Below, piece after piece: positions 1 through 64,000 of a DNA stretch of 64,000 nucleotides. Under the pieces are notes generated by a model. It was not told the origin of the DNA. It did no database searches and saw only the letters and a program-made list of their open reading frames with translations. Position 1 is the stretch's first letter; each line of letters starts with the position of its first letter. Source of the DNA: Thermoanaerobaculia bacterium (GTDB lineage Bacteria > Acidobacteriota > Thermoanaerobaculia > Multivoradales > JAGPDF01); assembly GCA_963712855.1 (NCBI GenBank), contig CAVQJN010000002.1:804405-868404 (forward strand), in the 5' to 3' direction. Position numbers and translations under genes: made by a program.

Positions 1-32
1 CAGCCCGGCCGAGCTTCCTCGGGGCGAGCCGC

Positions 33-906
33 ATGAGAAGCATCCGGGAAGCTCGAGATTCACCTCGTCCACAGCTGCAATCTGACCTGCGAGAGCTGCT
101 CCCATTATTCGAACCAGGGACACAAAGGGGTGCTCTCCCTGGAGGAAGCGGACGACTGGATGAGCGAGTGGAGCCGGCGGTTGAGCCCGGGCACCTTCTC
201 GCTGCTGGGAGGCGAGCCGACACTGCATCCCGATCTCGCCGAGTTCGTCGTGCTGGCCCGCAGGCACTGGCCGGCGGCCCACTTGCGGCTGGTGACCAAC
301 GGCTTCTTTCTCCACCGCCACCCGGACTTGCCCGCGGTGCTTCGACGCGATCGGGACGCCTGCCTCTACCTCTCGATGCATCACGACGCGCCGGAGTATC
401 TGCAGAAGCTGCGGCCCAACCTGGAGCTTCTGGAGCGCTGGCGCCGCGACTTCGGAGTGCGCGTCGAGACTTACCGCTCCTTCGAGAACTGGACCCGCCG
501 CTATCGGGGCGTCGGAAGCGCTATGAAGCCGTTCGCAGACGGGCAGCCGAGGCAGAGCTGGGAGCGCTGCCCGGCCAAGTACTGCGCCCAGCTCTTCGAA
601 GGAAAGATCTGGAAGTGCGCGCCCCTGGCCTATCTGCGGATGCAGGACGCCCGCCACGGCCTCTCGGGCGATTGGAAGCCCTATCTTCGCTACCAGCCGC
701 TGGCGCCCAGCTCCACCGACGAGCAGCTCGCGGAGTTCTTCGATCGCGAGGAGGAGCCCTCCTGCGCCATGTGCCCCGCGGATCCGGAGCGATTCAGAAT
801 GCCGGTGCCGTTGCGGGCTGCGAAGCCCCGTTCGAAGGAGGAGCGTGGAGAGCGGGCTCGGTGCCACGGACTCGCCGGGTATCTCCGATCCTCGGGCGAA
901 CGATAG
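33..906 (+). CDS. Radical SAM protein (5' end needs a 1-nt frame correction or an atypical start)
   Basis: The frame of ORF 130..906 stays open back to 37. Codons 76-99 encode CNLTCESC, the CxxxCxxC radical-SAM cluster motif, so the GTG at 130 is too far downstream. A LLGGEPTLHP motif and a Cys-rich C-terminus (CPAKYC..C..CAMCP) are present. There is an in-frame stop at 34-36, and the ATG at 33 is one frame off. Dropping one G of the run at 46-48 gives MRSIRKLEIHLVHSCNLTCESC. Confidence 0.7.
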
Positions 907-960
907 TCTCCCGAACGACGGCTGGCGCCGGGCGAAGCGGATGGGGGGAGCTGGGCCCGG

Positions 961-1065
961 ATGCTGTCGCTGTCGAGAAGGGAGTTCGCCGTGCGCCCGT
1001 TCCTGCTCGTTCTGTTCAGCTTGATGTTCGCGCAGCCCGGCTTCCAGCCAGGTCCGATTCTCTAG
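961..1065 (+). CDS. Small hydrophobic ORF (34 aa), hypothetical
   Basis: ATG at 961 and TAG at 1063-1065. It encodes MLSLSRREFAVRPFLLVLFSLMFAQPGFQPGPIL. Third codon positions are mostly G/C, and a G-rich stretch (GGGGGGAG) lies about 12 nt upstream. There is no recognisable family. Its 3' end contains a 14-mer shared with the repA-fragment junction at 17668. Confidence 0.2.
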   Translation: MLSLSRREFAVRPFLLVLFSLMFAQPGFQPGPIL

Positions 1066-1197
1066 GCCCCCCTCTCGGTGGGCGAGGACGAGCCCGCCGC
1101 ATGCCTCGTTGGCGAGGTCAAGGTCCGACGGCGGCTCCGACCATCGTAGCGCGCAGGTTTGGAGACGCAGATTCCGTCTTCCCTATGCGCAGAGAAG

Positions 1198-2530
1198 ATG
1201 GCCGCCGCCACTGCGGGCCCCCGCCTCTACCGCCCCCGCCGGCCCGAGCGCACGGTGCTCTATCGGGCGCTCGCGGCCGAATTCGAGCGCTTTCTCGGGG
1301 TCTACGAAGACCGCTTCGAGCGGACCCACGGGTACTTCAGACGAGCGGTCGAAAAAGCCGTCTACAGATACCTGGACTGCGGCATCTTCGCCCACGGAGT
1401 CGCGCGGGCGCACTGCTCCGAGTGCGGGCACGACGTGCTCGTCGCATTCTCGTGCAAGCTGCGCTGCCTTTGTCCCTCCTGCCACCAGAAGCGGGAGCTG
1501 CTCTGGACGGAATGGGCGGCTGAGCTTCTCGCCGAGGTGCCCCACCGGCAGGTCGTCTTCACCATCCCGAAGCGGCTGCGGATCTACTTCCGCTGCGATC
1601 GCAAGCTCCTCGGTGAGCTTCCCCGGCTGCGCGTGGAGAGCAATCCGGCTCTACTTCCGGGCTTGGTTCGACGGCCAGCCCGTCGTCCCCGGCGCCGTCG
1701 GCTTCCTCCAAACGGCCGGCGAGCTTCTCGGCTGGCACCCGCACCTCCACGTGCTCCTGAGCGATGGCGTCTGGCTGACGGACGGCACCTTCCGCCATCT
1801 GCTCGCCTTCGACTCTTCCGCGATCGAGAAGCTCTTCCGCGCCGAAGTGCTGCGCCTGCTCGTCGCGCGAGGCAAGCTCTCGGAAGAGGTCGTCGCCAAC
1901 CTGCTCAGTTGGCACCACCCCCAATAAGACTGGGGGCGCAGCAGCGGGTTCTCGGTGCACGCCGGAGCCCCCGTCGACTCCCGCCCCGAGGCCGTTCGTC
2001 TCGGCCGCTACGGCATCCGCTGCCCGCTCGTGCTCGAGCGATTGAGCTGGGACGAGACCTCCGGCGAAATCGTCTACCGCGCCCGAGCCGGGCACCGCGA
2101 TGGCCGGGGCGACTGCGTGGCTCGCTGGGACGTCCTCGAGTTCCTGGCCCGGGTGCTCGATCACGTTCCGGACCCGGGCCAGCAGCTGCTGCGCTATTGG
2201 GGTTGGTACAGCAACGCGGCTCGCGGCCGGCGTGAGCGCGTCGAAGGCAGGGCGAGCGCTGCGCCCGCTGGCGATTCGGCCACCGATTCCGACGAGGTCG
2301 AGAGCCGCCGGCGTCGGCTCACCTGGTCCCAGCTCATCCGCAAGGTCTACGAGCTCGACCCGCTGCTCTGCCCCTACTGCTGCGGATCGCAGCTCGAGAT
2401 CGTCGCCTTCGTGGTCGACTGGGTCTCTCTCCGGCGCCTGCTAACCCACCTGGGCTTCGCGCCCCAACAGCCGGAGCCCCTCGCCCACGCGCCGCCCCAC
2501 GACGCGGAACCCCGCCGCGCTCACGCCTGA
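1198..2530 (+). pseudogene. IS91-family transposase (Zn-binding N-terminus plus HUH/Y2 core), disrupted
   Basis: The N-terminal Zn-finger region (HCSECGHDVLVAFSCKLRCLCPSCHQK) lies in the frame of ORF 1159..2235, starting from the ATG at 1198. The core with the HUH-like motif (GELLGWHPHLHVLLSDG) continues in the frame of ORF 1109..1927 after a shift near 1620. An in-frame TAA lies at 1925-1927. The C-terminal part ([12 protein letters not shown]...CPYC) is in ORF 1955..2530. Confidence 0.8.
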
Positions 2531-2568
2531 TCCGCCCGGCACGCTCCGGGTTCGCTCGAGCTCTGGCC

Positions 2569-2732
2569 CCCCTACGCTTCTCCCAACGGAATCTACAACC
2601 CGGCGATCAGCAGCCGTTCCGAGCCTGTCCTCGGCTAGTCCTCCCGGCTCGGTTCAACTCCAAGACGCCCCCGCACCGCGAACTCTTGACGGGTGCTACG
2701 CTCGCGCCAGAAAGCAATTTCCTACACGGTGA
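2569..2732 (+). repeat. IS91-like ori-end module, copy 1 (164 bp, hairpin segment deleted)
   Basis: It aligns with 8473-8680, 14233-14440 and 19901-20105. The 44-nt segment GAGAC plus hairpin that the other copies carry is missing between CCTACGC and TTCTCCCAAC (about 2577/2578). Confidence 0.85.
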
Positions 2733-2767
2733 CACGGTCGGTACACGGTACACGGTACACGGTGAGT

Positions 2768-3010
2768 GACGCCTCGCCGGCCGCCGACCTGTGGGCCGCG
2801 GTCAAGGCCGACACCTTGTCGCTCACCTCGTGGCAGGTCGGCATGTACGGCTGGATGGCCATCGCCACCTTCGCCATCTTCGGCCACCCCATCGACAAGA
2901 CCGGCCCGGTGTTCTGGTTCATGATGCAGATCGCCATGCTGTTCGGTTTTGCCACCGCCTACCCGGTCAACGCCTGGCTGATCAGGGTCGGCATCAAGGG
3001 GTCGATGTAG
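2768..3010 (+). pseudogene. 5'-truncated membrane protein fragment (DUF4396-like C-terminus)
   Basis: The tail of ORF 2693..3010 (KADTLSLTSWQVGMYGWMAIATFAIFG...FWFMMQIAMLFGFATAYPVNAWLIRVGIKGSM) resembles, from memory, the C-terminal half of DUF4396 proteins. No N-terminal part is present, and the ORF runs straight out of the IS91 ori end and the heptamer repeats. Confidence 0.4.
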
Positions 3011-3060
3011 CACTCGGCGGGCTCGGCCCGGTTCGGCTGCAACGCGGTAACAGCCGTCAC

Positions 3061-3432
3061 TCAGAACACCATGGCGTGATCCACCAGCCACTTGCCATCG
3101 ACCGGCACAAACACCGCTTCGGCCACGAACTCGTCCGTCGAGCGGGAGCAGGTCTGTTTCCACACCACCGCCACGGATGTGCTGCGACGGAACAGGGCGC
3201 GAAACTCGCGCGCTTCGAAGGTGCCGATGCGCTGCTGGTAGTCGGCGCACATCGCCTGCAGCCGTTCTGGCGTGACCATGGCGCGCATGCGTGCGGTGAA
3301 GTCGCGCGTGTGTCGGGCGTGGTCGATCTCGGTCGAGCCCTGCATCAGGTTGTCCATGATGGGCTCGACGATGGCGAGGATTTCCCGGTCGGACAGGTCC
3401 GCAATGGATGGCATGTTGAAGTCCTCCTGCAA
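3061..3432 (-). CDS. Hypothetical protein
   Basis: A 123-aa ORF with plausible composition and no motif I can name. An alternative start is MPSIADL at 3414. It lies in a co-oriented gene string with the VOC genes. Confidence 0.5.
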   Translation of the reverse strand: MQEDFNMPSIADLSDREILAIVEPIMDNLMQGSTEIDHARHTRDFTARMRAMVTPERLQAMCADYQQRIGTFEAREFRALFRRSTSVAVVWKQTCSRSTDEFVAEAVFVPVDGKWLVDHAMVF

Positions 3433-3439
3433 TGGCTGC

Positions 3440-3832
3440 TCAGTAGGCCGGTTCGCGCACCTGGAACACGTTGCCTTCGGGGTCGTAGCCGTCGCATGCA
3501 GTGAAGCCGCGCGCCTGCCACTGCTTTTCCGCGCCGCCTATTTCGCCGCCCAGCAAGGCGGCACGTGCGCGCGCCGCTTCGATGCTCTCCACCGGCAGGC
3601 AAACCTTTATCGGCATTGCGTCGCGGACACGCGGCGGCGTGGTGATCTCGATGCTGTCGGCAATCTTCTTCGGGATGCCGTGCAGCACCAGCTGGAAGTG
3701 GCCACCGTCGAGCACGACGTGCGCGCGGTCACCGTGCACCTCGACCATGTCCACCACCTCCCGGTAGAAGCGGGCCATCTTTTTCACGTCCTTGGCGAAC
3801 ACCACGGCGCTGGGTTTGGGCTTGTCGCTCAC
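3440..3832 (-). CDS. VOC (glyoxalase/bleomycin-resistance/dioxygenase) family protein
   Basis: A 130-aa ORF of VOC-like size and pattern (VVFAKDVKKMARFYREVV..., C-terminal GYDPEGNVFQV). It overlaps the next VOC gene by 4 nt. Confidence 0.65.
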   Translation of the reverse strand: MSDKPKPSAVVFAKDVKKMARFYREVVDMVEVHGDRAHVVLDGGHFQLVLHGIPKKIADSIEITTPPRVRDAMPIKVCLPVESIEAARARAALLGGEIGGAEKQWQARGFTACDGYDPEGNVFQVREPAY

Positions 3833-4206
3833 TCGCTTTCTCCTTCAATGACCTGGCCAATGTCGATCTGGTTGCCATCCGGGTCGGCAACACGGAAATC
3901 GCGCAGGCCGTAGTGGCGGTTGCCGATGGGCACGACGATGTCCGCGCCGGCCTGGACCATGCGCTGGTGCCAGGCATCGATGCCGGATACGCGGATGCTG
4001 GCGCGCGAGGGCCCGGCCGGGCGGGCATCGGCGCGCTGTGCAAGCGTGATTTCCACCGCATCCCGGCATATCGATGCCAGGGTGGCCGGCTCGCCCCATG
4101 TCCAGGCGACGTCGAAACCCAGTGTGTTCTGGTAGAACTGCAAGGCGCGGGACAGGTCGTGCACCCCGAACACGGGCGAGATCGATTCAAGTGTGGTCTG
4201 TGTCAT
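3829..4206 (-). CDS. VOC family protein, bleomycin-binding-protein-like
   Basis: SPVFGVHDLSRALQFYQNTLGF...YGLRDFRVADPDGNQIDIGQ is the typical glyoxalase/bleomycin-resistance fold signature. Confidence 0.7.
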   Translation of the reverse strand: MTQTTLESISPVFGVHDLSRALQFYQNTLGFDVAWTWGEPATLASICRDAVEITLAQRADARPAGPSRASIRVSGIDAWHQRMVQAGADIVVPIGNRHYGLRDFRVADPDGNQIDIGQVIEGESE

Positions 4207-4362
4207 GCCGCTTTCTCCGTGGAAATGATCGTCGTTGCCGGCGTCAGCCTGTGCTCGGGCGACGGCACCCAGTGCTCCATTTCGCTGATGGCTGGCAGGG
4301 GCATCGTGCTGGCCTTTTTCATGGATGGGGTGCTCCTTGCCAGCAGTCTTGCTGCAGGCCGT

Positions 4363-4839
4363 TCAGCTCTGGCCGTCATCGGTTTCATCCTGGCGCCCGA
4401 TGTCGATCAGGAGTGCCAGCGTGCGCCGGGTCGTGCTGACCGCCTGCTTGCCTGCGCGGGTGATCAGCTCGGCATCAATCGCGTCGCGCGCGCGGGTCTG
4501 CGCCACGGCCGCGGCCCGGCCACGATCGGTCAGGGTCACGTTGAGCCTGCGTCGGTCATGCGGGTCCACGCTGCGCTCGAGGTAGCCGCGCGTGACCAGG
4601 GTGTCGACAAGCTGCCCGGCGGCCTGCTTGGAAATGCGCAACTGGCGGATGAGCTGCCCCAGCGGCACATCCGCGTCGTCCATGGCCAGGCCGCCGATGA
4701 GATACAGGCCGTTGCCGGGAATGTCGTCGTAGCCCTCGGCTTCAAGCGCGCGGCGCATCGCCGTGCCGTAGGTGCTGCGTGCGTGCCGCAGCAGAGCAGG
4801 GGTGGTGACGCGTTCGTATCGGGGCAGGTCGTCGGACAT
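4363..4839 (-). CDS. MarR family transcriptional regulator
   Basis: A winged-helix segment, QLIRQLRISKQAAGQLVDTLVTRGYLERSVDPHDRRRLNVTLTDRG, is the classic MarR pattern. Confidence 0.8.
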   Translation of the reverse strand: MSDDLPRYERVTTPALLRHARSTYGTAMRRALEAEGYDDIPGNGLYLIGGLAMDDADVPLGQLIRQLRISKQAAGQLVDTLVTRGYLERSVDPHDRRRLNVTLTDRGRAAAVAQTRARDAIDAELITRAGKQAVSTTRRTLALLIDIGRQDETDDGQS

Positions 4840-4967
4840 GGGGGAATAAAGTCAATTAGATTGATAGTCAATATACAGGACTAAATTGGCATGTCAAGCC
4901 CTGTGGCGCCACGGGCGCCACAATCAGGCCACCGCGATCAGTTCAGATCACTTGCCCCGCTCTCGGC

Positions 4968-5402
4968 TCAGGCATCGTCGCCCGTCAGGAACCGGACCTT
5001 GCCAATCCATCCCCGCTGGCGTCGCGCCAGGCGCTCCTCGGCGGTTTCCTGCGCAAAGCTTGCCGGCGCATGCTGCAACAGGGCCGGGTCCACACCATCG
5101 AAGGCATGGACGCTGACCACGGCGTACACACGGCCTTCGATCTCGGAGGTGACGACCGGCACCACACCGCAGCGGCGGCAGACGTGGAACTGGGCGGTCC
5201 GGGTGTCGAATGCATAGCGCGATACCTGCGCCGAGTCCCGGACCATGACCTCGAGCGTGCCCGAGGGGCAGGATGTCCAGACACCGCCGTGCTTCGTGCA
5301 GAACGAGCAGGTGCAGGCACGCGCCGGAATCGTGGTCGGCTCGGGCTCCCAGGCCAGGGTGAACGCAATAGTGCCGCAGTGACAGCTTCCCTTGATCAGC
5401 AT
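4968..5402 (-). CDS. GFA (glutathione-dependent formaldehyde-activating/CENP-V-like) family protein
   Basis: MLIKGSCHCGTIAF...CTCSFCTKHG...CRRCG matches the Cys-rich GFA pattern. The start is taken at the internal ATG at 5402 (plus strand reads cat at 5400-5402) rather than at the ORF-track start 5468. Confidence 0.7.
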   Translation of the reverse strand: MLIKGSCHCGTIAFTLAWEPEPTTIPARACTCSFCTKHGGVWTSCPSGTLEVMVRDSAQVSRYAFDTRTAQFHVCRRCGVVPVVTSEIEGRVYAVVSVHAFDGVDPALLQHAPASFAQETAEERLARRQRGWIGKVRFLTGDDA

Positions 5403-5480
5403 GAGCGGTTTCCTCGTTTTATCGGGCAGCGAGTCCCGCGCAACGCGTTGGGACTGCAGCCCCCGCAAGCGTGATGCTAG

Positions 5481-6282
5481 GGCCTGTTAACACTACCGAA
5501 GAGATTCTACGACGAGCGCAAAGCATAGGAAGGCCATGAACATGACGTCGAGCTTGTCGAATCGGCTGAAGATGCGACGAAAGCCCTTGAGTCTTCGAAA
5601 CAGGCGCTCGATTTCATTGCGGCGACGGTACCAGGTCTTGCTGTAGGACCAAGGATGGGGGCGTGTGATCTTGGGCGGCACAACAGGGATAAGGTCCAGA
5701 TCCAAGGCGAGTTGCCGGGTTTCGAGGCCCTCGTAGGCCCGATCCATGATGAGTCGACATCGCTTCGGTAGCTCCGGCAAAGTGCGGAGCAACTCGCGAC
5801 CCGCAGGAGCATCATGGGCTTGCCCCTCCGTCAGGGAGAACGCAATGGCACACCGAGCATCCGCGGCAACCATATGAATCTTGGTGGTCCATCCGCCGCG
5901 GGATTTTCCGATGGCTTGCCGGCCGTTTTTTTTAGAGCACCCGTGCCGTCGGGATGCACCTTGACGATCGTGCTATCCAGGCTGACCGCTTCGATCTTGA
6001 TCCGAACCAGCTGATGGCGCTGCATCTCTTCGAACAGGCGATCCAGCACTCCAGCTTTTGCCCAGCGGTTCATTCGAGTGTAGACCGTGTGCCAGTTTCC
6101 AAAGCGCTTCGGCAAGCCGCGCCACTTGCAACCGTGCTCCGCGACGTACAAGATCGCGTTGATCACTTGCAAGTTGCTGAGGCTGACGTTCCCGCGCTGC
6201 ACCGGAAGAATGGCCTCGATGCGTCTGAACTGTGCGGCCGTGATCTCCATGCCGCTACGATATCACTTAGTGTTAACATGCC
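5481..6282 (-). mobile_element. IS5-family (IS427-like) insertion sequence, apparently intact, 802 bp
   Basis: The terminal inverted repeats are GGCCTGTTAACACTA (5481-5495) and TAGTGTTAACATGCC (6268-6282), matching at 14 of 15 positions. It is flanked by a direct CTAG at 5477-5480 and 6283-6286, a target-site duplication typical of IS5-type elements. Confidence 0.85.
5493..6250 (-). CDS. IS5-family transposase, OrfA/OrfAB via programmed -1 frameshift
   Basis: OrfA is ORF 5831..6250 (MEITAAQFRRIEAILP...GCKWRGLP). OrfB is ORF 5493..5873, extended upstream (KKNGRQAIGKSRGGWTTKIHMVAADAR...DRAYEG...NEIERLFRRLKGFRRI). The two frames overlap at an A8 run on the minus strand (T8 at 5926-5933). Frame arithmetic fits a -1 shift. 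Confidence 0.8.
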
Positions 6283-6636
6283 CTAGCTGGCAGAGGTCGT
6301 TCCCTTGCGCGGGCGCCGGCGTGCCCTGGGCTTGGGCGCCGGCAAGGCTGCCGAGGTGGCCAGGACAAGCGCCTGCAGTGCATCGACGTCGTCCAGCAGT
6401 TCATCGGCAACCGGGTAATCCTTTGCGCCCGGATAGGGCGGACCCAGGGGCAGGTCCGGTGCCAGGGTCTCCGTGGCTTTGGTGGGTTTGACAAACAGGC
6501 TGTTGTCGCAGACCAGCGCGACCACCTTGCCGTCATGGTACAGCGCGTATTCGCCAAACATCTTGCGGCAACTGAGCGCGTCACCCAGCCCGGCCTGTTC
6601 AAGTACATAGTCGACAAAGTCGCTGTCTGTTGCCAT
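6283..6636 (-). CDS. TfoX N-terminal domain protein
   Basis: MATDSDFVDYVLEQ...CRKMFGEYALYHDGKVVALVCDNSLFVK matches the TfoX_N pattern. The start is taken at the ATG at 6636. The stop codon (plus strand reads cta at 6283-6285) lies inside the CTAG target duplication of the IS5 element. Confidence 0.6.
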   Translation of the reverse strand: MATDSDFVDYVLEQAGLGDALSCRKMFGEYALYHDGKVVALVCDNSLFVKPTKATETLAPDLPLGPPYPGAKDYPVADELLDDVDALQALVLATSAALPAPKPRARRRPRKGTTSAS

Positions 6637-6748
6637 GTCAGATTGCCTCTCCGGCTGTTTGAACCCCATGGTAGCCGGTTGCTTTCATCGCACCAGGCAC
6701 CAGACGCGCAGCAAGGCGGCCCTTGCAGGCGATCAGCCGGCCATGTAC

Positions 6749-7360
6749 TCAGGCGACGCTGCGCGCCGCCACGCTCAGGGCCACCGTGACATTGGCGCTG
6801 GCGTGCAGCAGCCACGGCCCGAGGATCGAATGCGAACGGGTCCTCAGCCAGCCTGCAAACAGCCCGCCGACCAGCACCAGCGGCAGCACCATCCAGATCG
6901 ACGGCATGACCAACAGCACCAGCACATGCGGCGCCAGAAACACCAGCGCCTGCAGCAGGTTGGCCCAGATCAGTGGCAGCCGCCGGCCCAGGCTGCCGGC
7001 AATGAGGCCGCGGAACAGAAACTCCTCGGCAAAACCGGTCTGCAGCACGCCGTACAGCAGCGCCATGACAACAGCGGGAATGCCAAGCCCAAGCCCGGCA
7101 AAGGACGCAAAGCCGGAGCCCCTGGCGGTGGAGCTTGCCAGTGACGGCGGAAACACCAGCAGCGCCATGACGAGGACGACGGCAGCGACAGCCGCATAGC
7201 CGAGATAGCGCGGGTCACCCATCTGCAATCCGGCTCGCCGCGTCACCTCGGCAAAACGGCGGCCGTGCCGCCAGCGGTGATCGCCGTAATAGACGCCCAG
7301 CGGAATCACCACCAGGACCACGACATTCACAAGAGCAGACATCAGGGCTTGGATCAGCAT
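6749..7360 (-). CDS. CPBP family intramembrane glutamic endopeptidase (CAAX protease/Abi-like)
   Basis: A multi-TM protein with the EEFLFRG motif and downstream His motifs (LAPHVL, LLHASAN). Confidence 0.75.
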   Translation of the reverse strand: MLIQALMSALVNVVVLVVIPLGVYYGDHRWRHGRRFAEVTRRAGLQMGDPRYLGYAAVAAVVLVMALLVFPPSLASSTARGSGFASFAGLGLGIPAVVMALLYGVLQTGFAEEFLFRGLIAGSLGRRLPLIWANLLQALVFLAPHVLVLLVMPSIWMVLPLVLVGGLFAGWLRTRSHSILGPWLLHASANVTVALSVAARSVA

Positions 7361-7426
7361 GACGGGATCTCCTTGGTACGTGTTGCAGCCTGGCCGAGCC
7401 GGGTATGCCCGGCGCAGCTCAGGGCC

Positions 7427-7798
7427 TCAGCGATGCTGGTCGATCAGCACCGGGTTGCCGTCCGGGTCGACCAGGGTGATGTGTTCCGGGCCCGTGCTGT
7501 CGGTATCGGCCTCGCGGGTCAGCTCTATGCCGCGCGCCTTGAGTTCACGCTGAATCTCGCGCACATCGGTAAACGGATCCTCCGGCTGCGCATTCTTGCC
7601 CCAGCCGGGATTGAAGGTGAGCATGTTGCGCTCGAACATGCCCTGGAACAGGCCGATGGTATGGCCGCGGTTGCGCAGCACCAGCCAGTTCTGCTCCTGG
7701 TCGCCGCCGGTGACCTCGAAACCGAGCTTCTCGTAGAAGGCGCGCGACGCGGCAATGTCCTTGACGGCCAGACTGATGGAAAAGGCACCAAGATTCAT
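7427..7798 (-). CDS. VOC (glyoxalase) family protein
   Basis: [29 protein letters not shown]...[13 protein letters not shown]. The start is at the ATG at 7798 (plus strand reads cat at 7796-7798). The upstream part of ORF 7427..8071 is antisense to the IS91 fragment. Confidence 0.7.
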
Positions 7799-7980
7799 GA
7801 GTTTCTCCTGTGTGGGGGTGTTGCAGGGCAGGTCAGGCGACCTGCCCGGTGGGTGGCAGCCAATCAGGCCGAGGTGAACTTCGTGCCGTTGTCGACGCGG
7901 ATCCCAGCCCGGGAAGGTGCCACCCGATTTCCTGAATTCTCCGAATTTTGCATCCGGCTTGGCTTTGCGCCAGCCAAGTC

Positions 7981-8680
7981 CTACCGCGCCCGAGCCGGGC
8001 ACCGCGATGGCCGGGGCGACTGCGTGGCTCGCTGGGACGTCCTCGAGTTCCTGGCCCGGGTGCTCGATCACGTTCCGGACCCGGGCCAGCAGCTGCTGCG
8101 CTATTGGGGTTGGTACAGCAACGCGGCTCGCGGCCGGCGTGAGCGCGTCGAAGGCAGGGCGAGCGCTGCGCCCGCTGGCGATTCGGCCACCGATCCCGAC
8201 GAGGTCGAGAGCCGCCGGCGTCGGCTCACCTGGTCCCAGCTCATCCGCAAGGTCTACGAGCTCGACCCGCTGCTCTGCCCCTACTGCGGATCGCAGCTCG
8301 AGATCGTCGCCTTCGTGGTCGACTGGGTCTCTCTCCGGCGCCTGCTAACCCACCTGGGCTTCGCGCCCCAACAGCCGGAGCCCCTCGCCCACGCGCCGCC
8401 CCACGACGCGGAACCCCGCCGCGCTCACGCCTGATCCGCCCGGCACGCTCCGGGTTCGCTCGAGCTCTGACCCTCCTACGCGAGACGAGCCGGGCAGCGG
8501 CCGTTCCACGTCCGCTGCCCGGCTCTTCTCCCAACTGAATCTACAACCCGGCGATCAGCAGCCGTTCCGAGCCTGTCCTCGGCTAGTCCTCCCGGCTCGG
8601 TTCAACTCCAAGGCGCCCCCGCACTGCGAACTCTTGACGGGTGCTACGCTCGCGCCAGAAAGCAATTTCCTACACGGTGA
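7981..8680 (+). mobile_element. IS91-family element, partial copy B (last ~455 bp of the transposase gene plus ori-end module)
   Basis: It is near-identical to 2074-2732 of copy A, with homology starting at CTACCGCGCCCGAGCC. The truncated transposase reading frame ends at 8434. The 5' two-thirds of the gene is absent. Confidence 0.85.
8473..8680 (+). repeat. IS91-like ori-end module, copy 2 (208 bp, with hairpin)
   Basis: It starts CTCCTACGCG and ends TTTCCTACACGGTGA. It carries a perfect hairpin, GAGCCGGGCAGCGG (8487-8500) / CCGCTGCCCGGCTC (8512-8525), with an 11-nt loop. Confidence 0.9.
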
Positions 8681-9120
8681 CCGCTCGCGGAAGGTCCGGC
8701 AGTCGGCCGAGCGCGAGAGGGCCGATGACCTGCGTGACTGCCTCGTGGCGCACAAGTCCATGGTCCCCGACCGTTCGACGGGCGAATCCGACGACACGTC
8801 GGGTGACCCGGCAAATCCGGACGCCGAATCGAGCCCGGAACGGCGCAGCCGGGAAGAGCGCTGGCGGCGCGCCCAGTCCGCACTCGATCCCGAGCTTCCC
8901 GCGGATCCCGAGTCGCGGCGCTGACGGGGATCTCGCGCACGGCCCACCTCACGGGCCCTCTCGAGTGTCCGAGGGCGTCGCAGACGGACGAGTGAGACCG
9001 CGGACCCGCTTCCGGGTCGGTCCGGAGCGACACGAAGCTCCGGCCCGGAGCTGCTGCGATGATCGGCCGCCGCTCGCGCCGGCCTGGTCTCCGTGCCGCG
9101 TTTCGGGATAATCGGGCGCC

Positions 9121-11763
9121 GTGACCGATTCCAACGAGTCGGCCACCCGCGACGGCGACGTCCTCGGACGGCTGGCCGAGTGGGTGGCCGAAGGCCGGGC
9201 GGTGGACTGGGAGCGGGAGCTCGCGGCGGCGCCGGCGCTCGCCTCGCAGATCGCGAGCCTGCGCCGGCTGGCAGAGCTCGCGGGCGAGCTCGGCGAGATC
9301 CACCCGGCTGACGTGCCGCCGGGCGATCGGGCACCGGAAGCAGCGGACGACCGGGCTCCGCGGACATGGGGACACCTGCGGCTGGTCGAGGAGATCGGCT
9401 CCGGCGGCTTCGGCACCGTCTACCGCGCGTTCGATCCGGTGCTCCAGCGCGAGGTCGCGCTCAAGCTGCGCCGCGAGCGCCCGGGTGAGGCCGCGGCCGC
9501 GGCGCGCGAGTTCATCGACGAGGCGCGGCTGCTGGCCCGGGTGCGCCATCCGCACGTGCTCGGCGTCCACGGCGCCGACGTCCACGACGGGCGGGCCGGC
9601 CTGTGGGCCGACCTGCTGCGCGGCGTCACCCTGGAAGACGAGCTCGGCGGCGGTGCGCCCTTCCCGCTGGCGCGCGCGCTCGCAATCGGCGAAGCGGTCG
9701 CCGACGCGCTGACGGCGGTCCACGCCGCAGGACTCGTCCACGGCGACGTCAAGGGATCGAACGTTGCCTTGGAGCCGGGCGACCGGCCGGTGCTGATGGA
9801 CTTCGGCGCCGGCACGGACTTGCGACAGCCGCCGGCGGGCGCCGTCTTCGCGTCGCCTCTCTCGGCCGCGCCCGAGCGGCTGGCCGGCAGGCCGCTCGCG
9901 CCGCCCGCGGACGTCTACGGGCTCGGCGTGCTGCTCTTCCGGATGCTCGCGGGCGGTCGCCACCCGGTCGAGGCGCGCAACCTCTCCGAGCTGCTCTCCC
10001 GGCAACATCGGCGGGAGGCGGGCACCGAGCGCCTACCGCAGGTCGCGGCGCCGCGCGCACTGCGCCGTCTCGTTGCCCGGATGCTCGCGCCGCGGCCAGA
10101 GGCGCGTCCCACCGCGGCGGAGACAGCGGAGCGGCTACGCTGGATCGCCGCGGCTCCGGTGCGTCGCCGCCGCCGGCTGGCGGTGGCCGCGGTGATGGCG
10201 AGCCTCGCGCTGGGCACCTTCGCCGCAAGCGTCGGGCTCGTGCGGGCGCGACGGTCGGCGGCGGCGGCGGAAGCGGCACGTGCCGAGACGGCCGCGGTCA
10301 ACGACTTCCTCACCCGGGTCCTGGCTTCGCCGCGCCCCTCGCAGAGCGGGCGCCAGGTGCAGGTGGTGGACGTCCTGCGCCAAGCCGAGGAGCGCGTCGA
10401 CGCGCTGCCCGCCGGCTCGCCGATCCAAGGCCGGCTGCTGGCCGTGATCGGCACCACCTACTCCGCGCTCCAGAAGTTCTCCCGGGCCGAGCCGCTTCTC
10501 GCGCGCGCGACCTCCGTGCTGGAGACCAGCGCCGGGGCGCGCAGCCCCGCCGCGCTCGAGGCGAAGGCCGAGTGGGCCGTCGCGCTGGAACGGGACCAGA
10601 AGCTAGCGGAGGCGGCAAGACGAGCCGCCTCGGTGGTCGCCGCCGGCCGCAGCCTGCGGAACCCGGTCCCCGGGGGCGTCGTCCTGGCGCAGCTCGTCCT
10701 GGCTCGCGTGGTCGAGGACCGCGGCCACCTGCCGACCGCCGAGCGCCTGGTCCGCGTCGCGCTCGCGGCCCGCTCCGGACCCCGCTGGGCGGAGGACCGC
10801 ATGCGCCTCGAGGGAGAGCTCGATCTCAGTCGGATCCTGCTCGACGAGAACCGTCCGGGCGCGGCGGTCGGCGTTCTCCAACCGCTGATCGAACGCTTGC
10901 AGGTGACCCACGGCGAGCGCAACGGCATCGTCCTGCACGCCCTGAACAACCTGGCTGTTGCGCTCTCGACGCTCGGACGGTACGAAGAGGCGGCGGACCG
11001 GTTCCGGCAGCTCTACGAAGAGACCTCGGCCTGGCTCGGCCCGGAGGACCGCTACACGCTGTTGTGCGGGAACAACCTCGGTGCGGCGCTGCGCGACGCG
11101 GGACGTCCCGACGAGGCGGCCCAGCTCGAGGAGCGGCTGATCCCCGAGGCCGAGAAGGCCTTCGGTCCGGATACCGACATCGTCCTCAACCTCCACTTCA
11201 ATCACTGCCTGACTCTGCGCCAGGTCGGCCAGCTCGACGCTGCACGCGACTGCAACGAGAAGATCGCCGCGCGACTGGAGCGGGTGTTCGGTCCGGACCA
11301 CTGGTACACCCTGCTTCACGGCGTCAACCGGGCGGAGCTGGATCTCGAGACCGGGCGCACGCAACGGGCCTTGGCCGAGTCGCGCGACACGTGGCGCCAC
11401 GCCGCCGCGACCTTCGGCGCCGAGCATCCGCTCACGCTCGCCGCGAGCACGGTGCTGGGGGCGGCGATGGCGGCGAGTGGCGAGACCGAAGCCGGCATCG
11501 CGCGGCTGCGCAGCACACTGGCGAGCCAGCGCAAGGCGTCCGGCGCCGCCGATCAGCAGTCGCTGCTCACCGAGCTGCGACTCTCCCGCGCCCTGCGCGC
11601 CGCCGGCAGCTCCCAGGAGGCGGCGGCGCTCGCCCGCGAGGCGCTCGACCTGGCGATCCCGGCGCTCGGCCCGCAGCACCCCCTGGTCGCCGACTTGCGC
11701 CGCGAGGTCGCTCACTCCGCGCCGGCGCCGGACGGCGCCGACCCGGGGATAGGCTCGCGCTGA
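9121..11763 (+). CDS. Ser/Thr protein kinase with a C-terminal TPR-like region (non-RD: HGD catalytic loop)
   Basis: It carries a Gly-rich loop (IGSGGFGTVY), VALK, the catalytic loop LVHGDVKGSNV and MDFGAG. One TM segment (LAVAAVMASLALGTFAA) is followed by about 480 aa of helical repeats. The start is a GTG at 9121. Confidence 0.85.
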   Translation: MTDSNESATRDGDVLGRLAEWVAEGRAVDWERELAAAPALASQIASLRRLAELAGELGEIHPADVPPGDRAPEAADDRAPRTWGHLRLVEEIGSGGFGTVYRAFDPVLQREVALKLRRERPGEAAAAAREFIDEARLLARVRHPHVLGVHGADVHDGRAGLWADLLRGVTLEDELGGGAPFPLARALAIGEAVADALTAVHAAGLVHGDVKGSNVALEPGDRPVLMDFGAGTDLRQPPAGAVFASPLSAAPERLAGRPLAPPADVYGLGVLLFRMLAGGRHPVEARNLSELLSRQHRREAGTERLPQVAAPRALRRLVARMLAPRPEARPTAAETAERLRWIAAAPVRRRRRLAVAAVMASLALGTFAASVGLVRARRSAAAAEAARAETAAVNDFLTRVLASPRPSQSGRQVQVVDVLRQAEERVDALPAGSPIQGRLLAVIGTTYSALQKFSRAEPLLARATSVLETSAGARSPAALEAKAEWAVALERDQKLAEAARRAASVVAAGRSLRNPVPGGVVLAQLVLARVVEDRGHLPTAERLVRVALAARSGPRWAEDRMRLEGELDLSRILLDENRPGAAVGVLQPLIERLQVTHGERNGIVLHALNNLAVALSTLGRYEEAADRFRQLYEETSAWLGPEDRYTLLCGNNLGAALRDAGRPDEAAQLEERLIPEAEKAFGPDTDIVLNLHFNHCLTLRQVGQLDAARDCNEKIAARLERVFGPDHWYTLLHGVNRAELDLETGRTQRALAESRDTWRHAAATFGAEHPLTLAASTVLGAAMAASGETEAGIARLRSTLASQRKASGAADQQSLLTELRLSRALRAAGSSQEAAALAREALDLAIPALGPQHPLVADLRREVAHSAPAPDGADPGIGSR

Positions 11764-11768
11764 ACCCG

Positions 11769-12332
11769 ATGCCGGAACCCTCGCTGACCTCCACCGCGAC
11801 CCTCGTCCGGCGGTTGCAGTCCGGGGACGACGGAGCGCGCGACGAGCTGGTCGAGCGCTGCCTGCCGCTGCTGCGGCGCTGGGCGCACGGCCGGCTGCCC
11901 GGCTACGCGCGCGATCTCGCGGACACCGACGACCTGGTCCAGATCACCTTGCTGCGCACGCTGAAGCGGCTGCCCTCGATGGCGACGGGCGAGAGCGGCT
12001 CGTTTCTCGCCTACATGCGCCAGGTGCTGCTCAACGAAGTCCGCGACGAGCTGCGTCGCCGCGTGCGTCGGCCCCGGATCGAGCCGCTGCCGGAGGAGGA
12101 CTCCGCGGCACCCCAGCCGCTGGCGACGGCGCGCGACCCGATCGTCTTCGCCGACTACGAGCGGGCGCTGGGGGCCATCACCCCGGCGCAGCGCGACGCC
12201 GTGGTCCTGCGTTTCGAGTTCGGCATGACCTTCCCCGAGATCGCGCTCGAGCTCGGCTTGGCTTCGGCCGCAGCGGCCCGCATGCGCGTCGCCCGCGGCC
12301 TGGCCGACATGGCGCGCGCCCTGGCCGGATAG
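11769..12332 (+). CDS. ECF-type RNA polymerase sigma-70 family factor
   Basis: The ATG at 11769 lies 5 nt after the kinase stop. Region 2-like (DDLVQITLLRTLKRL) and region 4 HTH (VLRFEFGMTFPEIALELGLASAAAARMRVARG) segments are present. It is read from the tail of the long ORF 9603..12332. Confidence 0.8.
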   Translation: MPEPSLTSTATLVRRLQSGDDGARDELVERCLPLLRRWAHGRLPGYARDLADTDDLVQITLLRTLKRLPSMATGESGSFLAYMRQVLLNEVRDELRRRVRRPRIEPLPEEDSAAPQPLATARDPIVFADYERALGAITPAQRDAVVLRFEFGMTFPEIALELGLASAAAARMRVARGLADMARALAG

Positions 12333-12488
12333 CGGGCAGGAAGCCGCCCGCGTTCGGTTCTCCGCCCCTCCGTCGTGCTAGAGGGTGAAGACGGCGGGAA
12401 AGGGGGCCGGGAGATGGCCGGGAAGAGGGAATTCGTGCAGAAAGGCGAGCCGGGCACGGGCCGGGAGGAGCCCGGGGCGGACGGAGTC

Positions 12489-14138
12489 ATGGAACGCGAG
12501 GAGAAGCGGGACGGGGTGCGCAGGCGAGAGGTCGCCTCGAGCTCCCGGGTCCCGGAGCGCCGCGGCATCTTCGATCTGCGCCGGATCCTGCTCATCCTTC
12601 CCGTTGTGGCCCTGATTCTCGCGGCGGCTCCGGCCCGCTGCCAGGTCTGGGCGGTGGGCAACTACTTCTGGCAGGACTCTGGCGCGACGGCGTCCGACTT
12701 CCTCGGCTCGGCAGTGGCGGTGGGCGACTTCGACGGGGACGGGCGCCGCGACGACTTCGTCTGGGGCGAGCCCGGCGGCGACGACAGCGGTCTGGTCGCG
12801 GCGGGAATCGTCTGGGTCGGCCTGGGCGACGGGAGCCGCCACGTTCCCGCGTTGGTCGAGCTCGCCGACGAGCAGGCGGGGGCGCATTTCGGGCAGGCGC
12901 TGGCCGTGGGCGACTTCGACGGTGACGGCGCGGACGACATCGCCGTCGGCGCCCCTTACGAGGACGTGACCTACAGCGGCCAGAGCCGGCACGACGCGGG
13001 TGCCGTTCAGGTCTTCCACGTGGTGGGAGCGAGCGTGCTCCCGGAGCAGGTTCTCTCGCAGGCCGACGTCCCCTCGCTGAGCGTCCCCGAGGCCGACGAC
13101 CACTTCGGCTGGGCGCTCGCCGCGGGCAACTTCAACGGCGACTCCTACGACGACCTCGCCGTCGGCGTCCCCGACGAGGGCGTCGCCGGCGCCGAGGACG
13201 GCGGCATCGTCGAGGTCTTCTACGGCAGCAGCACCGGGTTGCGCCTGGACAACGCCGACGTCTACTACTTCTCTCCGCCGGCCGCTGGTGATCGCTACGG
13301 GTTCTCGCTCGCGTCCGGAGATTTCGATGACGACGGCAACGACGATCTGGCCGTCGGGATCCCGTTGAGGACCGTGTCTGGATCCGTCCAAGACGGCGAG
13401 GTGATGGTCTACGACGGGTCGGGCACCGGCCTCGTGCACTCGCCCGCGCACCTGATGTGGGAGGCGCTGTTCGGGCCGCCGAGTGAGGCGGGGGAGCAGT
13501 TCGGCTTCGCGCTCGCCGCCGGCCGGTTGAACGAGACGGTCCTCTCCTGCTTCTCGAGCTGCTACGACGACCTCGTGATCGGAGCGCCCTTCCGCACGGT
13601 GGACGGACAAGCCCAGGCCGGCGAGGTGCTCGTGGCCTACGGCTCGCCCGCGGGCCCGCTGACAGCAAACGGCGCGGTGCTCACCCAGGCGGACGCCGGC
13701 GCGACGCCCGGGGCGAACGATCTCTTCGGCGATTCGCTCGCCGTCGGCGACCTCGACCGCCCCGACAATTTCCTCTACGACATCGAGGACTTGACCGTGG
13801 GCGCGCCCGGCGAGAGCTACGGCGGCATCGCCTCCGCCGGCGAGGTCGAGATCTTCTTCGGCGCGTTCACCGGCCTGGGCGCCGGCGGGGCAACCCAGAG
13901 GATCGGTCCGTCGCAGGCGCTGCAGGTTGCGCCGCCGCTCGACTACGACTTCTTCGGTCTCGGGCTCGCCATCGGCGACCTCGACGGCGACGGTTGGGGC
14001 GACCTGATCGCCGGCGTTCCGGGCCGCGACGATGGCGCGATCCCCGACGTCGGAGGCGTGGAGGTCCTCTACGGCGCCCTGTTCGCGGACGGCTTCGGCG
14101 CGGGAGACACCAACTCCTGGCCGGTCGTGAATCCGTAA
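12489..14138 (+). CDS. FG-GAP/integrin-alpha-like repeat protein, secreted
   Basis: Repeated GDFDGDG / GDFDDDGNDDLAVG / GDLDGDGWGDL motifs follow FG-like segments. A hydrophobic signal-like segment is LLILPVVALILAAAPA. The start is uncertain; the ORF opens at 12375, with ATGs at 12414 and 12489. Confidence 0.75.
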   Translation: MEREEKRDGVRRREVASSSRVPERRGIFDLRRILLILPVVALILAAAPARCQVWAVGNYFWQDSGATASDFLGSAVAVGDFDGDGRRDDFVWGEPGGDDSGLVAAGIVWVGLGDGSRHVPALVELADEQAGAHFGQALAVGDFDGDGADDIAVGAPYEDVTYSGQSRHDAGAVQVFHVVGASVLPEQVLSQADVPSLSVPEADDHFGWALAAGNFNGDSYDDLAVGVPDEGVAGAEDGGIVEVFYGSSTGLRLDNADVYYFSPPAAGDRYGFSLASGDFDDDGNDDLAVGIPLRTVSGSVQDGEVMVYDGSGTGLVHSPAHLMWEALFGPPSEAGEQFGFALAAGRLNETVLSCFSSCYDDLVIGAPFRTVDGQAQAGEVLVAYGSPAGPLTANGAVLTQADAGATPGANDLFGDSLAVGDLDRPDNFLYDIEDLTVGAPGESYGGIASAGEVEIFFGAFTGLGAGGATQRIGPSQALQVAPPLDYDFFGLGLAIGDLDGDGWGDLIAGVPGRDDGAIPDVGGVEVLYGALFADGFGAGDTNSWPVVNP

Positions 14139-14232
14139 AGGCGGGGCAGTCGTCAGGGGACGGCTTCGAGCGCCGCGGCGAGCGTTGCGAGCCGGCGCGG
14201 GACCGCGGCGACCGTGTCGGCGTCGCGCAGGT

Positions 14233-14440
14233 CTCCTACGCGAGACGAGCCGGGCAGCGGCCGTTCCACGTCCGCTGCCCGGCTCTTCTCCCAACTGAAT
14301 CTACAACCCGGCGATCAGCAGCCGTTCCGAGCCTGTCCTCGGCTAGTCCTCCCGGCTCGGTTCAACTCCAAGACGCCCCCGCACTGCGAACTCTTGACGG
14401 GTGCTACGCTCGCGCCAGAAAGCAATTTCCTACACGGTGA
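14233..14440 (+). repeat. IS91-like ori-end module, copy 3 (solo, 208 bp, no transposase sequence attached)
   Basis: It matches 8473-8680 almost base for base, including the hairpin (14247-14260 / 14272-14285). The sequence left of 14233 is unrelated to the IS. Confidence 0.9.
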
Positions 14441-14634
14441 CCGCTCGCCTTGCCGAAGGCGGCGTCGATCGCGGGCGTCGTCGGCAGCTTCGAGCCGTCG
14501 AGGCCGACGTGGTCGTAGCGCAGGCAGTCGACGAGCAGCACGAGCACGCCATGGGGTGGCTTGGGCCGAGCTGGGGAGCAGGCTCCCGCGAGGAGCGCGA
14601 GGCCGCAGACAAGAGCGAAGGCGGAATTTTTCAT
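14441..14634 (-). pseudogene. N-terminal fragment of a sulfatase/alkaline-phosphatase-superfamily lipoprotein, truncated at the repeat edge
   Basis: MKNSAFALVCGLALLAGAC (a lipobox-like signal) is followed by GVLVLLVDCLRYDHVGLDGSKLPTTPAIDAAFGKA, the typical sulfatase N-terminus. The reading frame then runs into the module (SGHRVGNCFLARA) and stops. The rest of the gene is missing. Confidence 0.6.
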
Positions 14635-14756
14635 GGGTCCTGAGGGGGCGGCTCGAGACACGGGTAACCGTCGCGCGGCCGACGAGCAGGCAGCGTACCG
14701 CAGCCTGCCGGGATCGCCAAGAGGTGCGCCGACGCGGGATAGACTCCGACGCTGCG

Positions 14757-16985
14757 ATGTCGTCCAGCGTCCGTCTGAGCTTCCTCTCCCTTGCTCTGCT
14801 CCTCGTCCTCTTCCCGCTCACCCTGGCGAAGCCGGGCATGCCGATGGTCTTGAAGGCCGACGAGCCCGCCTACTACCTCATGGCGCTCTCGCTCGTCCAC
14901 GACCACGACCTGAAATGCGAGCTCAAGGACATCCAGCGGCTCGCGGTCGAATTTCCATACAACGACACGCGCAACCTCATCCTCGCTTCCGACGACGGCT
15001 GGAAGACCGTCTATTTCGGCAAGCCCTACCTCGTCTCGCTGCTCGTCGCACCGGCGGTCGCGGCGTTCGGCGCCGACGGCTTCGTCGCCGCGAATCTGGC
15101 GATGCTGCTGCTCGCCGTCTGGCTCGGAGCTCTCTATCTCCGGCAGTACAACCCGGACGGGCTCTCGCTGCTCTATTCGGCCGGCTTCTTCCTGCTGTCG
15201 AACGCTTTTGCGTACGCCTTCTGGCTGCACACCGAGGTGCTCTGCCTGAGCTCGGTCACCGCTTGCCTCTATCTCGCATTCACGCCGGGAAGCGAGGTAC
15301 CGCCGCGGAGCCGCTGGGGAGCGCTCTGGCGGCACGTCTGGAACGGCGGGACGCGCCCGGCATTCTCGGGCGCGGTGCTGATGGCGGCCGCCTACAACAA
15401 GCCCGTCCTGGCGCTCGTGGGGCTTCCGGCGCTCTGGCTCTTCTGGAGACGCCGCGGCCTCGCGGGCGCCGCGTCGTGGATCGGCGGAGCGGTCGTGGCC
15501 GGCGTCGCGCTCTGCGCGGTCTCCATCGCGCTCATCGGGCACCCGTCGGCCTACCTCGGGCTCGCCCGCACCGGCGTCAACGTCGGCGACTTCGACTCCA
15601 TGCCGGCGCTCCCAGTGCCCGAGGTCGCCGCGGGCGCGGCGACGGGAGTCACCGCGACCGAGGCCGCGCAGAACTCCTGGTCGTGGATCTTTTCGGCCTT
15701 CCAGCTCAACCGGAGCTTTCCGCCGAACGTCCTCTATTTCCTCGTCGGCCGCCACACCGGACTGTTGCTCTACGCGCCCTTCGTCGGCATCTCGCTGCTG
15801 CTCTTCCTCGCGTTTGCGCGACGGTCGGCCGAGCGCTGGCTTCTGCTTGCCTGTCTCGCCGGCATCGCATTCTTCTTCCTGACCTTCATCTGGTTCAACT
15901 GGCACGGCGGCGGCGGCTTCATCGGCAACCGCTACTTCGTCAACGCGGTCCCCGGCTTCCTCTTCCTGGTCACCCGGGTCCGGCCGCCTTCGGTCACCCT
16001 CGTGGGTTACGCGCTCGGCGGTCTGTTCGTCGGGGCCATCCTCTTCACGCCGTTCGGCGCCATGGTGCCGAACCCCACCCTCCAAGCACACACGCGCAAC
16101 TCACCGCTGCGATTCTTCCCGTTCGAGCGGACGCTCGAGAGCGGCATTCCGGGCTATCGTGGAACGGCGGGGTCGGCGGGAACCTGGCTCTTCGGACGCT
16201 CCGACCTCTTCCACCCGCACGGCGACGCGCTCTGGATCGCCGGGGGCGAGCCGGTCGAGATCGAGCTCCGGACGAACAAGCCGCTGCGCGATCCGGTCTT
16301 CGAAGTGTCGACGCGGCTCGCCCCCAACCGCGTGTCGGTTGCTCTCGACGGCGACCGCCGCGAGGTCGACTTCACGACCGGCTCGCCGCCAGGTAACACG
16401 ACCCGCTTCACGTTGCATCCCGGCGGGGGCACGTCGCACACGACGGTCGACGGTGACAGCTACCTCGCCTACACGCTCGAGGTGCGCGCTTCCCGACAGG
16501 ACTGGATCGTCCAGAACCAGCGCATGAACGGCAAGGACGACGAGATCGCGACACTGGTGGGGGCGATCGTCGTCTACCTCGGCGAGTCCGATGAGCTCGC
16601 AGCCGATGTCTACCGCGTCGACTGGAACGGACTGGCCGTGCCCGAGACGATGCCAGCCGATTCGCAAATCGAGATCCCGGCGCGCCTGCGCAACGCCAGC
16701 TCGGGCATCTGGCGCGCCGCGGGCGGCGCCGCGGTCTCGTTCTCGTATCACTGGATCGACGCCGCGGGGAAGACCGTCGTCCAGGACGGGCTGCGCTCGC
16801 ACTTGCCGAGCGACGTCCCTCCCCGGCGGACGACGGCGCTCGACCTCGAGATCGAGACCCCTTCGCGGCCGGGCACCTACAGGCTGGTGCTCGACGGCGT
16901 CCGTGAGCGCATCGCCTGGTTCGCCGATCGGCACCCGGGCCAGGAGCTGGTGCGGACCGTCCGGGTCGTCGCATCGGGCGGCTGA
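14757..16985 (+). CDS. Polytopic membrane protein, putative GT-C-type glycosyltransferase with a C-terminal extracytoplasmic Ig-like domain
   Basis: The ATG at 14757 lies within ORF 14214..16985. There are about 12 hydrophobic segments, an early DEPAYY-type loop, and a soluble C-terminal half. The function is inferred from architecture only. Confidence 0.55.
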   Translation: MSSSVRLSFLSLALLLVLFPLTLAKPGMPMVLKADEPAYYLMALSLVHDHDLKCELKDIQRLAVEFPYNDTRNLILASDDGWKTVYFGKPYLVSLLVAPAVAAFGADGFVAANLAMLLLAVWLGALYLRQYNPDGLSLLYSAGFFLLSNAFAYAFWLHTEVLCLSSVTACLYLAFTPGSEVPPRSRWGALWRHVWNGGTRPAFSGAVLMAAAYNKPVLALVGLPALWLFWRRRGLAGAASWIGGAVVAGVALCAVSIALIGHPSAYLGLARTGVNVGDFDSMPALPVPEVAAGAATGVTATEAAQNSWSWIFSAFQLNRSFPPNVLYFLVGRHTGLLLYAPFVGISLLLFLAFARRSAERWLLLACLAGIAFFFLTFIWFNWHGGGGFIGNRYFVNAVPGFLFLVTRVRPPSVTLVGYALGGLFVGAILFTPFGAMVPNPTLQAHTRNSPLRFFPFERTLESGIPGYRGTAGSAGTWLFGRSDLFHPHGDALWIAGGEPVEIELRTNKPLRDPVFEVSTRLAPNRVSVALDGDRREVDFTTGSPPGNTTRFTLHPGGGTSHTTVDGDSYLAYTLEVRASRQDWIVQNQRMNGKDDEIATLVGAIVVYLGESDELAADVYRVDWNGLAVPETMPADSQIEIPARLRNASSGIWRAAGGAAVSFSYHWIDAAGKTVVQDGLRSHLPSDVPPRRTTALDLEIETPSRPGTYRLVLDGVRERIAWFADRHPGQELVRTVRVVASGG

Positions 16986-17038
16986 TCGGCCGCTCACGCG
17001 CTCAGACTCTCAAAGCAGCTCCTCGATCCGCCCCGGAT

Positions 17039-17677
17039 TTACGCCGCAAGAGCCCGGACGTCGAGCTCGGCAGCCACTTCTCCCACTTCTGCGCCACCCT
17101 TGGCATTCCGCCGACCACCGGGCCGCGGGGCTCGCTGCCGATGCTCCGGGATCAGCTCCAGCGGCTCTTCGCGTCGACCTTCCAGTGCATCTTCCACGAC
17201 GAGAGCCAGTGCCGCCACGCCGGTGACGGCTTTCTGATTGCCGAGAAGCGGGAGCTCTGGTGGGACCCTCGGCCGGGGAGAGGCGAGGCGGGATGGGGGT
17301 CCCGCGTCGTCCTCTCCGACCGGTTCTACCGGGAGGCGACCGAGGCGCCGGTCCCGCTCGACCTCCGAGTGCTCCGCGCCCTGCGCTCGCCCTTCGAGAT
17401 CGACATCTACGTCTGGCTGACGTGGCGTTTCTTCCGGCTCCGCAAGCCGGTGACGATCCCGTGGACGTCGCTGGCGCTCCAGTTCGGATCGGGCTACGCG
17501 AACCCGCGGCACTTCAAGAAGCTGTTCCTCGGCTACCTGCGCGGGGTCATCGACTACTACCCCGAGGCCCGCGTCCGGCCCAGTGAGAACGGTCTCCATC
17601 TGGTGCCCTCCGCCACGCACGTGGCGCCTCGTCGTTTGGCGATGAAGCCGCGACGAGATGAGAGGCCCCAGCCAGGT
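17039..17677 (+). pseudogene. Plasmid RepA_C-type replication initiator gene fragment (5'-truncated), copy 1
   Basis: The frame of ORF 17141..18016, extended upstream, reads ...ELGSHFSHFCATLGIPPTTGPRGSLPMLRDQLQRLFASTFQCIF...PVPLDLRVLRALRSPFEIDIYVWLTWR...ANPRHFKK. From memory this is the pattern of plasmid-encoded RepA (PF04796-like) proteins. There is no N-terminal half. Similarity to copy 2 ends at 17677, and the left boundary is approximate. Confidence 0.55.
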
Positions 17678-17747
17678 CCGACTCCGACCGGAGCTAAGAT
17701 CGCCGGGTCGGCGCCGGGTCGCTCCCGGCGGCCTACGAGGAGGTCAC

Positions 17748-18461
17748 TTGGTCGAGCCCTGCGTCTCCGTCGTGCTCCCCGTCTTCAACGGCGCGCGCTT
17801 CATCGCCGCCGCGCTCGAGAGCGTGGCCGCGCAGACCGAGCCGGCCCTGGAGGCGATCGTGGTCGACGACGGGTCGACGGACGGCTCGGGCGAGATCGCG
17901 GCCCGCTGCCCCGCCGCGCGCGTCCTGCGCCAGGAGAACCGCGGCGTCTCCGCGGCGCGCAACGCCGGGATCGCCGCGGCGCGCGGCCGGTTCGTGGCCT
18001 TCCTCGACGTGGATGACATGTGGCGCCCGGAGAAGCTCGCGCGCCAGCGCGCCGCGCTCGACGCGCACCCCGAGGCCGGCTTCTCGGTCTGCAGCCAGGA
18101 GTTCATCCTCGACGAGGGCGTGGGGCGCCCGCCCTGGCTCACGCCCGATCTGCTCGCCACGCCGCGGATCTGGTACATCCCGAGCGCGCTGCTCGCGCGG
18201 AGGGAGTGCCTCGAGCGGGTCGGCGGCTTCGACGAGGGGCTCCGCCGCCTGCACGAGGACACGGACTGGTTCATACGCGCGTTCGAGGCGGGGTTCAAGG
18301 GCGCGCGCATCGACGATGTCCTCCTCGTGCGCAGGGTCCATGCCTCGAACCGGACGCTCCAGGCCGACCCTTCGCAGCGCGACCTCCTCCCCGTGATCGC
18401 CGCGTCGCTCGCCCGCCGGCGGGCTCGCGAGCGCGACCCGGGGAAGGGGGGGCCGCCCTGA
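17748..18461 (+). CDS. Family 2 glycosyltransferase
   Basis: A TTG at 17748 is preceded by GAGGAGG. VSVVLPVFNGARFIAAALESVAAQT...VVDDGSTDGS...FLDVDDMW is the classic GT2 pattern, including DxD. Confidence 0.8.
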   Translation: MVEPCVSVVLPVFNGARFIAAALESVAAQTEPALEAIVVDDGSTDGSGEIAARCPAARVLRQENRGVSAARNAGIAAARGRFVAFLDVDDMWRPEKLARQRAALDAHPEAGFSVCSQEFILDEGVGRPPWLTPDLLATPRIWYIPSALLARRECLERVGGFDEGLRRLHEDTDWFIRAFEAGFKGARIDDVLLVRRVHASNRTLQADPSQRDLLPVIAASLARRRARERDPGKGGPP

Positions 18462-18502
18462 GCCGTGACGGTCGCGGCGAGCATCCCCGCCCCTCCCCCG
18501 AC

Positions 18503-18893
18503 GCCGAGCTCCTGGGTTGGCACCCGCACCTCCACGTGCTCCTGAGCGATGGCGGCTGGCTGCCGGACGGCACCTTTCGCCACCTGCTCGCCCTCGACTC
18601 TGCCGCGATCGAGAACCTCTTCCGCGCCGAGGTGCTCCGCCTACTCGTCGAAAGAGGAAAGATCTCCGACGAGGTGGTCGACAACCTCCTCTCGTGGCGC
18701 CAGAGCGGGTTCTCGGTGCATGGCTCGGTCCGCGTCGAGGAGCGCTCCGCGGCGGTGCGCCTCGGCCGCTACGGCATTCGTTGTCCGCTCGTGCTCGAGC
18801 GACTGTCCCGGGACGGGAACTCCGGCGAAATCGTCTACCGCGCCCGCCCCGGACACCACGATCGCGCCGGCGACCCCGAGGCTCGCTGGGACA
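18503..18893 (+). pseudogene. IS91-family transposase internal fragment (copy C, diverged)
   Basis: LLGWHPHLHVLLSDGGWLPDGTFRHLL...RLGRYGIRCPLVLERL...YRARPGHHD aligns with 1718-2115 of copy A, with scattered substitutions. Homology ends at GCTCGCTGGGAC (18893). Confidence 0.8.
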
Positions 18894-19013
18894 GCTGCCG
18901 CCGGCCGAGTTTGCAGCTCTTGGGTCGCCTTCGGCTCCCGACGGACTGCAAACTCGGAAGAATCAGAAAGACCATTGAAACCTGTCGAGACTCTCAGAAT
19001 CCTTGGATCAGAG

Positions 19014-19229
19014 ATGGGGAGCAGGTCAGATTTCCTCTTCGACTTCACGATTTCGGCCGCGGAGCTCGCCGAGCGCGCGACACCTACGAGGATTCGTGCC
19101 CATCGCTTCGACGTGGCCTCCGAAGACGACCTCCTGCGCCTCAAGCAGATCGCCCGTGCGCAGATCTCCGCGCCTGGCGACCTCGTGGACATCTCGTTCC
19201 TCGAAGGGCGGCGCATGGACGTCGAGTAG
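19014..19229 (+). CDS. Small hypothetical ORF (71 aa)
   Basis: MGSRSDFLFDFTISAAELAERATPTRIRAHRFDVASEDDLLRLKQIARAQISAPGDLVDISFLEGRRMDVE. The ASEDDLLRLK...DLVDISFL tail is weakly reminiscent of the C-terminal helices of nucleotidyltransferase-fold (MNT/AbiE-like) proteins. It lies in a locally lower-GC patch. Confidence 0.25.
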   Translation: MGSRSDFLFDFTISAAELAERATPTRIRAHRFDVASEDDLLRLKQIARAQISAPGDLVDISFLEGRRMDVE

Positions 19230-19263
19230 GGCGGATCACGCTGCAGGCCGGCAAGCGAGCGCC

Positions 19264-19300
19264 GCGCTGCGAAGGAAGATGGTGGAGCAGAGGGGAGTCG
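19264..19300 (-). other. Degenerate copy of the tRNA-Ala 3' end plus downstream flank (possible relic attachment site)
   Basis: GCGCTGCGAA (19264-19273) and ATGGTGGAGCAGA (19279-19291) match 22425-22434 and 22435-22447 exactly. A 5-nt insert separates them, and 7 of the next 9 nt also match. No cloverleaf is possible. Confidence 0.5.
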
Positions 19301-19785
19301 CCATTCGCGGCGCCGTCCAGGCGCGCTCGGATCCGAATCCCTGCCGCTGCCTGGAGGTCCCGAAGGGAAGATTGGTGGACCAACTCACTCCGAGTTCGAA
19401 CACCCCTGGAGATTCGAACACCCTGGTTTCATGGCTTCGGGAAGTCGCGGCGCTGAGGCAGGCCGCATGACGGCGGCCCTGCCTCCGGTTCCCGTACGCC
19501 GTCCCCGGAGGCGCCCCAAAGGGCGCCTCGCCGGGGCCAGCGTCCCTCTCTGGCATCCGCTGCCCGGCAGCGGAGCGGAGGGGCCCAATGGCTGGAAGTA
19601 CCGCTTGGAAGTCCGCGACCCCGCAGCTCTCGTTGGCCCTCCCCTGGCGACCCGGCGTCACAGCTTCATTCGACAGATGTTGAGATCGGAGCGCGCAAGG
19701 CCAGACGCACCGGCAGCCTGATCCGGCAGGCGCTCTATCTCGACCAGGAGGACGCCTACGCCGCGGGCGAGGTCGGCTTCCGGGT

Positions 19786-20105
19786 GCTTCGCGCCCCAAC
19801 AGCCGGAGCCCCTCGCCCACGCGCCGCCCCACGACGCGGAACCCCGCCGCGCTCACGCCTGATCCGCCCGGCACGCTCCGGGTTCGCTCGAGCTCTGGCC
19901 CTCCTACGCGAGAAGAGCCGGGCAGCGGCCGTTCCACGTCCGCTGCCCGGCTCTTCTCCCAACTGAATCTACAACCCGGCGATCAGCAGCCGTTCCGAGC
20001 CTGTCCTCGGCTAGTCCTCCCGGCTCGGTCCAACTCCAAGACGCCCCCGCACCGCGAACTCTTGACGCGTGCTACGCTCGCGCCAGAAAGCAATTTCCTA
20101 CACGG
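19786..20105 (+). mobile_element. IS91-family element remnant D (last ~75 bp of the transposase gene plus ori-end module)
   Basis: CTTCGCGCCCCAACAGCCGGAGCCCCTCGCC... aligns with 2455 onward of copy A and continues through the module to CCTACACGG at 20097-20105. Confidence 0.85.
19901..20105 (+). repeat. IS91-like ori-end module, copy 4 (205 bp, with hairpin)
   Basis: The hairpin arms are at 19915-19928 and 19940-19953. The terminal CCTACACGG is followed by CTTG and then a second CCTACACGG (20110-20118). Confidence 0.9.
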
Positions 20106-20154
20106 CTTGCCTACACGGCGACGATCCGGGGTCCGATCCCGGGAGGAGACGTCG

Positions 20155-21837
20155 ATGCGAGCTCCCATCTTCCGCCGCAGCCTCGGGACCGCCACTCTGG
20201 TGGGTGTCTGTGCCCTGACCTTCGGTGGCAGCGCGCGCGCGGCGACGCGCACCGTGTGTCCCTCGGGGTGCAGCTACGCGAGCGTGCAGGCGGCGTTCGA
20301 CGCGGCGCAAGCGGGAGACGAAGTCATTCTCGCAGTCAACGGGTCCTTCATCGAGAACGGGATCGTCGCGCCGGCGATCCCGGTCGAGCTTCACGGTTTC
20401 GGGGCCTCGGTCACGAAACTGAAGGCGGCCGTTACCTACGACACCGGCGCCGGCCGAATCCTCACCGTGCCACCGGGAGGTGAGCTGACAATTCGCAACC
20501 TCGGCCTGCTCTTCGGGGATGCCGCGGGTGACGGCGGCGGCATCCTCAACAACGGCCACCTGATGCTGGATCAGGTTGACGTGCTCGGGAACAGAGCGGT
20601 CAACGGGGGAGGGATCTTCAACGCCGGGGCGCTCGAAATGGCCGGTAGCGAAGTCAATGGGTATCTCACCAGTGGCAGTGGCGGGGCGCTGTACAACGCT
20701 CCGGGCGCCAGCTTGTCGGCCTACGGATGCCGGATCCACGGAGCTGCGCTGAGCGGCGATGGCGGAGCGCTCTACAACGAAGGCACGGCTCATCTACAGC
20801 GGACGGACGTGGACTCCTCTGAGGCTCTCAACGGCGGCGGTATCGCCAACGTCGGCGGCTCGCTGACCCTCGAGGAGCTACGGCTGCTCTCGAACACCGC
20901 CCAGTCCAGTGGAGGAGGGCTCTTCCAGGACCTTCCGGCATCCCAGACCCAATTCACGCGCGGCGAGACCTCCGACAGCCACGCGGGGGCAGGAGGCGGC
21001 TGGGCGATCTTCGACGGATCCGTGACCGCGACGGTGGTCACGATCCACGACAACGACGCGAACGGCTATGGGGGCGGTATCGACATCCATGGCGGCTCCG
21101 TCCGGCTTTCCGCCGGGACGATCGCCGACAACCATGCCGGCCTGGGCGGTGGGATCTACTACTGGGGTGGGTCTGCGCCCCGTCTCGCCAACGTGACCAT
21201 GAGCGGCAACGGCGCAGACTTTCGCGGTGGCGGCATCTACGTCAAGGGAGGCAAGAACATCAAGCTGGCGTCCTGTACGGTGGCCGACAACTACGTCGAT
21301 CCGTACGACACCTATGGTGGCGACGGTGGCGGGCTCTATCTCGCCGACGACTGCGTCGGCGCCTGCGCGGTCACCCGCGCCTATGTCAAGAACACGATCG
21401 TGTCCGGCAACCACGATGGCAACTCGGGGAGCCTGGCGCGCGACTGCTGGGGCGAGATCTACTCCGATGGCTACAACCTGATCGGCGTCGCCGACAGCGG
21501 CACGCTGGCCACCTGCCATCTCGCCGGCAGCCTCACCCACGTCATGGTCGGAGTCGATCCGAAGCTGAGCTCCCTTCTCAATGACAACGGCGGCGTGCCG
21601 GTCGCGCTCGGCGGGCCGCCGCCCTTGACGCGCAAGCTGCTCGCCACCAGTCCGGCGATCGACGGTGGCGACCCGGCCGGATGCACCGACTACGATTCGG
21701 CGCCGCTCGACGCCGATGAACGGACCGCGCCGCGGGCCGGCGTCTGCGACCTGGGAGCTTTCGAGTACGGCAGCCATCCGGCCTGGAACGTGATCTTCGA
21801 GGACGGCTTCGAGAGCGGCAACCTCGACGCCTGGTGA
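20155..21837 (+). CDS. Secreted right-handed beta-helix repeat protein (polymorphic-membrane-protein/choice-of-anchor-Q-like), probably 3'-truncated
   Basis: The ATG at 20155 is preceded by GGGAGGAG, and a signal peptide (LVGVCALTFGGSARA) is present. There are many GGGI(F/L/A)N-type repeats and a CDLGAFEYG motif near the end. The protein ends ...FEDGFESGNLDAW about 15 nt before the second repA repeat begins. Confidence 0.7.
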   Translation: MRAPIFRRSLGTATLVGVCALTFGGSARAATRTVCPSGCSYASVQAAFDAAQAGDEVILAVNGSFIENGIVAPAIPVELHGFGASVTKLKAAVTYDTGAGRILTVPPGGELTIRNLGLLFGDAAGDGGGILNNGHLMLDQVDVLGNRAVNGGGIFNAGALEMAGSEVNGYLTSGSGGALYNAPGASLSAYGCRIHGAALSGDGGALYNEGTAHLQRTDVDSSEALNGGGIANVGGSLTLEELRLLSNTAQSSGGGLFQDLPASQTQFTRGETSDSHAGAGGGWAIFDGSVTATVVTIHDNDANGYGGGIDIHGGSVRLSAGTIADNHAGLGGGIYYWGGSAPRLANVTMSGNGADFRGGGIYVKGGKNIKLASCTVADNYVDPYDTYGGDGGGLYLADDCVGACAVTRAYVKNTIVSGNHDGNSGSLARDCWGEIYSDGYNLIGVADSGTLATCHLAGSLTHVMVGVDPKLSSLLNDNGGVPVALGGPPPLTRKLLATSPAIDGGDPAGCTDYDSAPLDADERTAPRAGVCDLGAFEYGSHPAWNVIFEDGFESGNLDAW

Positions 21838-21851
21838 GGCGGCAGGCCGCG

Positions 21852-22235
21852 TGGGGGTCGCACGTGGTGGTCTCCGACCGGTTCTACCGGGACGCGACCG
21901 AGGCGCCGGTCCCGCTCGACCTCCGGGTGCTCCGCGCCCTGCGCTCGCCCTTCGAGATCGACATCTACGTCTGGCTCACTTGGCGCTTCTTCCGGCTCCG
22001 CAAGCCGGTGACGATCCCGTGGGCGTCGCTGGCGCTCCAGTTCGGGTCGGGCTACGCGAACCCGAGGCACTTCAAGAAGCGGTTCCTCGGCTACCTGCGC
22101 GGTGTGATCGACGACTACCCCGGCGCCCGCGTCCGGCCCAGTGAGACCGGCCTTCAGCTCGTGCCTTCGGCCCCGCATGTGGCGCCTCGCCGTTTAGCGA
22201 TGAAGCTGCGACGAGGTGAGGGGCCCCAGCCAGGT
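21852..22235 (+). pseudogene. Plasmid RepA_C-type gene fragment, copy 2
   Basis: This 384 bp is colinear with 17294-17677 (WGSHVVVSDRFYRDATEAPVPLDLRVLRALRSPFEIDIYVWLTWR...). By eye there is roughly one substitution per 10 nt. The shared sequence ends at CCAGCCAGGT. Confidence 0.6.
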
Positions 22236-22435
22236 TGCATTCGCTTAAGGTCGTCTCAGGTTCGTCCATTTTGAGTCGTTTGAAGAAGACTGATCGATCA
22301 CCGGCTTGTCCGAACGGCTTCGAGACGGGCGGCCTGTTGCGCTGGAGCAGCGACTCGAACTGAGGAAATCGAGTCTGCGAGCCGGCGGGCTCGTCTCTCG
22401 GGCGTTTGCTGCGTGCTGACGAAGGCGCTGCGAAA

Positions 22436-22511
22436 TGGTGGAGCAGAAGGGATTCGAACCCTCGACCCCCACGTTGCGAACGTGGTGCTCTCCCAGCTGA
22501 GCTACTGCCCC
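22436..22511 (-). tRNA. tRNA-Ala(CGC): tRNA-Ala (anticodon CGC), CCA encoded
   Basis: The reverse complement folds by hand into a 76-nt cloverleaf: acceptor GGGGCAG/CTGCTCC with the G3:U70 alanine identity pair, D stem GCTC/GAGC, anticodon stem CCACG/CGTGG with loop TTCGCAA, and T arm GAGGG-TTCGAAT-CCCTT. Confidence 0.95.
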
Positions 22512-22542
22512 ACCGGCTGCTCGAGCGAGCAGGCGAGCGAGT

Positions 22543-23881
22543 CTATCCGTCCCGTTTTGGACCGGCAAGCTCGCCGCGGCGCGCGGTGGCATCCGGTTCC
22601 CGGTCTTTCACGGGCACCGCCACAGTCGCGTCGCCGAATGGCTCGGGGTCGATCGGCAAGGTGTCCTCGGGCGTTTCGCCGAGCAGCTCGGCGACGGTCA
22701 TCGTCGCCAGCTCGGACTCGATGGCGCGGCGCAGACGGAGACGCAGCTCGGCCGTGCGGCCGGGCAGGGTATGCGTGCCCGGGATTTCTTCCTCGCGCCG
22801 GCGGAACGCGGCGAGCGCCGCCGCGAGACGGGTCTGACGGGTCGGGAGCGCCAGTCGAAAGCCGGGCGAGAGTCCGCCCAGCTTCTCGAGGAGCCCGTTC
22901 TCGACCAGGGGGCCGAGGTGGGCTTCGAGCTCGTCGGGGTCGATGTCCAACTGGTTTGCGAGCTCGTTCGTCGCCAGGGTCGGCCGGCCCGGACGGCCGA
23001 GCGCCTCGAGCGCCGCGAGACCGATCCAGGGATCCGGCTCGCGAATTGGCGGCTCCTCGGGTTCCGGCTCCGCGGAAACCGGGAGACAGGAGGAGATCTC
23101 CGCTCCGAGCAACAGCATCCACCAGGCGAGCTGCACCGACAGCACGAAGAAGAGAGCGATCGCGAAGGTGCCGTAAACGGCACGTTGGACGCGCGTGAAC
23201 TCTTCGACGTAGATCGAGAAGGCGAGCTTCAGGCCTCCCAGCGCGATCGTCGCGACGAGCGCGCCGACCGAGGCATGGCGCAACGAGATGCGGCGGTAGG
23301 CGGCGCGCCAGTAGAGCATCGTGAGGCCAACGAACGTGACTATGCCCGGCAGAGAGCGGAGGACGAACGACTGGCGCAGCAGGTCTGCCGCCGCGGAGCT
23401 CGATTGACTGATGACCAGGAGGCCGGCTTGCGCGGTGCCGACCAGAAGGGGGCCCCAGAAGAAGAGCATCGAGAAAGTCACGATGCGGCGCACGTAGGAG
23501 GGTGGGCGCTCCACCCGGAAGATGCGGAAGAGAGTGTCCTGAACGCCGAGGAAGGTGAGCAGAGAGGTGACGACGAAGCCGAGCAACGGCGATGCCGCTG
23601 ACCGAGTTCGGTCTGGGCGAGGAAGCTCTGCAGCGCCGTCACGACCGACCCTCGGCGCGGTAGGGGAGGAGCTGGGTGACCAGATCGATGATGCGCTGTT
23701 CGTCCTCCCGCAGGGCGCGGGCGACGAAGAGCGAGATGATCGCGAGCAGCGGCACCATCGAGAGCAGGGTCGAGAACGAGAGCGCCGAGGCGCGCAGGCG
23801 AAAGCTCGTCCGGCGAGGCTCTTCTGGAAGACGCGGCCGAGGAAACGGCCGCTGGCCAGCGAGCCGGGAGCGGGGCTTCAC
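22543..23881 (-). pseudogene. YihY/BrkB (ribonuclease BN-like) family membrane protein with a C-terminal wHTH-like extension; one apparent frameshift
   Basis: The N-terminus (RASALSFSTLLSMVPLLAIISLF...LLPYRAEG) is in the frame of ORF 23639..24118, starting from a GTG at 23881 that overlaps the upstream stop. The rest (LLGFVVTSLLTFLGVQDTLFRIFRVERP...) is in ORF 22543..23586. The frames switch near 23590-23640. Confidence 0.65.
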
Positions 23882-25333
23882 CAGTCGACGGCGGTTCCCG
23901 ACAGGGGTAGGACGGGCCGGGGAGCCCCTTTTCGGCGAGCGCGCCGCCAGCGCCTTGCGCGCCGGATCCTCGCCGTGGTTGAGGAAGATGCGCTTCGGCG
24001 GCGACCGGGCAGGGCCGTGCACCAGCGCACGAGCTCGTCGCGGTCGGCGTGCGCCGACAGACCGTGCGAGCTGCGCGATCTCCGCGCGCACCTGGATCCG
24101 CCGGCCGTGGATCGACACCGTCTGGCGCCGTCGAGCGACGCCCGGCCGCGCGTGCCGGAAGCTTGATAGCCGACGAAGAGGACGGTGGATTGCGCGGTCC
24201 GACAGGCGGCTGCGCCAGGTGGTGGACGATGCGCCCGCCGGTCGCCATGCCGCTCGCGGCGACGATCACCGACGGGCTCCCGCAGGCCGTTCAGCGCCTT
24301 GGACTCCTCGACCGTGCGGCAGCGCGAGAAGTGGTTGCCGTCGAGCGGGTCCTTGCCGCGGTTGACGAGCTCGCGCAGCTCCTCGTCGAATTCGGCGGTC
24401 GCCCGGCTGATAGATCTCGGTGGCGCGGATCGCCATCGGGCTGTCGAGAAAGATCCGCTCGGCGGCGAGCAGCCGCGGTCGACGAGCTGCGAGAGGTGGT
24501 AGAGGACGTCCTGGGTGCGGCCGAGCGCGAAGGCGGGAATCAGCAACATGCCGCCGCGCGTCGAAGGTGCGGCGGACGATCTGGCCGAGCCGTCGGCGCG
24601 GGTCTCCCGGCTCGTGGCGGCGGTCGCCGTAGGTCGACTCGAGCAGCAGCGCGTCGGCGGGCTCGCGACGGCGGCTCGGGTCGACGAGGATCGGCACCTC
24701 GTAGCGGCCGACGTCGCCCGAGAAGCACCAGTTGCGCCGCTCGCCGTCGCGCCCTTGGCCGAGATCTCGACGGTCGGGCGCCCAGCAGGTGACCCGGCGC
24801 GGCGGTAGCGGACGCGGATGTCCGGGGAAGAGCTCCTGCTCCTCGTGGAAGGGGATGCGGCTCGAAGCAGTCGCAGCGCCTCGTCGCGCGTCGCGGGTGT
24901 TCGAAGAGCGGCGTGGGCTCGGCGTGACGGCTGTAGCCCTTGCGCTTCGCGTAGCGCGCCTCCTCTTCCTGGAGCTCGGCGGCGTCCTCGAGCACCAGCC
25001 TCGCGAGCGGCCGGGTCGGCCGCGTGCACCAGATGGGTTTCCGTGAAGCCGGCCTTCACGAGCTTGGGCAGCAGGCCGACATGGTCGAGATGCGCGTGCG
25101 TGACCACGACGCCGTCGAGCGCCGATCGGATCGAACGGGAAAGGGTTGCCAGTTACGCGGCCTCGAGCTCTTCGCCACCCTGGTACATGGCCGCAATCGA
25201 CGAGGATGCGCCGGTCGCCGAATTGGAGCAGCGTGCAGCTTCCGGTCACGGTGCCGCAGGCCCCCACGAAAGTCGCTGTCGCCACTCGGAGAGTCTCCTG
25301 CGATGAGTTTAGCATTGGCCTCGAACGGGCCAA
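23878..25333 (-). pseudogene. Beta-CASP/MBL-fold RNA-metabolising hydrolase gene, conserved motifs scattered over all three frames
   Basis: GTVTGSCTLL..ILVDCG, FSGDVGRYEVPILVDP..LLLESTYGDRRH and IFLDSPMAIRATEIY are in ORF 24266..25333. VTHAHLDHVGLLPKL, LLIPAFALGRTQDVLYHL and HGLSAHADRDELVRW are in ORF 23878..25107. LEDAAELQEEEARYAKRKGYS is in ORF 24540..24995. VAASGMATGGRIVHHL is in ORF 23478..24269. IHGRRIQVRAEI and RIFLNHGED are in ORF 23639..24118. Confidence 0.8.
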
Positions 25334-25396
25334 TCGGCCGCGATCGTTCGGTTATGATCACTGCCTGAGGCCCCGTTGCGGGGCCGGGAGGTGCAG

Positions 25397-25795
25397 ATGG
25401 GCGACGACAAGGCAGACAATGCAGTCGATCGGGCGCGCGAAGCGGTGAAGAACGCGGCTTCGGGCGTGCGCGAAGCGGTCAGCGACGGCCTCGACGACGC
25501 GCGGGAGCGCTTCGAGGACGCCGCCGAGGATCTGGAGCGCAAGGCCCGCCGCACCCGGCGCGAGCTGCGCCGGCGGGCGCAGAAGGTGGGCGACGCGACG
25601 CGGGAGCGCTACGACTCCGCGGTCGAGGGCGTGCAACGGGGTTACGAGCGGGTACGCAAGGACGCCGGCGACCTGGTGGACGACGTGAATGTCTACGTGC
25701 GCGAGAACCCAGGCAAGTCGGTGATGGTCGCCGCCGGGGTCGGTTTCCTCATCGGCATGCTGATGCGTGGCGGTCGCCGCCGCGACGAGATCTGA
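25397..25795 (+). CDS. DUF883 (ElaB/YqjD-like) membrane-anchored protein
   Basis: The ATG at 25397 follows GGGAGG. A charged helical body is followed by a C-terminal anchor, NPGKSVMVAAGVGFLIGMLM, typical of ElaB/YqjD-type proteins. Confidence 0.7.
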   Translation: MGDDKADNAVDRAREAVKNAASGVREAVSDGLDDARERFEDAAEDLERKARRTRRELRRRAQKVGDATRERYDSAVEGVQRGYERVRKDAGDLVDDVNVYVRENPGKSVMVAAGVGFLIGMLMRGGRRRDEI

Positions 25796-25803
25796 GGAAC
25801 TCC

Positions 25804-26241
25804 ATGAGCGTGTCGTCCGCGCCTCCCGAGGTGGAGCGCGACGAGCTCCTCGAGGCGGAGGGAGGCCCTTCTCCGGCTGACGAGTTCCTCGACGAGTTGA
25901 TGCCGCCCGAGTTCGACTGGCGCGGCGTGGTGCGACGCCATCCGCTGCCGGCCGTGGCGGTGGCCGGTGCGCTGGGCTACTGGCTGGGGCGCAGCCGGCG
26001 TGGCGCGGCTCTGGCCGAGGCCGCGCTCGGCGCGGTCGCGGTCGGCGTGGCGAGCCGCATCGGCGTGATCGAGGCGGAGCTGGAGCCTCGACGACATCGA
26101 GGACTAGAGGCGACTTGCCGACCCTCCTCCACGTCTCCGACGTCCACTTCGGTTCCAAGCATCTCCCGCAGCTCTCCCAGGCAGTGCTCGAGCTCGCGCG
26201 GCGCGAGCTCCCCGACGTGGTCGTCGTCTCCGGCGACCTGA
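25804..26241 (+). CDS. Hypothetical small membrane protein (3' end doubtful)
   Basis: The protein is acidic at the N-terminus and has one or two TM segments (PLPAVAVAGALGYWLG, AALGAVAVGVASRIG). As drawn it overlaps the next gene by 127 nt with a low-complexity tail. An alternative frame gives ...LDDIED with a stop at 26105-26107, 7 nt before the TTG of the next gene, so another indel is possible. Confidence 0.4.
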   Translation: MSVSSAPPEVERDELLEAEGGPSPADEFLDELMPPEFDWRGVVRRHPLPAVAVAGALGYWLGRSRRGAALAEAALGAVAVGVASRIGVIEAELEPRRHRGLEATCRPSSTSPTSTSVPSISRSSPRQCSSSRGASSPTWSSSPAT

Positions 26242-26939
26242 CCCAGCGCGCCAAACCCCATGAGTTCCGGCAGGCCCGTGCCTGGCTCGAAGCCTTTCCG
26301 GTTCCGACGGTGTTCGTGCCTGGCAACCATGACGTGCCGATGTACCGGTTCTGGGAACGGCTCCTGGTGCCTTTCGGCGCCTGGCGCCGTCACTTCGACC
26401 GCGCGTTGGTCCGCGATCATCTCGATGCCCGGGTGGCGGTGGTCGGAGTCAACACGGCGTTCAACTGGACGATCAAGCACGGCCGCTTGAGGCGTCGCGA
26501 TCTGCGTCGCCTCGAACGCCGGCTGGACGAGCTCCCGGCCGGCCCGTTGCGCGTCCTGGTGGCGCACCATCCGATTCTCGCCGCACCGGAGCTCGGCCGC
26601 GAACCGGTGGCCCGGCGGGGCGCCGAGGCGCTGGAGCTCGCCGCCCGCCAGGGCGTCGAGCTCGTCCTCTCCGGCCATCTCCACCAAGGCTTCTGGCGGC
26701 GCGCCGACGGAGCGTCAGGCGGCCCGATCGTGACGCACGCGGGAACCTCGACCTCCTCGCGTGGACGCGGCCGTGAGCGGGGCCGCAACTCCCTCAACTG
26801 GATTCACTTCGACGGCGAGGAGATCGTCGTCGAAAGGCGCTTCTGGGAGGATTCCGGGCGCGAGTTCGTGGCGACCGAGCAAGAGCGGTTCGCGCGTCGT
26901 CCGCGGTGGCAGGAAAGGTCCGCCGCGGGGGCCCGGTAG
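26115..26939 (+). CDS. Metallophosphoesterase (calcineurin-like)
   Basis: LLHVSDVHFG, VVVSGDLT, VPGNHD, VLVAHHP and LSGHLH are the canonical motif series. The start is a TTG at 26115. Confidence 0.85.
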   Translation: MPTLLHVSDVHFGSKHLPQLSQAVLELARRELPDVVVVSGDLTQRAKPHEFRQARAWLEAFPVPTVFVPGNHDVPMYRFWERLLVPFGAWRRHFDRALVRDHLDARVAVVGVNTAFNWTIKHGRLRRRDLRRLERRLDELPAGPLRVLVAHHPILAAPELGREPVARRGAEALELAARQGVELVLSGHLHQGFWRRADGASGGPIVTHAGTSTSSRGRGRERGRNSLNWIHFDGEEIVVERRFWEDSGREFVATEQERFARRPRWQERSAAGAR

Positions 26940-26971
26940 CCCGGCATGGCGAGCGGATATCATCCAGGGTC

Positions 26972-27238
26972 ATGGCGGACTGGGTGGTCGTGAGCACGGC
27001 GGGCACGGAGGAAGAGGCGAGTCTCATGGCCGGTTTTCTCGAGGCCGCGGGCATCGTGGCGCAGATCGAGTCCCTCCGTTTTCATCAGGAACCGGTGAAC
27101 TTCGGGCCGCTCGGTGAGGTCCGGGTCCTGGTGCGGGCCGGCGACCTGGAGGCGGCACGGGCCGCGCTCGAGGGGGCCTCGCCGAGCTCGTCGGAAGACG
27201 AAGACGCAGGCCCGGAGAGCGACGAGGGCGAGGCTTGA
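26972..27238 (+). CDS. DUF2007-like small protein (putative signal-transduction domain)
   Basis: MADWVVVSTAGTEEEASLMAGFLEAAGIVAQIE...VRVLVRAGDLEAARAAL is followed by an acidic tail. Its stop overlaps the TTG start of the kinase (TTGA at 27235-27238). Confidence 0.55.
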   Translation: MADWVVVSTAGTEEEASLMAGFLEAAGIVAQIESLRFHQEPVNFGPLGEVRVLVRAGDLEAARAALEGASPSSSEDEDAGPESDEGEA

Positions 27239-29115
27239 TCCAGCTCGAAGCGGGGAGCCTGCTCGGTCGCTACAAGATCCTGCGCCGGCTCGGCGCCGGG
27301 GCGATGGGAGAGGTCTTCCTGGCGGAGGATCCGCAGATCGGAAGGCAGCTGGCCCTCAAGACGGTCCGGGTCGAGGAGGGCAAGCCGCAGGAGGTCGAAG
27401 AGCGCAAGCGGCGTCTTCTGCGCGAGGCGCGTGCCGCCGGCAAGTTGCTCCATCCCAACATCGTGACCCTGTTCGACGCCGGCGAGGACCAGGGGATGCT
27501 CTACCTGGCCTTCGAGTACGTCGAGGGCAAGGACTTGGCCGACCGCATTTCCGAGGGGCCGGCGCTCTCGATCGCCGAGGCGTTGGCCATCGTGCGGCAG
27601 GCGGCCGAGGCGCTCGACTACGCGCACCGGCAGGGCGTCGTACACCGCGACATCAAGCCGAGCAACCTGATGATCACCGCGGACGGACGGGTCAAAGTGG
27701 CCGACTTCGGGATCGCCAAGCTGCTCGACCAGACCTCCGATCTGACGATGACCGGTTCGGTGGTGGGCAGCCCCCACTACCTCTCTCCGGAGCAGATCCG
27801 CGGCGAGGAGCTCGACGGTCGCACCGACATCTTCTCGCTCGGCGTGCTGCTCTACGAGGTGCTCTGTCAGAAGCGTCCGTTCGAAGCCGACACGCTGACC
27901 ACGCTCGTCTACCAGATCCTCAACCAGGAACCGACTCCGATCGTGGTGCGGCGGCCCGAGCTCGGGCCGCGCCTCGAACGGTTGGTGCGACGCATGTTGC
28001 ACAAGGATCGCGACCAGCGTTTCGCCACGGCGGCCGAGCTGGCGGCGGAGGTCGCGGCCTGCGAGCGTGAGCTGGCGCCGAGCCTGCTCGCGACCCGCGC
28101 GCGTCCCGACGAACCGACCGACGCGACCGTCCGCTTGCCGGAGGAGGTTGCCACTGCCGTTCAGGGAGGGCGGGTTCCACCCCTGCCGCAATCCGGCACC
28201 GCCGCTGCGCCGCCGACGAGCGTGCCCGGGGTGGCGCCGCCGGCGGCTCCTGGCAAGGGAAAGCTCGGGATCGTTCTCGCGGCGATCGCGGTCGTGGTGC
28301 TGGGGCTCGTGGCCGTGGGGATCGGCGCCCGTCGTTTCGTGGCCCGCCACGCACGAACCGCGGTCGCGCAGCTCGAACGGCAGAACGAACGGGCGGCCGG
28401 GTCGACGCCGGCGGCTCCCGTGGCCGAGTCGTCCAGCGCCGACGACCAAGGCGGCCCGAAGGTCGAGCCGTCCTCCACGGGCGCCTCCGCGGTCGCCGAG
28501 GATCGGACCTCGACGGACGCCGCGGCGCAGGAGTTGCCTTTCCAGCCCGGTGAGCACCCCGTCCTGAAACGCTCGCCGGCGGCGAGCTCGCAGCCCGCGG
28601 CCACGGAGCGCACCCTCCCCACGTCGTCGCCAAGCGAGCGAGCGGCGCCCGAAGTGACGCCTGGCGCGGCCGAGCAGCCCGCTCCGTCGTCCGCTCCGGA
28701 GAGTGGTGCCGTGGCCGCGCCGCCGACCGTCCCGAACCCTGCTCCCGCGGCGGAGGCTCCAGCCGCCTCCCGTCCGGTTCGCGACGCGATCGTGGAGCAC
28801 ATCTCGGTCAACCGCGAGATGTCGACCGGCATGAACCTGTCGTTCGACGTCAAGCCGAAGAAGGCGGCCGAGCGGGTGGTGGTGCGCTTCGACCGGATCG
28901 TGATCGGGCGGGCCTACGATTGGGACGCCTCCCGGCGCGGTGGCCGCTCCTACAGCGTGCCCGAGCCGGGGTTGCACATCCTCACCTTTCTGGTCGACGG
29001 GGTGGAGGTCTACCGGATCCGGATCGACGCGCAGCCGGGCAACGTGGGACCGACCCCGGTCCACCTCGCGCTGCCGCAGTTCGGCCGGCGGCCGCACCGC
29101 TTCGGTCGTTTCTAG
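27235..29115 (+). CDS. Ser/Thr protein kinase (canonical RD kinase) with TM segment and C-terminal extracytoplasmic domain
   Basis: LGAGAMGEVFLA, LALK, HRDIKPSNLMI, VADFGIAK and SPEQ are present. The TM segment is IVLAAIAVVVLGLVAVGI. A Pro/Ala-rich linker and a C-terminal beta-rich domain follow. Confidence 0.9.
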   Translation: MIQLEAGSLLGRYKILRRLGAGAMGEVFLAEDPQIGRQLALKTVRVEEGKPQEVEERKRRLLREARAAGKLLHPNIVTLFDAGEDQGMLYLAFEYVEGKDLADRISEGPALSIAEALAIVRQAAEALDYAHRQGVVHRDIKPSNLMITADGRVKVADFGIAKLLDQTSDLTMTGSVVGSPHYLSPEQIRGEELDGRTDIFSLGVLLYEVLCQKRPFEADTLTTLVYQILNQEPTPIVVRRPELGPRLERLVRRMLHKDRDQRFATAAELAAEVAACERELAPSLLATRARPDEPTDATVRLPEEVATAVQGGRVPPLPQSGTAAAPPTSVPGVAPPAAPGKGKLGIVLAAIAVVVLGLVAVGIGARRFVARHARTAVAQLERQNERAAGSTPAAPVAESSSADDQGGPKVEPSSTGASAVAEDRTSTDAAAQELPFQPGEHPVLKRSPAASSQPAATERTLPTSSPSERAAPEVTPGAAEQPAPSSAPESGAVAAPPTVPNPAPAAEAPAASRPVRDAIVEHISVNREMSTGMNLSFDVKPKKAAERVVVRFDRIVIGRAYDWDASRRGGRSYSVPEPGLHILTFLVDGVEVYRIRIDAQPGNVGPTPVHLALPQFGRRPHRFGRF

Positions 29116-29119
29116 CTTC

Positions 29120-30409
29120 GTGACTCCCGGGACACTCCGCCCTCTCCCGCCGGCCATTCCCGGCGAGATCGAATGCCGCCGTCTCGACAACGGGCTCGAG
29201 CTCTGCCTGTTGCGCAACCGTCAAGCGCCGATCGTCTCCTGCGCTCTCTTCTATCGGGTCGGGTGTCGCGACGAGGAACCTGGCCGCGGCGGACTGGCGC
29301 ACTTTCTCGAGCACATGATGTTCAAGGGGTCCGAGCACTACGGGCCGGGAGACGTGGATCGCCGGACCCAGGCACTCGGCGGCACGAACAACGCATTCAC
29401 GAGTCATGACCTGACGGCATACTGGTTCTCGTTCGCGTCGGATCGCTGGCCGGAAGCACTGGCGATCGAAGCTGATCGCATGCGTGGCCTGCGCCTCGAC
29501 CGGGAGCAGGTGGAGGCTGAGCGCCGGGTGATCGAGGAAGAGATCGCGATGTACGAGGACGAGCCGTGGGACGCGCTCGAGCTGGCGGCCATGCGGGCGC
29601 TCCATCCCGAGCACCCCTACGGGCGCCCGATTCTCGGCACGGCGGCGGAGCTCACCGGCGAGGATGCCGCCGCCCTGGCCGATTTTCATCGCGATTTCTA
29701 CCGTCCCGACAACGCCATCCTGGTCGTGGCGGGCGATCTCGACGCCGCCGCCGCAGGTCGGGTCGAGGAGGCTTTCGGCGGGATCTCGCGTCCGGGCCCG
29801 GCCCGCCGCGCGGTCGCGCCGCCGCGCTATCCGCATGGACTCGGCCGGCTGGAGCGCCGTCAGGGAGAGATGACTCGTCTCCTCCTGCTGCTGCCGGCGC
29901 CGAGCGCCGGCGAGCCGCAACACGCGGAGGTGCGACTGCTGACCTCGGTGCTCGCCGACGGTCGGGCCAGCCGCCTGCAGCGCGCCCTGGTCGAAGAAGG
30001 GCAGCTCTGCGTCGGGGTGACGGCGTCCATCGCGGACAGCCAGCTCACCTCCCACGTCGCGATCGCCGCCGAGCTCATCCCGGGCGTCGACCTGGGCGAG
30101 GTCGAGCGGCGCCTCTTCGCCGAGCTCGCTCGTCTGCGTAGCGAGCCGATCGGCGAGGACGAGCTCACGCGGGCGGGGAACGTCTTTCTCTCCGACTGGG
30201 TCGAAGGTGTCGAGCGGATCCATCAGCAAGCGGTCGCGGCGGGTCTCGCGATCACGCAGTTCGACCTCGGCCAGCCGCAGCGGCTGCTCGAGCGGACGGT
30301 GGCGCTCGACCCGCCGGCGCTGGCGGGCGCGGCCGCGCGTTGGCTGGATCCCGAGGCGAGCGGCATCCTCGCGGTTTGCCTTCCCGAGGGGGCGGACGGG
30401 GCCCGATGA
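29120..30409 (+). CDS. M16 (pitrilysin) family zinc peptidase, active-type subunit
   Basis: The GTG at 29120 lies 4 nt after the kinase stop. The inverted zinc motif is HFLEHMMFKG (HxxEH), with the downstream NAFTSHDLTAYW. Confidence 0.8.
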   Translation: MTPGTLRPLPPAIPGEIECRRLDNGLELCLLRNRQAPIVSCALFYRVGCRDEEPGRGGLAHFLEHMMFKGSEHYGPGDVDRRTQALGGTNNAFTSHDLTAYWFSFASDRWPEALAIEADRMRGLRLDREQVEAERRVIEEEIAMYEDEPWDALELAAMRALHPEHPYGRPILGTAAELTGEDAAALADFHRDFYRPDNAILVVAGDLDAAAAGRVEEAFGGISRPGPARRAVAPPRYPHGLGRLERRQGEMTRLLLLLPAPSAGEPQHAEVRLLTSVLADGRASRLQRALVEEGQLCVGVTASIADSQLTSHVAIAAELIPGVDLGEVERRLFAELARLRSEPIGEDELTRAGNVFLSDWVEGVERIHQQAVAAGLAITQFDLGQPQRLLERTVALDPPALAGAAARWLDPEASGILAVCLPEGADGAR

Positions 30410-31659
30410 GCGCGCCCGGAAGATCAGCGGACGGCTCGCCGGTTCGGGTGCGCCGGATCCCGGGCGCGCCTCGGGTCGCGATCCGGGTCGTGCTTCCCGG
30501 CGGGGCGCGTCGCGAGTCGGTGCCGGGGCAGTCCCTGGTGACCGGCCGGATGCTGGACGAAGGGACGCCGAGCCGGTCCTGGTCGGAGATCGCCGCGGCC
30601 GCCGAAGCGTTGGGCCTGAACGTTTCCGGCTACGGCGGTCTCGAATCGCACGGGCTGATCGTCGACGCGCTGGCCGAGCACTGGCGGGCCGCTCTCGACC
30701 TCGCAGCCGAACTGGTCTTCGAAGCGAGCTTTCCGGCCGACCGGGTGCGCTGGATCGTGCGCCACGCGGCGGCGGAGCTGGACGCCCAGGCCGATCAGGC
30801 CGACGTCCTGACGGCGCGCGGCTTGGTCGATCTCCTCTATTCGCCTCATCCCAAAGGGCGCCCGCTGCAGGGCAGCCGGGCGAGCCTCGAAACGCTGACC
30901 AGCGCGCTCTGCTCCGAGCTCCATGGCGCGGCTCTGGCGCGCGGGGGTTGGGTGGTGGTGGCGGGCGACATCGACGAGCCGGAGGTCGTGGGCCTGGCGG
31001 AGCGACGCTTCGCCGCGCTGCCGGCGCCCGGACCCGGCGAGGCCGGTCCGCCTGCCCCGCCGGGACCGAGCGCCCGTCGCCGGGTGGTCGAGACGCGGGC
31101 CCGGGATCAGGCCCACCTCTTCATCGGGCAGCTCTCGGTGACCCGGGGCGACCCCGATTTCGGCGCCCTCGAGGTCGCGGGGGTCATCCTGGGCGCGGGC
31201 TCGGGTCTCTCGGGACGAATTCCAGCCCGCATCCGCGACCGCGAAGGCCTCGCCTACGCGGCTTCGGCGGACGCCGTGGTCGCCGCGGGGATCGACCCGG
31301 GTCGCCTGGTGGCCTACGTCGGCACGTCGCCCGAAACCGTGGACCGCGCCGAGCGCGGCGTGCGCGAGGAGCTGGCGCGACTGCTCGCCGACGGGGTGAG
31401 CGAGCGCGAGGTCGTCGACGCGCGTTCCTATCTCTTGGGGCGCGAACCTTTTCGTCGGGAGACCGCTCGTCAGTGGGCCGATCTCGCGGCGCAGGGACGA
31501 CTGCTCGGCTTGCCTCTCGAGGATCCGGAGTGGAGCGCCGAGGAGATCCGCGCGGTCGATCGCGCGGCGGTGGAAGCCGCCCTGCGGCGGCATTTCGACG
31601 TCGAGCGGCTCGGGGTCGTGGTGGGGGTACCGGGCGCCGCGGCGCCGCTCAGGCGCTGA
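30406..31659 (+). CDS. M16 family peptidase, non-catalytic-type subunit
   Basis: The ATG at 30406 overlaps the previous stop (ATGA). It has M16-like architecture without HxxEH. It is read from the tail of ORF 30340..31659. Confidence 0.7.
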   Translation: MSAPGRSADGSPVRVRRIPGAPRVAIRVVLPGGARRESVPGQSLVTGRMLDEGTPSRSWSEIAAAAEALGLNVSGYGGLESHGLIVDALAEHWRAALDLAAELVFEASFPADRVRWIVRHAAAELDAQADQADVLTARGLVDLLYSPHPKGRPLQGSRASLETLTSALCSELHGAALARGGWVVVAGDIDEPEVVGLAERRFAALPAPGPGEAGPPAPPGPSARRRVVETRARDQAHLFIGQLSVTRGDPDFGALEVAGVILGAGSGLSGRIPARIRDREGLAYAASADAVVAAGIDPGRLVAYVGTSPETVDRAERGVREELARLLADGVSEREVVDARSYLLGREPFRRETARQWADLAAQGRLLGLPLEDPEWSAEEIRAVDRAAVEAALRRHFDVERLGVVVGVPGAAAPLRR

Positions 31660-33406
31660 CGTTCTCGGAGGGGTCGCGGGCGAAGATGCGCCAGGTGACG
31701 ACCTTCTCGTCGATCTCGCGGAGGCGCTTGGCGATCAGTCGGCAGAGCAGCTTGACGAACTCGAGCGAGGCAGCGGGGTCGAGGGCGAGCATCTCCTGGA
31801 TGGTCGCCTGATCGAGCGCCAGGACGGTGACCGGACCGTCGTGGGCGCGCGCGTCGGCCGAGCGCGGCTCGCCGTCGATGAGCGACATCTCGCCGAAGAA
31901 ATCGCCGCGCTCGAGGATCGCCAGCGCCTCCTCGCCGCCACCGGGGATGTACTTCGAGATCAATACCTTGCCCTCGAGGATGACATACATCTCGTGGCCT
32001 TCGTCGCCTTCCTCGAACAGGGCGCTGCCGGCGGCGAAGCGGGCTTCGCGCGAGAAGGTGGCGAGGGTGGTGAGCTCCTTGCCGGAAAGTCCCTGCTCGC
32101 GCAGCACACGGACCTTGTCGTCCGTCGGGACCTCGACCTCCCCGCTCTCGCGCTCGCGCCGCAGACGGAGGAAGTTCTCCGGCTGCTTCTCGGCGGAGAA
32201 GAAGGTCCTCAGCTGCTCGTTGGTGGCACGCAGCTTGGCGGCCAGACCGTGCCAGAGACCCCAGTAGATCTGCACGCCGAACTCCGCCCACGCCGCCGAC
32301 TTCTCCGCCACCGTCGCGCCGGCGAAGCGGAGCAGCCGCGACGACTTGAGAGCGACCGCGTCGGCGCTGCGATTGCCGAGGGTGATGAAGCCGACCTCGC
32401 CGAAGAGGGCGCCCGGCTTGAGGAGCGCGAGGGGAAAGGTCCCGTAACCGGTGGTGCGTTGAACCGAGATCTCGCCCTCCTCGAGCAGGTAGAAGTCGGC
32501 ACCCTCCTCACCGTGGACAAAGAGCTGGGTGCCCGCCGGCACCGCTTCTTCGGTGACCGCGGACGAAAGCGCGAACACCTGCTCGTCGGTCAGATGGGCC
32601 CAGGTCTCGGCACGGCGCAATCGGCTGGCGATGGTCAACCGGCCGCCCGGAGGCTCGACCGAAGTGGAGGCGAGGGATTCGGCCAGAGCGTCGGCGCTAC
32701 GGAAGCGCTCCCGTCGCCACTGTAGCCGGTCGAACGCGATGTGGAGCTCTTCTTCGCGTTCACGGAAGAGCGCCACGACGTCGGAGCTCTGCCAACCGAG
32801 GAGCTGGCGCAGGGTGCGGATACGTCGGCGTAGCTTGAGGGCGTGGTCGTCGTCGGTCGGCGGCAGCAGGAGGAAGGCGTCGATGGTCGCCGACATGCCG
32901 TCCTGGTATTGCTTGCGTTCGTACTCGACCTGACCGAGCAGCTCGGCCGCTTCGCGATCGAAGGGGTTGAAGCGCAGCGCCTTGCGAAGGTAGCCGGCGG
33001 CGGCGTCGAAGTCCTGCAAGCGGAAGTGGATCCGTCCGGCGAGCTTGTGGTTCGCGGGATCGATGCCGTCCTTGGCGCGTGCGAGGTCGAGGCACTCGAG
33101 GGAGGGGAACTCCTCGCCGCGCTCGGCGTAGAGCCAAGCCAGACCCACGTAGTGCGACGCGTCGATCGAGGCGCGACGCATCTCGTCGCGAATCTGATCG
33201 CCGAGGTCCTTTCCCGGGGTGTGGACCACGGTGCGCCGCAGCTTGCGTAGTCGCGCGATGGCGAGGCGAACTCCGAGATCGTTGGGTGAAAGCCGGAGCG
33301 CCACCTGGAAGAGCTCGAGTGCCTCGTCGTAGCTCTTGCCGGCCGCGAACCGGCGGGCGAGCTCGACGAGCTCCTGGACGTCGGGTGCGGGGGCGGAAGT
33401 GGGCAT
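31649..33406 (-). CDS. TPR plus tandem cyclic-nucleotide-binding-domain protein
   Basis: The N-terminus has TPR-like helices. There are two cNMP-binding-type segments (LFVHGEEGADFYLLEEGEISV...FGEVGF...RSADAVAL, and LFEEGDEGHEMYVILEGKV...FFGEMSLIDGEPRSADARA). Confidence 0.8.
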   Translation of the reverse strand: MPTSAPAPDVQELVELARRFAAGKSYDEALELFQVALRLSPNDLGVRLAIARLRKLRRTVVHTPGKDLGDQIRDEMRRASIDASHYVGLAWLYAERGEEFPSLECLDLARAKDGIDPANHKLAGRIHFRLQDFDAAAGYLRKALRFNPFDREAAELLGQVEYERKQYQDGMSATIDAFLLLPPTDDDHALKLRRRIRTLRQLLGWQSSDVVALFREREEELHIAFDRLQWRRERFRSADALAESLASTSVEPPGGRLTIASRLRRAETWAHLTDEQVFALSSAVTEEAVPAGTQLFVHGEEGADFYLLEEGEISVQRTTGYGTFPLALLKPGALFGEVGFITLGNRSADAVALKSSRLLRFAGATVAEKSAAWAEFGVQIYWGLWHGLAAKLRATNEQLRTFFSAEKQPENFLRLRRERESGEVEVPTDDKVRVLREQGLSGKELTTLATFSREARFAAGSALFEEGDEGHEMYVILEGKVLISKYIPGGGEEALAILERGDFFGEMSLIDGEPRSADARAHDGPVTVLALDQATIQEMLALDPAASLEFVKLLCRLIAKRLREIDEKVVTWRIFARDPSENVSA

Positions 33407-33455
33407 CGCGGGAGATCGATCCCCCCATTACGAGGTGGTGACGGCAAAGTGTAAC

Positions 33456-33953
33456 ATGCGGCAAGCAATGGTCCGATTACGCCCCGAGCTGCTCGACCTG
33501 GCGGAAGAAGGACTCGGCCTCTGCCGGCAAGGCGACTGGAAGAAGGGGTTGCCCATCCTGGCGAGCGTGCTCGAGAACCGCTGGCCGGGCGAGGACGCGC
33601 CCGGCGTCCTCTACTCCTTCCTGGGCTACGGGGTGGCGCGTTTCCAGAAGCAGGTCCGCGAGGGGATCAAGCTCTGCGAGCACGCGATCAAGCTCGAGTT
33701 CTACGAGGCCGACAACCACTTCAACATGGCCCGCGTGCTGGTGCTCGATGGCGATCGCAAGGCGGCATACGCCAGTATCGAGCGAGGGCTCAAGCTTCAT
33801 CCCGGACATCCCGGCCTGATCGAGCTGCAGCACGAGATCGGGGAGCGCAAGCGTCCGGTGCTGCACTTTCTCGATCGCGACCACCCGCTGAACGTTCTTC
33901 TGGGCCGTCTCCGTCATTCGTTCAAGGGAGAGCCCACCAGTCCTCGTGGCTGA
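33456..33953 (+). CDS. Hypothetical TPR-like protein
   Basis: The ATG at 33456 lies within ORF 33336..33953. It has helical-repeat character (YEADNHFNMARVLVLDGDRKAAYASIERGLKLHPGHP). Confidence 0.5.
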   Translation: MRQAMVRLRPELLDLAEEGLGLCRQGDWKKGLPILASVLENRWPGEDAPGVLYSFLGYGVARFQKQVREGIKLCEHAIKLEFYEADNHFNMARVLVLDGDRKAAYASIERGLKLHPGHPGLIELQHEIGERKRPVLHFLDRDHPLNVLLGRLRHSFKGEPTSPRG

Positions 33954-33983
33954 CGCGCTCCGTTCGCCTGGATCCACCCGGTC

Positions 33984-34571
33984 TTGAGTCTCGGATTGCC
34001 GCTGGTCTTCCGTCTGCCGGCAGCCGCCGTGTACTGGCCCGTGCATCTATGGGCGTTCTGGCCCGAGATGAAGCTCGCCCGGCGAGGATGGGTCGAGCCC
34101 TCGAACGAGGACGCCGGGAGCTTGACCAGGATTCTCGCCGCGACATCGCTCGGCTACGTGCTGGCGGTCGCGCTGGCCGGACTGCCGTGGGGACGCGCCA
34201 CCGCGGCCCGGGCGCTGCTCGGATGTGGACTGGCCGGAATCGTCGGCGCGAGCCTCCTGAGGAGATTCTGCATGCGCAGCCTGGGAGAGGAGTTTCGCGC
34301 CGCGGTGCGGACTCGCACCGGGCAATCTCTCGTCGAACACGGCCTTTACCGGCGGGTACGCCATCCCTCCTACACGGCGGCGATTCTGCTGCTGGGCTCG
34401 GTGGGCTTGGCGCTGGGAAGTTGGCTCAGCGCAGCGACGATGCTGGGGGTCGCCTGCGTGGTCTACCGGCACCGTCAACGAGTCGAGGAACGGGCGCTGC
34501 TGGCCCGATTCGGCGAGCGTTACCGGCGCTACATGCGGCGCACCTGGGCGTTCGTGCCCTTCCTCTTCTGA
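33984..34571 (+). CDS. Isoprenylcysteine carboxyl methyltransferase (ICMT)/phospholipid methyltransferase family membrane protein
   Basis: It has multiple TM segments, and LVEHGLYRRVRHPSYTAAILL...EERALLARFGERYRRYMRRT is the family signature. Confidence 0.75.
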   Translation: MSLGLPLVFRLPAAAVYWPVHLWAFWPEMKLARRGWVEPSNEDAGSLTRILAATSLGYVLAVALAGLPWGRATAARALLGCGLAGIVGASLLRRFCMRSLGEEFRAAVRTRTGQSLVEHGLYRRVRHPSYTAAILLLGSVGLALGSWLSAATMLGVACVVYRHRQRVEERALLARFGERYRRYMRRTWAFVPFLF

Positions 34572-34586
34572 AGGCCCGGACCCGGG

Positions 34587-35495
34587 TCAGCCGAAACGGC
34601 CGGTGATGTAGTCCTCGGTCCGCTTCACGCGGGGCGTGGTCATCACGGTCTGGGTATGGTCGAACTCGACGAGCTCGCCCAGGTAGAGGAAAGCGACGTA
34701 ATCCGAGATCCGCGCCGCCTGCTGCAGGTTGTGGGTGACGATCGCGACCGTGTATTCGGCGGCGAGCTCGAGAATCAGCTCCTCGATCGCGGCGGTCGCG
34801 ATCGGGTCGAGCGCCGAGGTCGGCTCGTCGAGCAACAGGACCTCCGGCCGGACCGCGATCGCGCGCGCCATGCAGAGCCGCTGTTGTTGTCCGCCCGAGA
34901 GTCCGCGGCCGGTCTGCTTCAACTTGTCCTTGACCTCGTCCCAAAGGGCGGCCTTGCGGAGCGCCCACTCCACCCGCTCCGCCATCTGCGAGGGACGGAG
35001 ACGCTCATAGAGACGCACTCCGAAGGCGATGTTGTCGTAGATCGACATCGGGAAGGGCGTCGGCGCCTGGAAGACCATGCCGACCTTGCGGCGCAGCAGA
35101 TTGAGGTCGTACCTGGGATCGAGCACGTTCTCGCCGTCGAGGAGCACCCGTCCTACGGCGCGCTGGCGGGGATAGAGCTCGAACATCCGGTTCATGGTCC
35201 GGAGCAGGGTCGACTTGCCGCAACCCGAGGGGCCGATGAATGCGGTGACCTTGCGCGAATGGACCGGCAGGCTGATTCCCTTGAGGGCCTCGTGGGCGCC
35301 ATAGAAGAAGTGGAGATCCTCGACCACGATTCGCTGTTCGAGAGAGTGCGCGCCGGCGTCCGATCTCCCGACTGGATTCCTGGCGTCCGCGTCCTCCGTG
35401 GCGGGTCGCCGGGCCTCCTCCGTCGCGCCATCGCGGGCACCCGTGGCGGAGTCGGAGTGCGAGGAGTCGGGATCGAGCATGCTGGCCATGGTCAA
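34587..35495 (-). CDS. pstB: Phosphate ABC transporter ATP-binding protein
   Basis: Walker A is [41 protein letters not shown] and [12 protein letters not shown] are present. The N-terminal extension leaves the start uncertain. Confidence 0.9.
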
Positions 35496-36361
35496 GTATG
35501 CCTCTCCTGCCTGAACATCGCCCGAGCGACGATGTTGAGCGTCAGCACGCCGAGGGTGATCAGCAGCGCTCCCGCCCAGGCCAGATGTTGCCAGTCGTCA
35601 TAGGGGCTCATGGCGAATTGGAAGATGACGACCGGAAGATTCGCCATCGGACGGCTCATGTTGGTGCTCCAGAATTGATTGTTCAGTGCTGTGAAGAGCA
35701 GCGGGGCCGTCTCGCCGCTGATCCGCGCCACGGCGAGCAGGATCCCCGTGATGATGCCGGAGCGCGCAGCCCGGTAGGTGATGAGCGTAATCACTTTCCA
35801 ACGGGGAGCGCCCAGCGCCGCGGCGGCCTCGCGCAGACTGTTGGGAACCAGTCGCAGCATGTCCTCCGTAGTGCGCACCACGATCGGGATCGCGATCACG
35901 GTCAGCGCGAGGACGCCTGCCCAGGCCGAGAAGTGCTTCGTGGTCGCGACCAGGATGACGTAAGCGAACAGGCCGACGACGATCGAGGGCGCGGAGAGCA
36001 GGACGTCGCTCACGAAGCGTGCGGTCGACGCGAGGCGGCCGCTCTTGCCGTACTCGGCGAGGTAGGTCGCCGCCAGGACACCGATCGGAGTGGCAATCAG
36101 GATCGCAGTGCCGGTCATCAGGAGGCTGCCGACGATCGCATTGAGGAGCCCGCCGTCGCTGCCCGGAGGAGGCGTGTTCTGTGTGAAGACCTGCAACTTC
36201 AAGCCGCCCAATCCTCGCGCGCCGAGCGTCCACAGGATCCAGATCAGGGCCATGAGGCCGATTCCGGTGGCCACCAGCGAGAGCCCCAGCGCGAGGGCGT
36301 TGAGAATCTTGCGCCGCACGTAGATCGGATTGCGCCGCGAGATCGGCGGACTCGCGGCCAT
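35492..36361 (-). CDS. pstA: Phosphate ABC transporter permease PstA
   Basis: The ATG at 36361 (plus strand reads cat at 36359-36361) overlaps the pstC stop. [14 protein letters not shown] and GETAPLLFT are typical PstA motifs. Confidence 0.9.
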
Positions 36362-37374
36362 CAGGCCGCCTTGCCTTGTCGGGCCTCGAGCCGGTGCAGC
36401 ATCCACTTCGAGAACGCGATGACGACGAAAGTAATGACGAACAGGATCAGGCCCAGTCCGATCAACGACGAAGTGTAGAGGTCTCCCACCGCTTCGGTGA
36501 ATTCGTTGGCCAGGGTCGAGGAGATCGTGCTGCCCGGCATGAAGAGCGAGGCGCTCAGGTCGTGCGCATTTCCGATCACGAAGGTCACCGCCATGGTCTC
36601 GCCCATCGCCCGGCCGAGGCCGAGCATGATGCCACCGGCGACGCCGACCCGCGTGTAGGGAAGGACGATGTGCCAGGTGACCTCCCAGGTGGTCGAGCCC
36701 AGCGCGTAGCTCGATTCCTTGAGGACGGCCGGGACGGTCTCGAAGACGTCGCGCATCACGGACGAGATGAAGGGAATGATCATGATGGCGAGGATGATGC
36801 TGGCCGTGAAGATTCCGATGCCGAGCGGCGGACCCTGGAAGAAGCGGCCCACCAGCGGCAGGCCTCCGAGGTGATCGGTGGCCCAGGGTTGAAAGTGGTC
36901 GGCGAGGAAGGGCGCGACCACGAACAGACCCCACATGCCGAAGATGATGCTCGGGATCGCGGCCAGCAGCTCGACCGCGGTGGACAACGGCCGGCGGAGC
37001 CAGCGCGGGCAGAGCTCGGTGACGAACAGCGCGATGCCGAACGAGATCGGCACGCCGAAAAGCAGCGCGATCGCGGAGGTGATCAGGGTGCCGTAGATGG
37101 TGGTCAGGGCCCCGAATCGCTCGGTCACTGGATTCCAGGCGCGGCCGATGACGAAGCCGAAGCCGAACTTGCGCAGGGCCGGCCAAGCGCCGTCCACGAG
37201 GGTGAGCAGGAGTGCCGCCATCACGAGGAGAACGAACACCGCGAAGAAGCGAGTCGTGCCGCGGAAAAGGCGATCCGCGATTCGCGTCGAACGGGCGCTC
37301 GACGGCGCGGTCGTGGCCGGGGAAACCGATTCCGTATCGGAGGGTGCGTCGCTGTTCGGCGGAACGAGATTCAA
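36361..37374 (-). CDS. pstC: Phosphate ABC transporter permease PstC
   Basis: [13 protein letters not shown] and [10 protein letters not shown] motifs are present. The start is proposed at the TTG at 37374. The ORF track extends to 37785, which would overlap pstS, so the start is uncertain. Confidence 0.8.
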
Positions 37375-37468
37375 GGCCTGCCCCGAGTCACCAAAAGGAG
37401 CGGCTCCCGGGACCCGGAAGCCGCTCTCCAAAGGTTGACAGATCGAGTCGCGTTTGGCGAGCCGAGAC

Positions 37469-38521
37469 TCAGTTGCCGGTCCAGACCGGCTGTCCGCCGA
37501 TCTTGATCGCGGACTTCCAGACGTCCTCGACGAGCTGGACGACCGAATCCGGTACCGGGACGTAGTCGAGCGACTCGGCCATGCGGTCCCCGTTGGCGTA
37601 TGCCCAGTCGAAGAACTTGAGCACGCCGTGTGCTGTGTCGGCGTTCGTCTGGTTCTTGTGGAAGAGGATGAAGGTGGCGCCGGTGATCGGCCAGCTGGTG
37701 GCGCCGGGCTGATCGGTGAGGAGAAGATAGAAGCCGGGTGCGTGCGCCCAGTCGGCGTTCGCCGCGGCCGCTTGGAAGGATTCACTCGACGGCGCGACGA
37801 AGTGGCCGGCGCTGTTCTTCAGCAGCACGTTGGCCATCTTGTTCTGTAGCGCGTAGGCGTATTCGACGTAACCGATGGCGCCGTTGATGCGGCCCGTATA
37901 GGCGGCAACGCCCTCGTTGCCCTTGCCACCCACCCCGGTCGGCCAATCGACCGAGGTGTTCTCGCCGACCTTGGCCTTCCACTGCGGGCTGACCTGCGAG
38001 AGGTAGTGGGTGAAGATGAAGGTCGTGCCCGAGCCGTCGGCGCGGTGGACGACCGAGATCGTCTGGCTGGGTAGTGGAACGCCCGGATTGAGCTTCACGA
38101 GCGCGGGATCGTTCCACTTGGTGATCTTGCCGAGGAAGATGTCGGCGAGGGTGGCTCCGTCGAGGCGGATCTGACCGGCCGAGATGCCCTTGATGTTGAC
38201 CACCGGCACGACGCCGCCCATCACCGTCGGCCACTGGATGAGACCGTCAGCGTCGAGCTTCTCCGGGGTGAGCGGCATGTCGGAGGCGCCGAAATCCACC
38301 GTCTTGGCCTCGATCTGCTTGATGCCTCCGCCGGAGCCGATCGATTGGTAGTTGAGTCCGATGCCGGTCTGGTCCTTGTAGGCCTGAGCCCATTTGGCGT
38401 AGATCGGATAGGGGAACGTGGCGCCGGCGCCGTTCAGATCGACGGCGAGCGCGGGCGCGACGAGGGTCGCGGCCGTCAGCAGGGAGGCGAACAGCGAGAG
38501 CTTCGAGGTGTGTCGCTTCAT
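37469..38521 (-). CDS. pstS: Phosphate-binding protein PstS
   Basis: The ATG at 38521 is preceded by AGGAGG (plus strand tcctcc at 38531-38536). A signal peptide is followed by GAGATFPYPIYAKWAQAY. Confidence 0.9.
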   Translation of the reverse strand: MKRHTSKLSLFASLLTAATLVAPALAVDLNGAGATFPYPIYAKWAQAYKDQTGIGLNYQSIGSGGGIKQIEAKTVDFGASDMPLTPEKLDADGLIQWPTVMGGVVPVVNIKGISAGQIRLDGATLADIFLGKITKWNDPALVKLNPGVPLPSQTISVVHRADGSGTTFIFTHYLSQVSPQWKAKVGENTSVDWPTGVGGKGNEGVAAYTGRINGAIGYVEYAYALQNKMANVLLKNSAGHFVAPSSESFQAAAANADWAHAPGFYLLLTDQPGATSWPITGATFILFHKNQTNADTAHGVLKFFDWAYANGDRMAESLDYVPVPDSVVQLVEDVWKSAIKIGGQPVWTGN

Positions 38522-38589
38522 TTGAGTTACTCCTCCTTGAGAGGGTGGTTGCGAATGGGCCCTTCGTTCAGGAGAAGTATCTGAAGCGG

Positions 38590-38609
38590 CTGTCACAACG
38601 CTGTGACAG
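38590..38609. promoter_or_regulatory. Pho-box-like element upstream of pstS
   Basis: CTGTCAC-AACG-CTGTGAC(AG): two 7-nt repeats with an 11-nt period resembling the E. coli Pho box half-site CTGTCAT. It is also a palindrome (CTGTCAC/GTGACAG). It lies 69-88 nt upstream of the pstS start. Confidence 0.55.
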
Positions 38610-38686
38610 CGCGGGGGAGATCCGGCAACCCGTGACGGGTGAGGGTCCTTTGGGGGGAGCGAGCCGGTCGGCTCCGGCGCCCCGGC

Positions 38687-39364
38687 TCAGTTCGCCTGGA
38701 CGACCTCGTCCCGGCCGCCGTGGCGGATGTCGCGGCCCTCGACGAAAAAGACGACGTCCTCGCCGATGTTGGTGGCGTGGTCGGCGATGCGCTCGTAGTT
38801 GCGTGCGATGAGCAGCAGGTGGAGCGCCCGGGTGATGTTCTTCGGGTCTTCCGCCATGTAGCTCACCAGCTCGCGGAAGAGCTGTTTGTAGAGGCCGTCC
38901 ACCTCGTCGTCGCGCTTGCAGACGTCGAGGGCCGCCCGGGCGTCGCGGCGCACGAAGCTGTCGAGAGCGTCGCGCACCATCTCCTGGGTGATCTGGGCGA
39001 GACGCGGCAGGTCGATGTAAGGCTTGAGCGGTGGCTCCTGGTTGAGGACCTCCGCGGCCTGCGCCACGTTGACCGCCGAATCGCCCATGCGCTCGAGATC
39101 GGTGGCGATCTTCATCGTCGAGACGAGGAAGCGCATGTCGACGGCCATCGGCTGTTGCAGCGCCAGGGTGCGGCTGCACAAGCTGTCGATCTCCTTCTGC
39201 AGCGCGTCGACCTCGTCGTCGGTGCGGACGACCGAGTTCAGGCGTTTGGGGTCGCGTTCGACGAGTCCCTGCATGGCCTCGCGAAGTTGCCGTTCGACCA
39301 GGCCGCCCATGCGCAGCAGGGTCTTGCGAATCTGTTCGAGCTCTTGGTCGCGATGACGTTCCAT
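38687..39364 (-). CDS. phoU: Phosphate signalling complex protein PhoU
   Basis: A 225-aa protein with duplicated PhoU repeats (DDEVDALQKEI..., ERIADHATNIGEDVVF). It lies upstream of pstS on the same strand. Confidence 0.9.
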   Translation of the reverse strand: MERHRDQELEQIRKTLLRMGGLVERQLREAMQGLVERDPKRLNSVVRTDDEVDALQKEIDSLCSRTLALQQPMAVDMRFLVSTMKIATDLERMGDSAVNVAQAAEVLNQEPPLKPYIDLPRLAQITQEMVRDALDSFVRRDARAALDVCKRDDEVDGLYKQLFRELVSYMAEDPKNITRALHLLLIARNYERIADHATNIGEDVVFFVEGRDIRHGGRDEVVQAN

Positions 39365-39406
39365 GTCTTGTTTCCCATGATAGCGCCGGGAGGGCCGGGC
39401 CCGGCT

Positions 39407-39443
39407 AAAAAAGGGGGAGGCCCCGGTGCTGGCGGGCCTCCCC
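39407..39443 (-). terminator. Rho-independent terminator downstream of the porin gene
   Basis: The minus strand reads GGGGAGGCCC-(loop)-GGGCCTCCCC followed by TTTTTT (plus strand A6 at 39407-39412). It lies between the porin stop (39506) and the phoU start (39364). Confidence 0.75.
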
Positions 39444-39505
39444 GACCCGTGGGAGGTGGTTCGCGTTGGGCCGTGACCGCTCGCGCGGCCGCGGCCGGGG
39501 AGGCG

Positions 39506-40588
39506 TCAGAAGTTGTAGACGACCCAGACGCCGACTTCGTTGTATTTGCCCTTGGCGCCGGCGATCGAGGAGCCGATGGTGCCGTTGCTGGTGCCCTGCG
39601 ATCCGCCCTTCACCTCGGCGTACTTGTAGGCCAGGCTGCCGGCGAACACCCGGTTGAACTGCTTCTGGATGCCGACGTTGTAGTAGGTGAACGTCTTGCC
39701 GGGGGCCAGGTCCTTGCTCGGCTTGGCGTCGTCGTAGCGCGCGAAGATCGTCAGGCTCTCGGCGGGGGCATAGTGCGCCCAGATCGAGTAGCCGTCGGCC
39801 TTGTCGGTCTCCGGGGTGGTGACGTTCTTGAAGTTCTTGGCCTCGAACCACTCGCCGCCGATTCCGAACGGGCCGCTCTTCCAGTTGACCAGCGCCTGGG
39901 TGCGTGTCGCGGTGTGCAGGGCGGGGGAGGCCGTCGCCGTGTCCTTGCCGAGCTTGCCGCTGTAGCCGCCGACTGCGAGGGTCAGACCCTGGACCGGCTC
40001 GAAGTCGATGCGGCCCTCGAAGTCGACCGAGTTGCTGCGCGTCGGATCGCTGTAGCCGCGGCCGTTGATGGCGCTGACCTGGTAGCCGACCTTGCCGCCG
40101 GCGAGCTTGCCGAGGACGTGGACGCCCCAGTCGGCCGAGGTGCCGAGGCCGAGCGAGTCGGTGATCGTGTTCTCGAGGTAGCGCATTCCGTACTGCCCTT
40201 CGGCGAACGGAATCCAGGGCGTGTCGGCCGAGCCGAGGCGCACCGTGAGGGCGTCCGAGAAGTGGCCCTGCAGGTAGGCCTTCTTGACGAAGACGTCGTA
40301 GCGCTTGGCGCCGTGATCGCCGATGTCGGATTGGAACTGCGCCGACCAGGTGCTGTTGATCTTGTGGGTGACCGTGAAGTAGAAGCGTTTCACGTCGGTG
40401 CCGATGCCGCTGTCCGAGCTCTTGGTCCCGGTGCCGTCGTCCTTGATCTCCTTGCTCGTGAAATCGGCATAGAGACGGCCTTGGATCTTGGTGGCGGACT
40501 CGTCGTTGGACTGTGCCGAGGCGACCTGGGTCCCGATCGGCAGGGCGATCAGGACGAGGCCGGCGGCGAGAACTTGCTTACACATCAT
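39506..40588 (-). CDS. Outer-membrane beta-barrel porin (possibly phosphate-selective, by context)
   Basis: It has a signal peptide, alternating beta-strand pattern and a C-terminal ...VWVVYNF. A strong RBS (GAGGAGGAG) is present. The Pho-regulon context and an upstream Pho-box-like element support the phosphate link, but substrate selectivity is not shown. Confidence 0.7.
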   Translation of the reverse strand: MMCKQVLAAGLVLIALPIGTQVASAQSNDESATKIQGRLYADFTSKEIKDDGTGTKSSDSGIGTDVKRFYFTVTHKINSTWSAQFQSDIGDHGAKRYDVFVKKAYLQGHFSDALTVRLGSADTPWIPFAEGQYGMRYLENTITDSLGLGTSADWGVHVLGKLAGGKVGYQVSAINGRGYSDPTRSNSVDFEGRIDFEPVQGLTLAVGGYSGKLGKDTATASPALHTATRTQALVNWKSGPFGIGGEWFEAKNFKNVTTPETDKADGYSIWAHYAPAESLTIFARYDDAKPSKDLAPGKTFTYYNVGIQKQFNRVFAGSLAYKYAEVKGGSQGTSNGTIGSSIAGAKGKYNEVGVWVVYNF

Positions 40589-40714
40589 TTTCTCCTCCTC
40601 CGAAGCGAGGTCGAAATCCGGGGTTTCCCGGCGGCCGGCGCGGCGGAGCGCGGGGCCACCGTCGGATCGAGGAGAACTCTAGGTGTCGGGCCTGGTCGGA
40701 GCCGCGACGGGGAT

Positions 40715-40732
40715 GTGACAGGCGTGAGACAG
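40715..40732 (-). promoter_or_regulatory. Pho-box-like element upstream of the porin gene
   Basis: The minus strand reads CTGTCTC-ACGC-CTGTCAC, two direct 7-mers with a 4-nt spacer, in the same orientation as the porin gene and 127-144 nt upstream of its ATG. Confidence 0.55.
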
Positions 40733-40758
40733 GCGGTCCGGCGCCCGCCGCCCGGCTT

Positions 40759-42537
40759 TCAGGAGCCGCTTCGCTCGACCGATTCCGCGCTCGAGGCAAG
40801 GCGGGCGCGCCACCTGCGAAGGGTCGCGAGCTCGTCGGCGACCGCGGACTCTCCCTCTTGATGTGCCTCCTCCGCACGCGCCAGGGCTGCTTCGGCTCGG
40901 TCGCGCAGGCCGAGGAGCATTCCGGAGATCTCGTTCTCGACTCGCCGGCGGCTTTCCAGCGCGCGCTCGAGCAAGTCGTTCTTCAGCCGCGCGCTGTTGA
41001 CCTCGAGGAGAGCAGACAGATGGGCATCGGCCTCCGCGACGATCGCACGGCGTCGGCGGGCCGGTCCGCGGAGGCGATCCGCGAGCCTTCGCAGGAGCTG
41101 GCTCGGATCGTCGCCCCAGCGTTCGAGAAAGCGGTACTCGGAAGCCCCGCGAAACCCCAAATCCGCCGGCAGAGCTTCCGGGAGAGCCTGGAGGTCGGGT
41201 TCCGCCGCCAGGTGAGCGAGGCAGTCGCATCCCTGCTCGATGAAGTGCTCGACGGCGCGGCGGTAGAGCTGCTCGGCGAGAGGCTCGACGGTTGTCCGCC
41301 AGCGATCGATCCTCGAGCTGGCGACCACACGCGTCGTGTCGCTCACGCTGGATCGATCCAGAACGTCCGCGGCATCGAGGGTGGCGTGGAGCTCGGCCGA
41401 GGCTTCGCGCCCGTTCTCGGCGAGGAAGGCGCCGCGCAGACGGTCGAGCTCGGTCTCGAGCCGTAGCTGCTCGGCAGCCATCAGAGGTCGGAGGTCGTCG
41501 ACCTGCCGGAGAGCGCGCGCGATCGTCCGGCGAAGGCGACCGACGCGCCGGCTCGATTCTTCGAGCGGTTCCGAGAGAAGCTCCTCGCGCAACCCGAGCT
41601 CGCCGTCGAGCGCTCGGGCGAGACGCTCGAGGCCTCGCCGACCGGCGCGCTCCACCAAGTCGGCGCGCGAACGGGCGCCGAGGTCCCCGATCGCCCCGCG
41701 GAGCTCCCGCCAGTCATCGCTGCGTGGGGTGTGTCGCAGGTGATCGAGCGCGCTGACGCGGAACGTTCGATCGACTACCCGGTCGAGGCCGCGAGCGAGC
41801 GCTTGCGCCGTGAACCGGTCGATCTCCCCCAACTGGCCGGCAGTGAAGAGGTCGGCTTTGTTGAGCACGAAGAGGAAGTGCTCGACGTGGGTGGCCAGCT
41901 CGGTGACCAGATCGAGCTCTTCGCGGCTGATCGGTGGCTCGCCGCCCAGCACCACGAGCGCCGCATCGATACGGGGCAGGAACTCCCGAGTCGCCGCCGT
42001 GCTGAGCGAAGAGATCGACCCGACGCCGGGAGTGTCGACGAGACAGAGGCCGTGCGCGAGCACCGGCGACGGATGCAGGACCTCCACGGCTTCGACGTCG
42101 CGCGCGTTGTCGGGATTGCGTTCCGCGCTGGCGAACTCCACCAGCTCGCTGGGCTCGATCGAGATCCAGCCGGTTCGTCGGAGGCGGACTCGTGCCGCGG
42201 GGCGCGGTCCGGAGCGCAACACCGTGACCACCGTGGTGAGCGGCAGGACGCCCATCGGAAGGACGGCCTCGTCGAGCAATGCGTTGATCAGCGTGGACTT
42301 GCCTCGTTTGAACTGCCCAACGCAGGCCAAGTAGAAGCGTCCCCCGGCCAGCTGCGCGGTCAACTCGTCCGCCGCGGAGACGATGCGCGGCGCGGCGGAC
42401 TCCCGAGCGAGCTCGACGAGCGCGTGAAGTCGCTCGGCCAGGTCCGGTCGAGGCACCGTATCCGGGAGCTCTTCCCGACGATCCTTCCATCGTCGAATCC
42501 TCCCGGGGACCCGTGGAGGGTCCGGACCAGGAGTCAT
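40759..42537 (-). CDS. Dynamin-family large GTPase (bacterial dynamin-like protein)
   Basis: G1 is GQFKRGKSTLINALL, G3 is LVDTPGVGS and G4 is VLNKADL. A roughly 300-aa helical stalk region follows. Confidence 0.8.
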   Translation of the reverse strand: MTPGPDPPRVPGRIRRWKDRREELPDTVPRPDLAERLHALVELARESAAPRIVSAADELTAQLAGGRFYLACVGQFKRGKSTLINALLDEAVLPMGVLPLTTVVTVLRSGPRPAARVRLRRTGWISIEPSELVEFASAERNPDNARDVEAVEVLHPSPVLAHGLCLVDTPGVGSISSLSTAATREFLPRIDAALVVLGGEPPISREELDLVTELATHVEHFLFVLNKADLFTAGQLGEIDRFTAQALARGLDRVVDRTFRVSALDHLRHTPRSDDWRELRGAIGDLGARSRADLVERAGRRGLERLARALDGELGLREELLSEPLEESSRRVGRLRRTIARALRQVDDLRPLMAAEQLRLETELDRLRGAFLAENGREASAELHATLDAADVLDRSSVSDTTRVVASSRIDRWRTTVEPLAEQLYRRAVEHFIEQGCDCLAHLAAEPDLQALPEALPADLGFRGASEYRFLERWGDDPSQLLRRLADRLRGPARRRRAIVAEADAHLSALLEVNSARLKNDLLERALESRRRVENEISGMLLGLRDRAEAALARAEEAHQEGESAVADELATLRRWRARLASSAESVERSGS

Positions 42538-42647
42538 CAGCGCACCGAGCGTTGGGCGAGGTGGGCGGTTGGTGCAGGCGGAACTCCATCGCCCGGTCGG
42601 GAAAAGCCTAGAGACGGTCGCGCCGTCGAGTCAAGCGTCCGCCCGAT

Positions 42648-44615
42648 TCAATCGGCGAGCGTCGAGAGATCGCCGGGGTCCTCGTCGAGCTCGACGGCGC
42701 GCAGGAAGCGTCGCAGGATCTTGCCCGAGCGGGTCTTGGGTAGCTCCTCTCGGACCTCGATCTCGGCGGGCACGGCGATGGCGCCGACGTCCTGGCGGAC
42801 GTGGTCGCGCAAGTTGGCGGTCAGCCCGGCGCCGCGGACGGTACCGCCGCGCAAGACGACGAACGCCTTGATGCGCTCCCCCTTGATCGGGTCGGGGAGC
42901 CCGACCACGGCGCACTCTGCGATCGCGGGGTGGCGTTGCAGGGAGCTCTCGATCTCGGCCATGCCGAGGCGGTGGCCGGCGACGTTGACGACCTCGTCGG
43001 CGCGCCCGAGGGCGGCGAAATAGCCGTCGACATCCCGCACCGCGACGTCTCCCGTGGTGAAGCAACCCGGTACCCGGCGCCAGTACTCGAGGTAACTCTC
43101 GTGGTTGTTCCAGACGGCGCGCATCATGTAGGGCAACGGCCCGCGCAGCACGAGGAGGCCCCCCTGGTCGGGAGGCAGCGAAGTCCCCTGTGCGTCGACG
43201 ACGTCGACCTGGGCTCCAGGAAGGGGTTTGCCCACCTTGCCCGGGCGCACCTCCATGGTCGGCAAGCCACCCAGCACCGGCGCCGCGACCTCGGTCTGCC
43301 AGAAGCTGTCGACCACCAAGCCGTCGGCCTGGCCGACCAGGTTGCGTTGTGCCCAGAGGTGGGTCTCGGGGTCGAGCGGCTCGCCGGTAGACGCGACCAG
43401 ACGGAGCCGCGACAGGTCGTAGCGTTCCGGGACCTCCGCGCCGTGACTCCTCCACATCCGCAACGCGGTCGGCGAGGTGAGAAGCACGTTGATGCCGTAA
43501 CGCTCCACCAGCTCCCAGGTGACATCGGGGCTGGGATGATCGGGTACGCCCTCGCGGCAGAAGATGGTGGCGCCGATCGACAGGGGGCCGTAGACCACGA
43601 AGGAGTGGCCGACGATCCAGCCGAGATCCGAGGTGCACCAGAAGATGTCGCGTTCGCCGATCTGGAAGAAGGCGCGCGAGAGGTAGGTGACGCCGACCAG
43701 GTAGCCGCCGGTCGTGTGCACGATGCCCTTCGGCCGGCCCGACGTGCCGGACGTGTAGAGCACGAACAGCGGATCTTCGGAGTCCATGGGCTCGGGCCGG
43801 AAGTGGATATCGCGCGGGTTCTGGATGTCGTAGAAGTCCTTCTCGCGTTCGCTCCCGAATTGCACTGGCGCGTCGCCGGGTCGCGACCCGCGGCGGTGAA
43901 CCACCACGTGCTCGACGGCGGCGAGATCACCCACCGCTTCGTCGACGATTGGCTTGAGCGGTAGTCGCTTGCCGCGCCGAACGGCGAAATCCGAGCAGAC
44001 CACCACGCGGGCCCCGCAGTCTTCGATGCACTCCCGCAATGCACGCACACCGACGCCGGCATGGACCACGCTGTGGATCGCGCCGATGCGTGCGCAGGCG
44101 AGCATCGCGATGATGCCCTCGGGCACCAGCGGCATGTAGACGACAACCCGGTCACCCTTGGTGACGCCGAGCCGGTGCAGAGCGTTGGCGAAGCGATTCA
44201 CCTCACGGTAGAGCCGGTTATAGGTGTAGGCGTGTTCCTCGCCCTCTTCGCCGACCCAGAGCAGGGCCGCTTTGTTGCGCCGCTCGCCGTAGACGTGGCG
44301 ATCGAGGCAGTTGACGGAGGCATTGAGGCGACCGCCGACGAACCATTCGTGATGGGGTGGCCTGGAACGCATCACCTCTCGCCACGGCTCGATCCAGTCG
44401 ACCGCTTCGGAGCGTTCTGCCCAGAAGCTCTCCGGATCCTCGAGCGCATGGACGCGCTCGATTTCGTCGTTGGCGAGGAAAGCGCGGCGAGCGAGTTGCA
44501 GCGGCGGGCGGATCACCCGCTCGTCCCGGGCGAGCCGGCGAATCGCCTCGCGCTGCATTTCGCTGAGCGACAGGCTGGCCGCGGGCCCGCTGGCTGGAGG
44601 GTCGTGCTGCGCCAT
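42648..44615 (-). CDS. acs: Acetyl-CoA synthetase (acetate-CoA ligase)
   Basis: EDPESFW lies near the N-terminus. YTSGTSGRPKGIVHTTGGYLV and the C-terminal LPKTRSGKILRR are present. At 655 aa the length fits. Confidence 0.9.
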   Translation of the reverse strand: MAQHDPPASGPAASLSLSEMQREAIRRLARDERVIRPPLQLARRAFLANDEIERVHALEDPESFWAERSEAVDWIEPWREVMRSRPPHHEWFVGGRLNASVNCLDRHVYGERRNKAALLWVGEEGEEHAYTYNRLYREVNRFANALHRLGVTKGDRVVVYMPLVPEGIIAMLACARIGAIHSVVHAGVGVRALRECIEDCGARVVVCSDFAVRRGKRLPLKPIVDEAVGDLAAVEHVVVHRRGSRPGDAPVQFGSEREKDFYDIQNPRDIHFRPEPMDSEDPLFVLYTSGTSGRPKGIVHTTGGYLVGVTYLSRAFFQIGERDIFWCTSDLGWIVGHSFVVYGPLSIGATIFCREGVPDHPSPDVTWELVERYGINVLLTSPTALRMWRSHGAEVPERYDLSRLRLVASTGEPLDPETHLWAQRNLVGQADGLVVDSFWQTEVAAPVLGGLPTMEVRPGKVGKPLPGAQVDVVDAQGTSLPPDQGGLLVLRGPLPYMMRAVWNNHESYLEYWRRVPGCFTTGDVAVRDVDGYFAALGRADEVVNVAGHRLGMAEIESSLQRHPAIAECAVVGLPDPIKGERIKAFVVLRGGTVRGAGLTANLRDHVRQDVGAIAVPAEIEVREELPKTRSGKILRRFLRAVELDEDPGDLSTLAD

Positions 44616-44706
44616 CGATGGAACCTCCGGGCTCGGATCGAGCTTTCAAGGTACCACTCGCGATGGTTGTCGACGCCGTCCTGGCGGGTGGGTATGGGCG
44701 AGACCC

Positions 44707-46476
44707 TCAGTCGGGATCGCGGGGCAGCAGCACGCGGAAGGTGGCGCCCCGCCCGAGCGCGCTCTCCACTTCGACCCGGCCCTGATGTGCCTGCGCGACG
44801 TGCTTGACGATGGCGAGACCGAGACCGGTTCCGCCCTCCTCGCGCGCCCGGCCTTTGTCGACCCGGTAGAAACGCTCGAAGATGCGGGAAAGGTGGGCGG
44901 TGGGGATGCCGATCCCCGTGTCGGAGACCTCGACGACGGCGGTGGCGTCTCGCACCCCGACCCGGACCTGGACCCGGCCGCCCTCGACGTTGTACTTGAT
45001 CGCGTTGTCGAGAAGGTTGGAGAGCAGGCGCAGCAGGCCCTCGGGGTCGCCCTGCAGGAGCACCGGCGGACCCGTTTCGAGCGAAACCTCGACCGACCTC
45101 GCCGCCGCCCGAACGGTGACCAGCTCGAGCGCTTCCTGGGCGATCCGCCGCAGGTCGACCGTCTCGCGGACCTGCAACGGTTCCCGGCCTTCGAGTCGCG
45201 ACAGGGTGAGCAGGTCGTCGAGCAGCTCGCCGAGCCGTCGGCACTGGTCGAGGATGCGGCGACTGAAGCGCAACGCGGTCACTGGCTCTTCGGCCGCTCC
45301 GTCGACCAGTGTCTCCGCGTAGCCTCGGATGGCGGCGAGCGGCGTCTTGAGCTCGTGCGAGACGTTGGCCACGAAGTCCTTGCGCATGCGATGCAGGTGC
45401 TCGGCCTCGGTGATGTCCCGCGCCACGATCACGGCGCCGCGGTCGCCGGTCAGCGGCGCGGCGAGCAGGGCCAGGCTCCGAGGCTCTGGCTCGACCCTTT
45501 CGAGCACCTCGGAGTCGGCCGTTCCGCCGAGCAGCACCCTCTGGATCAGGTCGCCGAGCCGGGGTTCGCGCACCAGATCGAGCACTTCGCCGGCGCGCGC
45601 GTCCGCTCCGAGCCCGAACAGGGAGCGGAAGGCGGGATTGACCAGCCGTCCCACCCCGGAGCGGTCGGTCACCAGGACGCCTTCGGACATGCTGCTGACC
45701 GTGGCGGCGAGATGGTCGCGTTCGGCGCCGACCGCCGCGATCTGACCCTTGGCTCCGCGGGCGATGCGTCGCAGCGCGCGGCCGAGCGTCGCCAGCTCGC
45801 CCTCTTCCGAGATCTCGATCTCGGTGTCGTATTCGCCCTCCGCGATCCGGCTCGCCGCCGTGATGAGGTTCTCGAGCGGTCGGAAGAGGGTGCGGCTGAG
45901 CCAGAGTGAAACGAGCAGGGCGATGCCCGCGGCGAGCAGCGCCGAGAGGACTAGGACCTCCTCGATGTGGACCCGCCAATGGGCGAGCGCGCGGACTGGC
46001 CGGGCCAGACGAACGACCCAGGAAGTCCCGTCCGGACCGCTCTGGATCTCCGCCGCGTAGGCGAGCTCGACGCCCAGCGTGGCGCTCGAGCGCACCGCGC
46101 GTCCGGTGCCCTCCGCCAGGGCGGCGAGCACTTCGGGCCGGTGGCCGTGGTTCTCCATTCCGGCGACCTGTTCGAGCGTGCGTTCGTTGTCGGCCAGGAC
46201 CCTGCCGTCCAGAGCGATGAGCGTGACGCGGAACTCGGTATTGACGGCCAAGCGGCTGAGTTGGCGTTGCAGGTCGGCATCGGGAGCGGCGGTGACCGGG
46301 CGCGGCACCGGCAGCTCCGGCCGGATCAAGCGCAAAGTCTGTGCGAGGTCGCGCGCTGACTCGTCGGCGAGGGTGCCCGGCAACAAGAGCAGGGTGATGG
46401 CGGCGACGAGAACGAGTGCGGCGAAAGCCGGCCAAAGGGGGGCCAGACGCAGCTTGGGCGCTTGGGGAATCGCCAT
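44707..46476 (-). CDS. phoR: Sensor histidine kinase (PhoR-like: TM-HAMP-PAS-HisKA-HATPase)
   Basis: The H-box is HELKTPLAAIRGYAETL. N, G1 and G2 boxes (NLLDNAIKY, DTGIGI, GGTGLGLAIV) are present. The start is taken at the ATG at 46476. The PhoR assignment rests on context. Confidence 0.7.
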   Translation of the reverse strand: MAIPQAPKLRLAPLWPAFAALVLVAAITLLLLPGTLADESARDLAQTLRLIRPELPVPRPVTAAPDADLQRQLSRLAVNTEFRVTLIALDGRVLADNERTLEQVAGMENHGHRPEVLAALAEGTGRAVRSSATLGVELAYAAEIQSGPDGTSWVVRLARPVRALAHWRVHIEEVLVLSALLAAGIALLVSLWLSRTLFRPLENLITAASRIAEGEYDTEIEISEEGELATLGRALRRIARGAKGQIAAVGAERDHLAATVSSMSEGVLVTDRSGVGRLVNPAFRSLFGLGADARAGEVLDLVREPRLGDLIQRVLLGGTADSEVLERVEPEPRSLALLAAPLTGDRGAVIVARDITEAEHLHRMRKDFVANVSHELKTPLAAIRGYAETLVDGAAEEPVTALRFSRRILDQCRRLGELLDDLLTLSRLEGREPLQVRETVDLRRIAQEALELVTVRAAARSVEVSLETGPPVLLQGDPEGLLRLLSNLLDNAIKYNVEGGRVQVRVGVRDATAVVEVSDTGIGIPTAHLSRIFERFYRVDKGRAREEGGTGLGLAIVKHVAQAHQGRVEVESALGRGATFRVLLPRDPD

Positions 46477-46788
46477 CGGGCGGCGCAGTGTAGCAGCGCC
46501 CCGGCGACGGACGGTTCCGCCTCGCCGCGGGATCCGCAGCACCTGTGGAGAAATCTGTCGAAATCTCGGGCTGGAGGGGCTCGCGAGCACGCCGGGTGGG
46601 GGCTTCTGAGCGAACTGCACCGATTCTTGTGCATTCGTAATAACGTCTGCGTTCTCAGTGAGTTGTACGAAATTGTCAGGAACAGCGAACCGCTCTGCCC
46701 GGCGACTCGTCGGCGCTTTTCCACAGGAGTTCGCCCGCGTCCGGGTCGAGGAACTCTAAGTCCTTGGGAGGGAGGAAGTTGGAGGCCT

Positions 46789-48396
46789 TCAGGCGGAGCT
46801 TCTGGGAGCCGACTCGAGGCCGGGGCGAAAGGCCAGCCGGCGGCGAAAGACATCCCGGAAGAGATCGGACCGGTAGCGCGCCGCCGCGAGCTCCAAGCCG
46901 ACGTCGTAAGGCGACAGAACCTCGACCACGACCCGCTTGCGTTTGCCGAGCGACGCATAGAGCTCGACCACCCGCAGCGCGTGGGTGCGATCGAGCGCGT
47001 TGGCGATCCGCAACAGGGCGGCGAGACGCCGCACCGCCTCCTGCTGCCAACCGTTCAGCGCGGCGAAGGAGGGGTGGCTGGCTTTCGGCCGGGCGCCGCG
47101 GTGGTAGCGGGCCACTTCCGCGATGATCTCGATCTCGCGTGGATCGAAGGCGTCGAGGTTGGAGGTCGCGATCAGGTAGTGCGAGTGTTTGTGGTGGCGC
47201 TGGAAATGGATCGAGTAGCCGACGTCGTGGAGCAGCGCAGCGAACTCCAGCCAGCTCCGCTCCCGCTCGCCGAGGCTGTGGAGCGGCGCGGTCAAGTCGA
47301 AGAGTCGCAGCGCCAGGCGCGCCACCTGCTCGGCATGGGGAAGCATCGACGGCGCGCGCTGGGCGAGCTCGAGGACCTGGCGCCGGCGGACGCCGCCTTC
47401 GCCCGGCGCGGCGGCCTCGGGCGCGCCCAGCATCTCGAGCACCAGGCCCTCACGCAGAGCGCGGTCGCAGACGCGGAGGCGGTCCACTCCGGCGTGCTGC
47501 GCCAGCTCGTCGAGCAGGATCGCTCCGGCCAGGATCGATTCCGAACGGGGCTCGCCGACCGGAGGCAGCGCCGCGATCTCGCGTCGACGCAGGCCGCGGA
47601 GCTGCTCGATAAGGGCCGCGAGGTCCTTCCTCCTGACCTCGCGCAGGCCGCCCACCGCGAGAGGCCTCTCGCGTCCGCGCGCGAGATCGACCAGTTCGAC
47701 GCAACAAACCGCCGTGCCCGAAGTCGCGATCAGGTACTGCAATCGCGCCGGCGCGCGCAGCTTCGAGATCGCCGAGCGGACGCGCCGCCGCAACTTCTCG
47801 ATCGACTTGGTCGTGGGCGGGTTGCCCTCCAGCAAGCCGGCGCTCCGCAGCGAGCCGAGACGCACGCTGCGCACCGTACGCAACACGCCGCCACGCGCCA
47901 CGCACCATTCCGTCGAGCCTCCGCCGACGTCGACGAGCAGGTTCGCGCCCCGTCCGAGGTCGACCGCGTGACGCACCGCGCGAAAGACGAGCGCGCCCTC
48001 CTCCTCGCCGGAGAGAACCCGCACCTCGAGGCCCGTCAGCGCGCCCACCTGCTCCACGAACTCGCGCCCGTTGGTCGCCTCGCGCACGGCGCTGGTGGCG
48101 ACCGCGTCGATCCTCGATGCGCCCTTGAGGCGCGCCAGCGTGGTCATGCGCAGCAGCGCCTCCAGCCCATCGCGCACCGCGCGTCGCGACAGGGCGCCCC
48201 GGCGCAACGCGCTGCGCCCCAGGCCCACCATGTCGCGCTCGCGCGCCAGCACCCGGTAGCCGCCCGCGCCGTCTCCTTCCGCGACGATCATGTGAATGGA
48301 GTTCGAGCCGATGTCGATCGCAGCGACTCGCGTGCTCGCCGTTCCGGCGGGCGTGGGCGCGACTTCGCTGCGCCGAGGCGAGGTCATGACCATCAT
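46789..48396 (-). CDS. ppx: Exopolyphosphatase (Ppx/GppA family) with a C-terminal HD domain
   Basis: VAAIDIGSNSIHMIV, VATSAVREATN and the HD-type LLHDVGYSIH are present. Confidence 0.85.
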   Translation of the reverse strand: MMVMTSPRRSEVAPTPAGTASTRVAAIDIGSNSIHMIVAEGDGAGGYRVLARERDMVGLGRSALRRGALSRRAVRDGLEALLRMTTLARLKGASRIDAVATSAVREATNGREFVEQVGALTGLEVRVLSGEEEGALVFRAVRHAVDLGRGANLLVDVGGGSTEWCVARGGVLRTVRSVRLGSLRSAGLLEGNPPTTKSIEKLRRRVRSAISKLRAPARLQYLIATSGTAVCCVELVDLARGRERPLAVGGLREVRRKDLAALIEQLRGLRRREIAALPPVGEPRSESILAGAILLDELAQHAGVDRLRVCDRALREGLVLEMLGAPEAAAPGEGGVRRRQVLELAQRAPSMLPHAEQVARLALRLFDLTAPLHSLGERERSWLEFAALLHDVGYSIHFQRHHKHSHYLIATSNLDAFDPREIEIIAEVARYHRGARPKASHPSFAALNGWQQEAVRRLAALLRIANALDRTHALRVVELYASLGKRKRVVVEVLSPYDVGLELAAARYRSDLFRDVFRRRLAFRPGLESAPRSSA

Positions 48397-48424
48397 TCGA
48401 TCACGGCCTCGTGGCGACGGCGCG

Positions 48425-49408
48425 TCAGTGGACGAGAGCCAGGAAGTGGTAGGCGAGCGCGGAGATCAGCGCTGCCACGGGAATGGTGAGCAGCCAGGCC
48501 CAGAGGATGCGTCCGGCGACGCCCCACTGCACGGCGGAGAGCCGCTTGGTCGAGCCGACGCCCATGATGGCGCCGGTGATGGTGTGGGTTGTGGACACCG
48601 GAATCCCGCCGAGGGTGGCCCCGATGATCGTCAGGGCGCCCGCCGTCTCGGCGCAGAAGCCGCCCATCGGCTGCAGCTTGGTGATCTTCGAGCCCATGGT
48701 CTTGACGATCCGCCAGCCGCCGAACAGGGTGCCGAGCGCGATGGCCGCGTTGGAGATCAGGATCACCCAGATCGGGACGGCGAATTCGTGGAGCTTCCCC
48801 GAAGCGATTAGGAGGCCGGTGATGATGCCCATCGTCTTCTGCGCGTCGTTGCCGCCGTGTCCGAGGCTGTAGAAGGCGGCGGAGACGAGCTGGCCGCGGC
48901 GAAAGAAACGATCGACGCGGAACGGGGTCCAACGCCGGAACGTCCAGTGCACGCCGATCGAAAGCGCCAGGCCGAGGATCAACCCGATGACCGGCGCGAG
49001 CACGATGAACGCGACCGGCATGAGCCAGCCGGAGAGCAGGATCGAGCCGAATCCCGCCTTGGCGATCGCCGCGCCCGCATAGCCGCCGACCAGGGCGTGC
49101 GACGAAGACACCGGAATGCCGTAGTACCAGGTGACCAGGTCCCAGACGATCGCCCCGACCAGTCCGGCGACGATGACCGTCTGGGTCACCACCGAAATGT
49201 CGATCATCCCCTTGCCGATCGTCTTGGCGACGTGGGTGCCGAGCACGAAGGCGGCGGCGAAGTTGAAGAAGGCCGCCCAGATGACGGCGTAGCGGGGCGA
49301 CAGCACCCGGGTCGAAACGACGGTCGCGATCGAGTTCGCTGCGTCGTGGAACCCGTTGAGGAAATCGAAGACCAGGGCGACCAGGATGATCGCGACGAGC
49401 GTGCTCAC
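48425..49408 (-). CDS. pit: Inorganic phosphate transporter, PiT family
   Basis: NGFHDAANSIATVVSTRVL and a second GGNDAQK motif are present. It has about 10 TM segments. Confidence 0.9.
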   Translation of the reverse strand: MSTLVAIILVALVFDFLNGFHDAANSIATVVSTRVLSPRYAVIWAAFFNFAAAFVLGTHVAKTIGKGMIDISVVTQTVIVAGLVGAIVWDLVTWYYGIPVSSSHALVGGYAGAAIAKAGFGSILLSGWLMPVAFIVLAPVIGLILGLALSIGVHWTFRRWTPFRVDRFFRRGQLVSAAFYSLGHGGNDAQKTMGIITGLLIASGKLHEFAVPIWVILISNAAIALGTLFGGWRIVKTMGSKITKLQPMGGFCAETAGALTIIGATLGGIPVSTTHTITGAIMGVGSTKRLSAVQWGVAGRILWAWLLTIPVAALISALAYHFLALVH

Positions 49409-49415
49409 CGTGCGC

Positions 49416-50069
49416 TCACGCGTTCTTGATCACGATGTTGCCGATCACGTGGGTGAAGTCCTTGCACTTGTCGCAGGCGTCCTCGAGGCCCTGGTAGATC
49501 TCCTTCCATTTCAGGACCTCGATGGCGTCGCGCCCGTTGTCGGTGCGGAAGAGCGTTCCGAGCGCCGCCATGAAGAGCCCGTCGGCCAGGTTCTCGAGCT
49601 CGGAGATCCGCACCATCCCGGCCAGGATCTCGGGTGCGTCGCGACGGTCCCACATGAGGCCGGTGAGGAGATCGATCTGCTGCACGAGCTCGAGCAGGAT
49701 CTCGGCGAAGCGCACCAGCGCGTCCGGTGCCTCGCGGGGCTCGAAGAGGACCAGGAACTGGGCGATCTGTTCGAGATAGTCGAGCACGTCGTCGATGTCG
49801 ACCGCGAGGGCGCGGATGTCCTCGCGGTCGAGCGGAGTCAGGAAGGTCGAGTTGAGGGCCTCGAAGATCCGGCGGGTGATCTGATCGCCCGTGTGCTCGT
49901 GGGCTTCGAGGTCGACGAGCTTGATCTGCCTTTCGTCGGCTTTCGCGTTGCGCGCCACGGCGAGGAAGACCTCTCCCGCCCGCACGAGGTTCCGGGTATC
50001 TTCGGCGAACAGTTCGCGGAAGCTCTCTTCGCGCGGCAGGAGCTTGCGAATCCAGGAGTCGAGGCGCAT
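49416..50069 (-). CDS. DUF47 (PhoU-like, PiT-associated) protein
   Basis: The ATG is at 50069 (plus strand reads cat at 50067-50069). It is helical and lies immediately upstream of the PiT gene, the usual DUF47-PiT pairing. Confidence 0.75.
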   Translation of the reverse strand: MRLDSWIRKLLPREESFRELFAEDTRNLVRAGEVFLAVARNAKADERQIKLVDLEAHEHTGDQITRRIFEALNSTFLTPLDREDIRALAVDIDDVLDYLEQIAQFLVLFEPREAPDALVRFAEILLELVQQIDLLTGLMWDRRDAPEILAGMVRISELENLADGLFMAALGTLFRTDNGRDAIEVLKWKEIYQGLEDACDKCKDFTHVIGNIVIKNA

Positions 50070-50227
50070 CGGTTCTGGACCTCTCGAACGCGGGCCAGAA
50101 GGCCCAGCCGGGGAATCGCGCGGCAAGGTATCACGGGGCATCGCTGAAACGTCACACCCCGCCGGGTCGTATCTCCGGACGGCCGGGCTGTAACAAAACC
50201 GCGGCGGGGCGGTCCCAACCGGTTGAG

Positions 50228-50803
50228 ATGGCGACAGAGGTGGCGGAGGAAGCCCTGGATCAGGAACGGCAGGATCCCGAATCGGTTTGGCGCACGGCCT
50301 GGGAGAGCGAGCGCGGTCCGCTGCTTTCGTTCCTGCGCCGGCAGGTGAGGGATGCCGAGACGGCTGAGGATCTTCTCCAAGAGACCTTCGTCCGCGCCAT
50401 TCGGTCGGGGCGGATCGAGGAGCGCGAGAGCCTGCGCTCCTACCTTTTCACCATCGCCCAGAACCTGGCCAGCGACCATTGGCGGCGTCACTTCAGGCTG
50501 GTGCCGACGCGGGCGGAGGAGCCTGCGGCCGGCTTCGACGGTGTGGCCGATTCGCGCGCGGAATCTCCGGAGGAAGCGACGAGTCGACGGCGCCTCGAGG
50601 AGCGTCTCCGCGAGGCCCTCGAGGAACTGCCGGAGCACTATCAGGTCGCCTTCCGCCTGGCGGCGATCGAGCAGCACAGCTACCGCGAGGTCGCGGTCAC
50701 GATGGGATGGACCCTGGATCAGGTGCGCATCAACGTGCACCGGGCGCGCAAACGATTGATCGGCCTGCTCGGCGGCGAGCGGGTCGCGGAGACGAGGACA
50801 TGA
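50228..50803 (+). CDS. ECF-type RNA polymerase sigma factor
   Basis: Region 2 is AEDLLQETFVRAI...YLFTIAQNLASDHWRR. Region 4 is YQVAFRLAAIEQHSYREVAVTMGWTLDQVRINVHRARKRL. Confidence 0.85.
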   Translation: MATEVAEEALDQERQDPESVWRTAWESERGPLLSFLRRQVRDAETAEDLLQETFVRAIRSGRIEERESLRSYLFTIAQNLASDHWRRHFRLVPTRAEEPAAGFDGVADSRAESPEEATSRRRLEERLREALEELPEHYQVAFRLAAIEQHSYREVAVTMGWTLDQVRINVHRARKRLIGLLGGERVAETRT

Positions 50804-51423
50804 AGACTTGCACCGACTTCGAGCTTGACCTTTCGTCGCTGATCGACGGCGAGCTCGCCGGCGAGGCGGCGCTGGCCGCGATCGACCATCTGCTCGAGTG
50901 CGCGCCGTGCGCGGAATTCTTCCGCGGCGCGCGCCGGCTGGAGGGCGTGGCCGCGCAGCTGCGGACAGCTCCCGACGAGCTCGCCGCGCCGGCCGCCGAG
51001 TACCTCTGGCCGACCCTCGGGACGCGGGCCGAGAAGGAGCCCGGGGCGGCGTCCGGGGCGCGGGTACCCCCGCGCGGCGTGCCGGCATGGCTGCGAGCCG
51101 CCGCCCTGGTGGTGATCGGGCTGGGTGGTGGCTTCGCCCTGGCCACCGTCGCCGGACCGTCCTCGTCGCTCGGCGATTCCCTCGCCGCCGCCCGCCCGGC
51201 CGGTTTGACGGCCGCGCGCGCGCTGCCACTCGACGACCACCGTTTCGTCGCGCTGGCGGACCAGCTGTTGGGCTCTGATCCGCGCTACCAGCGGGCGATG
51301 CTGCAACTGCTCCGTCTGGTGCCGGCCCTCGAAACCGGCGAGGGAACGGAGCGCGAGAACCAACCCCCCCATCTGGTGACGGCATCGCTGCGCGAGGAAC
51401 GGCCTCGCCGGGGCGCGCGATGA
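50800..51423 (+). CDS. Anti-sigma factor (zinc-finger/ZAS-like N-terminus, one TM)
   Basis: The ATG at 50800 overlaps the sigma factor stop. The N-terminus is CTDFELDLSSLIDGEL...HLLECAPCAEFF (H-x3-C-x2-C). The TM segment is AAALVVIGLGGGFALATVA. Confidence 0.7.
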   Translation: MKTCTDFELDLSSLIDGELAGEAALAAIDHLLECAPCAEFFRGARRLEGVAAQLRTAPDELAAPAAEYLWPTLGTRAEKEPGAASGARVPPRGVPAWLRAAALVVIGLGGGFALATVAGPSSSLGDSLAAARPAGLTAARALPLDDHRFVALADQLLGSDPRYQRAMLQLLRLVPALETGEGTERENQPPHLVTASLREERPRRGAR

Positions 51424-52673
51424 ACCCCGCCGGACTGACTGTGACAGGAGTCGATGCGATGAGACACGCCACTTGGATCTTGCTCGCCGGGCTCGGCTTG
51501 TCGGCGCTTCCCGCCGCCGCGGCGCCCGACGTGAGTGGGTACCTTCACGGAACGATCGAAACGACCTCGGGGAATCAGTACGAGGGCCTGCTGCGCTGGG
51601 GCACCGAAGAGGCGTTCTGGGACGATCACTTCAACGCCTCGAAACTGGACGAACCGTCGACCGGGACGCTTCCGGACGGCTACCGCCGGCGTACCCGCCA
51701 CGTCAAAGTCTTCGGGCTCGAAGTCTCGGGGCCCTGGCAGAAGGCCTGGGAGCAGCGCCAGCTCATCGCCCGTTTCGGCGATCTCGCGGAGATCGATCCG
51801 CGTGGCGACGGAGCGACCATCACGCTGCGCAACGGGCGCACGATGCGCATCGACGGCGGCTCGAACGACGTTGGCGCCGAGATTACGGTCTGGGACGCCT
51901 CGCTGGGCAAGGTCGCGGTCAAATGGGACCGGATCCGCTCGATCCGCTTCTCGGCCACGCCGGCCGACGCCCATCCCGAGGGGGAACGCTTGCGCGCCAA
52001 AGTCCACACCTCGGTCGGCGACTTCTCGGGATTCCTGCAGTGGGACAGCCAGGAGTGCCTGACGACCGACTTGCTGGACGGCGAAACCGACGACGGCGAC
52101 ATGTCGATCCCGATGGGCAAGATCCGTTCGATCGAACGGCTGAGTCGCCGCTCGTCGCGGGTGGTATTGCTGGACGGCCGCACGGTCGAGCTCTCTGGCA
52201 CCAACGACGTCGACGCCTCGATCCGTAACATCCTGGTCGAGGATCCGCGCTACGGCCGGGTCGAGATCCCATGGAGCGTATTCGAGAAGGCGGACCTCGA
52301 GGTGGCGGAGAGCTCCGGTCGTGGCTACGACGACTACCCGCCGCTGGGCCCGATCGAGGCGAAGGTGACCACGGTCGACGGCAGGTCCCGCAGTGGACCG
52401 ATCGCCTTCGACCTCGACGAGACGGAACGATGGGAGTTTCTCGACGGCTCGCAGGACGACGTCGAGTACCACATCCCCTTCTACCGGGTGAAGGAGATCC
52501 GGCGTCTTTCGGGACGACGCACCGAAGTGACCCTCGACAACGGGCAGAAGCTGCGTCTGGAGAGTGAAGTCGACGTCGACGACGACAACGCCGGAATCGC
52601 CTTCTTCAAGGCCGATGGTGGTACCGCCGTCTATTTCAGCTGGGACGACATCGACAGGATCGAACTACGATAA
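51420..52673 (+). CDS. Secreted protein made of three ~125-aa internal repeats, unknown family
   Basis: The ATG at 51420 overlaps the anti-sigma stop (ATGA). An alternative start, MRHATW at 51459, gives a cleaner signal peptide (LLAGLGLSALPAAAAP). The repeats begin near GYLHGTIETTSG, RAKVHTSVGDFSG and IEAKVTTVDGRS. Confidence 0.65.
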   Translation: MNPAGLTVTGVDAMRHATWILLAGLGLSALPAAAAPDVSGYLHGTIETTSGNQYEGLLRWGTEEAFWDDHFNASKLDEPSTGTLPDGYRRRTRHVKVFGLEVSGPWQKAWEQRQLIARFGDLAEIDPRGDGATITLRNGRTMRIDGGSNDVGAEITVWDASLGKVAVKWDRIRSIRFSATPADAHPEGERLRAKVHTSVGDFSGFLQWDSQECLTTDLLDGETDDGDMSIPMGKIRSIERLSRRSSRVVLLDGRTVELSGTNDVDASIRNILVEDPRYGRVEIPWSVFEKADLEVAESSGRGYDDYPPLGPIEAKVTTVDGRSRSGPIAFDLDETERWEFLDGSQDDVEYHIPFYRVKEIRRLSGRRTEVTLDNGQKLRLESEVDVDDDNAGIAFFKADGGTAVYFSWDDIDRIELR

Positions 52674-52804
52674 GTCGCCCCGAAATCGGCTGGGCCGCGG
52701 GGGATCCGCTCCCCTTCGCCACGTAGACCCGACCCGAAGCCCTCGTGTCCGCCGTGCCGGTCACGTCGCCCGGTCGTCTCCCGACCGTCTTAAACTCTTC
52801 GCCG

Positions 52805-54922
52805 ATGGAGAGGGAGACGCTCAAGCGCGCGCCGGAGCGCGAGGACGGGAACGGGGCCGGATCGCCCCCGGATCCGTTCTTCAATCGCGAGCTCTCGTGG
52901 CTCGAGTTCGATCGCCGGGTCCTCCACGAGGCGGAGGACAGGAGCTCGCCGCTGCTCGACCGGCTGCGGTTCGTCGCCATCTTCGCGGCCAACCTCGACG
53001 AGTTCTTCATGAAGCGGGTGGGCGGCCTGAAGCTCCAGGCCGCGAGCGCCAAGCCGACCCTCTCCCCGGATGGCCGCTCGGCCGGAGAACAGCTCGCGGC
53101 GATCCGCGACGCGGTGCTGCCGCTGAACGAGCAGCAGCGGAGGCTGCTCGCTGAAGATCTCTTGCCGGAGCTGGCCCGTCACGGCGTCGAGATCCTGCGT
53201 TGGGCGAATCTCTCGGCGGACGAGCAGGCCTGGGCGGAGCGCTATTTCGTCACCCATCTCTTTCCGATCCTGACGCCACTCGGACTCGACACCTCGCATC
53301 CGTTCCCGTTCATCTCGAACCTCTCCCTCTCGCTCGCTGTGGCGGTGCGCAACCCGGCGAGCGGCGAGATGCGGTTCGCGCGCGTCAAGGTTCCGCCGTC
53401 GCTGCCGCGTTGGGTGCAGCTCCCCGACGGATTCCGGATGCTGCCGCTCGAGGAGTTGATCGCGGCGCAGCTCGAGGGCCTGTTCCCCGGCCAGGAGCTG
53501 CTCGAGACCTACGCCTTCCGGGTCACCCGCGCGGCCGACGTGGCGCGCCACGAAGAGCCGGCGGAGGATCTGCTGGAGTCGATCCAGGAGGAGCTCCTCG
53601 AGCGTCGTTTCGCCGCCGTGGTGCGGCTCGAGGTCGTGGCGGGGATGCCGACCTGGATGCGCTCGTTGCTGGCCGAGGAGCTCGAGTGCTCGCCGGACGA
53701 CATCTACGAGGATGCGCCACCCCTGGCGGCGCGCGACCTCTTCCAGCTGCTCGCCCTGCCGCTGCCGGCGCCGCGCGGAGCGGCTTGGCAGCCGGTCACC
53801 CATCCGCGCCTGGTGTCCGGGCTCGATGGCCAGGAGCCCGACCTCTTCCGGGTGATCCGCGCGGGCGACGTTCTGGTCCACCATCCGTACGACTCCTTCG
53901 CCACCTCGGTGCAGCGCTTCCTGCAGCAGGCCGCCGAGGACCCCGGGGTGCTGGCCATCAAACAGACGCTCTACCGGACCTCGAAGAGCTCGCCGGTGGT
54001 GCAGGCGTTGATCGAAGCGGCCGAACGCGGCAAGCAGGTGGCGGTGCTGGTGGAGCTGCGGGCGAGCTTCGACGAGCAGCGCAACATCGAGTGGGCCGAG
54101 GCGTTGGAGGGGGCGGGCGCCCACGTGGCGTATGGCGTGCTCGGGTACAAGACGCACGCCAAGGTGTCGCTGGTGGTCCGGCAGGAGGCCGACGGTTTGC
54201 TCTCCTACGCCCATATCGCGACGGGCAATTACAACACCGACACGGCCGAGCTCTACACCGACCTGGGGCTCTTCACCTGCGATCCGGAGATCGCCGCCGA
54301 CACCGCGCAACTCTTCAATCTGCTGACCTCTGGACACCTCGGGAGTCAGCGCTTCACGCGCCTGCTCGTCGCGCCGGTCAACATGCGCTCCGGCATCCTC
54401 GAGCGCATCCGCCGGGAGACCGCGAAGGCGCGCTCCGGGCGTGGCGGGCGAATCGTCGCCAAGATGAACTCGCTCGAGGACCCGGAGATCGTGCAGGCCC
54501 TCTACGAAGCCTCGGGATCGGGGGTCGAGATCGATCTGATCGTGCGCGGCGTCTGCCGGCTGCGACCGGGCGTGTCCGGGCTCTCGGAGACGATTCGAGT
54601 GATCTCGATCGTCGGCCACTTCCTCGAGCACGCCCGCATCTTCGTGTTCGGCGAGGGTGGGGAGGGCGAGTCCTTCATCGGTTCCGCGGACTGGATGTCG
54701 CGCAATCTCGACCGGCGAGTCGAGGCGACCGTGCCGATCGCGGCGCCCGCGCTGCGGGCGGAGCTACAGGCGATCCTCGACGCCCAACTCGCCGACAACT
54801 GCAAGGCCTGGGAGCTGCGCGCCGACGGCTCCTGGGAGCAGCGGTGCCCCGCGGCGGGCGAGCCGGCACGCTCCAGTCAGGTCGCCTTGACCGAGGCGGC
54901 GTTGGCGCGCCTCGTGCGCTGA
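52805..54922 (+). CDS. ppk1: Polyphosphate kinase 1
   Basis: FFNRELSWLEFDRRVLHEA lies at the N-terminus. The two PLD-like regions are YKTHAKVSLVVR and FLEHARIFVF. The start is taken at the ATG at 52805, while the ORF opens at 52745. Confidence 0.9.
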   Translation: MERETLKRAPEREDGNGAGSPPDPFFNRELSWLEFDRRVLHEAEDRSSPLLDRLRFVAIFAANLDEFFMKRVGGLKLQAASAKPTLSPDGRSAGEQLAAIRDAVLPLNEQQRRLLAEDLLPELARHGVEILRWANLSADEQAWAERYFVTHLFPILTPLGLDTSHPFPFISNLSLSLAVAVRNPASGEMRFARVKVPPSLPRWVQLPDGFRMLPLEELIAAQLEGLFPGQELLETYAFRVTRAADVARHEEPAEDLLESIQEELLERRFAAVVRLEVVAGMPTWMRSLLAEELECSPDDIYEDAPPLAARDLFQLLALPLPAPRGAAWQPVTHPRLVSGLDGQEPDLFRVIRAGDVLVHHPYDSFATSVQRFLQQAAEDPGVLAIKQTLYRTSKSSPVVQALIEAAERGKQVAVLVELRASFDEQRNIEWAEALEGAGAHVAYGVLGYKTHAKVSLVVRQEADGLLSYAHIATGNYNTDTAELYTDLGLFTCDPEIAADTAQLFNLLTSGHLGSQRFTRLLVAPVNMRSGILERIRRETAKARSGRGGRIVAKMNSLEDPEIVQALYEASGSGVEIDLIVRGVCRLRPGVSGLSETIRVISIVGHFLEHARIFVFGEGGEGESFIGSADWMSRNLDRRVEATVPIAAPALRAELQAILDAQLADNCKAWELRADGSWEQRCPAAGEPARSSQVALTEAALARLVR

Positions 54923-55911
54923 GCGCGCTCGCCGCCGAGCTCTGCCTCGAGACGACGCATCGCCTCCCCGAGCGCCGCGCTCGCAGTCGCTTCATCGTTC
55001 AGCCACTCGTCTGAGAGACGTTCGCGAAGCGCGGCGCGGCGCGGCGCGATGCGGCGCTCGATCTCTCTCAAGCCCGTGCGCTCGGGCGGGCGGCGCACCT
55101 TCTCGCTTCCCGACGCGAGGGCCCGCAGGGCGGTTGCCTCCAGCTCCGCCGCGGCGCGCGCGGCGATGTCGGCGAGCTGGCGCAGGTCGTTGACCTCGCC
55201 GAGGATGTCCTGAAGCGCGCGGAGCCGCGCCAGTGCCGGCTTGGCGGAGGAGAGACCCTCGCAGGCCGGCTCGATCAGGTAGCGCAGTCGCTTGGCGGCG
55301 ATGCGGGCGGCGTGGACCGCCGCGTCGTCACCGTCGCGCGCCGCAGCGAGAGCGCCCGCGAAGGCGCCCCAGAGACCGCGCAATCGCTCGGCAAGATCCC
55401 GACGGAAGGAAGCGACGACGGGTGCCCCGTCGAGCCGTAGCTCGATCCGGTAGCGGCCCAGCCGATCCGTCAAGCGGCCGGCGAGCTGGTCGAAGGTGGG
55501 CAGCAGCTCCCCGGTCGCGCTCCGGTGGGTTGCCGCCAGGGTCCGCTCGAGCCGTTCCCGCAGGAAGGCGAGACCGCGCCGTTGCGATCGGGTCGGCTCC
55601 GGTAGCAGACGGTCAAGCTCCAGAAGCCCCACCTCCGCATCCCGTGCGGCGTTCGTGGCTCCGGCGAGCCGCTTGAGTCGGCGCCGCGCCTTGCCGCCGA
55701 CCGCGTCGCCGAGGTCGCGTGGATAGGCGCGCAGGAGGGTGCGCAGGCGGCGCAACGCCACCCGAAAGTCATGCAGCGCTTCGGAATCCTCGCCCTCTTC
55801 GAGAGCGCGTCTTGCCTCCGCGGCGCGGTCGAGCTGCGCCAGCGCGAGTCGTCGAACCGCCTCACCGGTGTCGCGGTCGAGCAGGTCCTGGGGAAGCGCC
55901 GGCCCGGTCAT
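54877..55911 (-). CDS. CHAD domain protein
   Basis: ALHDFRVALRRLRTLLRAY and a second AVHAARIAAKRLRYLIE helix pair are typical of CHAD. Its 3' end overlaps the ppk1 3' end by 46 nt (convergent). Confidence 0.75.
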   Translation of the reverse strand: MTGPALPQDLLDRDTGEAVRRLALAQLDRAAEARRALEEGEDSEALHDFRVALRRLRTLLRAYPRDLGDAVGGKARRRLKRLAGATNAARDAEVGLLELDRLLPEPTRSQRRGLAFLRERLERTLAATHRSATGELLPTFDQLAGRLTDRLGRYRIELRLDGAPVVASFRRDLAERLRGLWGAFAGALAAARDGDDAAVHAARIAAKRLRYLIEPACEGLSSAKPALARLRALQDILGEVNDLRQLADIAARAAAELEATALRALASGSEKVRRPPERTGLREIERRIAPRRAALRERLSDEWLNDEATASAALGEAMRRLEAELGGERAQRTRRANAASVKAT

Positions 55912-56411
55912 GGCGCCAGCTCGCGCAGCTGCGCCGGCGTCAGATGCCAGAGCAGGGTGGCCGTACCGGGTCGCAGCCCATCGGCGACCTCCAGCCATGC
56001 GGCGCTGCCCTTCTTGAAACGCAGGAAGGAGCGCTCGCTGCCGGCGAGCAGGTAAGCGGCGAGCATGGCGAGGTCGGGCTCGTGGCCGACCGCGGCGAGG
56101 GCGTCGCCTCCACCCAGCCGGCCGAGCTCTCGAGCCGCTTCGGTGGGCGAGCCACCGGGGGCAAGGCTCGGGATCTCGATGGGTTCGGCTCGATGACCGT
56201 AACCGCGGGCGAGGATCTCCGCCGTCTCGCGGGCCCGCCGCAAGGGGCTCGAAGCGACGCGATCGATTCCCGGAGCGAGCGCGATCAGGGCGCGCGCGGC
56301 GAGCTCGAAATTTTCGCGTCCGGGGCCGGTCAACGGCCGATCGGCATCGGTGCCTCCCAAGGCGGGACGCTCGGCCGTGAGGGCGTGACGCACCAGAAGG
56401 AGCCGCAGCAC
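55908..56411 (-). CDS. sixA: Histidine phosphatase family protein (SixA-like)
   Basis: The GTG at 56411 starts VLRLLLVRHA (RHA/RHG motif), with ...SSPLRRARETA and ...VGHEPDL following. Its stop overlaps the CHAD start. Confidence 0.7.
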   Translation of the reverse strand: MLRLLLVRHALTAERPALGGTDADRPLTGPGRENFELAARALIALAPGIDRVASSPLRRARETAEILARGYGHRAEPIEIPSLAPGGSPTEAARELGRLGGGDALAAVGHEPDLAMLAAYLLAGSERSFLRFKKGSAAWLEVADGLRPGTATLLWHLTPAQLRELAP

Positions 56412-56506
56412 GACGGAAATGTAGCAGAGGAGGCTCGGCGGGGAGACGGGCGGCCCGGCTCGTATCGGTGAAGACGGAATCCTGGCGCCCCGCGGCCGCG
56501 CGCGGC

Positions 56507-57190
56507 TCAGACGCGCAGCCGGTAGCCGACCCCGATCACCGTTTCGATGCTGCCGGAAGCGGAGCCCAGCTTGCGGCGCAGCCGCCGCACGTGCGTGTCG
56601 ACCGTGCGGCTGTCCACGTCCTCCGCGTAGCCCCAGACGTCGGAGAGCAGGCGAGCTCGCGTTTGCACGCGCCCCTGCCGTTCGATCAATACCTGGAGCA
56701 GGCGAAACTCCGTCGCGGTCAGCTCCACGTCGCGGCCGCGCACCTGCACGCTGTGGGCGTCCGGATCGAGGCGGATCGAGCCCGCCTCGAGGGGTGGAGC
56801 CGTCTCTTCCTCCACCTGCCGACGTCGCAATATCGCCTTGATGCGCAAGACGACTTCGCGGGGACTGAACGGCTTGGGTATGTAGTCGTCGGCACCCAGT
56901 TCGAGGCCGACGATGCGATCCACTTCCTCGCCCTTGGCGGTCAGCATGACGAGCGGCACGCGTGCGGTGGCGGGCTCGCGCTTGAGCATGCGGGTGAGCT
57001 CCAGGCCATCCAGGCCGGGCAACATCAGATCGAGCACCGCGAGATCCGGCGGCTGACGCCGAATCGACTCCAACGCCGTGTCGCCGCGGCGCTGCACCTC
57101 GACGCGAAAGCCTGCTTTCTCGAGATTGAACTTGAGAACTTCGGCGATGTCCGGCTCGTCTTCGACGACCAGGATTCGCTTGTCGCTCAT
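56507..57190 (-). CDS. phoB: OmpR/PhoB-family response regulator
   Basis: The receiver domain shows ILVVEDEPDI, DLAVLDLMLPGLDG and DDYIPKPF. The winged-helix output domain shows LTATEFRLLQVL...TVDTHVRRLRRKL..GVGYRL. The PhoB assignment rests on context. Confidence 0.75.
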   Translation of the reverse strand: MSDKRILVVEDEPDIAEVLKFNLEKAGFRVEVQRRGDTALESIRRQPPDLAVLDLMLPGLDGLELTRMLKREPATARVPLVMLTAKGEEVDRIVGLELGADDYIPKPFSPREVVLRIKAILRRRQVEEETAPPLEAGSIRLDPDAHSVQVRGRDVELTATEFRLLQVLIERQGRVQTRARLLSDVWGYAEDVDSRTVDTHVRRLRRKLGSASGSIETVIGVGYRLRV

Positions 57191-57414
57191 GGGCGCGGCA
57201 ATGTAGCACGCGCCTTCCGCAGCAGTTGCGGAAATCCCTGCGGAGAAGACCCCTGTCGGGTGGCGCCGAGGCCCATGCAGCGGCGGCCGCGCGCGCTTTG
57301 CACAAGAATCTGTGCTGCGCGAGTAAGTCGTGTGATTACAGTTAGTTGCTGGCAAGTAACTGCGACGCTTGGACTAATTCGCGCGGGTCGCGCGATCGAT
57401 TTCCACAGTGCCGC

Positions 57415-57432
57415 GTGACGGGCCGGTGACAG
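57415..57432. promoter_or_regulatory. Pho-box-like direct repeat in the phoB/57516 divergent region
   Basis: GTGACGG-GCCG-GTGACAG reads on the minus strand as CTGTCAC-CGGC-CCGTCAC. It lies 29 nt upstream of the -35 of the promoter at 57461 and about 225 nt upstream of phoB. Confidence 0.4.
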
Positions 57433-57460
57433 CGAACGCAACTCCTTGCAACGCTTCGGC

Positions 57461-57489
57461 TTGACACCTGTCGGACCGGGCCGTACATT
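57461..57489 (+). promoter_or_regulatory. Near-consensus sigma-70-type promoter for the 57516 gene
   Basis: TTGACA lies at 57461-57466 and TACATT at 57484-57489, separated by an exactly 17-nt spacer. A GGGGAGA RBS lies about 5 nt before the ATG at 57516. Confidence 0.6.
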
Positions 57490-57515
57490 CGCCGCGTCGC
57501 TGCGGGGAGAACGCC

Positions 57516-57827
57516 ATGACCACGACCGCCACCATCCGTTCCTTCCTGATCTTCACCGGCACCGGACCGATCCTGGTGCTGTCGACCTACCCCGAGCTCA
57601 CCGATCCGCGGCTGATCGCCAAGCTGGGCTACAAGGGGATCACGAAGTTCATCGCCTACGAGGTGTCGCTCGAGGCCGTGCGACAGCGCTACGGCCAAGC
57701 GTTCACCAGCGCGGCGCGCGACCTGGACGAGGTCGAGGACATTCGAGTGGTCGACTTCAACGGGCACCAGATCATGACGAACTTCGCGCTCACCGAGCTC
57801 GGCGAGCCGATCAAGTTCGGGGACTGA
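57516..57827 (+). CDS. Small conserved-looking hypothetical protein (103 aa)
   Basis: It has a clean ATG, RBS and promoter, and reads MTTTATIRSFLIFTGTGPILVLSTYPELTDPRLIAKLGYKGITKFIAYEV.... No TM segment, signal peptide or motif that I can name is present. Confidence 0.65.
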   Translation: MTTTATIRSFLIFTGTGPILVLSTYPELTDPRLIAKLGYKGITKFIAYEVSLEAVRQRYGQAFTSAARDLDEVEDIRVVDFNGHQIMTNFALTELGEPIKFGD

Positions 57828-58404
57828 CGGGCGGATCGAGCTCCGCCAGCATCTCCTCGACGGCGGTCAGCGGCAGTCCGACGACATTGTCGTAGTCGCC
57901 TTCGAGCTGCTCGACAAAGGCGGCGGCTCCTCCTTGGATGGCATATGCGCCCGCTTTGTCGGAGGGCTCGTCGCTCGCAACGTAGTCCGCGATCTCGGAC
58001 TCGGAAAGAACGCGAAACGTGACCGCGGTGCGCACGGCGCGCCGGTGCACCCGTTCCACTCCTGCCCGACGGTCGAACACCGCCACCCCGGTCCAGACTT
58101 CGTGAGTTCGTCCAGACAGCTTCTGGAGCATGCGCCGGGCTTCGGCCTCGTCGCGCGGCTTGCCGAGGACCTGCTCACCGAGCGCCACCACCGTGTCCGC
58201 TCCCAACGCGACCTCTCCGGGCCGTGCTGCGGCGCGCGCCTTGGCGAGTGCCAGTCGTTCCACCATCTCGCGGGGGCTTTCTCCTGCCCTGGGCGTTTCG
58301 TCGACGTCGGTCGGCCGGATCGAGAACGGCATGCCCCGCCGGGTCAGCAGCTCGCGGCGGCGCGGCGACCCCGAGGCGAGCACCAGCTCGATCGGAGTGG
58401 TCAC
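57811..58404 (-). CDS. maf: Maf-like nucleoside triphosphate pyrophosphatase
   Basis: LVLASGSPRRRELL, ...GADTVV... and KAGAYAIQG are the classic Maf motifs. Confidence 0.9.
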   Translation of the reverse strand: MTTPIELVLASGSPRRRELLTRRGMPFSIRPTDVDETPRAGESPREMVERLALAKARAAARPGEVALGADTVVALGEQVLGKPRDEAEARRMLQKLSGRTHEVWTGVAVFDRRAGVERVHRRAVRTAVTFRVLSESEIADYVASDEPSDKAGAYAIQGGAAAFVEQLEGDYDNVVGLPLTAVEEMLAELDPPVSPRT

Positions 58405-60894
58405 GGGTAGTAGCCGCGCGCGGTACGGACGTCGGCACCGCGCCGGTGGACGCGCACCGTGACCTCGCGGAAGCCGTCACTCGGCGGATTGGAGGACTGA
58501 TAGGCGATCAAGTACTCGGAGCGTAGCTCGCGCTCGATCGTGCGATAGATCGGTCCGAGGGCGACCGCACGATCGATCCGGTAGTAGCGGCCGCCGGTCT
58601 CGCGCGCCAGGCGCTGGAGCAGCATGCCGGCTTCCGGCGGGCGAGCCGGGACGTGCAGGCCGACGACGTAGATCGCCACCCCGGTGCGGCGGGCATAGTC
58701 GAGCACCTTCTCGTAGCTGTACCTGCTCTTCGAGTCGAGGCCGTCGGTCAGCACGACGAGGGCGCGCTTGCCGTGGATGCCGCTGAAGTAGTGGAGGGCA
58801 TAGGCGAGGGCGTCCCAGAGCGCCGTCTCGCCGTCGGCCTCGAGGTGGGCGAGGCCGCCGGCCAGTACCTCGGTGCTGTGGGTGAATCGCACCGCCACGT
58901 GAGGCTCGTCGGCGAAAGTGATGACCGTGCCGCGGTCCTTGCCGGTCAGTACCTCGGAGAAGAAACGGAGCGCCGCGCTCTCCGCCTCGCTGCAGCTCTT
59001 CGGCCATCGAGGCCGAGGTGTCGAGCAGCACGCCGGCGTGGATCGGCAGGTCGGCGACCTTTTCGAAGCGCCGGATCTGCTGCTTCTTGCCGTCCTCTCG
59101 AACTTCCACCTCGCTTTCCTTCAGATCGTCGATCGGTCGCCCCCGGCGATCGAGCACGCTGGCGTAGAGCTCGACGAAGTCCACCTGCACGGCGGTCGAG
59201 AGGTCTCCGGCGCCGATCAGCTTCACGTCCTCGGCGGCGTCTCCGTCCACCAGGTAGGCGACGGCGCGGATCCAGGCCAGCTTGGTGCCGGCGGGCACCG
59301 GTAAGGACTGCGCGAAGGGGGGTTGGTAGAGGGTGGCGTAGAGCTTGTCGTCGACATAGAACTCGACGCGGTCGAGCGTCTCGTCCACGGGCACGTCGAC
59401 CTGGGCGCGTGCCACGACCCGTTCGGCGCCTGGCGGAATGTTCTGAGGATCGGTCAGGCGGAGGGCGAAGCGGTGCGGACCGCCATTGACCAGCGTCTCG
59501 TCGCGCGCCAGCTCGGTGCCGAACCCGTCGTAGGCGACGGCACCCACGCGATGCAGACGCAGGTTCGGCCCGAGGTCGAGCTCGACGTCGAACGGCGGGC
59601 GCAATTTGCGCATGATCGGCTTGCCGTCGAGCGTGAAGCCGACCGCGGCGATGTCGTCGCCTTGAGTGACGGCCTCGACCCGCGCACGGCCGGTCAGCAG
59701 GCGGTCGCCACCCGGGATGACCAGCCGCAACGAGGGCTCGGGTGCCGTGTCGGGGGCGCCGGCGTCGATCGCCGGGGTTGCCGGGGCCTCCGGCTTCGCC
59801 CGCGCCGTCGCCAGGAGCGTGCCGTCGGCTCCGACCACCGGCACCTCGAGGTCGCGTTCGTCGCGAAAGTAGCGGTCGTCGTCGAGCTCGTGCAGCTTGA
59901 CGATCAGGTGGTAATCACCGGGGCGCAGCGGTCGCTCGAAGACGAAGGGAGTCGTCGCACCGGGGGCCGCCTCGAAGCGGTAGCGGAAGTGATCGAACAG
60001 CTCGTCGCCGCGCAGCACCTCGCCGTCGACCGTATAGGCGTTCTTCGCGCTCGGGGGCTCTCCGAGGCGGATCGCGCCCTCGACCCGCGTCCGCAGACCG
60101 TGGCGGCCCGGAAAAGCCAGATCGAGTGCGGCCGGGAGCGTCTTCGCGCCCGCGGGGAGGTCGGTGGAGTAGGTCGAGAAGCTGTGCGCCCACTCGTCGT
60201 TCGGGTGCGGCATGAGCTCGCCCCGGGTCATCACCTCGTTCCAGTCGACCGCCACATCGAGCAGCGAGGCGATCTCGCCGCCGCGCGTGCAGTGGTCGGC
60301 GACCGACTGCAGGAGCTGCATCGGCGAGCTGCGCGTGGCGCCGGTTCCCATCGCCAGGGAGAACACGCCTTCATGCGGATCCCAGGCGCGGTACTCGCTT
60401 CGCTCGCTGAAGCTCTTCGCCACGAAGACCACGACGAAAGGGTTGCGCACCCGCCCGGCCAGGTCGTAGCGCCAGATCTCGGCCGGCCGGAGGAAGTCGG
60501 GACAGGCGACGCGGAGCGTCGAGGCGGGCTCGCCGGCGGCGGTATAGGCGAGGGCCCGCGCGTCCTCGAGGCTTCCCCAGCGCTCGATCGCCGCCGGAGC
60601 GCGTTTGCGCCAGGGGTCGGCAAACTCGTTGGCCGCGGTCTCGGGGAAGGGATCGCGCTCGCGCCAGAAACGGCTCTCGAATGCCCGTCGCTGATAGGCG
60701 TGACGGAGCGAGAGGTAGATCTCTCTCTCGACCGGCGTGATCAACGGCTGCGCGACCGCGAGGAACTCACGCGCCGCGGCGTCGGTGGCCGGGACCGCCG
60801 TCGGAGCCGGCGTTGGGCTCGGCGCTGGACCAGCCGCCACCGTGACCGCCGCGAGGAGCAGCCATCCGCCCATCTTCCACGTTCGGGCCGGCAT
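58401..60894 (-). CDS. VWA-domain secreted protein of the acidobacterial VWFA-related type, interrupted by a single frameshift
   Basis: The N-terminal ~630 aa are in ORF 58477..60894, up to VLLDTSASMAEELQ. The remainder (EAESAALRFFSEVLTGKDRG...THSTEVLAGGL...GETALWDAL...VVLTDGLDS...GYYP) runs in the frame of ORF 58401..58898 extended upstream. One extra nucleotide near 58989 separates the two frames. It is a paralog of 60942..63527. Confidence 0.75.
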
Positions 60895-60941
60895 GCGCCG
60901 ATCCTAGTCGGTTGGCGGCGGCTCCGCGAAACGGCGGAGCC

Positions 60942-63527
60942 TCATGGGTAGTAGCCGTGCACGGTCACAACCTTCAAGCCGGGGCGGTCGACCTTGACCT
61001 GGACGATCCGGAACTTGAGGTTGCGGTTGGTGTTGGTCGACTGGTAGGCGATCAGGTAGCGGGAGCGCAGCTCCTGCTGGATCGTGCCGTAGATCGCGGC
61101 GAGCTCGGAGGGGCTCTTGACGAAGAAGCTCCGCCCTCCGGTCTCCGCGGCGAGCGAGCGGAGCACCCGGCGGGTCTCGAGCTCGGTGCGTCCGATGTCG
61201 AGGCCGATCGTGTAGATGGAGACCCCGGCGCGGCGGGCGAAGTCGAGCGTCTGATCGAAGGTGAAGCGGCTGTTCTCGTCTTTCCCGTCGGATAGCAGGA
61301 GCATGGCGCGCTGCCCCTTGATGCCGTTGAAGTAGAAGAGCGAGAAGACCACCGAATCGTAGAGCGAAGTGCCGCGCTCGGCCTTGAGGCCGGCCAGGCC
61401 GGCCGCCAGGTCCTCGGTGCGGTTGGTCATCTTGACGGCCAGGAGCGGATGGTCGTTGAACGGGATCAGTGCGGCGCGGTCCTTGGGGGTGATCGTGTCC
61501 TCGAAGAACTTGAGCGCCGCCTGGCGGGCCGCGTCGAGGCGCGGCGCCATCGAGGCCGAAGTGTCGAGGAGCACCGCCACGTGGATGGGCAGGTTCTGCA
61601 CTTTCTCGAAGCGCGCGATGGTCTGCGGCACGCCGTCCTCGGCGACCGTGAAGTCGCTCTGCTGGAGGGTCGTCACGGGGTGCTTGTCGCGGTCGAGCAC
61701 CGCGGCGTAGAGCTCGACGTATTGGATCTCGAGCTCCTCCGAGAGTCCCTGTGGCGCGTTGACGAAGACGATGTCCTCGGTCGAGTTGCCGTCCGCTTCG
61801 TAGGCGACCGCGCGCACGTAGGCGAGACCGAGGTCGGAGGGAAGCCGAATCGGCGCCGTCCAAGGTGGCTGGTAGAGGGTCGCCACCAGATCCTCGTTCA
61901 GATAGAACTCGACGCGCTGCAGGGAGGCATCTTCGGGAACCTCGACCTGCGCTTCGGCGCGCAAGCTGCGGTTGTAATGGCGGCCGCGCTGCGGCTCGGT
62001 CAGGCGAATCGAGAAACGGTGCGGACTGGCGTTGAGGAGGATCTCGTCGGAGGCGACCTCGTCGCCCTTGCCGTCGAGCGCCTCGGCGCGCAGGGTGCGG
62101 GTCCGCGGCACCTCGCCGAGATCGAGCTCGACCGAGAACGGCGGCCGGTTCTTGCGCAGGATCTGCCGGCCGTCGAGCAGGAACTCGACCTCATGGATGT
62201 CCGGGCCGGTGCTCACGGTGTCGAAACGCACCAGGCCCGACTGGAATTCGCCCTGCGGCTGGATGATCTTGATCGTGTCGTCGAGGGTCGAGAGCGCCGC
62301 ATTGGCCTCGGCGAGGATCTTCGCCGTCTCGTCGTCGACGGTTCGTTGGGGCGCCTGGCGGATGTCCGGCACCTCGAGAGTCTGCTGGTGGCGGTAATAG
62401 GCGCCTCCGTCGAGGTCCTCCAGCTTCACGATCAGGGTGTAGGTGCCGGGGCGCAGCAGACGTTCGAAGACCAGCGGGATCTCCGGCGTGTCGACGCTCT
62501 TCGCGGGCATGTCGAACTTGTAGCGGAACGAGTCGAAGAGCTTGTCGCCGAACAGCACTTCGCCGTTGAGGAGGAAGTCGTAGGACTTGCGCCCCTCGAA
62601 CGACGCGGTGGTCGCCTTGTCGACCGGCACGGCCAGGGTGCCCTGGACGACGGTCCGGCTCTGCACCCGCCCCGGGAAGCCGAGTCGCAGGGTCGCCGGC
62701 AGCGGCTTGGCGTCGGCAGGCAGGTCGGTCGAGTAGGAGTTGAAGGTGTCGACCCACTCGCGCGACGGCGCCTCGATAGGTTTGAGAGCGCGCAGCATCT
62801 CGAGCGAGTAGCTCATCGCTCCCTTGCGGCTCACCGCCGAGATGGCGGCGGCGATCTGGTCGGTCTGTCGGCAGCTGTCGACGATCTGCTGGAAGAGCTG
62901 ACTGGGGTTCGACTGCACGGGCGGGAACTGGAAGAGGGCGCCCAGTCCTTCCAGGGGTTGCCACATCGTGTAGGTCCCCTGACCGAGCCGCTGGTAGAAG
63001 ATCAGCACCATGCCGTCGGGCAGACGGGTCGACTGCGCGTACGCCCAAACCTCGATCGGCCAGAGGCCGACACAGTGGCCCGCATTGCGGATCTGGGGCG
63101 GGCCGTTGAGCAGGAAGACCTTGGCGCGATCGCCGTCCAGCGAGGCGAACTCGGTCTTCGCTTGCGCGAGCCGCGACTCCCAGGCGTCGCGGGCCTCGTT
63201 GCGCGCCGTGTCGGGATAGGGATCGCGCACCTTCCAGAAGCGCTCGATGAAGGCGTCGCGCTGGTAGTCCTTCTCGAGCTCGAGAAAGCCGGCGATCTCC
63301 TCCTTGGAGATGATCGGGGCGACCTCGCGCAGCCACTCCTGGTAGGCGGGCGGCAGGCTCGCGATGAGCTTCCGCTGGCTCTCGGCCTTCTCCTTCTTGG
63401 ACCCCGCCTTCGGTTGCGGGCTCTTCGTGTCGTGAACCGGGCTCTGCGGCTCGCCGGCGGGGCCGGCGGCCGGGACGAGAAGCAGGACGCCGAGAGCGGC
63501 GAGCGGCAGCAGACGGGTGCGCGTCAT
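60942..63527 (-). CDS. VWA-domain secreted protein of the acidobacterial VWFA-related type (intact paralog)
   Basis: The ATG at 63527 gives the signal peptide MTRTRLLPLAALGVLLLVPAAG. The MIDAS-type motif is VLLDTSASM, with ...GTSLYDSV and ...LLLSDGKDE following. It is colinear with the upstream paralog through to the shared C-terminal HGYYP/RGYYP. Confidence 0.8.
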   Translation of the reverse strand: MTRTRLLPLAALGVLLLVPAAGPAGEPQSPVHDTKSPQPKAGSKKEKAESQRKLIASLPPAYQEWLREVAPIISKEEIAGFLELEKDYQRDAFIERFWKVRDPYPDTARNEARDAWESRLAQAKTEFASLDGDRAKVFLLNGPPQIRNAGHCVGLWPIEVWAYAQSTRLPDGMVLIFYQRLGQGTYTMWQPLEGLGALFQFPPVQSNPSQLFQQIVDSCRQTDQIAAAISAVSRKGAMSYSLEMLRALKPIEAPSREWVDTFNSYSTDLPADAKPLPATLRLGFPGRVQSRTVVQGTLAVPVDKATTASFEGRKSYDFLLNGEVLFGDKLFDSFRYKFDMPAKSVDTPEIPLVFERLLRPGTYTLIVKLEDLDGGAYYRHQQTLEVPDIRQAPQRTVDDETAKILAEANAALSTLDDTIKIIQPQGEFQSGLVRFDTVSTGPDIHEVEFLLDGRQILRKNRPPFSVELDLGEVPRTRTLRAEALDGKGDEVASDEILLNASPHRFSIRLTEPQRGRHYNRSLRAEAQVEVPEDASLQRVEFYLNEDLVATLYQPPWTAPIRLPSDLGLAYVRAVAYEADGNSTEDIVFVNAPQGLSEELEIQYVELYAAVLDRDKHPVTTLQQSDFTVAEDGVPQTIARFEKVQNLPIHVAVLLDTSASMAPRLDAARQAALKFFEDTITPKDRAALIPFNDHPLLAVKMTNRTEDLAAGLAGLKAERGTSLYDSVVFSLFYFNGIKGQRAMLLLSDGKDENSRFTFDQTLDFARRAGVSIYTIGLDIGRTELETRRVLRSLAAETGGRSFFVKSPSELAAIYGTIQQELRSRYLIAYQSTNTNRNLKFRIVQVKVDRPGLKVVTVHGYYP

Positions 63528-63599
63528 GACAGTCCTCAAGTCTCTCGCAGATGCGTGCAGATCCGGTGCCGGAGGGATCGACGAGTAGAATTCCCGCCC

Positions 63600-64000
63600 G
63601 TGCAGGGAGCCTACTTCGATCACAACGCGACGACGCCGCTCGATCCCAGGGTACGTGAGGCGATGCTGCCCTGGATGGGCGAGCGGTGGGGAAACGCCTC
63701 CTCGGCCCATCGTTTCGGCCAATCGGCCCATGCCGCGGTCGAGCGGGCCCGTGCCAGCGTCGCCGGACTCCTCGGCGCGCGGCCCGAGGAGATCGTCTTC
63801 ACGGCATCCGGCACCGAGGCCAACAACGCCGTTCTCCGAACCGCGCTGGCGGCGTGCGGCCAGGGCGGTCACCTGGTCGTTTCGGCGCTCGAGCATCCTT
63901 CCATCCTCGGCGCGGCAGGCGTCTGGGCGCCTGCGGTGGGGGCGACGGTGAGTCACGTCCTCCCGGACACCGACGGGGTGGTGCCGGTCGAGTCGTTTCT
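63600..64000 (+). CDS. Cysteine desulfurase (class V aminotransferase, NifS/IscS-like), partial; it continues beyond the window
   Basis: From the GTG at 63600 it reads VQGAYFDHNATTPLDPRVREAMLPWMGERWGNASSAHRFGQSAHAAVERARASVAGLLGARPEEIVFTASGTEANNAVL.... It is not in the ORF track because there is no stop before the window end. Confidence 0.8.
   Translation, partial: MQGAYFDHNATTPLDPRVREAMLPWMGERWGNASSAHRFGQSAHAAVERARASVAGLLGARPEEIVFTASGTEANNAVLRTALAACGQGGHLVVSALEHPSILGAAGVWAPAVGATVSHVLPDTDGVVPVESF

Follow-up and report, generated by a model that had tools for sequence, protein, structure and literature searches.

The locus is chromosomal, in an uncultured member of the Acidobacteriota (Thermoanaerobaculia), and was analysed as a window of 64,000 nt. 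Positions 2074-2733 of this window form a direct repeat with 7981-8681; the two match at ~99% identity over 656 nt, far above chance. This near-identity had been recognised in a preceding sequence-only reading, which listed as differences a single substitution, an indel of 3 nt and the absence of the 44-nt hairpin segment from the first copy; both indels are confirmed, whilst the substitutions number seven. The 3-nt indel is an extra TGC/CTG at ~2377-2379, on the copy 1 side, and the hairpin segment (~8479-8522) is present only in copy 2 of the repeat pair. The repeat corresponds to the oriIS (3') end of a ~1.63-kb element of the IS91/ISCR superfamily. Copy 1 (1144 to ~2730, + strand) is full-length and decayed, running from a ter start TCGTAGCGCG to an ori end ...AATTTCCTACACGG(T). 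It is 96.6% identical along its full length to the intact copies L011, L012 and L013, which define both ends, and it lacks the 44-nt hairpin. Relative to the intact 434-aa gene of L011, its tnpA pseudogene (1198-2530, + strand) carries one additional nucleotide at 1619, a 24-nt palindromic insertion with an in-frame TAA at 1918-1941 and three additional nucleotides at 2377-2379. The two Pfam domains of this copy, Zn_Tnp_IS91 (E 4.5e-19) and Y2_Tnp, lie in different frames. The window has no intact transposase gene, so any activity of the element in this genome is at most putative.

Copy 2 (7981 to ~8678, + strand) is truncated at its 5' end and extends from IS position ~931 to an intact ori end, retaining the last 0.7 kb of the element, including the palindrome and oriIS, and possessing no ter. 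The subterminal palindrome (8478-8530, + strand) is located 3' of the tnpA stop, has a 14-bp GC-rich stem and a predicted DNA fold of -30.5 kcal/mol (z = -8.5), and is shared by copies 2-4, being absent from copy 1. The pair is not isolated, as four co-oriented ori ends are arrayed at 2729, 8677, 14437 and 20105. Copy 3 (14233 to ~14438, + strand) is a solo ori module, from hairpin to ori end, whose IS part differs from copy 2 by one mismatch; the two also have in common 11 flanking nucleotides, TGACCGCTCGC (to 14448), giving a match of 216 nt at 99.5%. Copy 4 (19786 to ~20106, + strand) is a 320-nt ori-end fragment with the flank CTTGCC-TACACGG-CGAC, the right junction of which is confirmed by short-read contig L017. 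No ter-like motif is clear at the left ends of copies 2 (7981), 3 or 4. At 18502-18892 (+ strand), sequence comparison further identified a related transposase gene of the IS91/ISCR type, represented by an internal fragment that has diverged (~79%). The region is a mosaic adjoining tRNA-Ala and contains plasmid/ICE debris, including duplicated RepA_C fragments. Other metagenomes contain solo ori ends that lack the 5' part of the element and measure 124, ~180 and 300 nt.

The Zn-binding N-terminal domain and the Rep-like HUH/Tyr domain place the element amongst the IS91/ISCR rolling-circle transposons. The intact L011 protein can be aligned with ISCR1, ISCR2 and IS91, the HxH and Tyr residues being invariant; it shares 30% pairwise identity with ISCR2, 27% with ISCR1, 28% with IS91 and 40% with a transposase from a Trichlorobacter plasmid. 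By this alignment the transposase has a single catalytic tyrosine (RLGRYGIRCP versus RLCRYISRPA of ISCR1 and ISCR2), in common with the "ISCR (Y1 Rep)" group, which has one (PMC10288648). The catalytic tyrosines of IS91 are Y249 and Y253, spaced YxxxY (PMC5714925). Membership of IS91 sensu stricto (Y2) was rejected because this pair is absent, an Arg standing at the position of the first Tyr (RLGRY versus VYFGSY). Variable captured DNA on the oriIS side, a second feature of the ISCR group, is also present, with cargo starting 34 nt past the copy 1 ori end. The description of the repeat as an IS91 3' end is upheld by the Pfam domains, the HUH motif and the ISCR-like single Tyr. In IS91/ISCR elements, ori lies 3' of tnpA and ter 5', a target tetranucleotide adjoins oriIS and ori-ter junction circles form (PMC13181058). 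The ends of the present element are unlike and lack terminal inverted repeats (TCGTAGCGCG... and ...TTTCCTACACGG), and the flanks of full copies (GCAGCC/.../CGAGG and GACCA/.../TGAC) contain no target-site duplication; these properties, with the subterminal palindrome, are those of IS91/ISCR elements. All eight distinct metagenome oriIS flanks start with C and four of the eight with CGA (5/9 with copy 4), a sample too small for a consensus; window copies 1-3 have T instead of C.

Between copies 1 and 2 lies a Rhodanobacteraceae-like cargo (2763-7876), delimited by nucleotide identity to donor-like contigs, Pfam and tetranucleotides. A C-terminal (3') DUF4396 fragment (2693-3010), the only cargo gene on the + strand, is followed by a 123-aa ORF, two VOC genes (3440-3832 and 3829-4206), MarR (4363-4839), GFA (4968-5468), an IS5-family element (5481-6282), TfoX_N (6283-6669), CPBP (6749-7360) and a third VOC gene (7427-7798), all on the - strand. 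Pfam confirmed every one of the DUF4396, VOC, MarR, GFA, TfoX and CPBP assignments made from sequence inspection. The IS5 element is likewise intact, as had been read: it encodes a DDE transposase (DDE_Tnp_1 and DUF4096), has inverted repeats GGCCTGTTAACACTA and is flanked by a 4-bp YTAR duplication, CTAG, at 5477-5480 and 6283-6286, the empty site being known from L001. Its nearest plasmid relatives are Burkholderiales IS5 elements (72-75%), and it represents a later insertion in the cargo. With IS5 (57.7% GC) left out, the cargo has a GC content of 65.0%, compared with 68.8% elsewhere in the window; the block is thus of lower GC, as noted earlier, although the contrast is modest and was overstated, the 80% quoted for a kinase gene being a local peak within a 73.6% block.

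At the nucleotide level the cargo shares 97-98% identity with L001 and 86-96% with L022-L026, and in every case the match stops at 7876. In L001, an intact 218-aa DUF4396 gene occupies the syntenic place and no IS is present within 10 kb. The correlation of tetranucleotide profiles is 0.88 between the cargo and the donor (L001) flank and 0.50 between the cargo and the host, where native pieces give 0.93 +/- 0.03. CyoB of the donor contig and its counterpart in a Rhodanobacteraceae MAG share 99% identity, and the best named matches of the host Ppk1 are all from Thermoanaerobaculia/Acidobacteria. Judged by these sequence comparisons, the cargo is foreign and derives from another phylum, with a Rhodanobacteraceae-like gammaproteobacterial donor and a Thermoanaerobaculia host. 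Relatives in another phylum had been expected in the sequence-only reading, which had also proposed the composition analysis, and both bore this out.

The left edge of the cargo does cut DUF4396, as had been suggested from the sequence, but the direct fusion of cargo and ori end described there is not borne out. Intervening at 2731-2763 (+ strand) is a stutter of the IS terminal heptamer ACACGGT, comprising four further full copies and one partial (G, ACACGGT, CGGT, ACACGGT x3), the last of which adjoins the cargo exactly; no such stutter was found at 13 metagenome ori ends. The 5' half of DUF4396 was not found left of copy 1, on the far side of the IS, and the IS-cargo junction is consequently one-sided. 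At the right edge, a 104-nt orphan segment (7877-7980) separates the cargo from copy 2. It is absent from all donor-like contigs and has no Pfam, DNA or protein match, which leaves the integrase-like remnant formerly assigned here unsupported. The short-read contig L027 (window 8010-6257, 100% identity) runs across both the 7876/7877 and the 7980/7981 junction, and a search of short-read contigs for the left junction (2729-2763) gave no confirmation there. These data bear on the suggestion that assembly joined an IS-flanked Rhodanobacteraceae fragment into an Acidobacteriota contig via the IS repeats. Donor-like Rhodanobacteraceae contigs do occur in related samples (ERZ25039483: L001, L022 and L026), and it is the long contig alone that ties the left junction to host DNA. 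However, that contig, at 2.23 Mb, suggests a long-read assembly, two switches within 6 kb would be required, the cargo-104 nt-IS junction occurs at 100% identity in independent short-read contigs, and the cargo variant found here, with IS5 and both edges truncated, is unlike every donor-like contig. Such a chimera is accordingly highly improbable.

Both donor breakpoints match the IS end/flank 10-mer at 7 of 10 positions and in the same orientation, against a background of 0.47% of positions, in a motif test defined only after data inspection; the left breakpoint, within DUF4396, reads ACCCGA/TGAG versus ACACGG/TGAC at the IS end. This resemblance favours edges made by the transposase, that is, one-ended rolling-circle capture lacking ter. 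Rolling-circle copying starts at ori and proceeds in the direction of ter, and the DNA taken up in one-ended transposition is that lying upstream of the IS (PMC3189936, PMC13181058). The account that is somewhat favoured here is such a capture from copy 2, followed by placement of the unit at resident copy 1. Transposase supplied in trans would nick at oriIS of the ter-less copy 2, and displacement would proceed leftwards through the adjacent foreign DNA until it stopped at a cryptic end-like site inside DUF4396. The resulting unit of ~5.9 kb, with a predicted circle junction ...CCTACACGGT/GAGTGAC..., would then be placed directly downstream of the copy 1 oriIS, by re-use of the resident ori/target cleavage site or by a crossover within the shared 0.66 kb. 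Rescue by homologous recombination and insertion at the copy 1 ori/target site yield an identical map, and integration may have followed either route. Read-through of ter, the mechanism originally put forward, does not fit copy 1, whose ter is on the far side from the cargo; the cargo occupies the ter side only of copy 2, which lacks ter. The interpretation given in the sequence-only reading is therefore partly supported. The degenerate state of copy 1 and the near-consensus state of copy 2 are what would be expected if the resident copy is older than the incoming unit. The solo ori ends in other metagenomes parallel IS801 right-end fragments from one-ended transposition (PMC3189936). The lack of a clear ter-like motif at the left ends of copies 2-4 counts against one-ended capture, as do the window's lack of an intact transposase gene and, not being predicted by a simple capture model, the 104-nt orphan and the heptamer stutter.

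The 11 nt that copies 2 and 3 share past the IS end speak for recombination or duplication and against clean cutting by the transposase. They are in keeping with a scenario, possible though clearly less probable, in which integration was driven by homology only: a plasmid, ICE fragment or other circle bearing a copy or fragment of the IS underwent a RecA-type crossover with resident copy 1 in the 0.66-kb segment, the edges having arisen from unrelated rearrangements. It closely resembles the "rescue" part of the model first proposed for the locus. A single crossover gives precisely the observed final map, and the RepA_C fragments and tRNA-Ala indicate plasmid/ICE debris in the region. L008, compared with L010, has a 1.7-kb insert flanked by 70 nt of duplicated internal IS sequence and, like copies 2 and 3, resembles a recombination or template-switch product. 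Bardaji et al. attributed most genomic IS801 fragments to rearrangement instead of one-ended transposition and such fragments have been argued to act mostly as recombination substrates (PMC3189936). Against homology alone stand the likeness of both donor breakpoints to the IS end/target sequence and the exact abutment of the last heptamer on the cargo; moreover, the private variants of copy 1 are spread over the entire shared segment, from 2288 to 2588, with no reciprocal mosaic. Decay in place is unlikely: the island would have arrived first by another route, two independent IS insertions would have occurred at its borders, and deletions would then have taken away the 5' part of copy 2 together with the 5' half of DUF4396 and adjacent DNA. 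Truncated IS copies are common, and mosaic debris is indeed present (IS5, the diverged tnpA fragment and the duplicated RepA_C fragments). This route, however, requires a minimum of two co-oriented insertions and of two deletions whose endpoints fall exactly on an ori end and on an end-like site, and it is further disfavoured by the missing DUF4396 half beyond copy 1 and by the co-orientation of all four ori ends. The array of these ends probably reflects the one-ended capture process or recombination among the ends themselves.

The locus had originally been likened to ISCR1 complex class 1 integrons, with which a 2006 study by Toleman et al. is said to have dealt. The resemblance extends to captured variable DNA directly 3' of the transposase gene, on the oriIS side (PMC6218425), to a single-Tyr transposase and to a proposed aberrant rolling-circle product followed by recombination. 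In ISCR1 structures, however, the duplicated bracket is the 3'-CS (qacEdelta1/sul1), whereas here it is the IS 3' end, and on this ground the assignment was rejected. In addition, ISCR1 lacks a recognisable terIS, unlike copy 1, and no sul1, qacE or intI-like ORF was present among the ORFs scanned in 1-22 kb. In both ISCR1 and ISCR2 structures, as here, cargo lies beside a full copy at its oriIS end (PMC6218425, PMC7190383), and units of the form ISCR2-cargo-(delta)ISCR2 are the closer match. Known examples, ISCR2-abh-tet(X4)-ISCR2 and ISCR2-erm(42)-ISCR2-abh-tet(X4)-ISCR2-floR, form circles (PMC7190383). They similarly consist of a few kb of cargo enclosed by co-oriented copies of a rolling-circle IS of the Y1 HUH type, have a unit size of ~4.6-6 kb that matches the circular form, and include several co-oriented copies in series with differing cargo between them. 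The transposases are only distantly related (30% identity). ISCR2 units are found in Gammaproteobacteria and carry resistance genes, whereas the host here is an acidobacterium, the cargo comprises small genes for detoxification and regulation, the downstream copies have lost their 5' part and retain 0.2-0.7 kb, and the circle is a predicted one. One-ended transposition of IS801/IS91 likewise produces a constant ori end and a variable other end (PMC3189936, PMC13181058), recruits DNA on the ter side and generates no target duplication, and its preference for a short target adjoining oriIS may have a counterpart here; right-end fragments of IS801 measure 229, 360 and 679 nt (PMC3189936), compared with 124-701 nt here. 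Differences are the two catalytic tyrosines of IS91 against one, the target, which is GTTC/CTTG for IS801/IS91 and looks like GAN/CGAN here, and the left ends of the present fragments, which have no clear ter-like tetranucleotide.

A rolling-circle IS of the IS91/ISCR kind holds ~5 kb of gammaproteobacterial genes, acquired recently, between a dead full copy and a truncated copy of its own. This is gene capture of an already known kind, in an unusual host and across phyla.

An ISCR-like single-tyrosine rolling-circle insertion sequence (IS) of Thermoanaerobaculia, accompanied by a captured gammaproteobacterial gene block, is present in the window; the structure belongs to an already known kind of gene capture, of which this is a newly found case. 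Self-comparison bears out the direct repeat that a sequence-only reading had placed on either side of the block, with 2074-2733 matching 7981-8681 in the same orientation. Two of the differences it listed between the repeats also stand, namely a 3-nt indel (the extra nucleotides lie at ~2377-2379 in copy 1 relative to copy 2) and a 44-nt segment present in copy 2 and absent from copy 1, which forms a hairpin of very high stability (-30.5 kcal/mol, z = -8.5), whereas its single substitution proved to be one of seven. The transposase contains the Pfam domains Zn_Tnp_IS91 and Y2_Tnp and, when aligned with those of ISCR1, ISCR2 (ISVsa3), IS91 and a Trichlorobacter plasmid, possesses the HUH motif HPHLH and one tyrosine (RLGRY), corresponding to RLCRY in the ISCRs and VYFGSY in IS91. 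IS91 proper has an enzyme of the two-tyrosine type (PMC5714925), the ISCRs of the one-tyrosine type (PMC10288648). By this measure the element counts as ISCR-like, even though its pairwise identity to ISCR1, ISCR2 and IS91 is only 27-30%. The nearest annotated relative, at 40% identity, is encoded by the Trichlorobacter lovleyi plasmid pIAE1 (NZ_CP058410.1; L021). With 14 places matched on this single 290-kb plasmid, a related element has proliferated there.

A 21-nt probe for the ori end, which lies downstream of the transposase gene (tnpA), found matches in the genome contigs of one Acidobacteria metagenome-assembled genome (MAG) and at 13 metagenome loci. Three loci (L011-L013) share one intact copy of 1,634 bp, in which the 434-aa transposase gene is unbroken. 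At 96.6% identity to window 1144-2729, this copy fixes both ends of the element, TCGTAGCGCG... on the ter side, upstream of tnpA, and ...AATTTCCTACACGG on the ori side; target duplications are absent from the IS copies whose ends are fixed in this way. Judged against this reference, copy 1 is dead, having acquired an extra T at 1619, a 3-nt insertion and, within tnpA, a 24-nt palindromic insertion at 1918-1941 (CCCCCAATAAGACTGGGGGCGCAG) that contains a 6-bp inverted repeat and supplies an in-frame stop (TAA), and having lost the hairpin. Copy 2 begins at about IS position 931 and is near consensus. Other metagenome loci contain solo ori ends, 124, about 180 and 300 nt in length. The truncated copies share no ter-like motif at their left ends; several open with TC, which copies 2 and 4 do not.

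The block between copies 1 and 2 (2763-7876) carries the genes named by the sequence-only reading (VOC, MarR, GFA, TfoX and CPBP), all upheld by Pfam. Its lower GC content is real, but the contrast is modest, at 65.0% without the IS5 element (itself 57.7%) against 68.8% for the remainder of the window. The kinase gene used earlier for comparison, with a count of 80%, belongs to an unusually GC-rich block (8689-14232; Ser/Thr kinase-TPR, ECF sigma and FG-GAP genes) of 73.6% GC. This is ~5 points higher than in the other parts of the window, yet tetranucleotide usage in the block is host-like (r = 0.91). The origin of the cargo is apparent from an ENA contig, L001, that encodes a MarR protein identical to that of the cargo residue for residue. 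The same gene string is found there at 97-98% DNA identity, with DUF4396 intact (218 aa) and IS5 absent. L001 continues past these genes into TPP-enzyme and cytochrome o oxidase genes, the oxidase subunit I being 99% identical to a Rhodanobacteraceae MAG protein, and no IS91-like sequence lies within 10 kb. Positions 1-7771 of L001 form a low-GC stretch (54%). For Ppk1 of the window, the named best matches come only from Thermoanaerobaculia/Acidobacteria (70-78%), and an Acidobacteria-typical VWFA family is also present. Tetranucleotide usage of the cargo correlates at 0.88 with the L001 flank and at 0.50 with the remainder of the window, whereas native 4.3-kb pieces taken at random give 0.93 +/- 0.03 (minimum 0.84). 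This settles the direction of transfer, and the cargo is a recent cross-phylum transfer, as had been predicted.

The IS5 element (5481-6282), whose nearest plasmid relatives are from Burkholderiales, is flanked by a CTAG duplication and its empty site is visible in L001; it is a clean later insertion into the cargo. When the cargo was used to query a plasmid collection, weak gene-level matches only (DUF4396 at 66-77%) and no plasmid vector were identified. The donor region is modular too. In four further Rhodanobacteraceae-like contigs (L022-L025), a VOC-CPBP pair 86-87% identical to that of the window is followed by ABM, B12-binding, GGDEF and SOUL genes, while in L001 and L026 it is followed by TfoX-GFA-MarR.

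Comparison with the donor locates both edges of the cargo. On the left, donor homology starts at TGAGTGAC (2763), inside DUF4396, and the 5' half of this gene is not found beyond copy 1, so that IS and cargo meet at a one-sided junction, which a simple insertion into DUF4396 does not explain. Nor is the cargo fused directly to the ori end, as had been thought, since four full and one partial extra copies of the IS terminal heptamer ACACGGT lead from one to the other at 2731-2763. On the right, homology stops at exactly 7876 in all six donor-like contigs. The next 104 nt (7877-7980) had been taken for an integrase remnant, a label that finds no support: three frames gave no Pfam match, neither the window nor the loci yielded a match at the DNA or protein level, and no similarity to an integrase or anything else was detected. 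The right junction is confirmed by a Logan short-read contig (L027; run ERR11571143), which equals window 8010-6257 at 100% and covers the cargo end, the 104 nt and 30 nt of copy 2, and the right junction of copy 4 by another (L017). The left junction is unconfirmed in short-read data because exact-protein look-ups (GT2, the ECF sigma factor and two versions of the DUF4396 fragment) returned no matches; the source contig is 2.23 Mb long. In the donor, the breakpoints fall at GCATTCACCCGA|TGAGTGAC and CAGGCCGCGG|TGGCACGC, where the 10-mers ACCCGA|TGAG and CCGCGG|TGGC both match the IS end|flank 10-mer ACACGG|TGAC at 7/10 in the same orientation, a score reached at only 0.47% of L001 positions. 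As this comparison was defined post hoc, once the junctions had been seen, the resemblance is suggestive only.

Members of the IS91/ISCR family have ter upstream of the transposase gene and ori downstream of it; copying begins at ori, the preferred target adjoins ori, a missed ter stop recruits DNA upstream of the element, and single- and double-stranded circles are formed with ori joined to the far end (PMC13181058, PMC3189936). Read-through of a ter end had been proposed as the route of capture. In the case of copy 1, this could not have picked up the cargo, because it sits on the ori side of that copy. Relative to copy 2, a copy without ter, the cargo is on the ter side; with the copy 1 route excluded, a reading primed from copy 2 therefore requires the fewest events. 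A ter-less, one-ended event would have been primed at the ori of copy 2, copying would have stopped at a cryptic site in DUF4396, and the resulting unit would have been placed directly after the ori of copy 1. For placement by re-use of the resident ori|target site, standard chemistry would predict the observed order and orientation, with the resident flank passing to copy 2. One crossover inside the 0.66 kb common to both copies would yield the same map; a reciprocal mosaic between copies 1 and 2, a signature of crossover, is not visible. If the unit was circular, its expected junction would read ...AATTTCCTACACGGT|GAGTGACGCC.

Recombination or template switching also appears to act on ori ends, as indicated by two cases. 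Firstly, the same 11 nt (TGACCGCTCGC) follow copy 2 (8678-8688) and copy 3 (14438-14448). Secondly, metagenome loci L008 (857-3059; also L003) and L010 have a common ori end and right flank (CTACCATCGCC), L010 being the uninterrupted form and L008 carrying a 1,675-bp insert that encodes a 446-aa hypothetical protein and is flanked on both sides by 70 nt of duplicated internal IS sequence ending inside the hairpin. Bardaji et al. reached a conclusion for IS801 that fits with this (PMC3189936).

The ori ends of copies 1 to 4 are co-oriented, at 2729, 8677, 14437 and 20105, and what is left of the element amounts to about 1.6 kb, 701, 216 and 320 nt, respectively. Their spacings (5948, 5760 and 5668 nt) are within 5% of each other, a near-equality that could reflect chance or a size limit of the rolling-circle intermediate. 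CTTGCC, which follows the 11 nt at copy 3 (14449-14454), recurs directly after copy 4 (20106-20111), where it precedes a second TACACGG heptamer and then CGAC; the flanks of these two copies are ~74% alike over ~27 nt. Read as units, the blocks have flanking short direct repeats of 4, 11 and 6 nt. A tblastx comparison of the four units, aimed at an ancient tandem duplication, returned compositional noise only, which speaks neither for nor against one. A foreign origin for units 2-4 was rejected, as tetranucleotide usage is host-like (0.87-0.92) between ori ends 2 and 3, between 3 and 4, and after ori end 4; the foreign block is the first one only.

The array region is a mosaic ending at a tRNA-Ala gene (CGC; 22436-22511, - strand) and also holds a diverged tnpA fragment and two N-terminally truncated fragments of the plasmid replication initiator RepA_C (17141-17650 and 21720-22274; 90% identical over 300 nt). 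As the second of this truncated pair adjoins the 3' end of the tRNA gene, the arrangement suggests the remains of a tRNA-integrated plasmid or ICE with the IS array inside it. No close genome is available to show the region without the array, because relatives of the beta-helix protein beside copy 4 do not exceed 40% identity. Elsewhere in the window, a fluoride riboswitch (RF01734; 42521-42602, - strand), with 34.6 bits barely over the Rfam gathering threshold of 34, is located where a reading frame (40759-42630, - strand) has its upstream end.

It is possible, if rather unlikely, that the ori ends are not mere debris but record serial ori-targeted capture, together with a resident HUH transposase cutting a segment from incoming single-stranded DNA. 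Units of ~5.7-5.9 kb, truncated ori module last, may have been inserted at, or a few nt from, the ori|target site of the previous copy, and would thereby form an integron-like, one-directional array. The 4-, 11- and 6-nt flanking direct repeats and the stuttered terminal heptamers are possible footprints of such a process. The resemblance of both donor breakpoints to IS end|target sites is what suggests that this transposase may have excised the gammaproteobacterial segment directly.

Among known structures, the best match is with units and arrays bounded by ISCR2, for instance ISCR2-abh-tet(X4)-ISCR2 with its 4.6-kb circular form (PMC7190383). ISCR1, the variable region of which lies on the oriIS side (PMC6218425), is also close. 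The analogy drawn earlier with ISCR1 complex integrons fails on one defining point, because the duplicated bracket there is the 3'-CS and not the IS. Nearly all that is known of ISCR-type capture concerns resistance genes in clinical Proteobacteria, and ISCR transposition has never been demonstrated experimentally (PMC6218425). The present case provides a junction-level example in the chromosome of an uncultured Thermoanaerobaculia bacterium, with breakpoints that can be read base by base because the transfer is recent (97-98%) and the donor's uninterrupted version is known. It also supplies concrete sequences for the pick-up of ori-side DNA, namely the IS end ACACGG(C/T)|GAN and two cryptic sites. 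Its value lies in this base-level comparison of donor and recipient and in three puzzling properties of the array, namely ori ends at nearly equal distances, short repeats at the flanks and stuttered heptamers. If the array reading is true, such elements would be able to stack cargo directionally outside the clinical setting and, if incoming foreign DNA was cut directly, the IS would never have been needed in the donor.

Follow-up and report, generated by a model that had tools for sequence, protein, structure and literature searches.

The window, by which we mean the whole 64,000-nt stretch of Thermoanaerobaculia contig CAVQJN010000002.1 analysed here, contains four same-strand copies of a repeat of about 205 nt, which we call copies A to D. 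An earlier note on this DNA had reported these copies, and a repeat scan, self-BLAST and a four-way MAFFT alignment find all four on the + strand where it had placed them, with pairwise identities of 98-99.5% (self-BLAST, MAFFT). The copies, the coding remains attached to them and one more divergent relative are as follows.

1144-2729, + strand: copy A, defective, with both element ends (left TCGTAGCGCG..., right ...TTTCCTACACGG)
1198-2530, + strand: transposase pseudogene of copy A, frameshifted near 1620-1650 and interrupted by a stop codon (1925-1927) within a 24-nt in-frame insertion
2569-2729, + strand: the repeat module of copy A, from which a 44-nt hairpin segment is deleted (alignment) and which has no stable fold (z = +0.5)
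2723-2763, + strand: terminal heptamer TACACGG, reiterated about six times across the right junction of copy A (TRF, sequence)
7981-8677, + strand: copy B, left-truncated, about 700 bp, made up of the last 454 nt of the transposase gene, the 243-nt 3' region and the ori terminus
14233-14437, + strand: copy C (solo), a 205-nt right-end remnant without transposase sequence
18502-18892, + strand: fragment of a second IS91-family transposase gene, more divergent (79-86% identical to copy A)
19786-20105, + strand (start at 19785 or 19786): copy D, left-truncated, 320 nt, comprising the final 77 nt of the transposase gene followed by the 3' region and the ori terminus

The lesions in the pseudogene were located by translations and by the offsets of repeat families D4 and D5. 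The second transposase fragment has lost both of its ends and is separate from copy D.

How far each copy extends tells us what the repeat is. Homology continues leftwards into the transposase gene from 1144 in A, from 7981 in B and from 19785/6 in D, so that CTCCTACGCG, previously taken as the start of a module in general, is a boundary only in the solo copy C. The module had also been described as following the 3' end of a transposase gene in three copies, and this is the case in A, B and D, although D retains very little coding sequence. The stop codon of B occupies 8432-8434, with its module part at 8473-8677; the module part of D lies at 19901-20105. At the other end, which had been drawn to include a final (TGA), the four copies do share a right end, ...TTTCCTACACGG, but the TGA(C) is flank: TGAC stands to the right of A, B and C alike, and D has CTTG there, followed by a second CCTACACGG. 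Copies B and C differ by one mismatch over 216 nt, a comparison that includes flank shared by the two. All four copies in the window are relics, A with both ends, a broken gene and no hairpin, and B, D and C progressively shortened from the left; the 'module' is simply the part common to the shortest relic. The consensus TCCTAYRCG occurs eight times in the window against 0.93 expected, and since seven of the eight lie inside the four copies the excess is not independent evidence. An additional TCGTAGCGCG at 39732 and a TCCTACACGG at 34368 fall within ordinary coding sequence with no further similarity, and we treat them as chance.

The repeats belong to an undescribed IS91-family insertion sequence of Thermoanaerobaculia (Acidobacteriota), about 1.6 kb long, of which they form the right (oriIS) ends. 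That the transposase is of IS91 type, as proposed before, is borne out by a profile search with the frame-corrected protein of copy A, which matches Pfam PF14319 Zn_Tnp_IS91 (E = 5e-19) and PF04986 Y2_Tnp (E = 1e-20) and scores 172.6 bits against the NCBIfam IS91-family model NF033538 (cut-off 125). Against the ISCR clade model NF052416 it reaches 139 bits where the cut-off is 925, which places the transposase outside the ISCR clade. A search of public contigs with the terminal 20 nt of the module returns one Acidobacteria MAG contig and 13 metagenome contigs (sludge, digesters), several of which hold a full copy, 96.7% identical, with an intact 434-aa gene; this is the identity between copy A and positions 1600-3204 of the intact metagenome copy L009. 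The intact 434-aa protein from metagenome contigs (P0001), for which the same Pfam domains are precomputed, is recorded on at least 17 contigs named Thermoanaerobaculia, and the best matches of the neighbouring chromosomal genes of the window are also in Thermoanaerobaculia.

Identity to the plasmid-borne transposases of IS91, ISCR1, ISCR2 and others is 26-39%. Alignment with IS91 and ISCR1 shows the HUH motif, HPHLH, and the invariant tyrosine. The classical two-tyrosine YxxxY motif is absent: only the second tyrosine is kept, in the context RLGRY, where IS91 has YFGSY and ISCR1 has RLCRY. The element is built around a gene for a 434-aa HUH transposase in which an N-terminal zinc-binding domain is combined with one catalytic tyrosine. 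Because this single-tyrosine state is ISCR-like, catalysis is probably similar to that of ISCR.

The earlier assignment of the module to the ori side of the element, 3' of the transposase gene, also stands, and the terminus itself can be read from the sequences that follow it.

8658-8677, + strand: oriIS terminal motif AGAAAGCAATTTCCTACACGG, the most conserved stretch of the non-coding region, identical in 14 distinct flank contexts

When the window and the public contigs are taken together, 14 different right flanks follow ...CCTACACGG (in its longer form ...GCAATTTCCTACACGG), and this change of neighbour at a constant point marks a true element terminus, 243 nt 3' of the stop codon. The right end ...TTTCCTACACGG was placed by this comparison of flanks and not from an empty site, and its exact last base is not fixed. 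Three relatives (L029, L030 and L031, with transposases 81%, 80% and 63% identical) keep the terminus as AAAGC(A/G)AT(T/C)T(C/A)CTACACG, with the rest of the 3' region poorly conserved. The 243-nt 3' region thus ends in a conserved terminus, ...AAAGCAATTTCCTACACGG.

A likeness of this terminus to the ori ends of IS91 and ISCR had been suggested before, and it is real, since published or observed ends of ISCR1, ISCR27 and IS91 carry the common core TTCCTA(Y). The terminus reads ATTTCCTACACGG here, ACTTCCTATACCC in ISCR1, ACTTCCTATACC in ISCR27 and AATTCCTATCGA in IS91; the ISCR1 and ISCR27 ends contain TTCCTA(Y)AC and the IS91 right end contains TTCCTAT. The published ori end of ISCR1 is GTGGTTTATACTTCCTATACCC (PMC13023784), seen also in a plasmid copy, that of ISCR27 is GCGGTTGAACTTCCTATACC, 236 bp after the stop codon (bioRxiv 10.1101/2021.01.14.426698), and one IS91 copy ends ...AAATTCCTATCGA. 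The tetranucleotides that follow ACACGG are CGAC and CGAT (twice each), CGAG, CGTT, CGGG, CTAC, CAGG and CAAA, together with TGAC (three times) and CTTG (once). The ori-abutting tetranucleotide is therefore biased towards YGA and is not of the canonical CTTG/GTTC type with T at position 2.

At the opposite side, the match between copy A and the metagenome copies starts at TCGTAGCGCGCAGG (1144), which defines the left end of the element.

1144-1197, + strand: terIS-side region, an imperfect nested palindrome GCGCAGG..GGAGACG-N7-CGTCTTCC..CCTATGCGC

This region is conserved in relatives as well, with a common block CCGTCTTC.CT.TGCGCAGAG.AGATG, and it resembles the left end of IS91, TCGAGTAGG. 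Its palindrome folds weakly as single-stranded DNA (z = -1.3). A third motif, related to those at the module boundaries (1178-1190), which the earlier note had placed 8 nt upstream of the transposase ATG, is present but lies at a distance of 7 nt; it is the 3' arm of the left-end palindrome, immediately before the ribosome-binding site and the ATG. The element has two unlike ends and lacks long terminal inverted repeats, with the ori end 3' of the gene and a conserved motif at its terminus, as is characteristic of the IS91 family. No direct repeats flank copy A, and its two flanks are unrelated DNA.

The non-coding region between the stop codon and the terminus holds one further feature.

8482-8530, + strand: conserved stem-loop, some 50 nt beyond the stop codon; likewise at 14242-14290 and 19910-19958

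Previously described as a perfect 14-bp hairpin, it is real in B, C and D but longer than stated, with an arms region of 49 nt. Folded as single-stranded DNA the module reaches -46 kcal/mol and is more stable than shuffled sequences on both strands (z = -3.7 and -3.9), with the stem-loop 145-195 nt from the terminus. The relatives with 80-81% identical transposases have a hairpin of like shape in the same place built from different stem sequences: in an ungapped alignment of three lineages, 9 of 22 pairs show compensatory changes, and 94% of the cells are paired, compared with 31-55% when the partner strand is slid. This covariation and pairing show that the structure is selected. The hairpin may act as a transcription stop or as a site at which the transposase binds single-stranded DNA. 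It has no T-run, and a scan of the module for promoter and terminator consensus sequences gave no match. Copy A has lost it and another lineage has lost part of it, and the terminus can be defined without it.

A strong hairpin, together with one copy that has no transposase sequence attached, might suggest that the module is an entity of its own, such as a MITE, an integron attC-like site, a REP element or a structured RNA gene. We give this next to no chance of being right. In A, B, D and every full-length metagenome copy the module runs on without a break from the 3' end of the transposase gene, always at one junction, and this constant linkage effectively refutes independence; diverged relatives keep both the layout and the terminus, the module has no match among Rfam families and none to the promoter and terminator consensus, and it shows neither terminal inverted repeats nor evident target duplications.

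Reading through the ter end and capturing adjacent DNA is known behaviour of IS91, IS801 and ISCR. Among the metagenome contigs, elements that are otherwise identical have 0, 107 or 260 nt of an IS3-family orfA on their left, and these three variants join three different outside sequences. Upstream DNA captured in this way is the product of ter-end read-through (one-ended transposition), and it is seen here in the metagenome lineage; that the element moved we infer. Across the 1.7-kb repeat the contigs disagree on which left flank belongs with which right flank, one left flank being assembled to three different right flanks and the reverse occurring too, so we trust only the junction sequences and have abandoned whole-copy structures. 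Viral contigs searched with two right-flank patterns yielded no empty site for the metagenome insertions, and the ori 20-mer is absent from the viral contigs. By analogy with IS91, IS801 and ISCR, the transposase would nick at the right terminus, the displaced strand would run leftwards through the gene and be released at the left end, and read-through past the left end would occasionally capture upstream DNA. IS801 likewise took along 290-1431 nt of the DNA upstream of it (Bardaji et al. 2011, PMC3189936).

It is useful to set the element beside the three best-known systems of this kind. Like IS801 (Pseudomonas syringae, IS91 family), a rolling-circle insertion sequence that measures about 1.5 kb and has its ori end 3' of a single transposase gene, it is found in a genome with left-truncated copies that keep the right end, as occurs in many copies for IS801, and it has upstream DNA (here the 107 and 260 nt of IS3) captured by read-through. 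It differs from IS801 in that its transposase has a single tyrosine and is only about 26-30% identical to classical family members, in that the bases at its ori end are not of GTTC/GAAC type, and in that its truncated forms are known from their sequences. With ISCR1 and ISCR27 it shares the context of the single catalytic tyrosine (RLGRY here, RLCRY in ISCR1) and the distance from stop codon to ori terminus (243 nt here, 236 nt in ISCR27, about 231 nt in ISCR1), and with ISCR elements generally it shares the occurrence of same-orientation arrays beside captured DNA. Unlike ISCR elements, which usually have no terIS, it has a recognisable left (ter) end; its transposase is 27-29% identical to that of ISCR1, its host is an environmental acidobacterium, and no resistance genes accompany it. 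As in IS91, there are zinc-binding and HUH domains, subterminal palindromes, a right end with TTCCTAT-like sequence (TTCCTAT in IS91) and a left end in which TCG..TAG is followed by a GC-rich palindrome (TCGAGTAGGCAGCC... in IS91, TCGTAGCGCGCAGG... here). Unlike IS91, it has no orf121, it has one tyrosine instead of YxxxY, and its ori flank is GG/YGA-rich where that of IS91 is CTTG/GTTC, CTTG being found at D only.

Now we consider the solo copy C, which raises the question of how a right end of 205 nt came to stand by itself. Its surroundings are distinctive.

14461-14634, - strand: sulfatase N-terminal stub of about 45-58 codons, with its break no more than about 20 nt from the right end of C
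8678-8688, + strand: shared right flank TGACCGCTCGC, 11 nt beyond the terminus of B and identical to 14438-14448 beside C

To the right of C lie a divergent promoter region and the start of the sulfatase gene, and to its left the 3' end of an unrelated FG-GAP gene. At an orthologous locus (L025) the sulfatase is intact, with 433 aa, and its gene is divergently oriented to the same membrane-protein gene; the stub is 77% identical to this ortholog over its first ~45 codons. An exact-protein look-up of the neighbouring membrane protein gave no match, and its best ortholog is 66% identical. When the rest of the sulfatase is sought by tblastn anywhere in the window, matches are confined to residues 3-43, so that some 390 codons (at least 1.1 kb) are missing. 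C is therefore not a simple insertion, and since the break in the sulfatase falls within about 20 nt of the right end of C, the element is tied to the loss of at least 1.1 kb on its left.

Copy C is most probably a deletion remnant of a longer copy, an ordinary IS91-family relic. A longer copy would first have inserted into the sulfatase gene at C, and a later deletion would have removed the left 1.4 kb of the element together with the rest of the sulfatase gene; the order of these events is reconstructed from an ortholog that is 65-77% identical. The 11-nt flank common to B and C is a further observation, one that simple insertion plus deletion does not explain either.

The alternative put forward earlier is that CTCCTACGCG, 205 nt from the ori end, works as an internal terminator, such that a fragment of 205-208 nt is released and reinserted as a non-autonomous mini-element. 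The general idea that premature termination yields right-end mini-fragments is sound, being published behaviour within the family: in an IS801 trap, 26% of events were right-end miniature fragments of 229, 360 or 679 nt, and these began at tetranucleotides resembling the left end (PMC3189936). Several observations count against its application to copy C, with a dedicated internal ter-like site, and we regard this as unlikely. Besides the ~390 sulfatase codons that are missing exactly at C, there is the matter of recurrence: no second copy starting at CTCCTACGCG is found among at least 20 junctions examined in a search that covered the window, one genome hit, 13 metagenome hits, 10 transposase loci and two viral contigs. 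Other truncated copies start at five to six other positions, including CTACCGCG (B), GCTTCGCG (D) and TCGCCCACGCG (L002/L014), and left boundaries differ among B, C, D, L002 and L005. Furthermore, C holds 11 nt of the right flank of B, which is not expected of a fragment initiated at an ori nick.

Short right-end remnants elsewhere are demonstrably products of deletion. A related phage-like locus carries remnants of 152, 144 and 124 nt whose alleles (L034, L033 and L005) form a nested series, with a common left flank, different points at which the element is joined and different amounts of flank kept. Their junctions read (the slash marks the join) ...GCGTCA/TCTACAACCCGG in L034, ...GCCTCA/ACCCGGCG in L033 and ...GGGTCAATC/AGCAGCC in L005, and each shorter allele can be derived from a longer one by deletion between repeats of 2-3 nt (CA, ATC). 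These nested microhomology deletions indicate that right-end remnants of this element shrink by ordinary deletion, and for IS801 too most genomic fragments were judged to be products of reorganisation and not transposed mini-fragments (PMC3189936).

What support is left for an internal terminator comes from the sequence at the truncation points. In B, C, D and L002 a CGCG follows 4-7 nt after the left end, as it does after the true left end TCGTAGCGCG, and both the start of C, (C)TCCTACGCG, and the junction of B, TCCTACCGCG, resemble that left end. Positions so near a CGCG make up 4.8% of the element, which gives a joint chance of about 5e-6, uncorrected for post hoc choice. We grade this signature as suggestive because it was noticed post hoc and on four junctions. 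It could mean that the transposase cuts ter-like sites, whether by abortive transposition or in a one-step deletion. Left ends adjacent to CGCG are not predicted by random deletions. No consistent tetranucleotide of the kind described for IS801 is common to the truncation and read-through ends, which show TCGT, GCCG, CCCG, CTAC, GCTT, TCGC, CTCC and ATCA.

The arrangement of the four ori ends invites a larger-scale interpretation. They have the same orientation, with spacings of 5948, 5760 and 5668 bp, and the intervening blocks contrast in composition (63.5% against 73% GC) and in content (accessory genes and an IS5 transposase against kinase and FG-GAP genes). It is conceivable that ter-less ori remnants were mobilised in trans and that each captured a block of about 5.7 kb, or that a one-step cut-and-join between a ter-like site and left flank produced truncation and deletion together; we think this very improbable. 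TGAC after A, B and C, the read-through captures of 107 and 260 nt in the metagenome lineage and the CGCG signature at truncation points all count for such accretion, the reiterated terminal heptamers found beside both A and D are compatible with it, and tandem ISCR1 arrays are known (PMC13023784). Against it, the block to the right of C is chromosomal and syntenic with relatives, and the missing part of the sulfatase is at no block's left edge. The left ends of the units are defined by position alone, no block is shown to exist as a second copy elsewhere, and similar spacings among three intervals may be coincidence.

A fuller version of this idea, which we consider quite improbable, would read the four ori ends as scars of serial rolling-circle capture of about 5.5 kb of upstream DNA with an intact transposase acting in trans. 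The units would have inserted at ori junctions already in place, the strand being released at ter-like sites that contain CGCG, to build an accretion array in the style of ISCR, and repeated nicking of the origin would have left the heptamers beside A and D as its traces.

The consequences are mainly for annotation. The first 22 kb of the window (1-22 kb) are pieced together from blocks of chromosomal and of foreign origin, with relics of a single IS91-family element at their boundaries, and annotations should mask these repeats or label them as IS91-family relics. The element is a Thermoanaerobaculia addition to the family whose ends are defined, whose transposase has a single tyrosine and whose 3' stem-loop covaries; this is useful for catalogues of insertion sequences and for comparisons of ori-end recognition between family members. 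The element reveals no new mobility mechanism, since right-end miniature fragments and capture by read-through have been described before for IS801, IS91 and ISCR. The single-tyrosine transposase, the non-canonical flank preference, the covarying hairpin and the 11-nt flank common to B and C are modest points of note.

Two minor observations concern the right flanks. Those of B and C were considered as degenerate pieces of the module and rejected as such, the similarity being not significant (p = 0.2-0.7). The right flank of D bears a weak resemblance to the start of the module (p about 0.05).

A tRNA gene and two remnants of a plasmid replication gene were noted in and just beyond the right-hand part of the repeat-rich region, where the defective IS91-family copies A to D lie:

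17141-17620, + strand, RepA_C plasmid replication gene, fragment 1
21834-22271, + strand, RepA_C plasmid replication gene, fragment 2, directly adjoining the 3' end of the tRNA-Ala(CGC) gene
22436-22511, - strand, tRNA-Ala(CGC) gene, immediately right of the repeat-rich region

The two RepA_C fragments are 90% identical to each other across ~400 nt. With a tRNA gene and two such fragments, one of them beside the tRNA 3' end, the arrangement hints at the decayed remains of an integrated plasmid or island, intermixed with chromosomal genes.

A second IS91-family transposase gene, more divergent, is also present as a fragment:

18502-18892, 79-86% identity to copy A

Neither side of this fragment is complete, and ~890 nt of unassigned DNA lie between it and copy D.

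Copies A and B enclose a block whose GC content is ~63.5%, compared with 70-74% in its surroundings, and whose genes are as follows:

2734-7980, a 5'-truncated DUF4396 gene, three glyoxalase-family genes, and MarR, GFA, TfoX_N and CAAX protease genes
5493-6250, - strand, a frameshifted IS5-family transposase gene inside the block

The block as a whole looks horizontally acquired.

At the right junctions of copies A and D the terminal sequence itself is reiterated. In copy A, ~6 reiterations of the terminal heptamer TACACGG span the junction (2723-2763), and on the right side of copy D (20097-20118) the last 9 nt, CCTACACGG, are repeated beyond a CTTG spacer. These repeats may be footprints of repeated origin nicking or of slippage. 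Beyond the terminus of B (8678-8688) and of C (14438-14448) the same 11 nt, TGACCGCTCGC, are found, after which the two right flanks diverge completely; this 11-mer occurs a third time at 39474, within unrelated sequence.

Among the metagenome contigs, the ends of Ga0302249_1009844 (1-3456; L009) overlap exactly over 127 nt, and the contig therefore represents a circular or tandem 3329-bp unit, in which the intact element is accompanied by 260 nt of IS3 orfA and by phage-like DNA of ~1.2 kb. Candidate explanations for this unit are a small replicon, a transposition circle and an assembly artefact. When L001 and L006 are compared with L008, all public contigs carrying element sequence, the module of one lineage is seen to have lost an internal stretch, with the deletion falling between two near-repeats, GCAGCGGCCGTTCC and GCAGCAGCCGTTCC. 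The same comparison reveals, in two contigs, a 1.7-kb segment bordered on one side by a partial copy ending within the left arm of the hairpin and on the other by a further copy, whose start lies 40 nt upstream of the module.

Near the end of the window, the neighbouring stretches 58489-59655 and 61033-62201, with genes on the - strand, share 66% identity across ~1.2 kb and are probably tandem paralogues.
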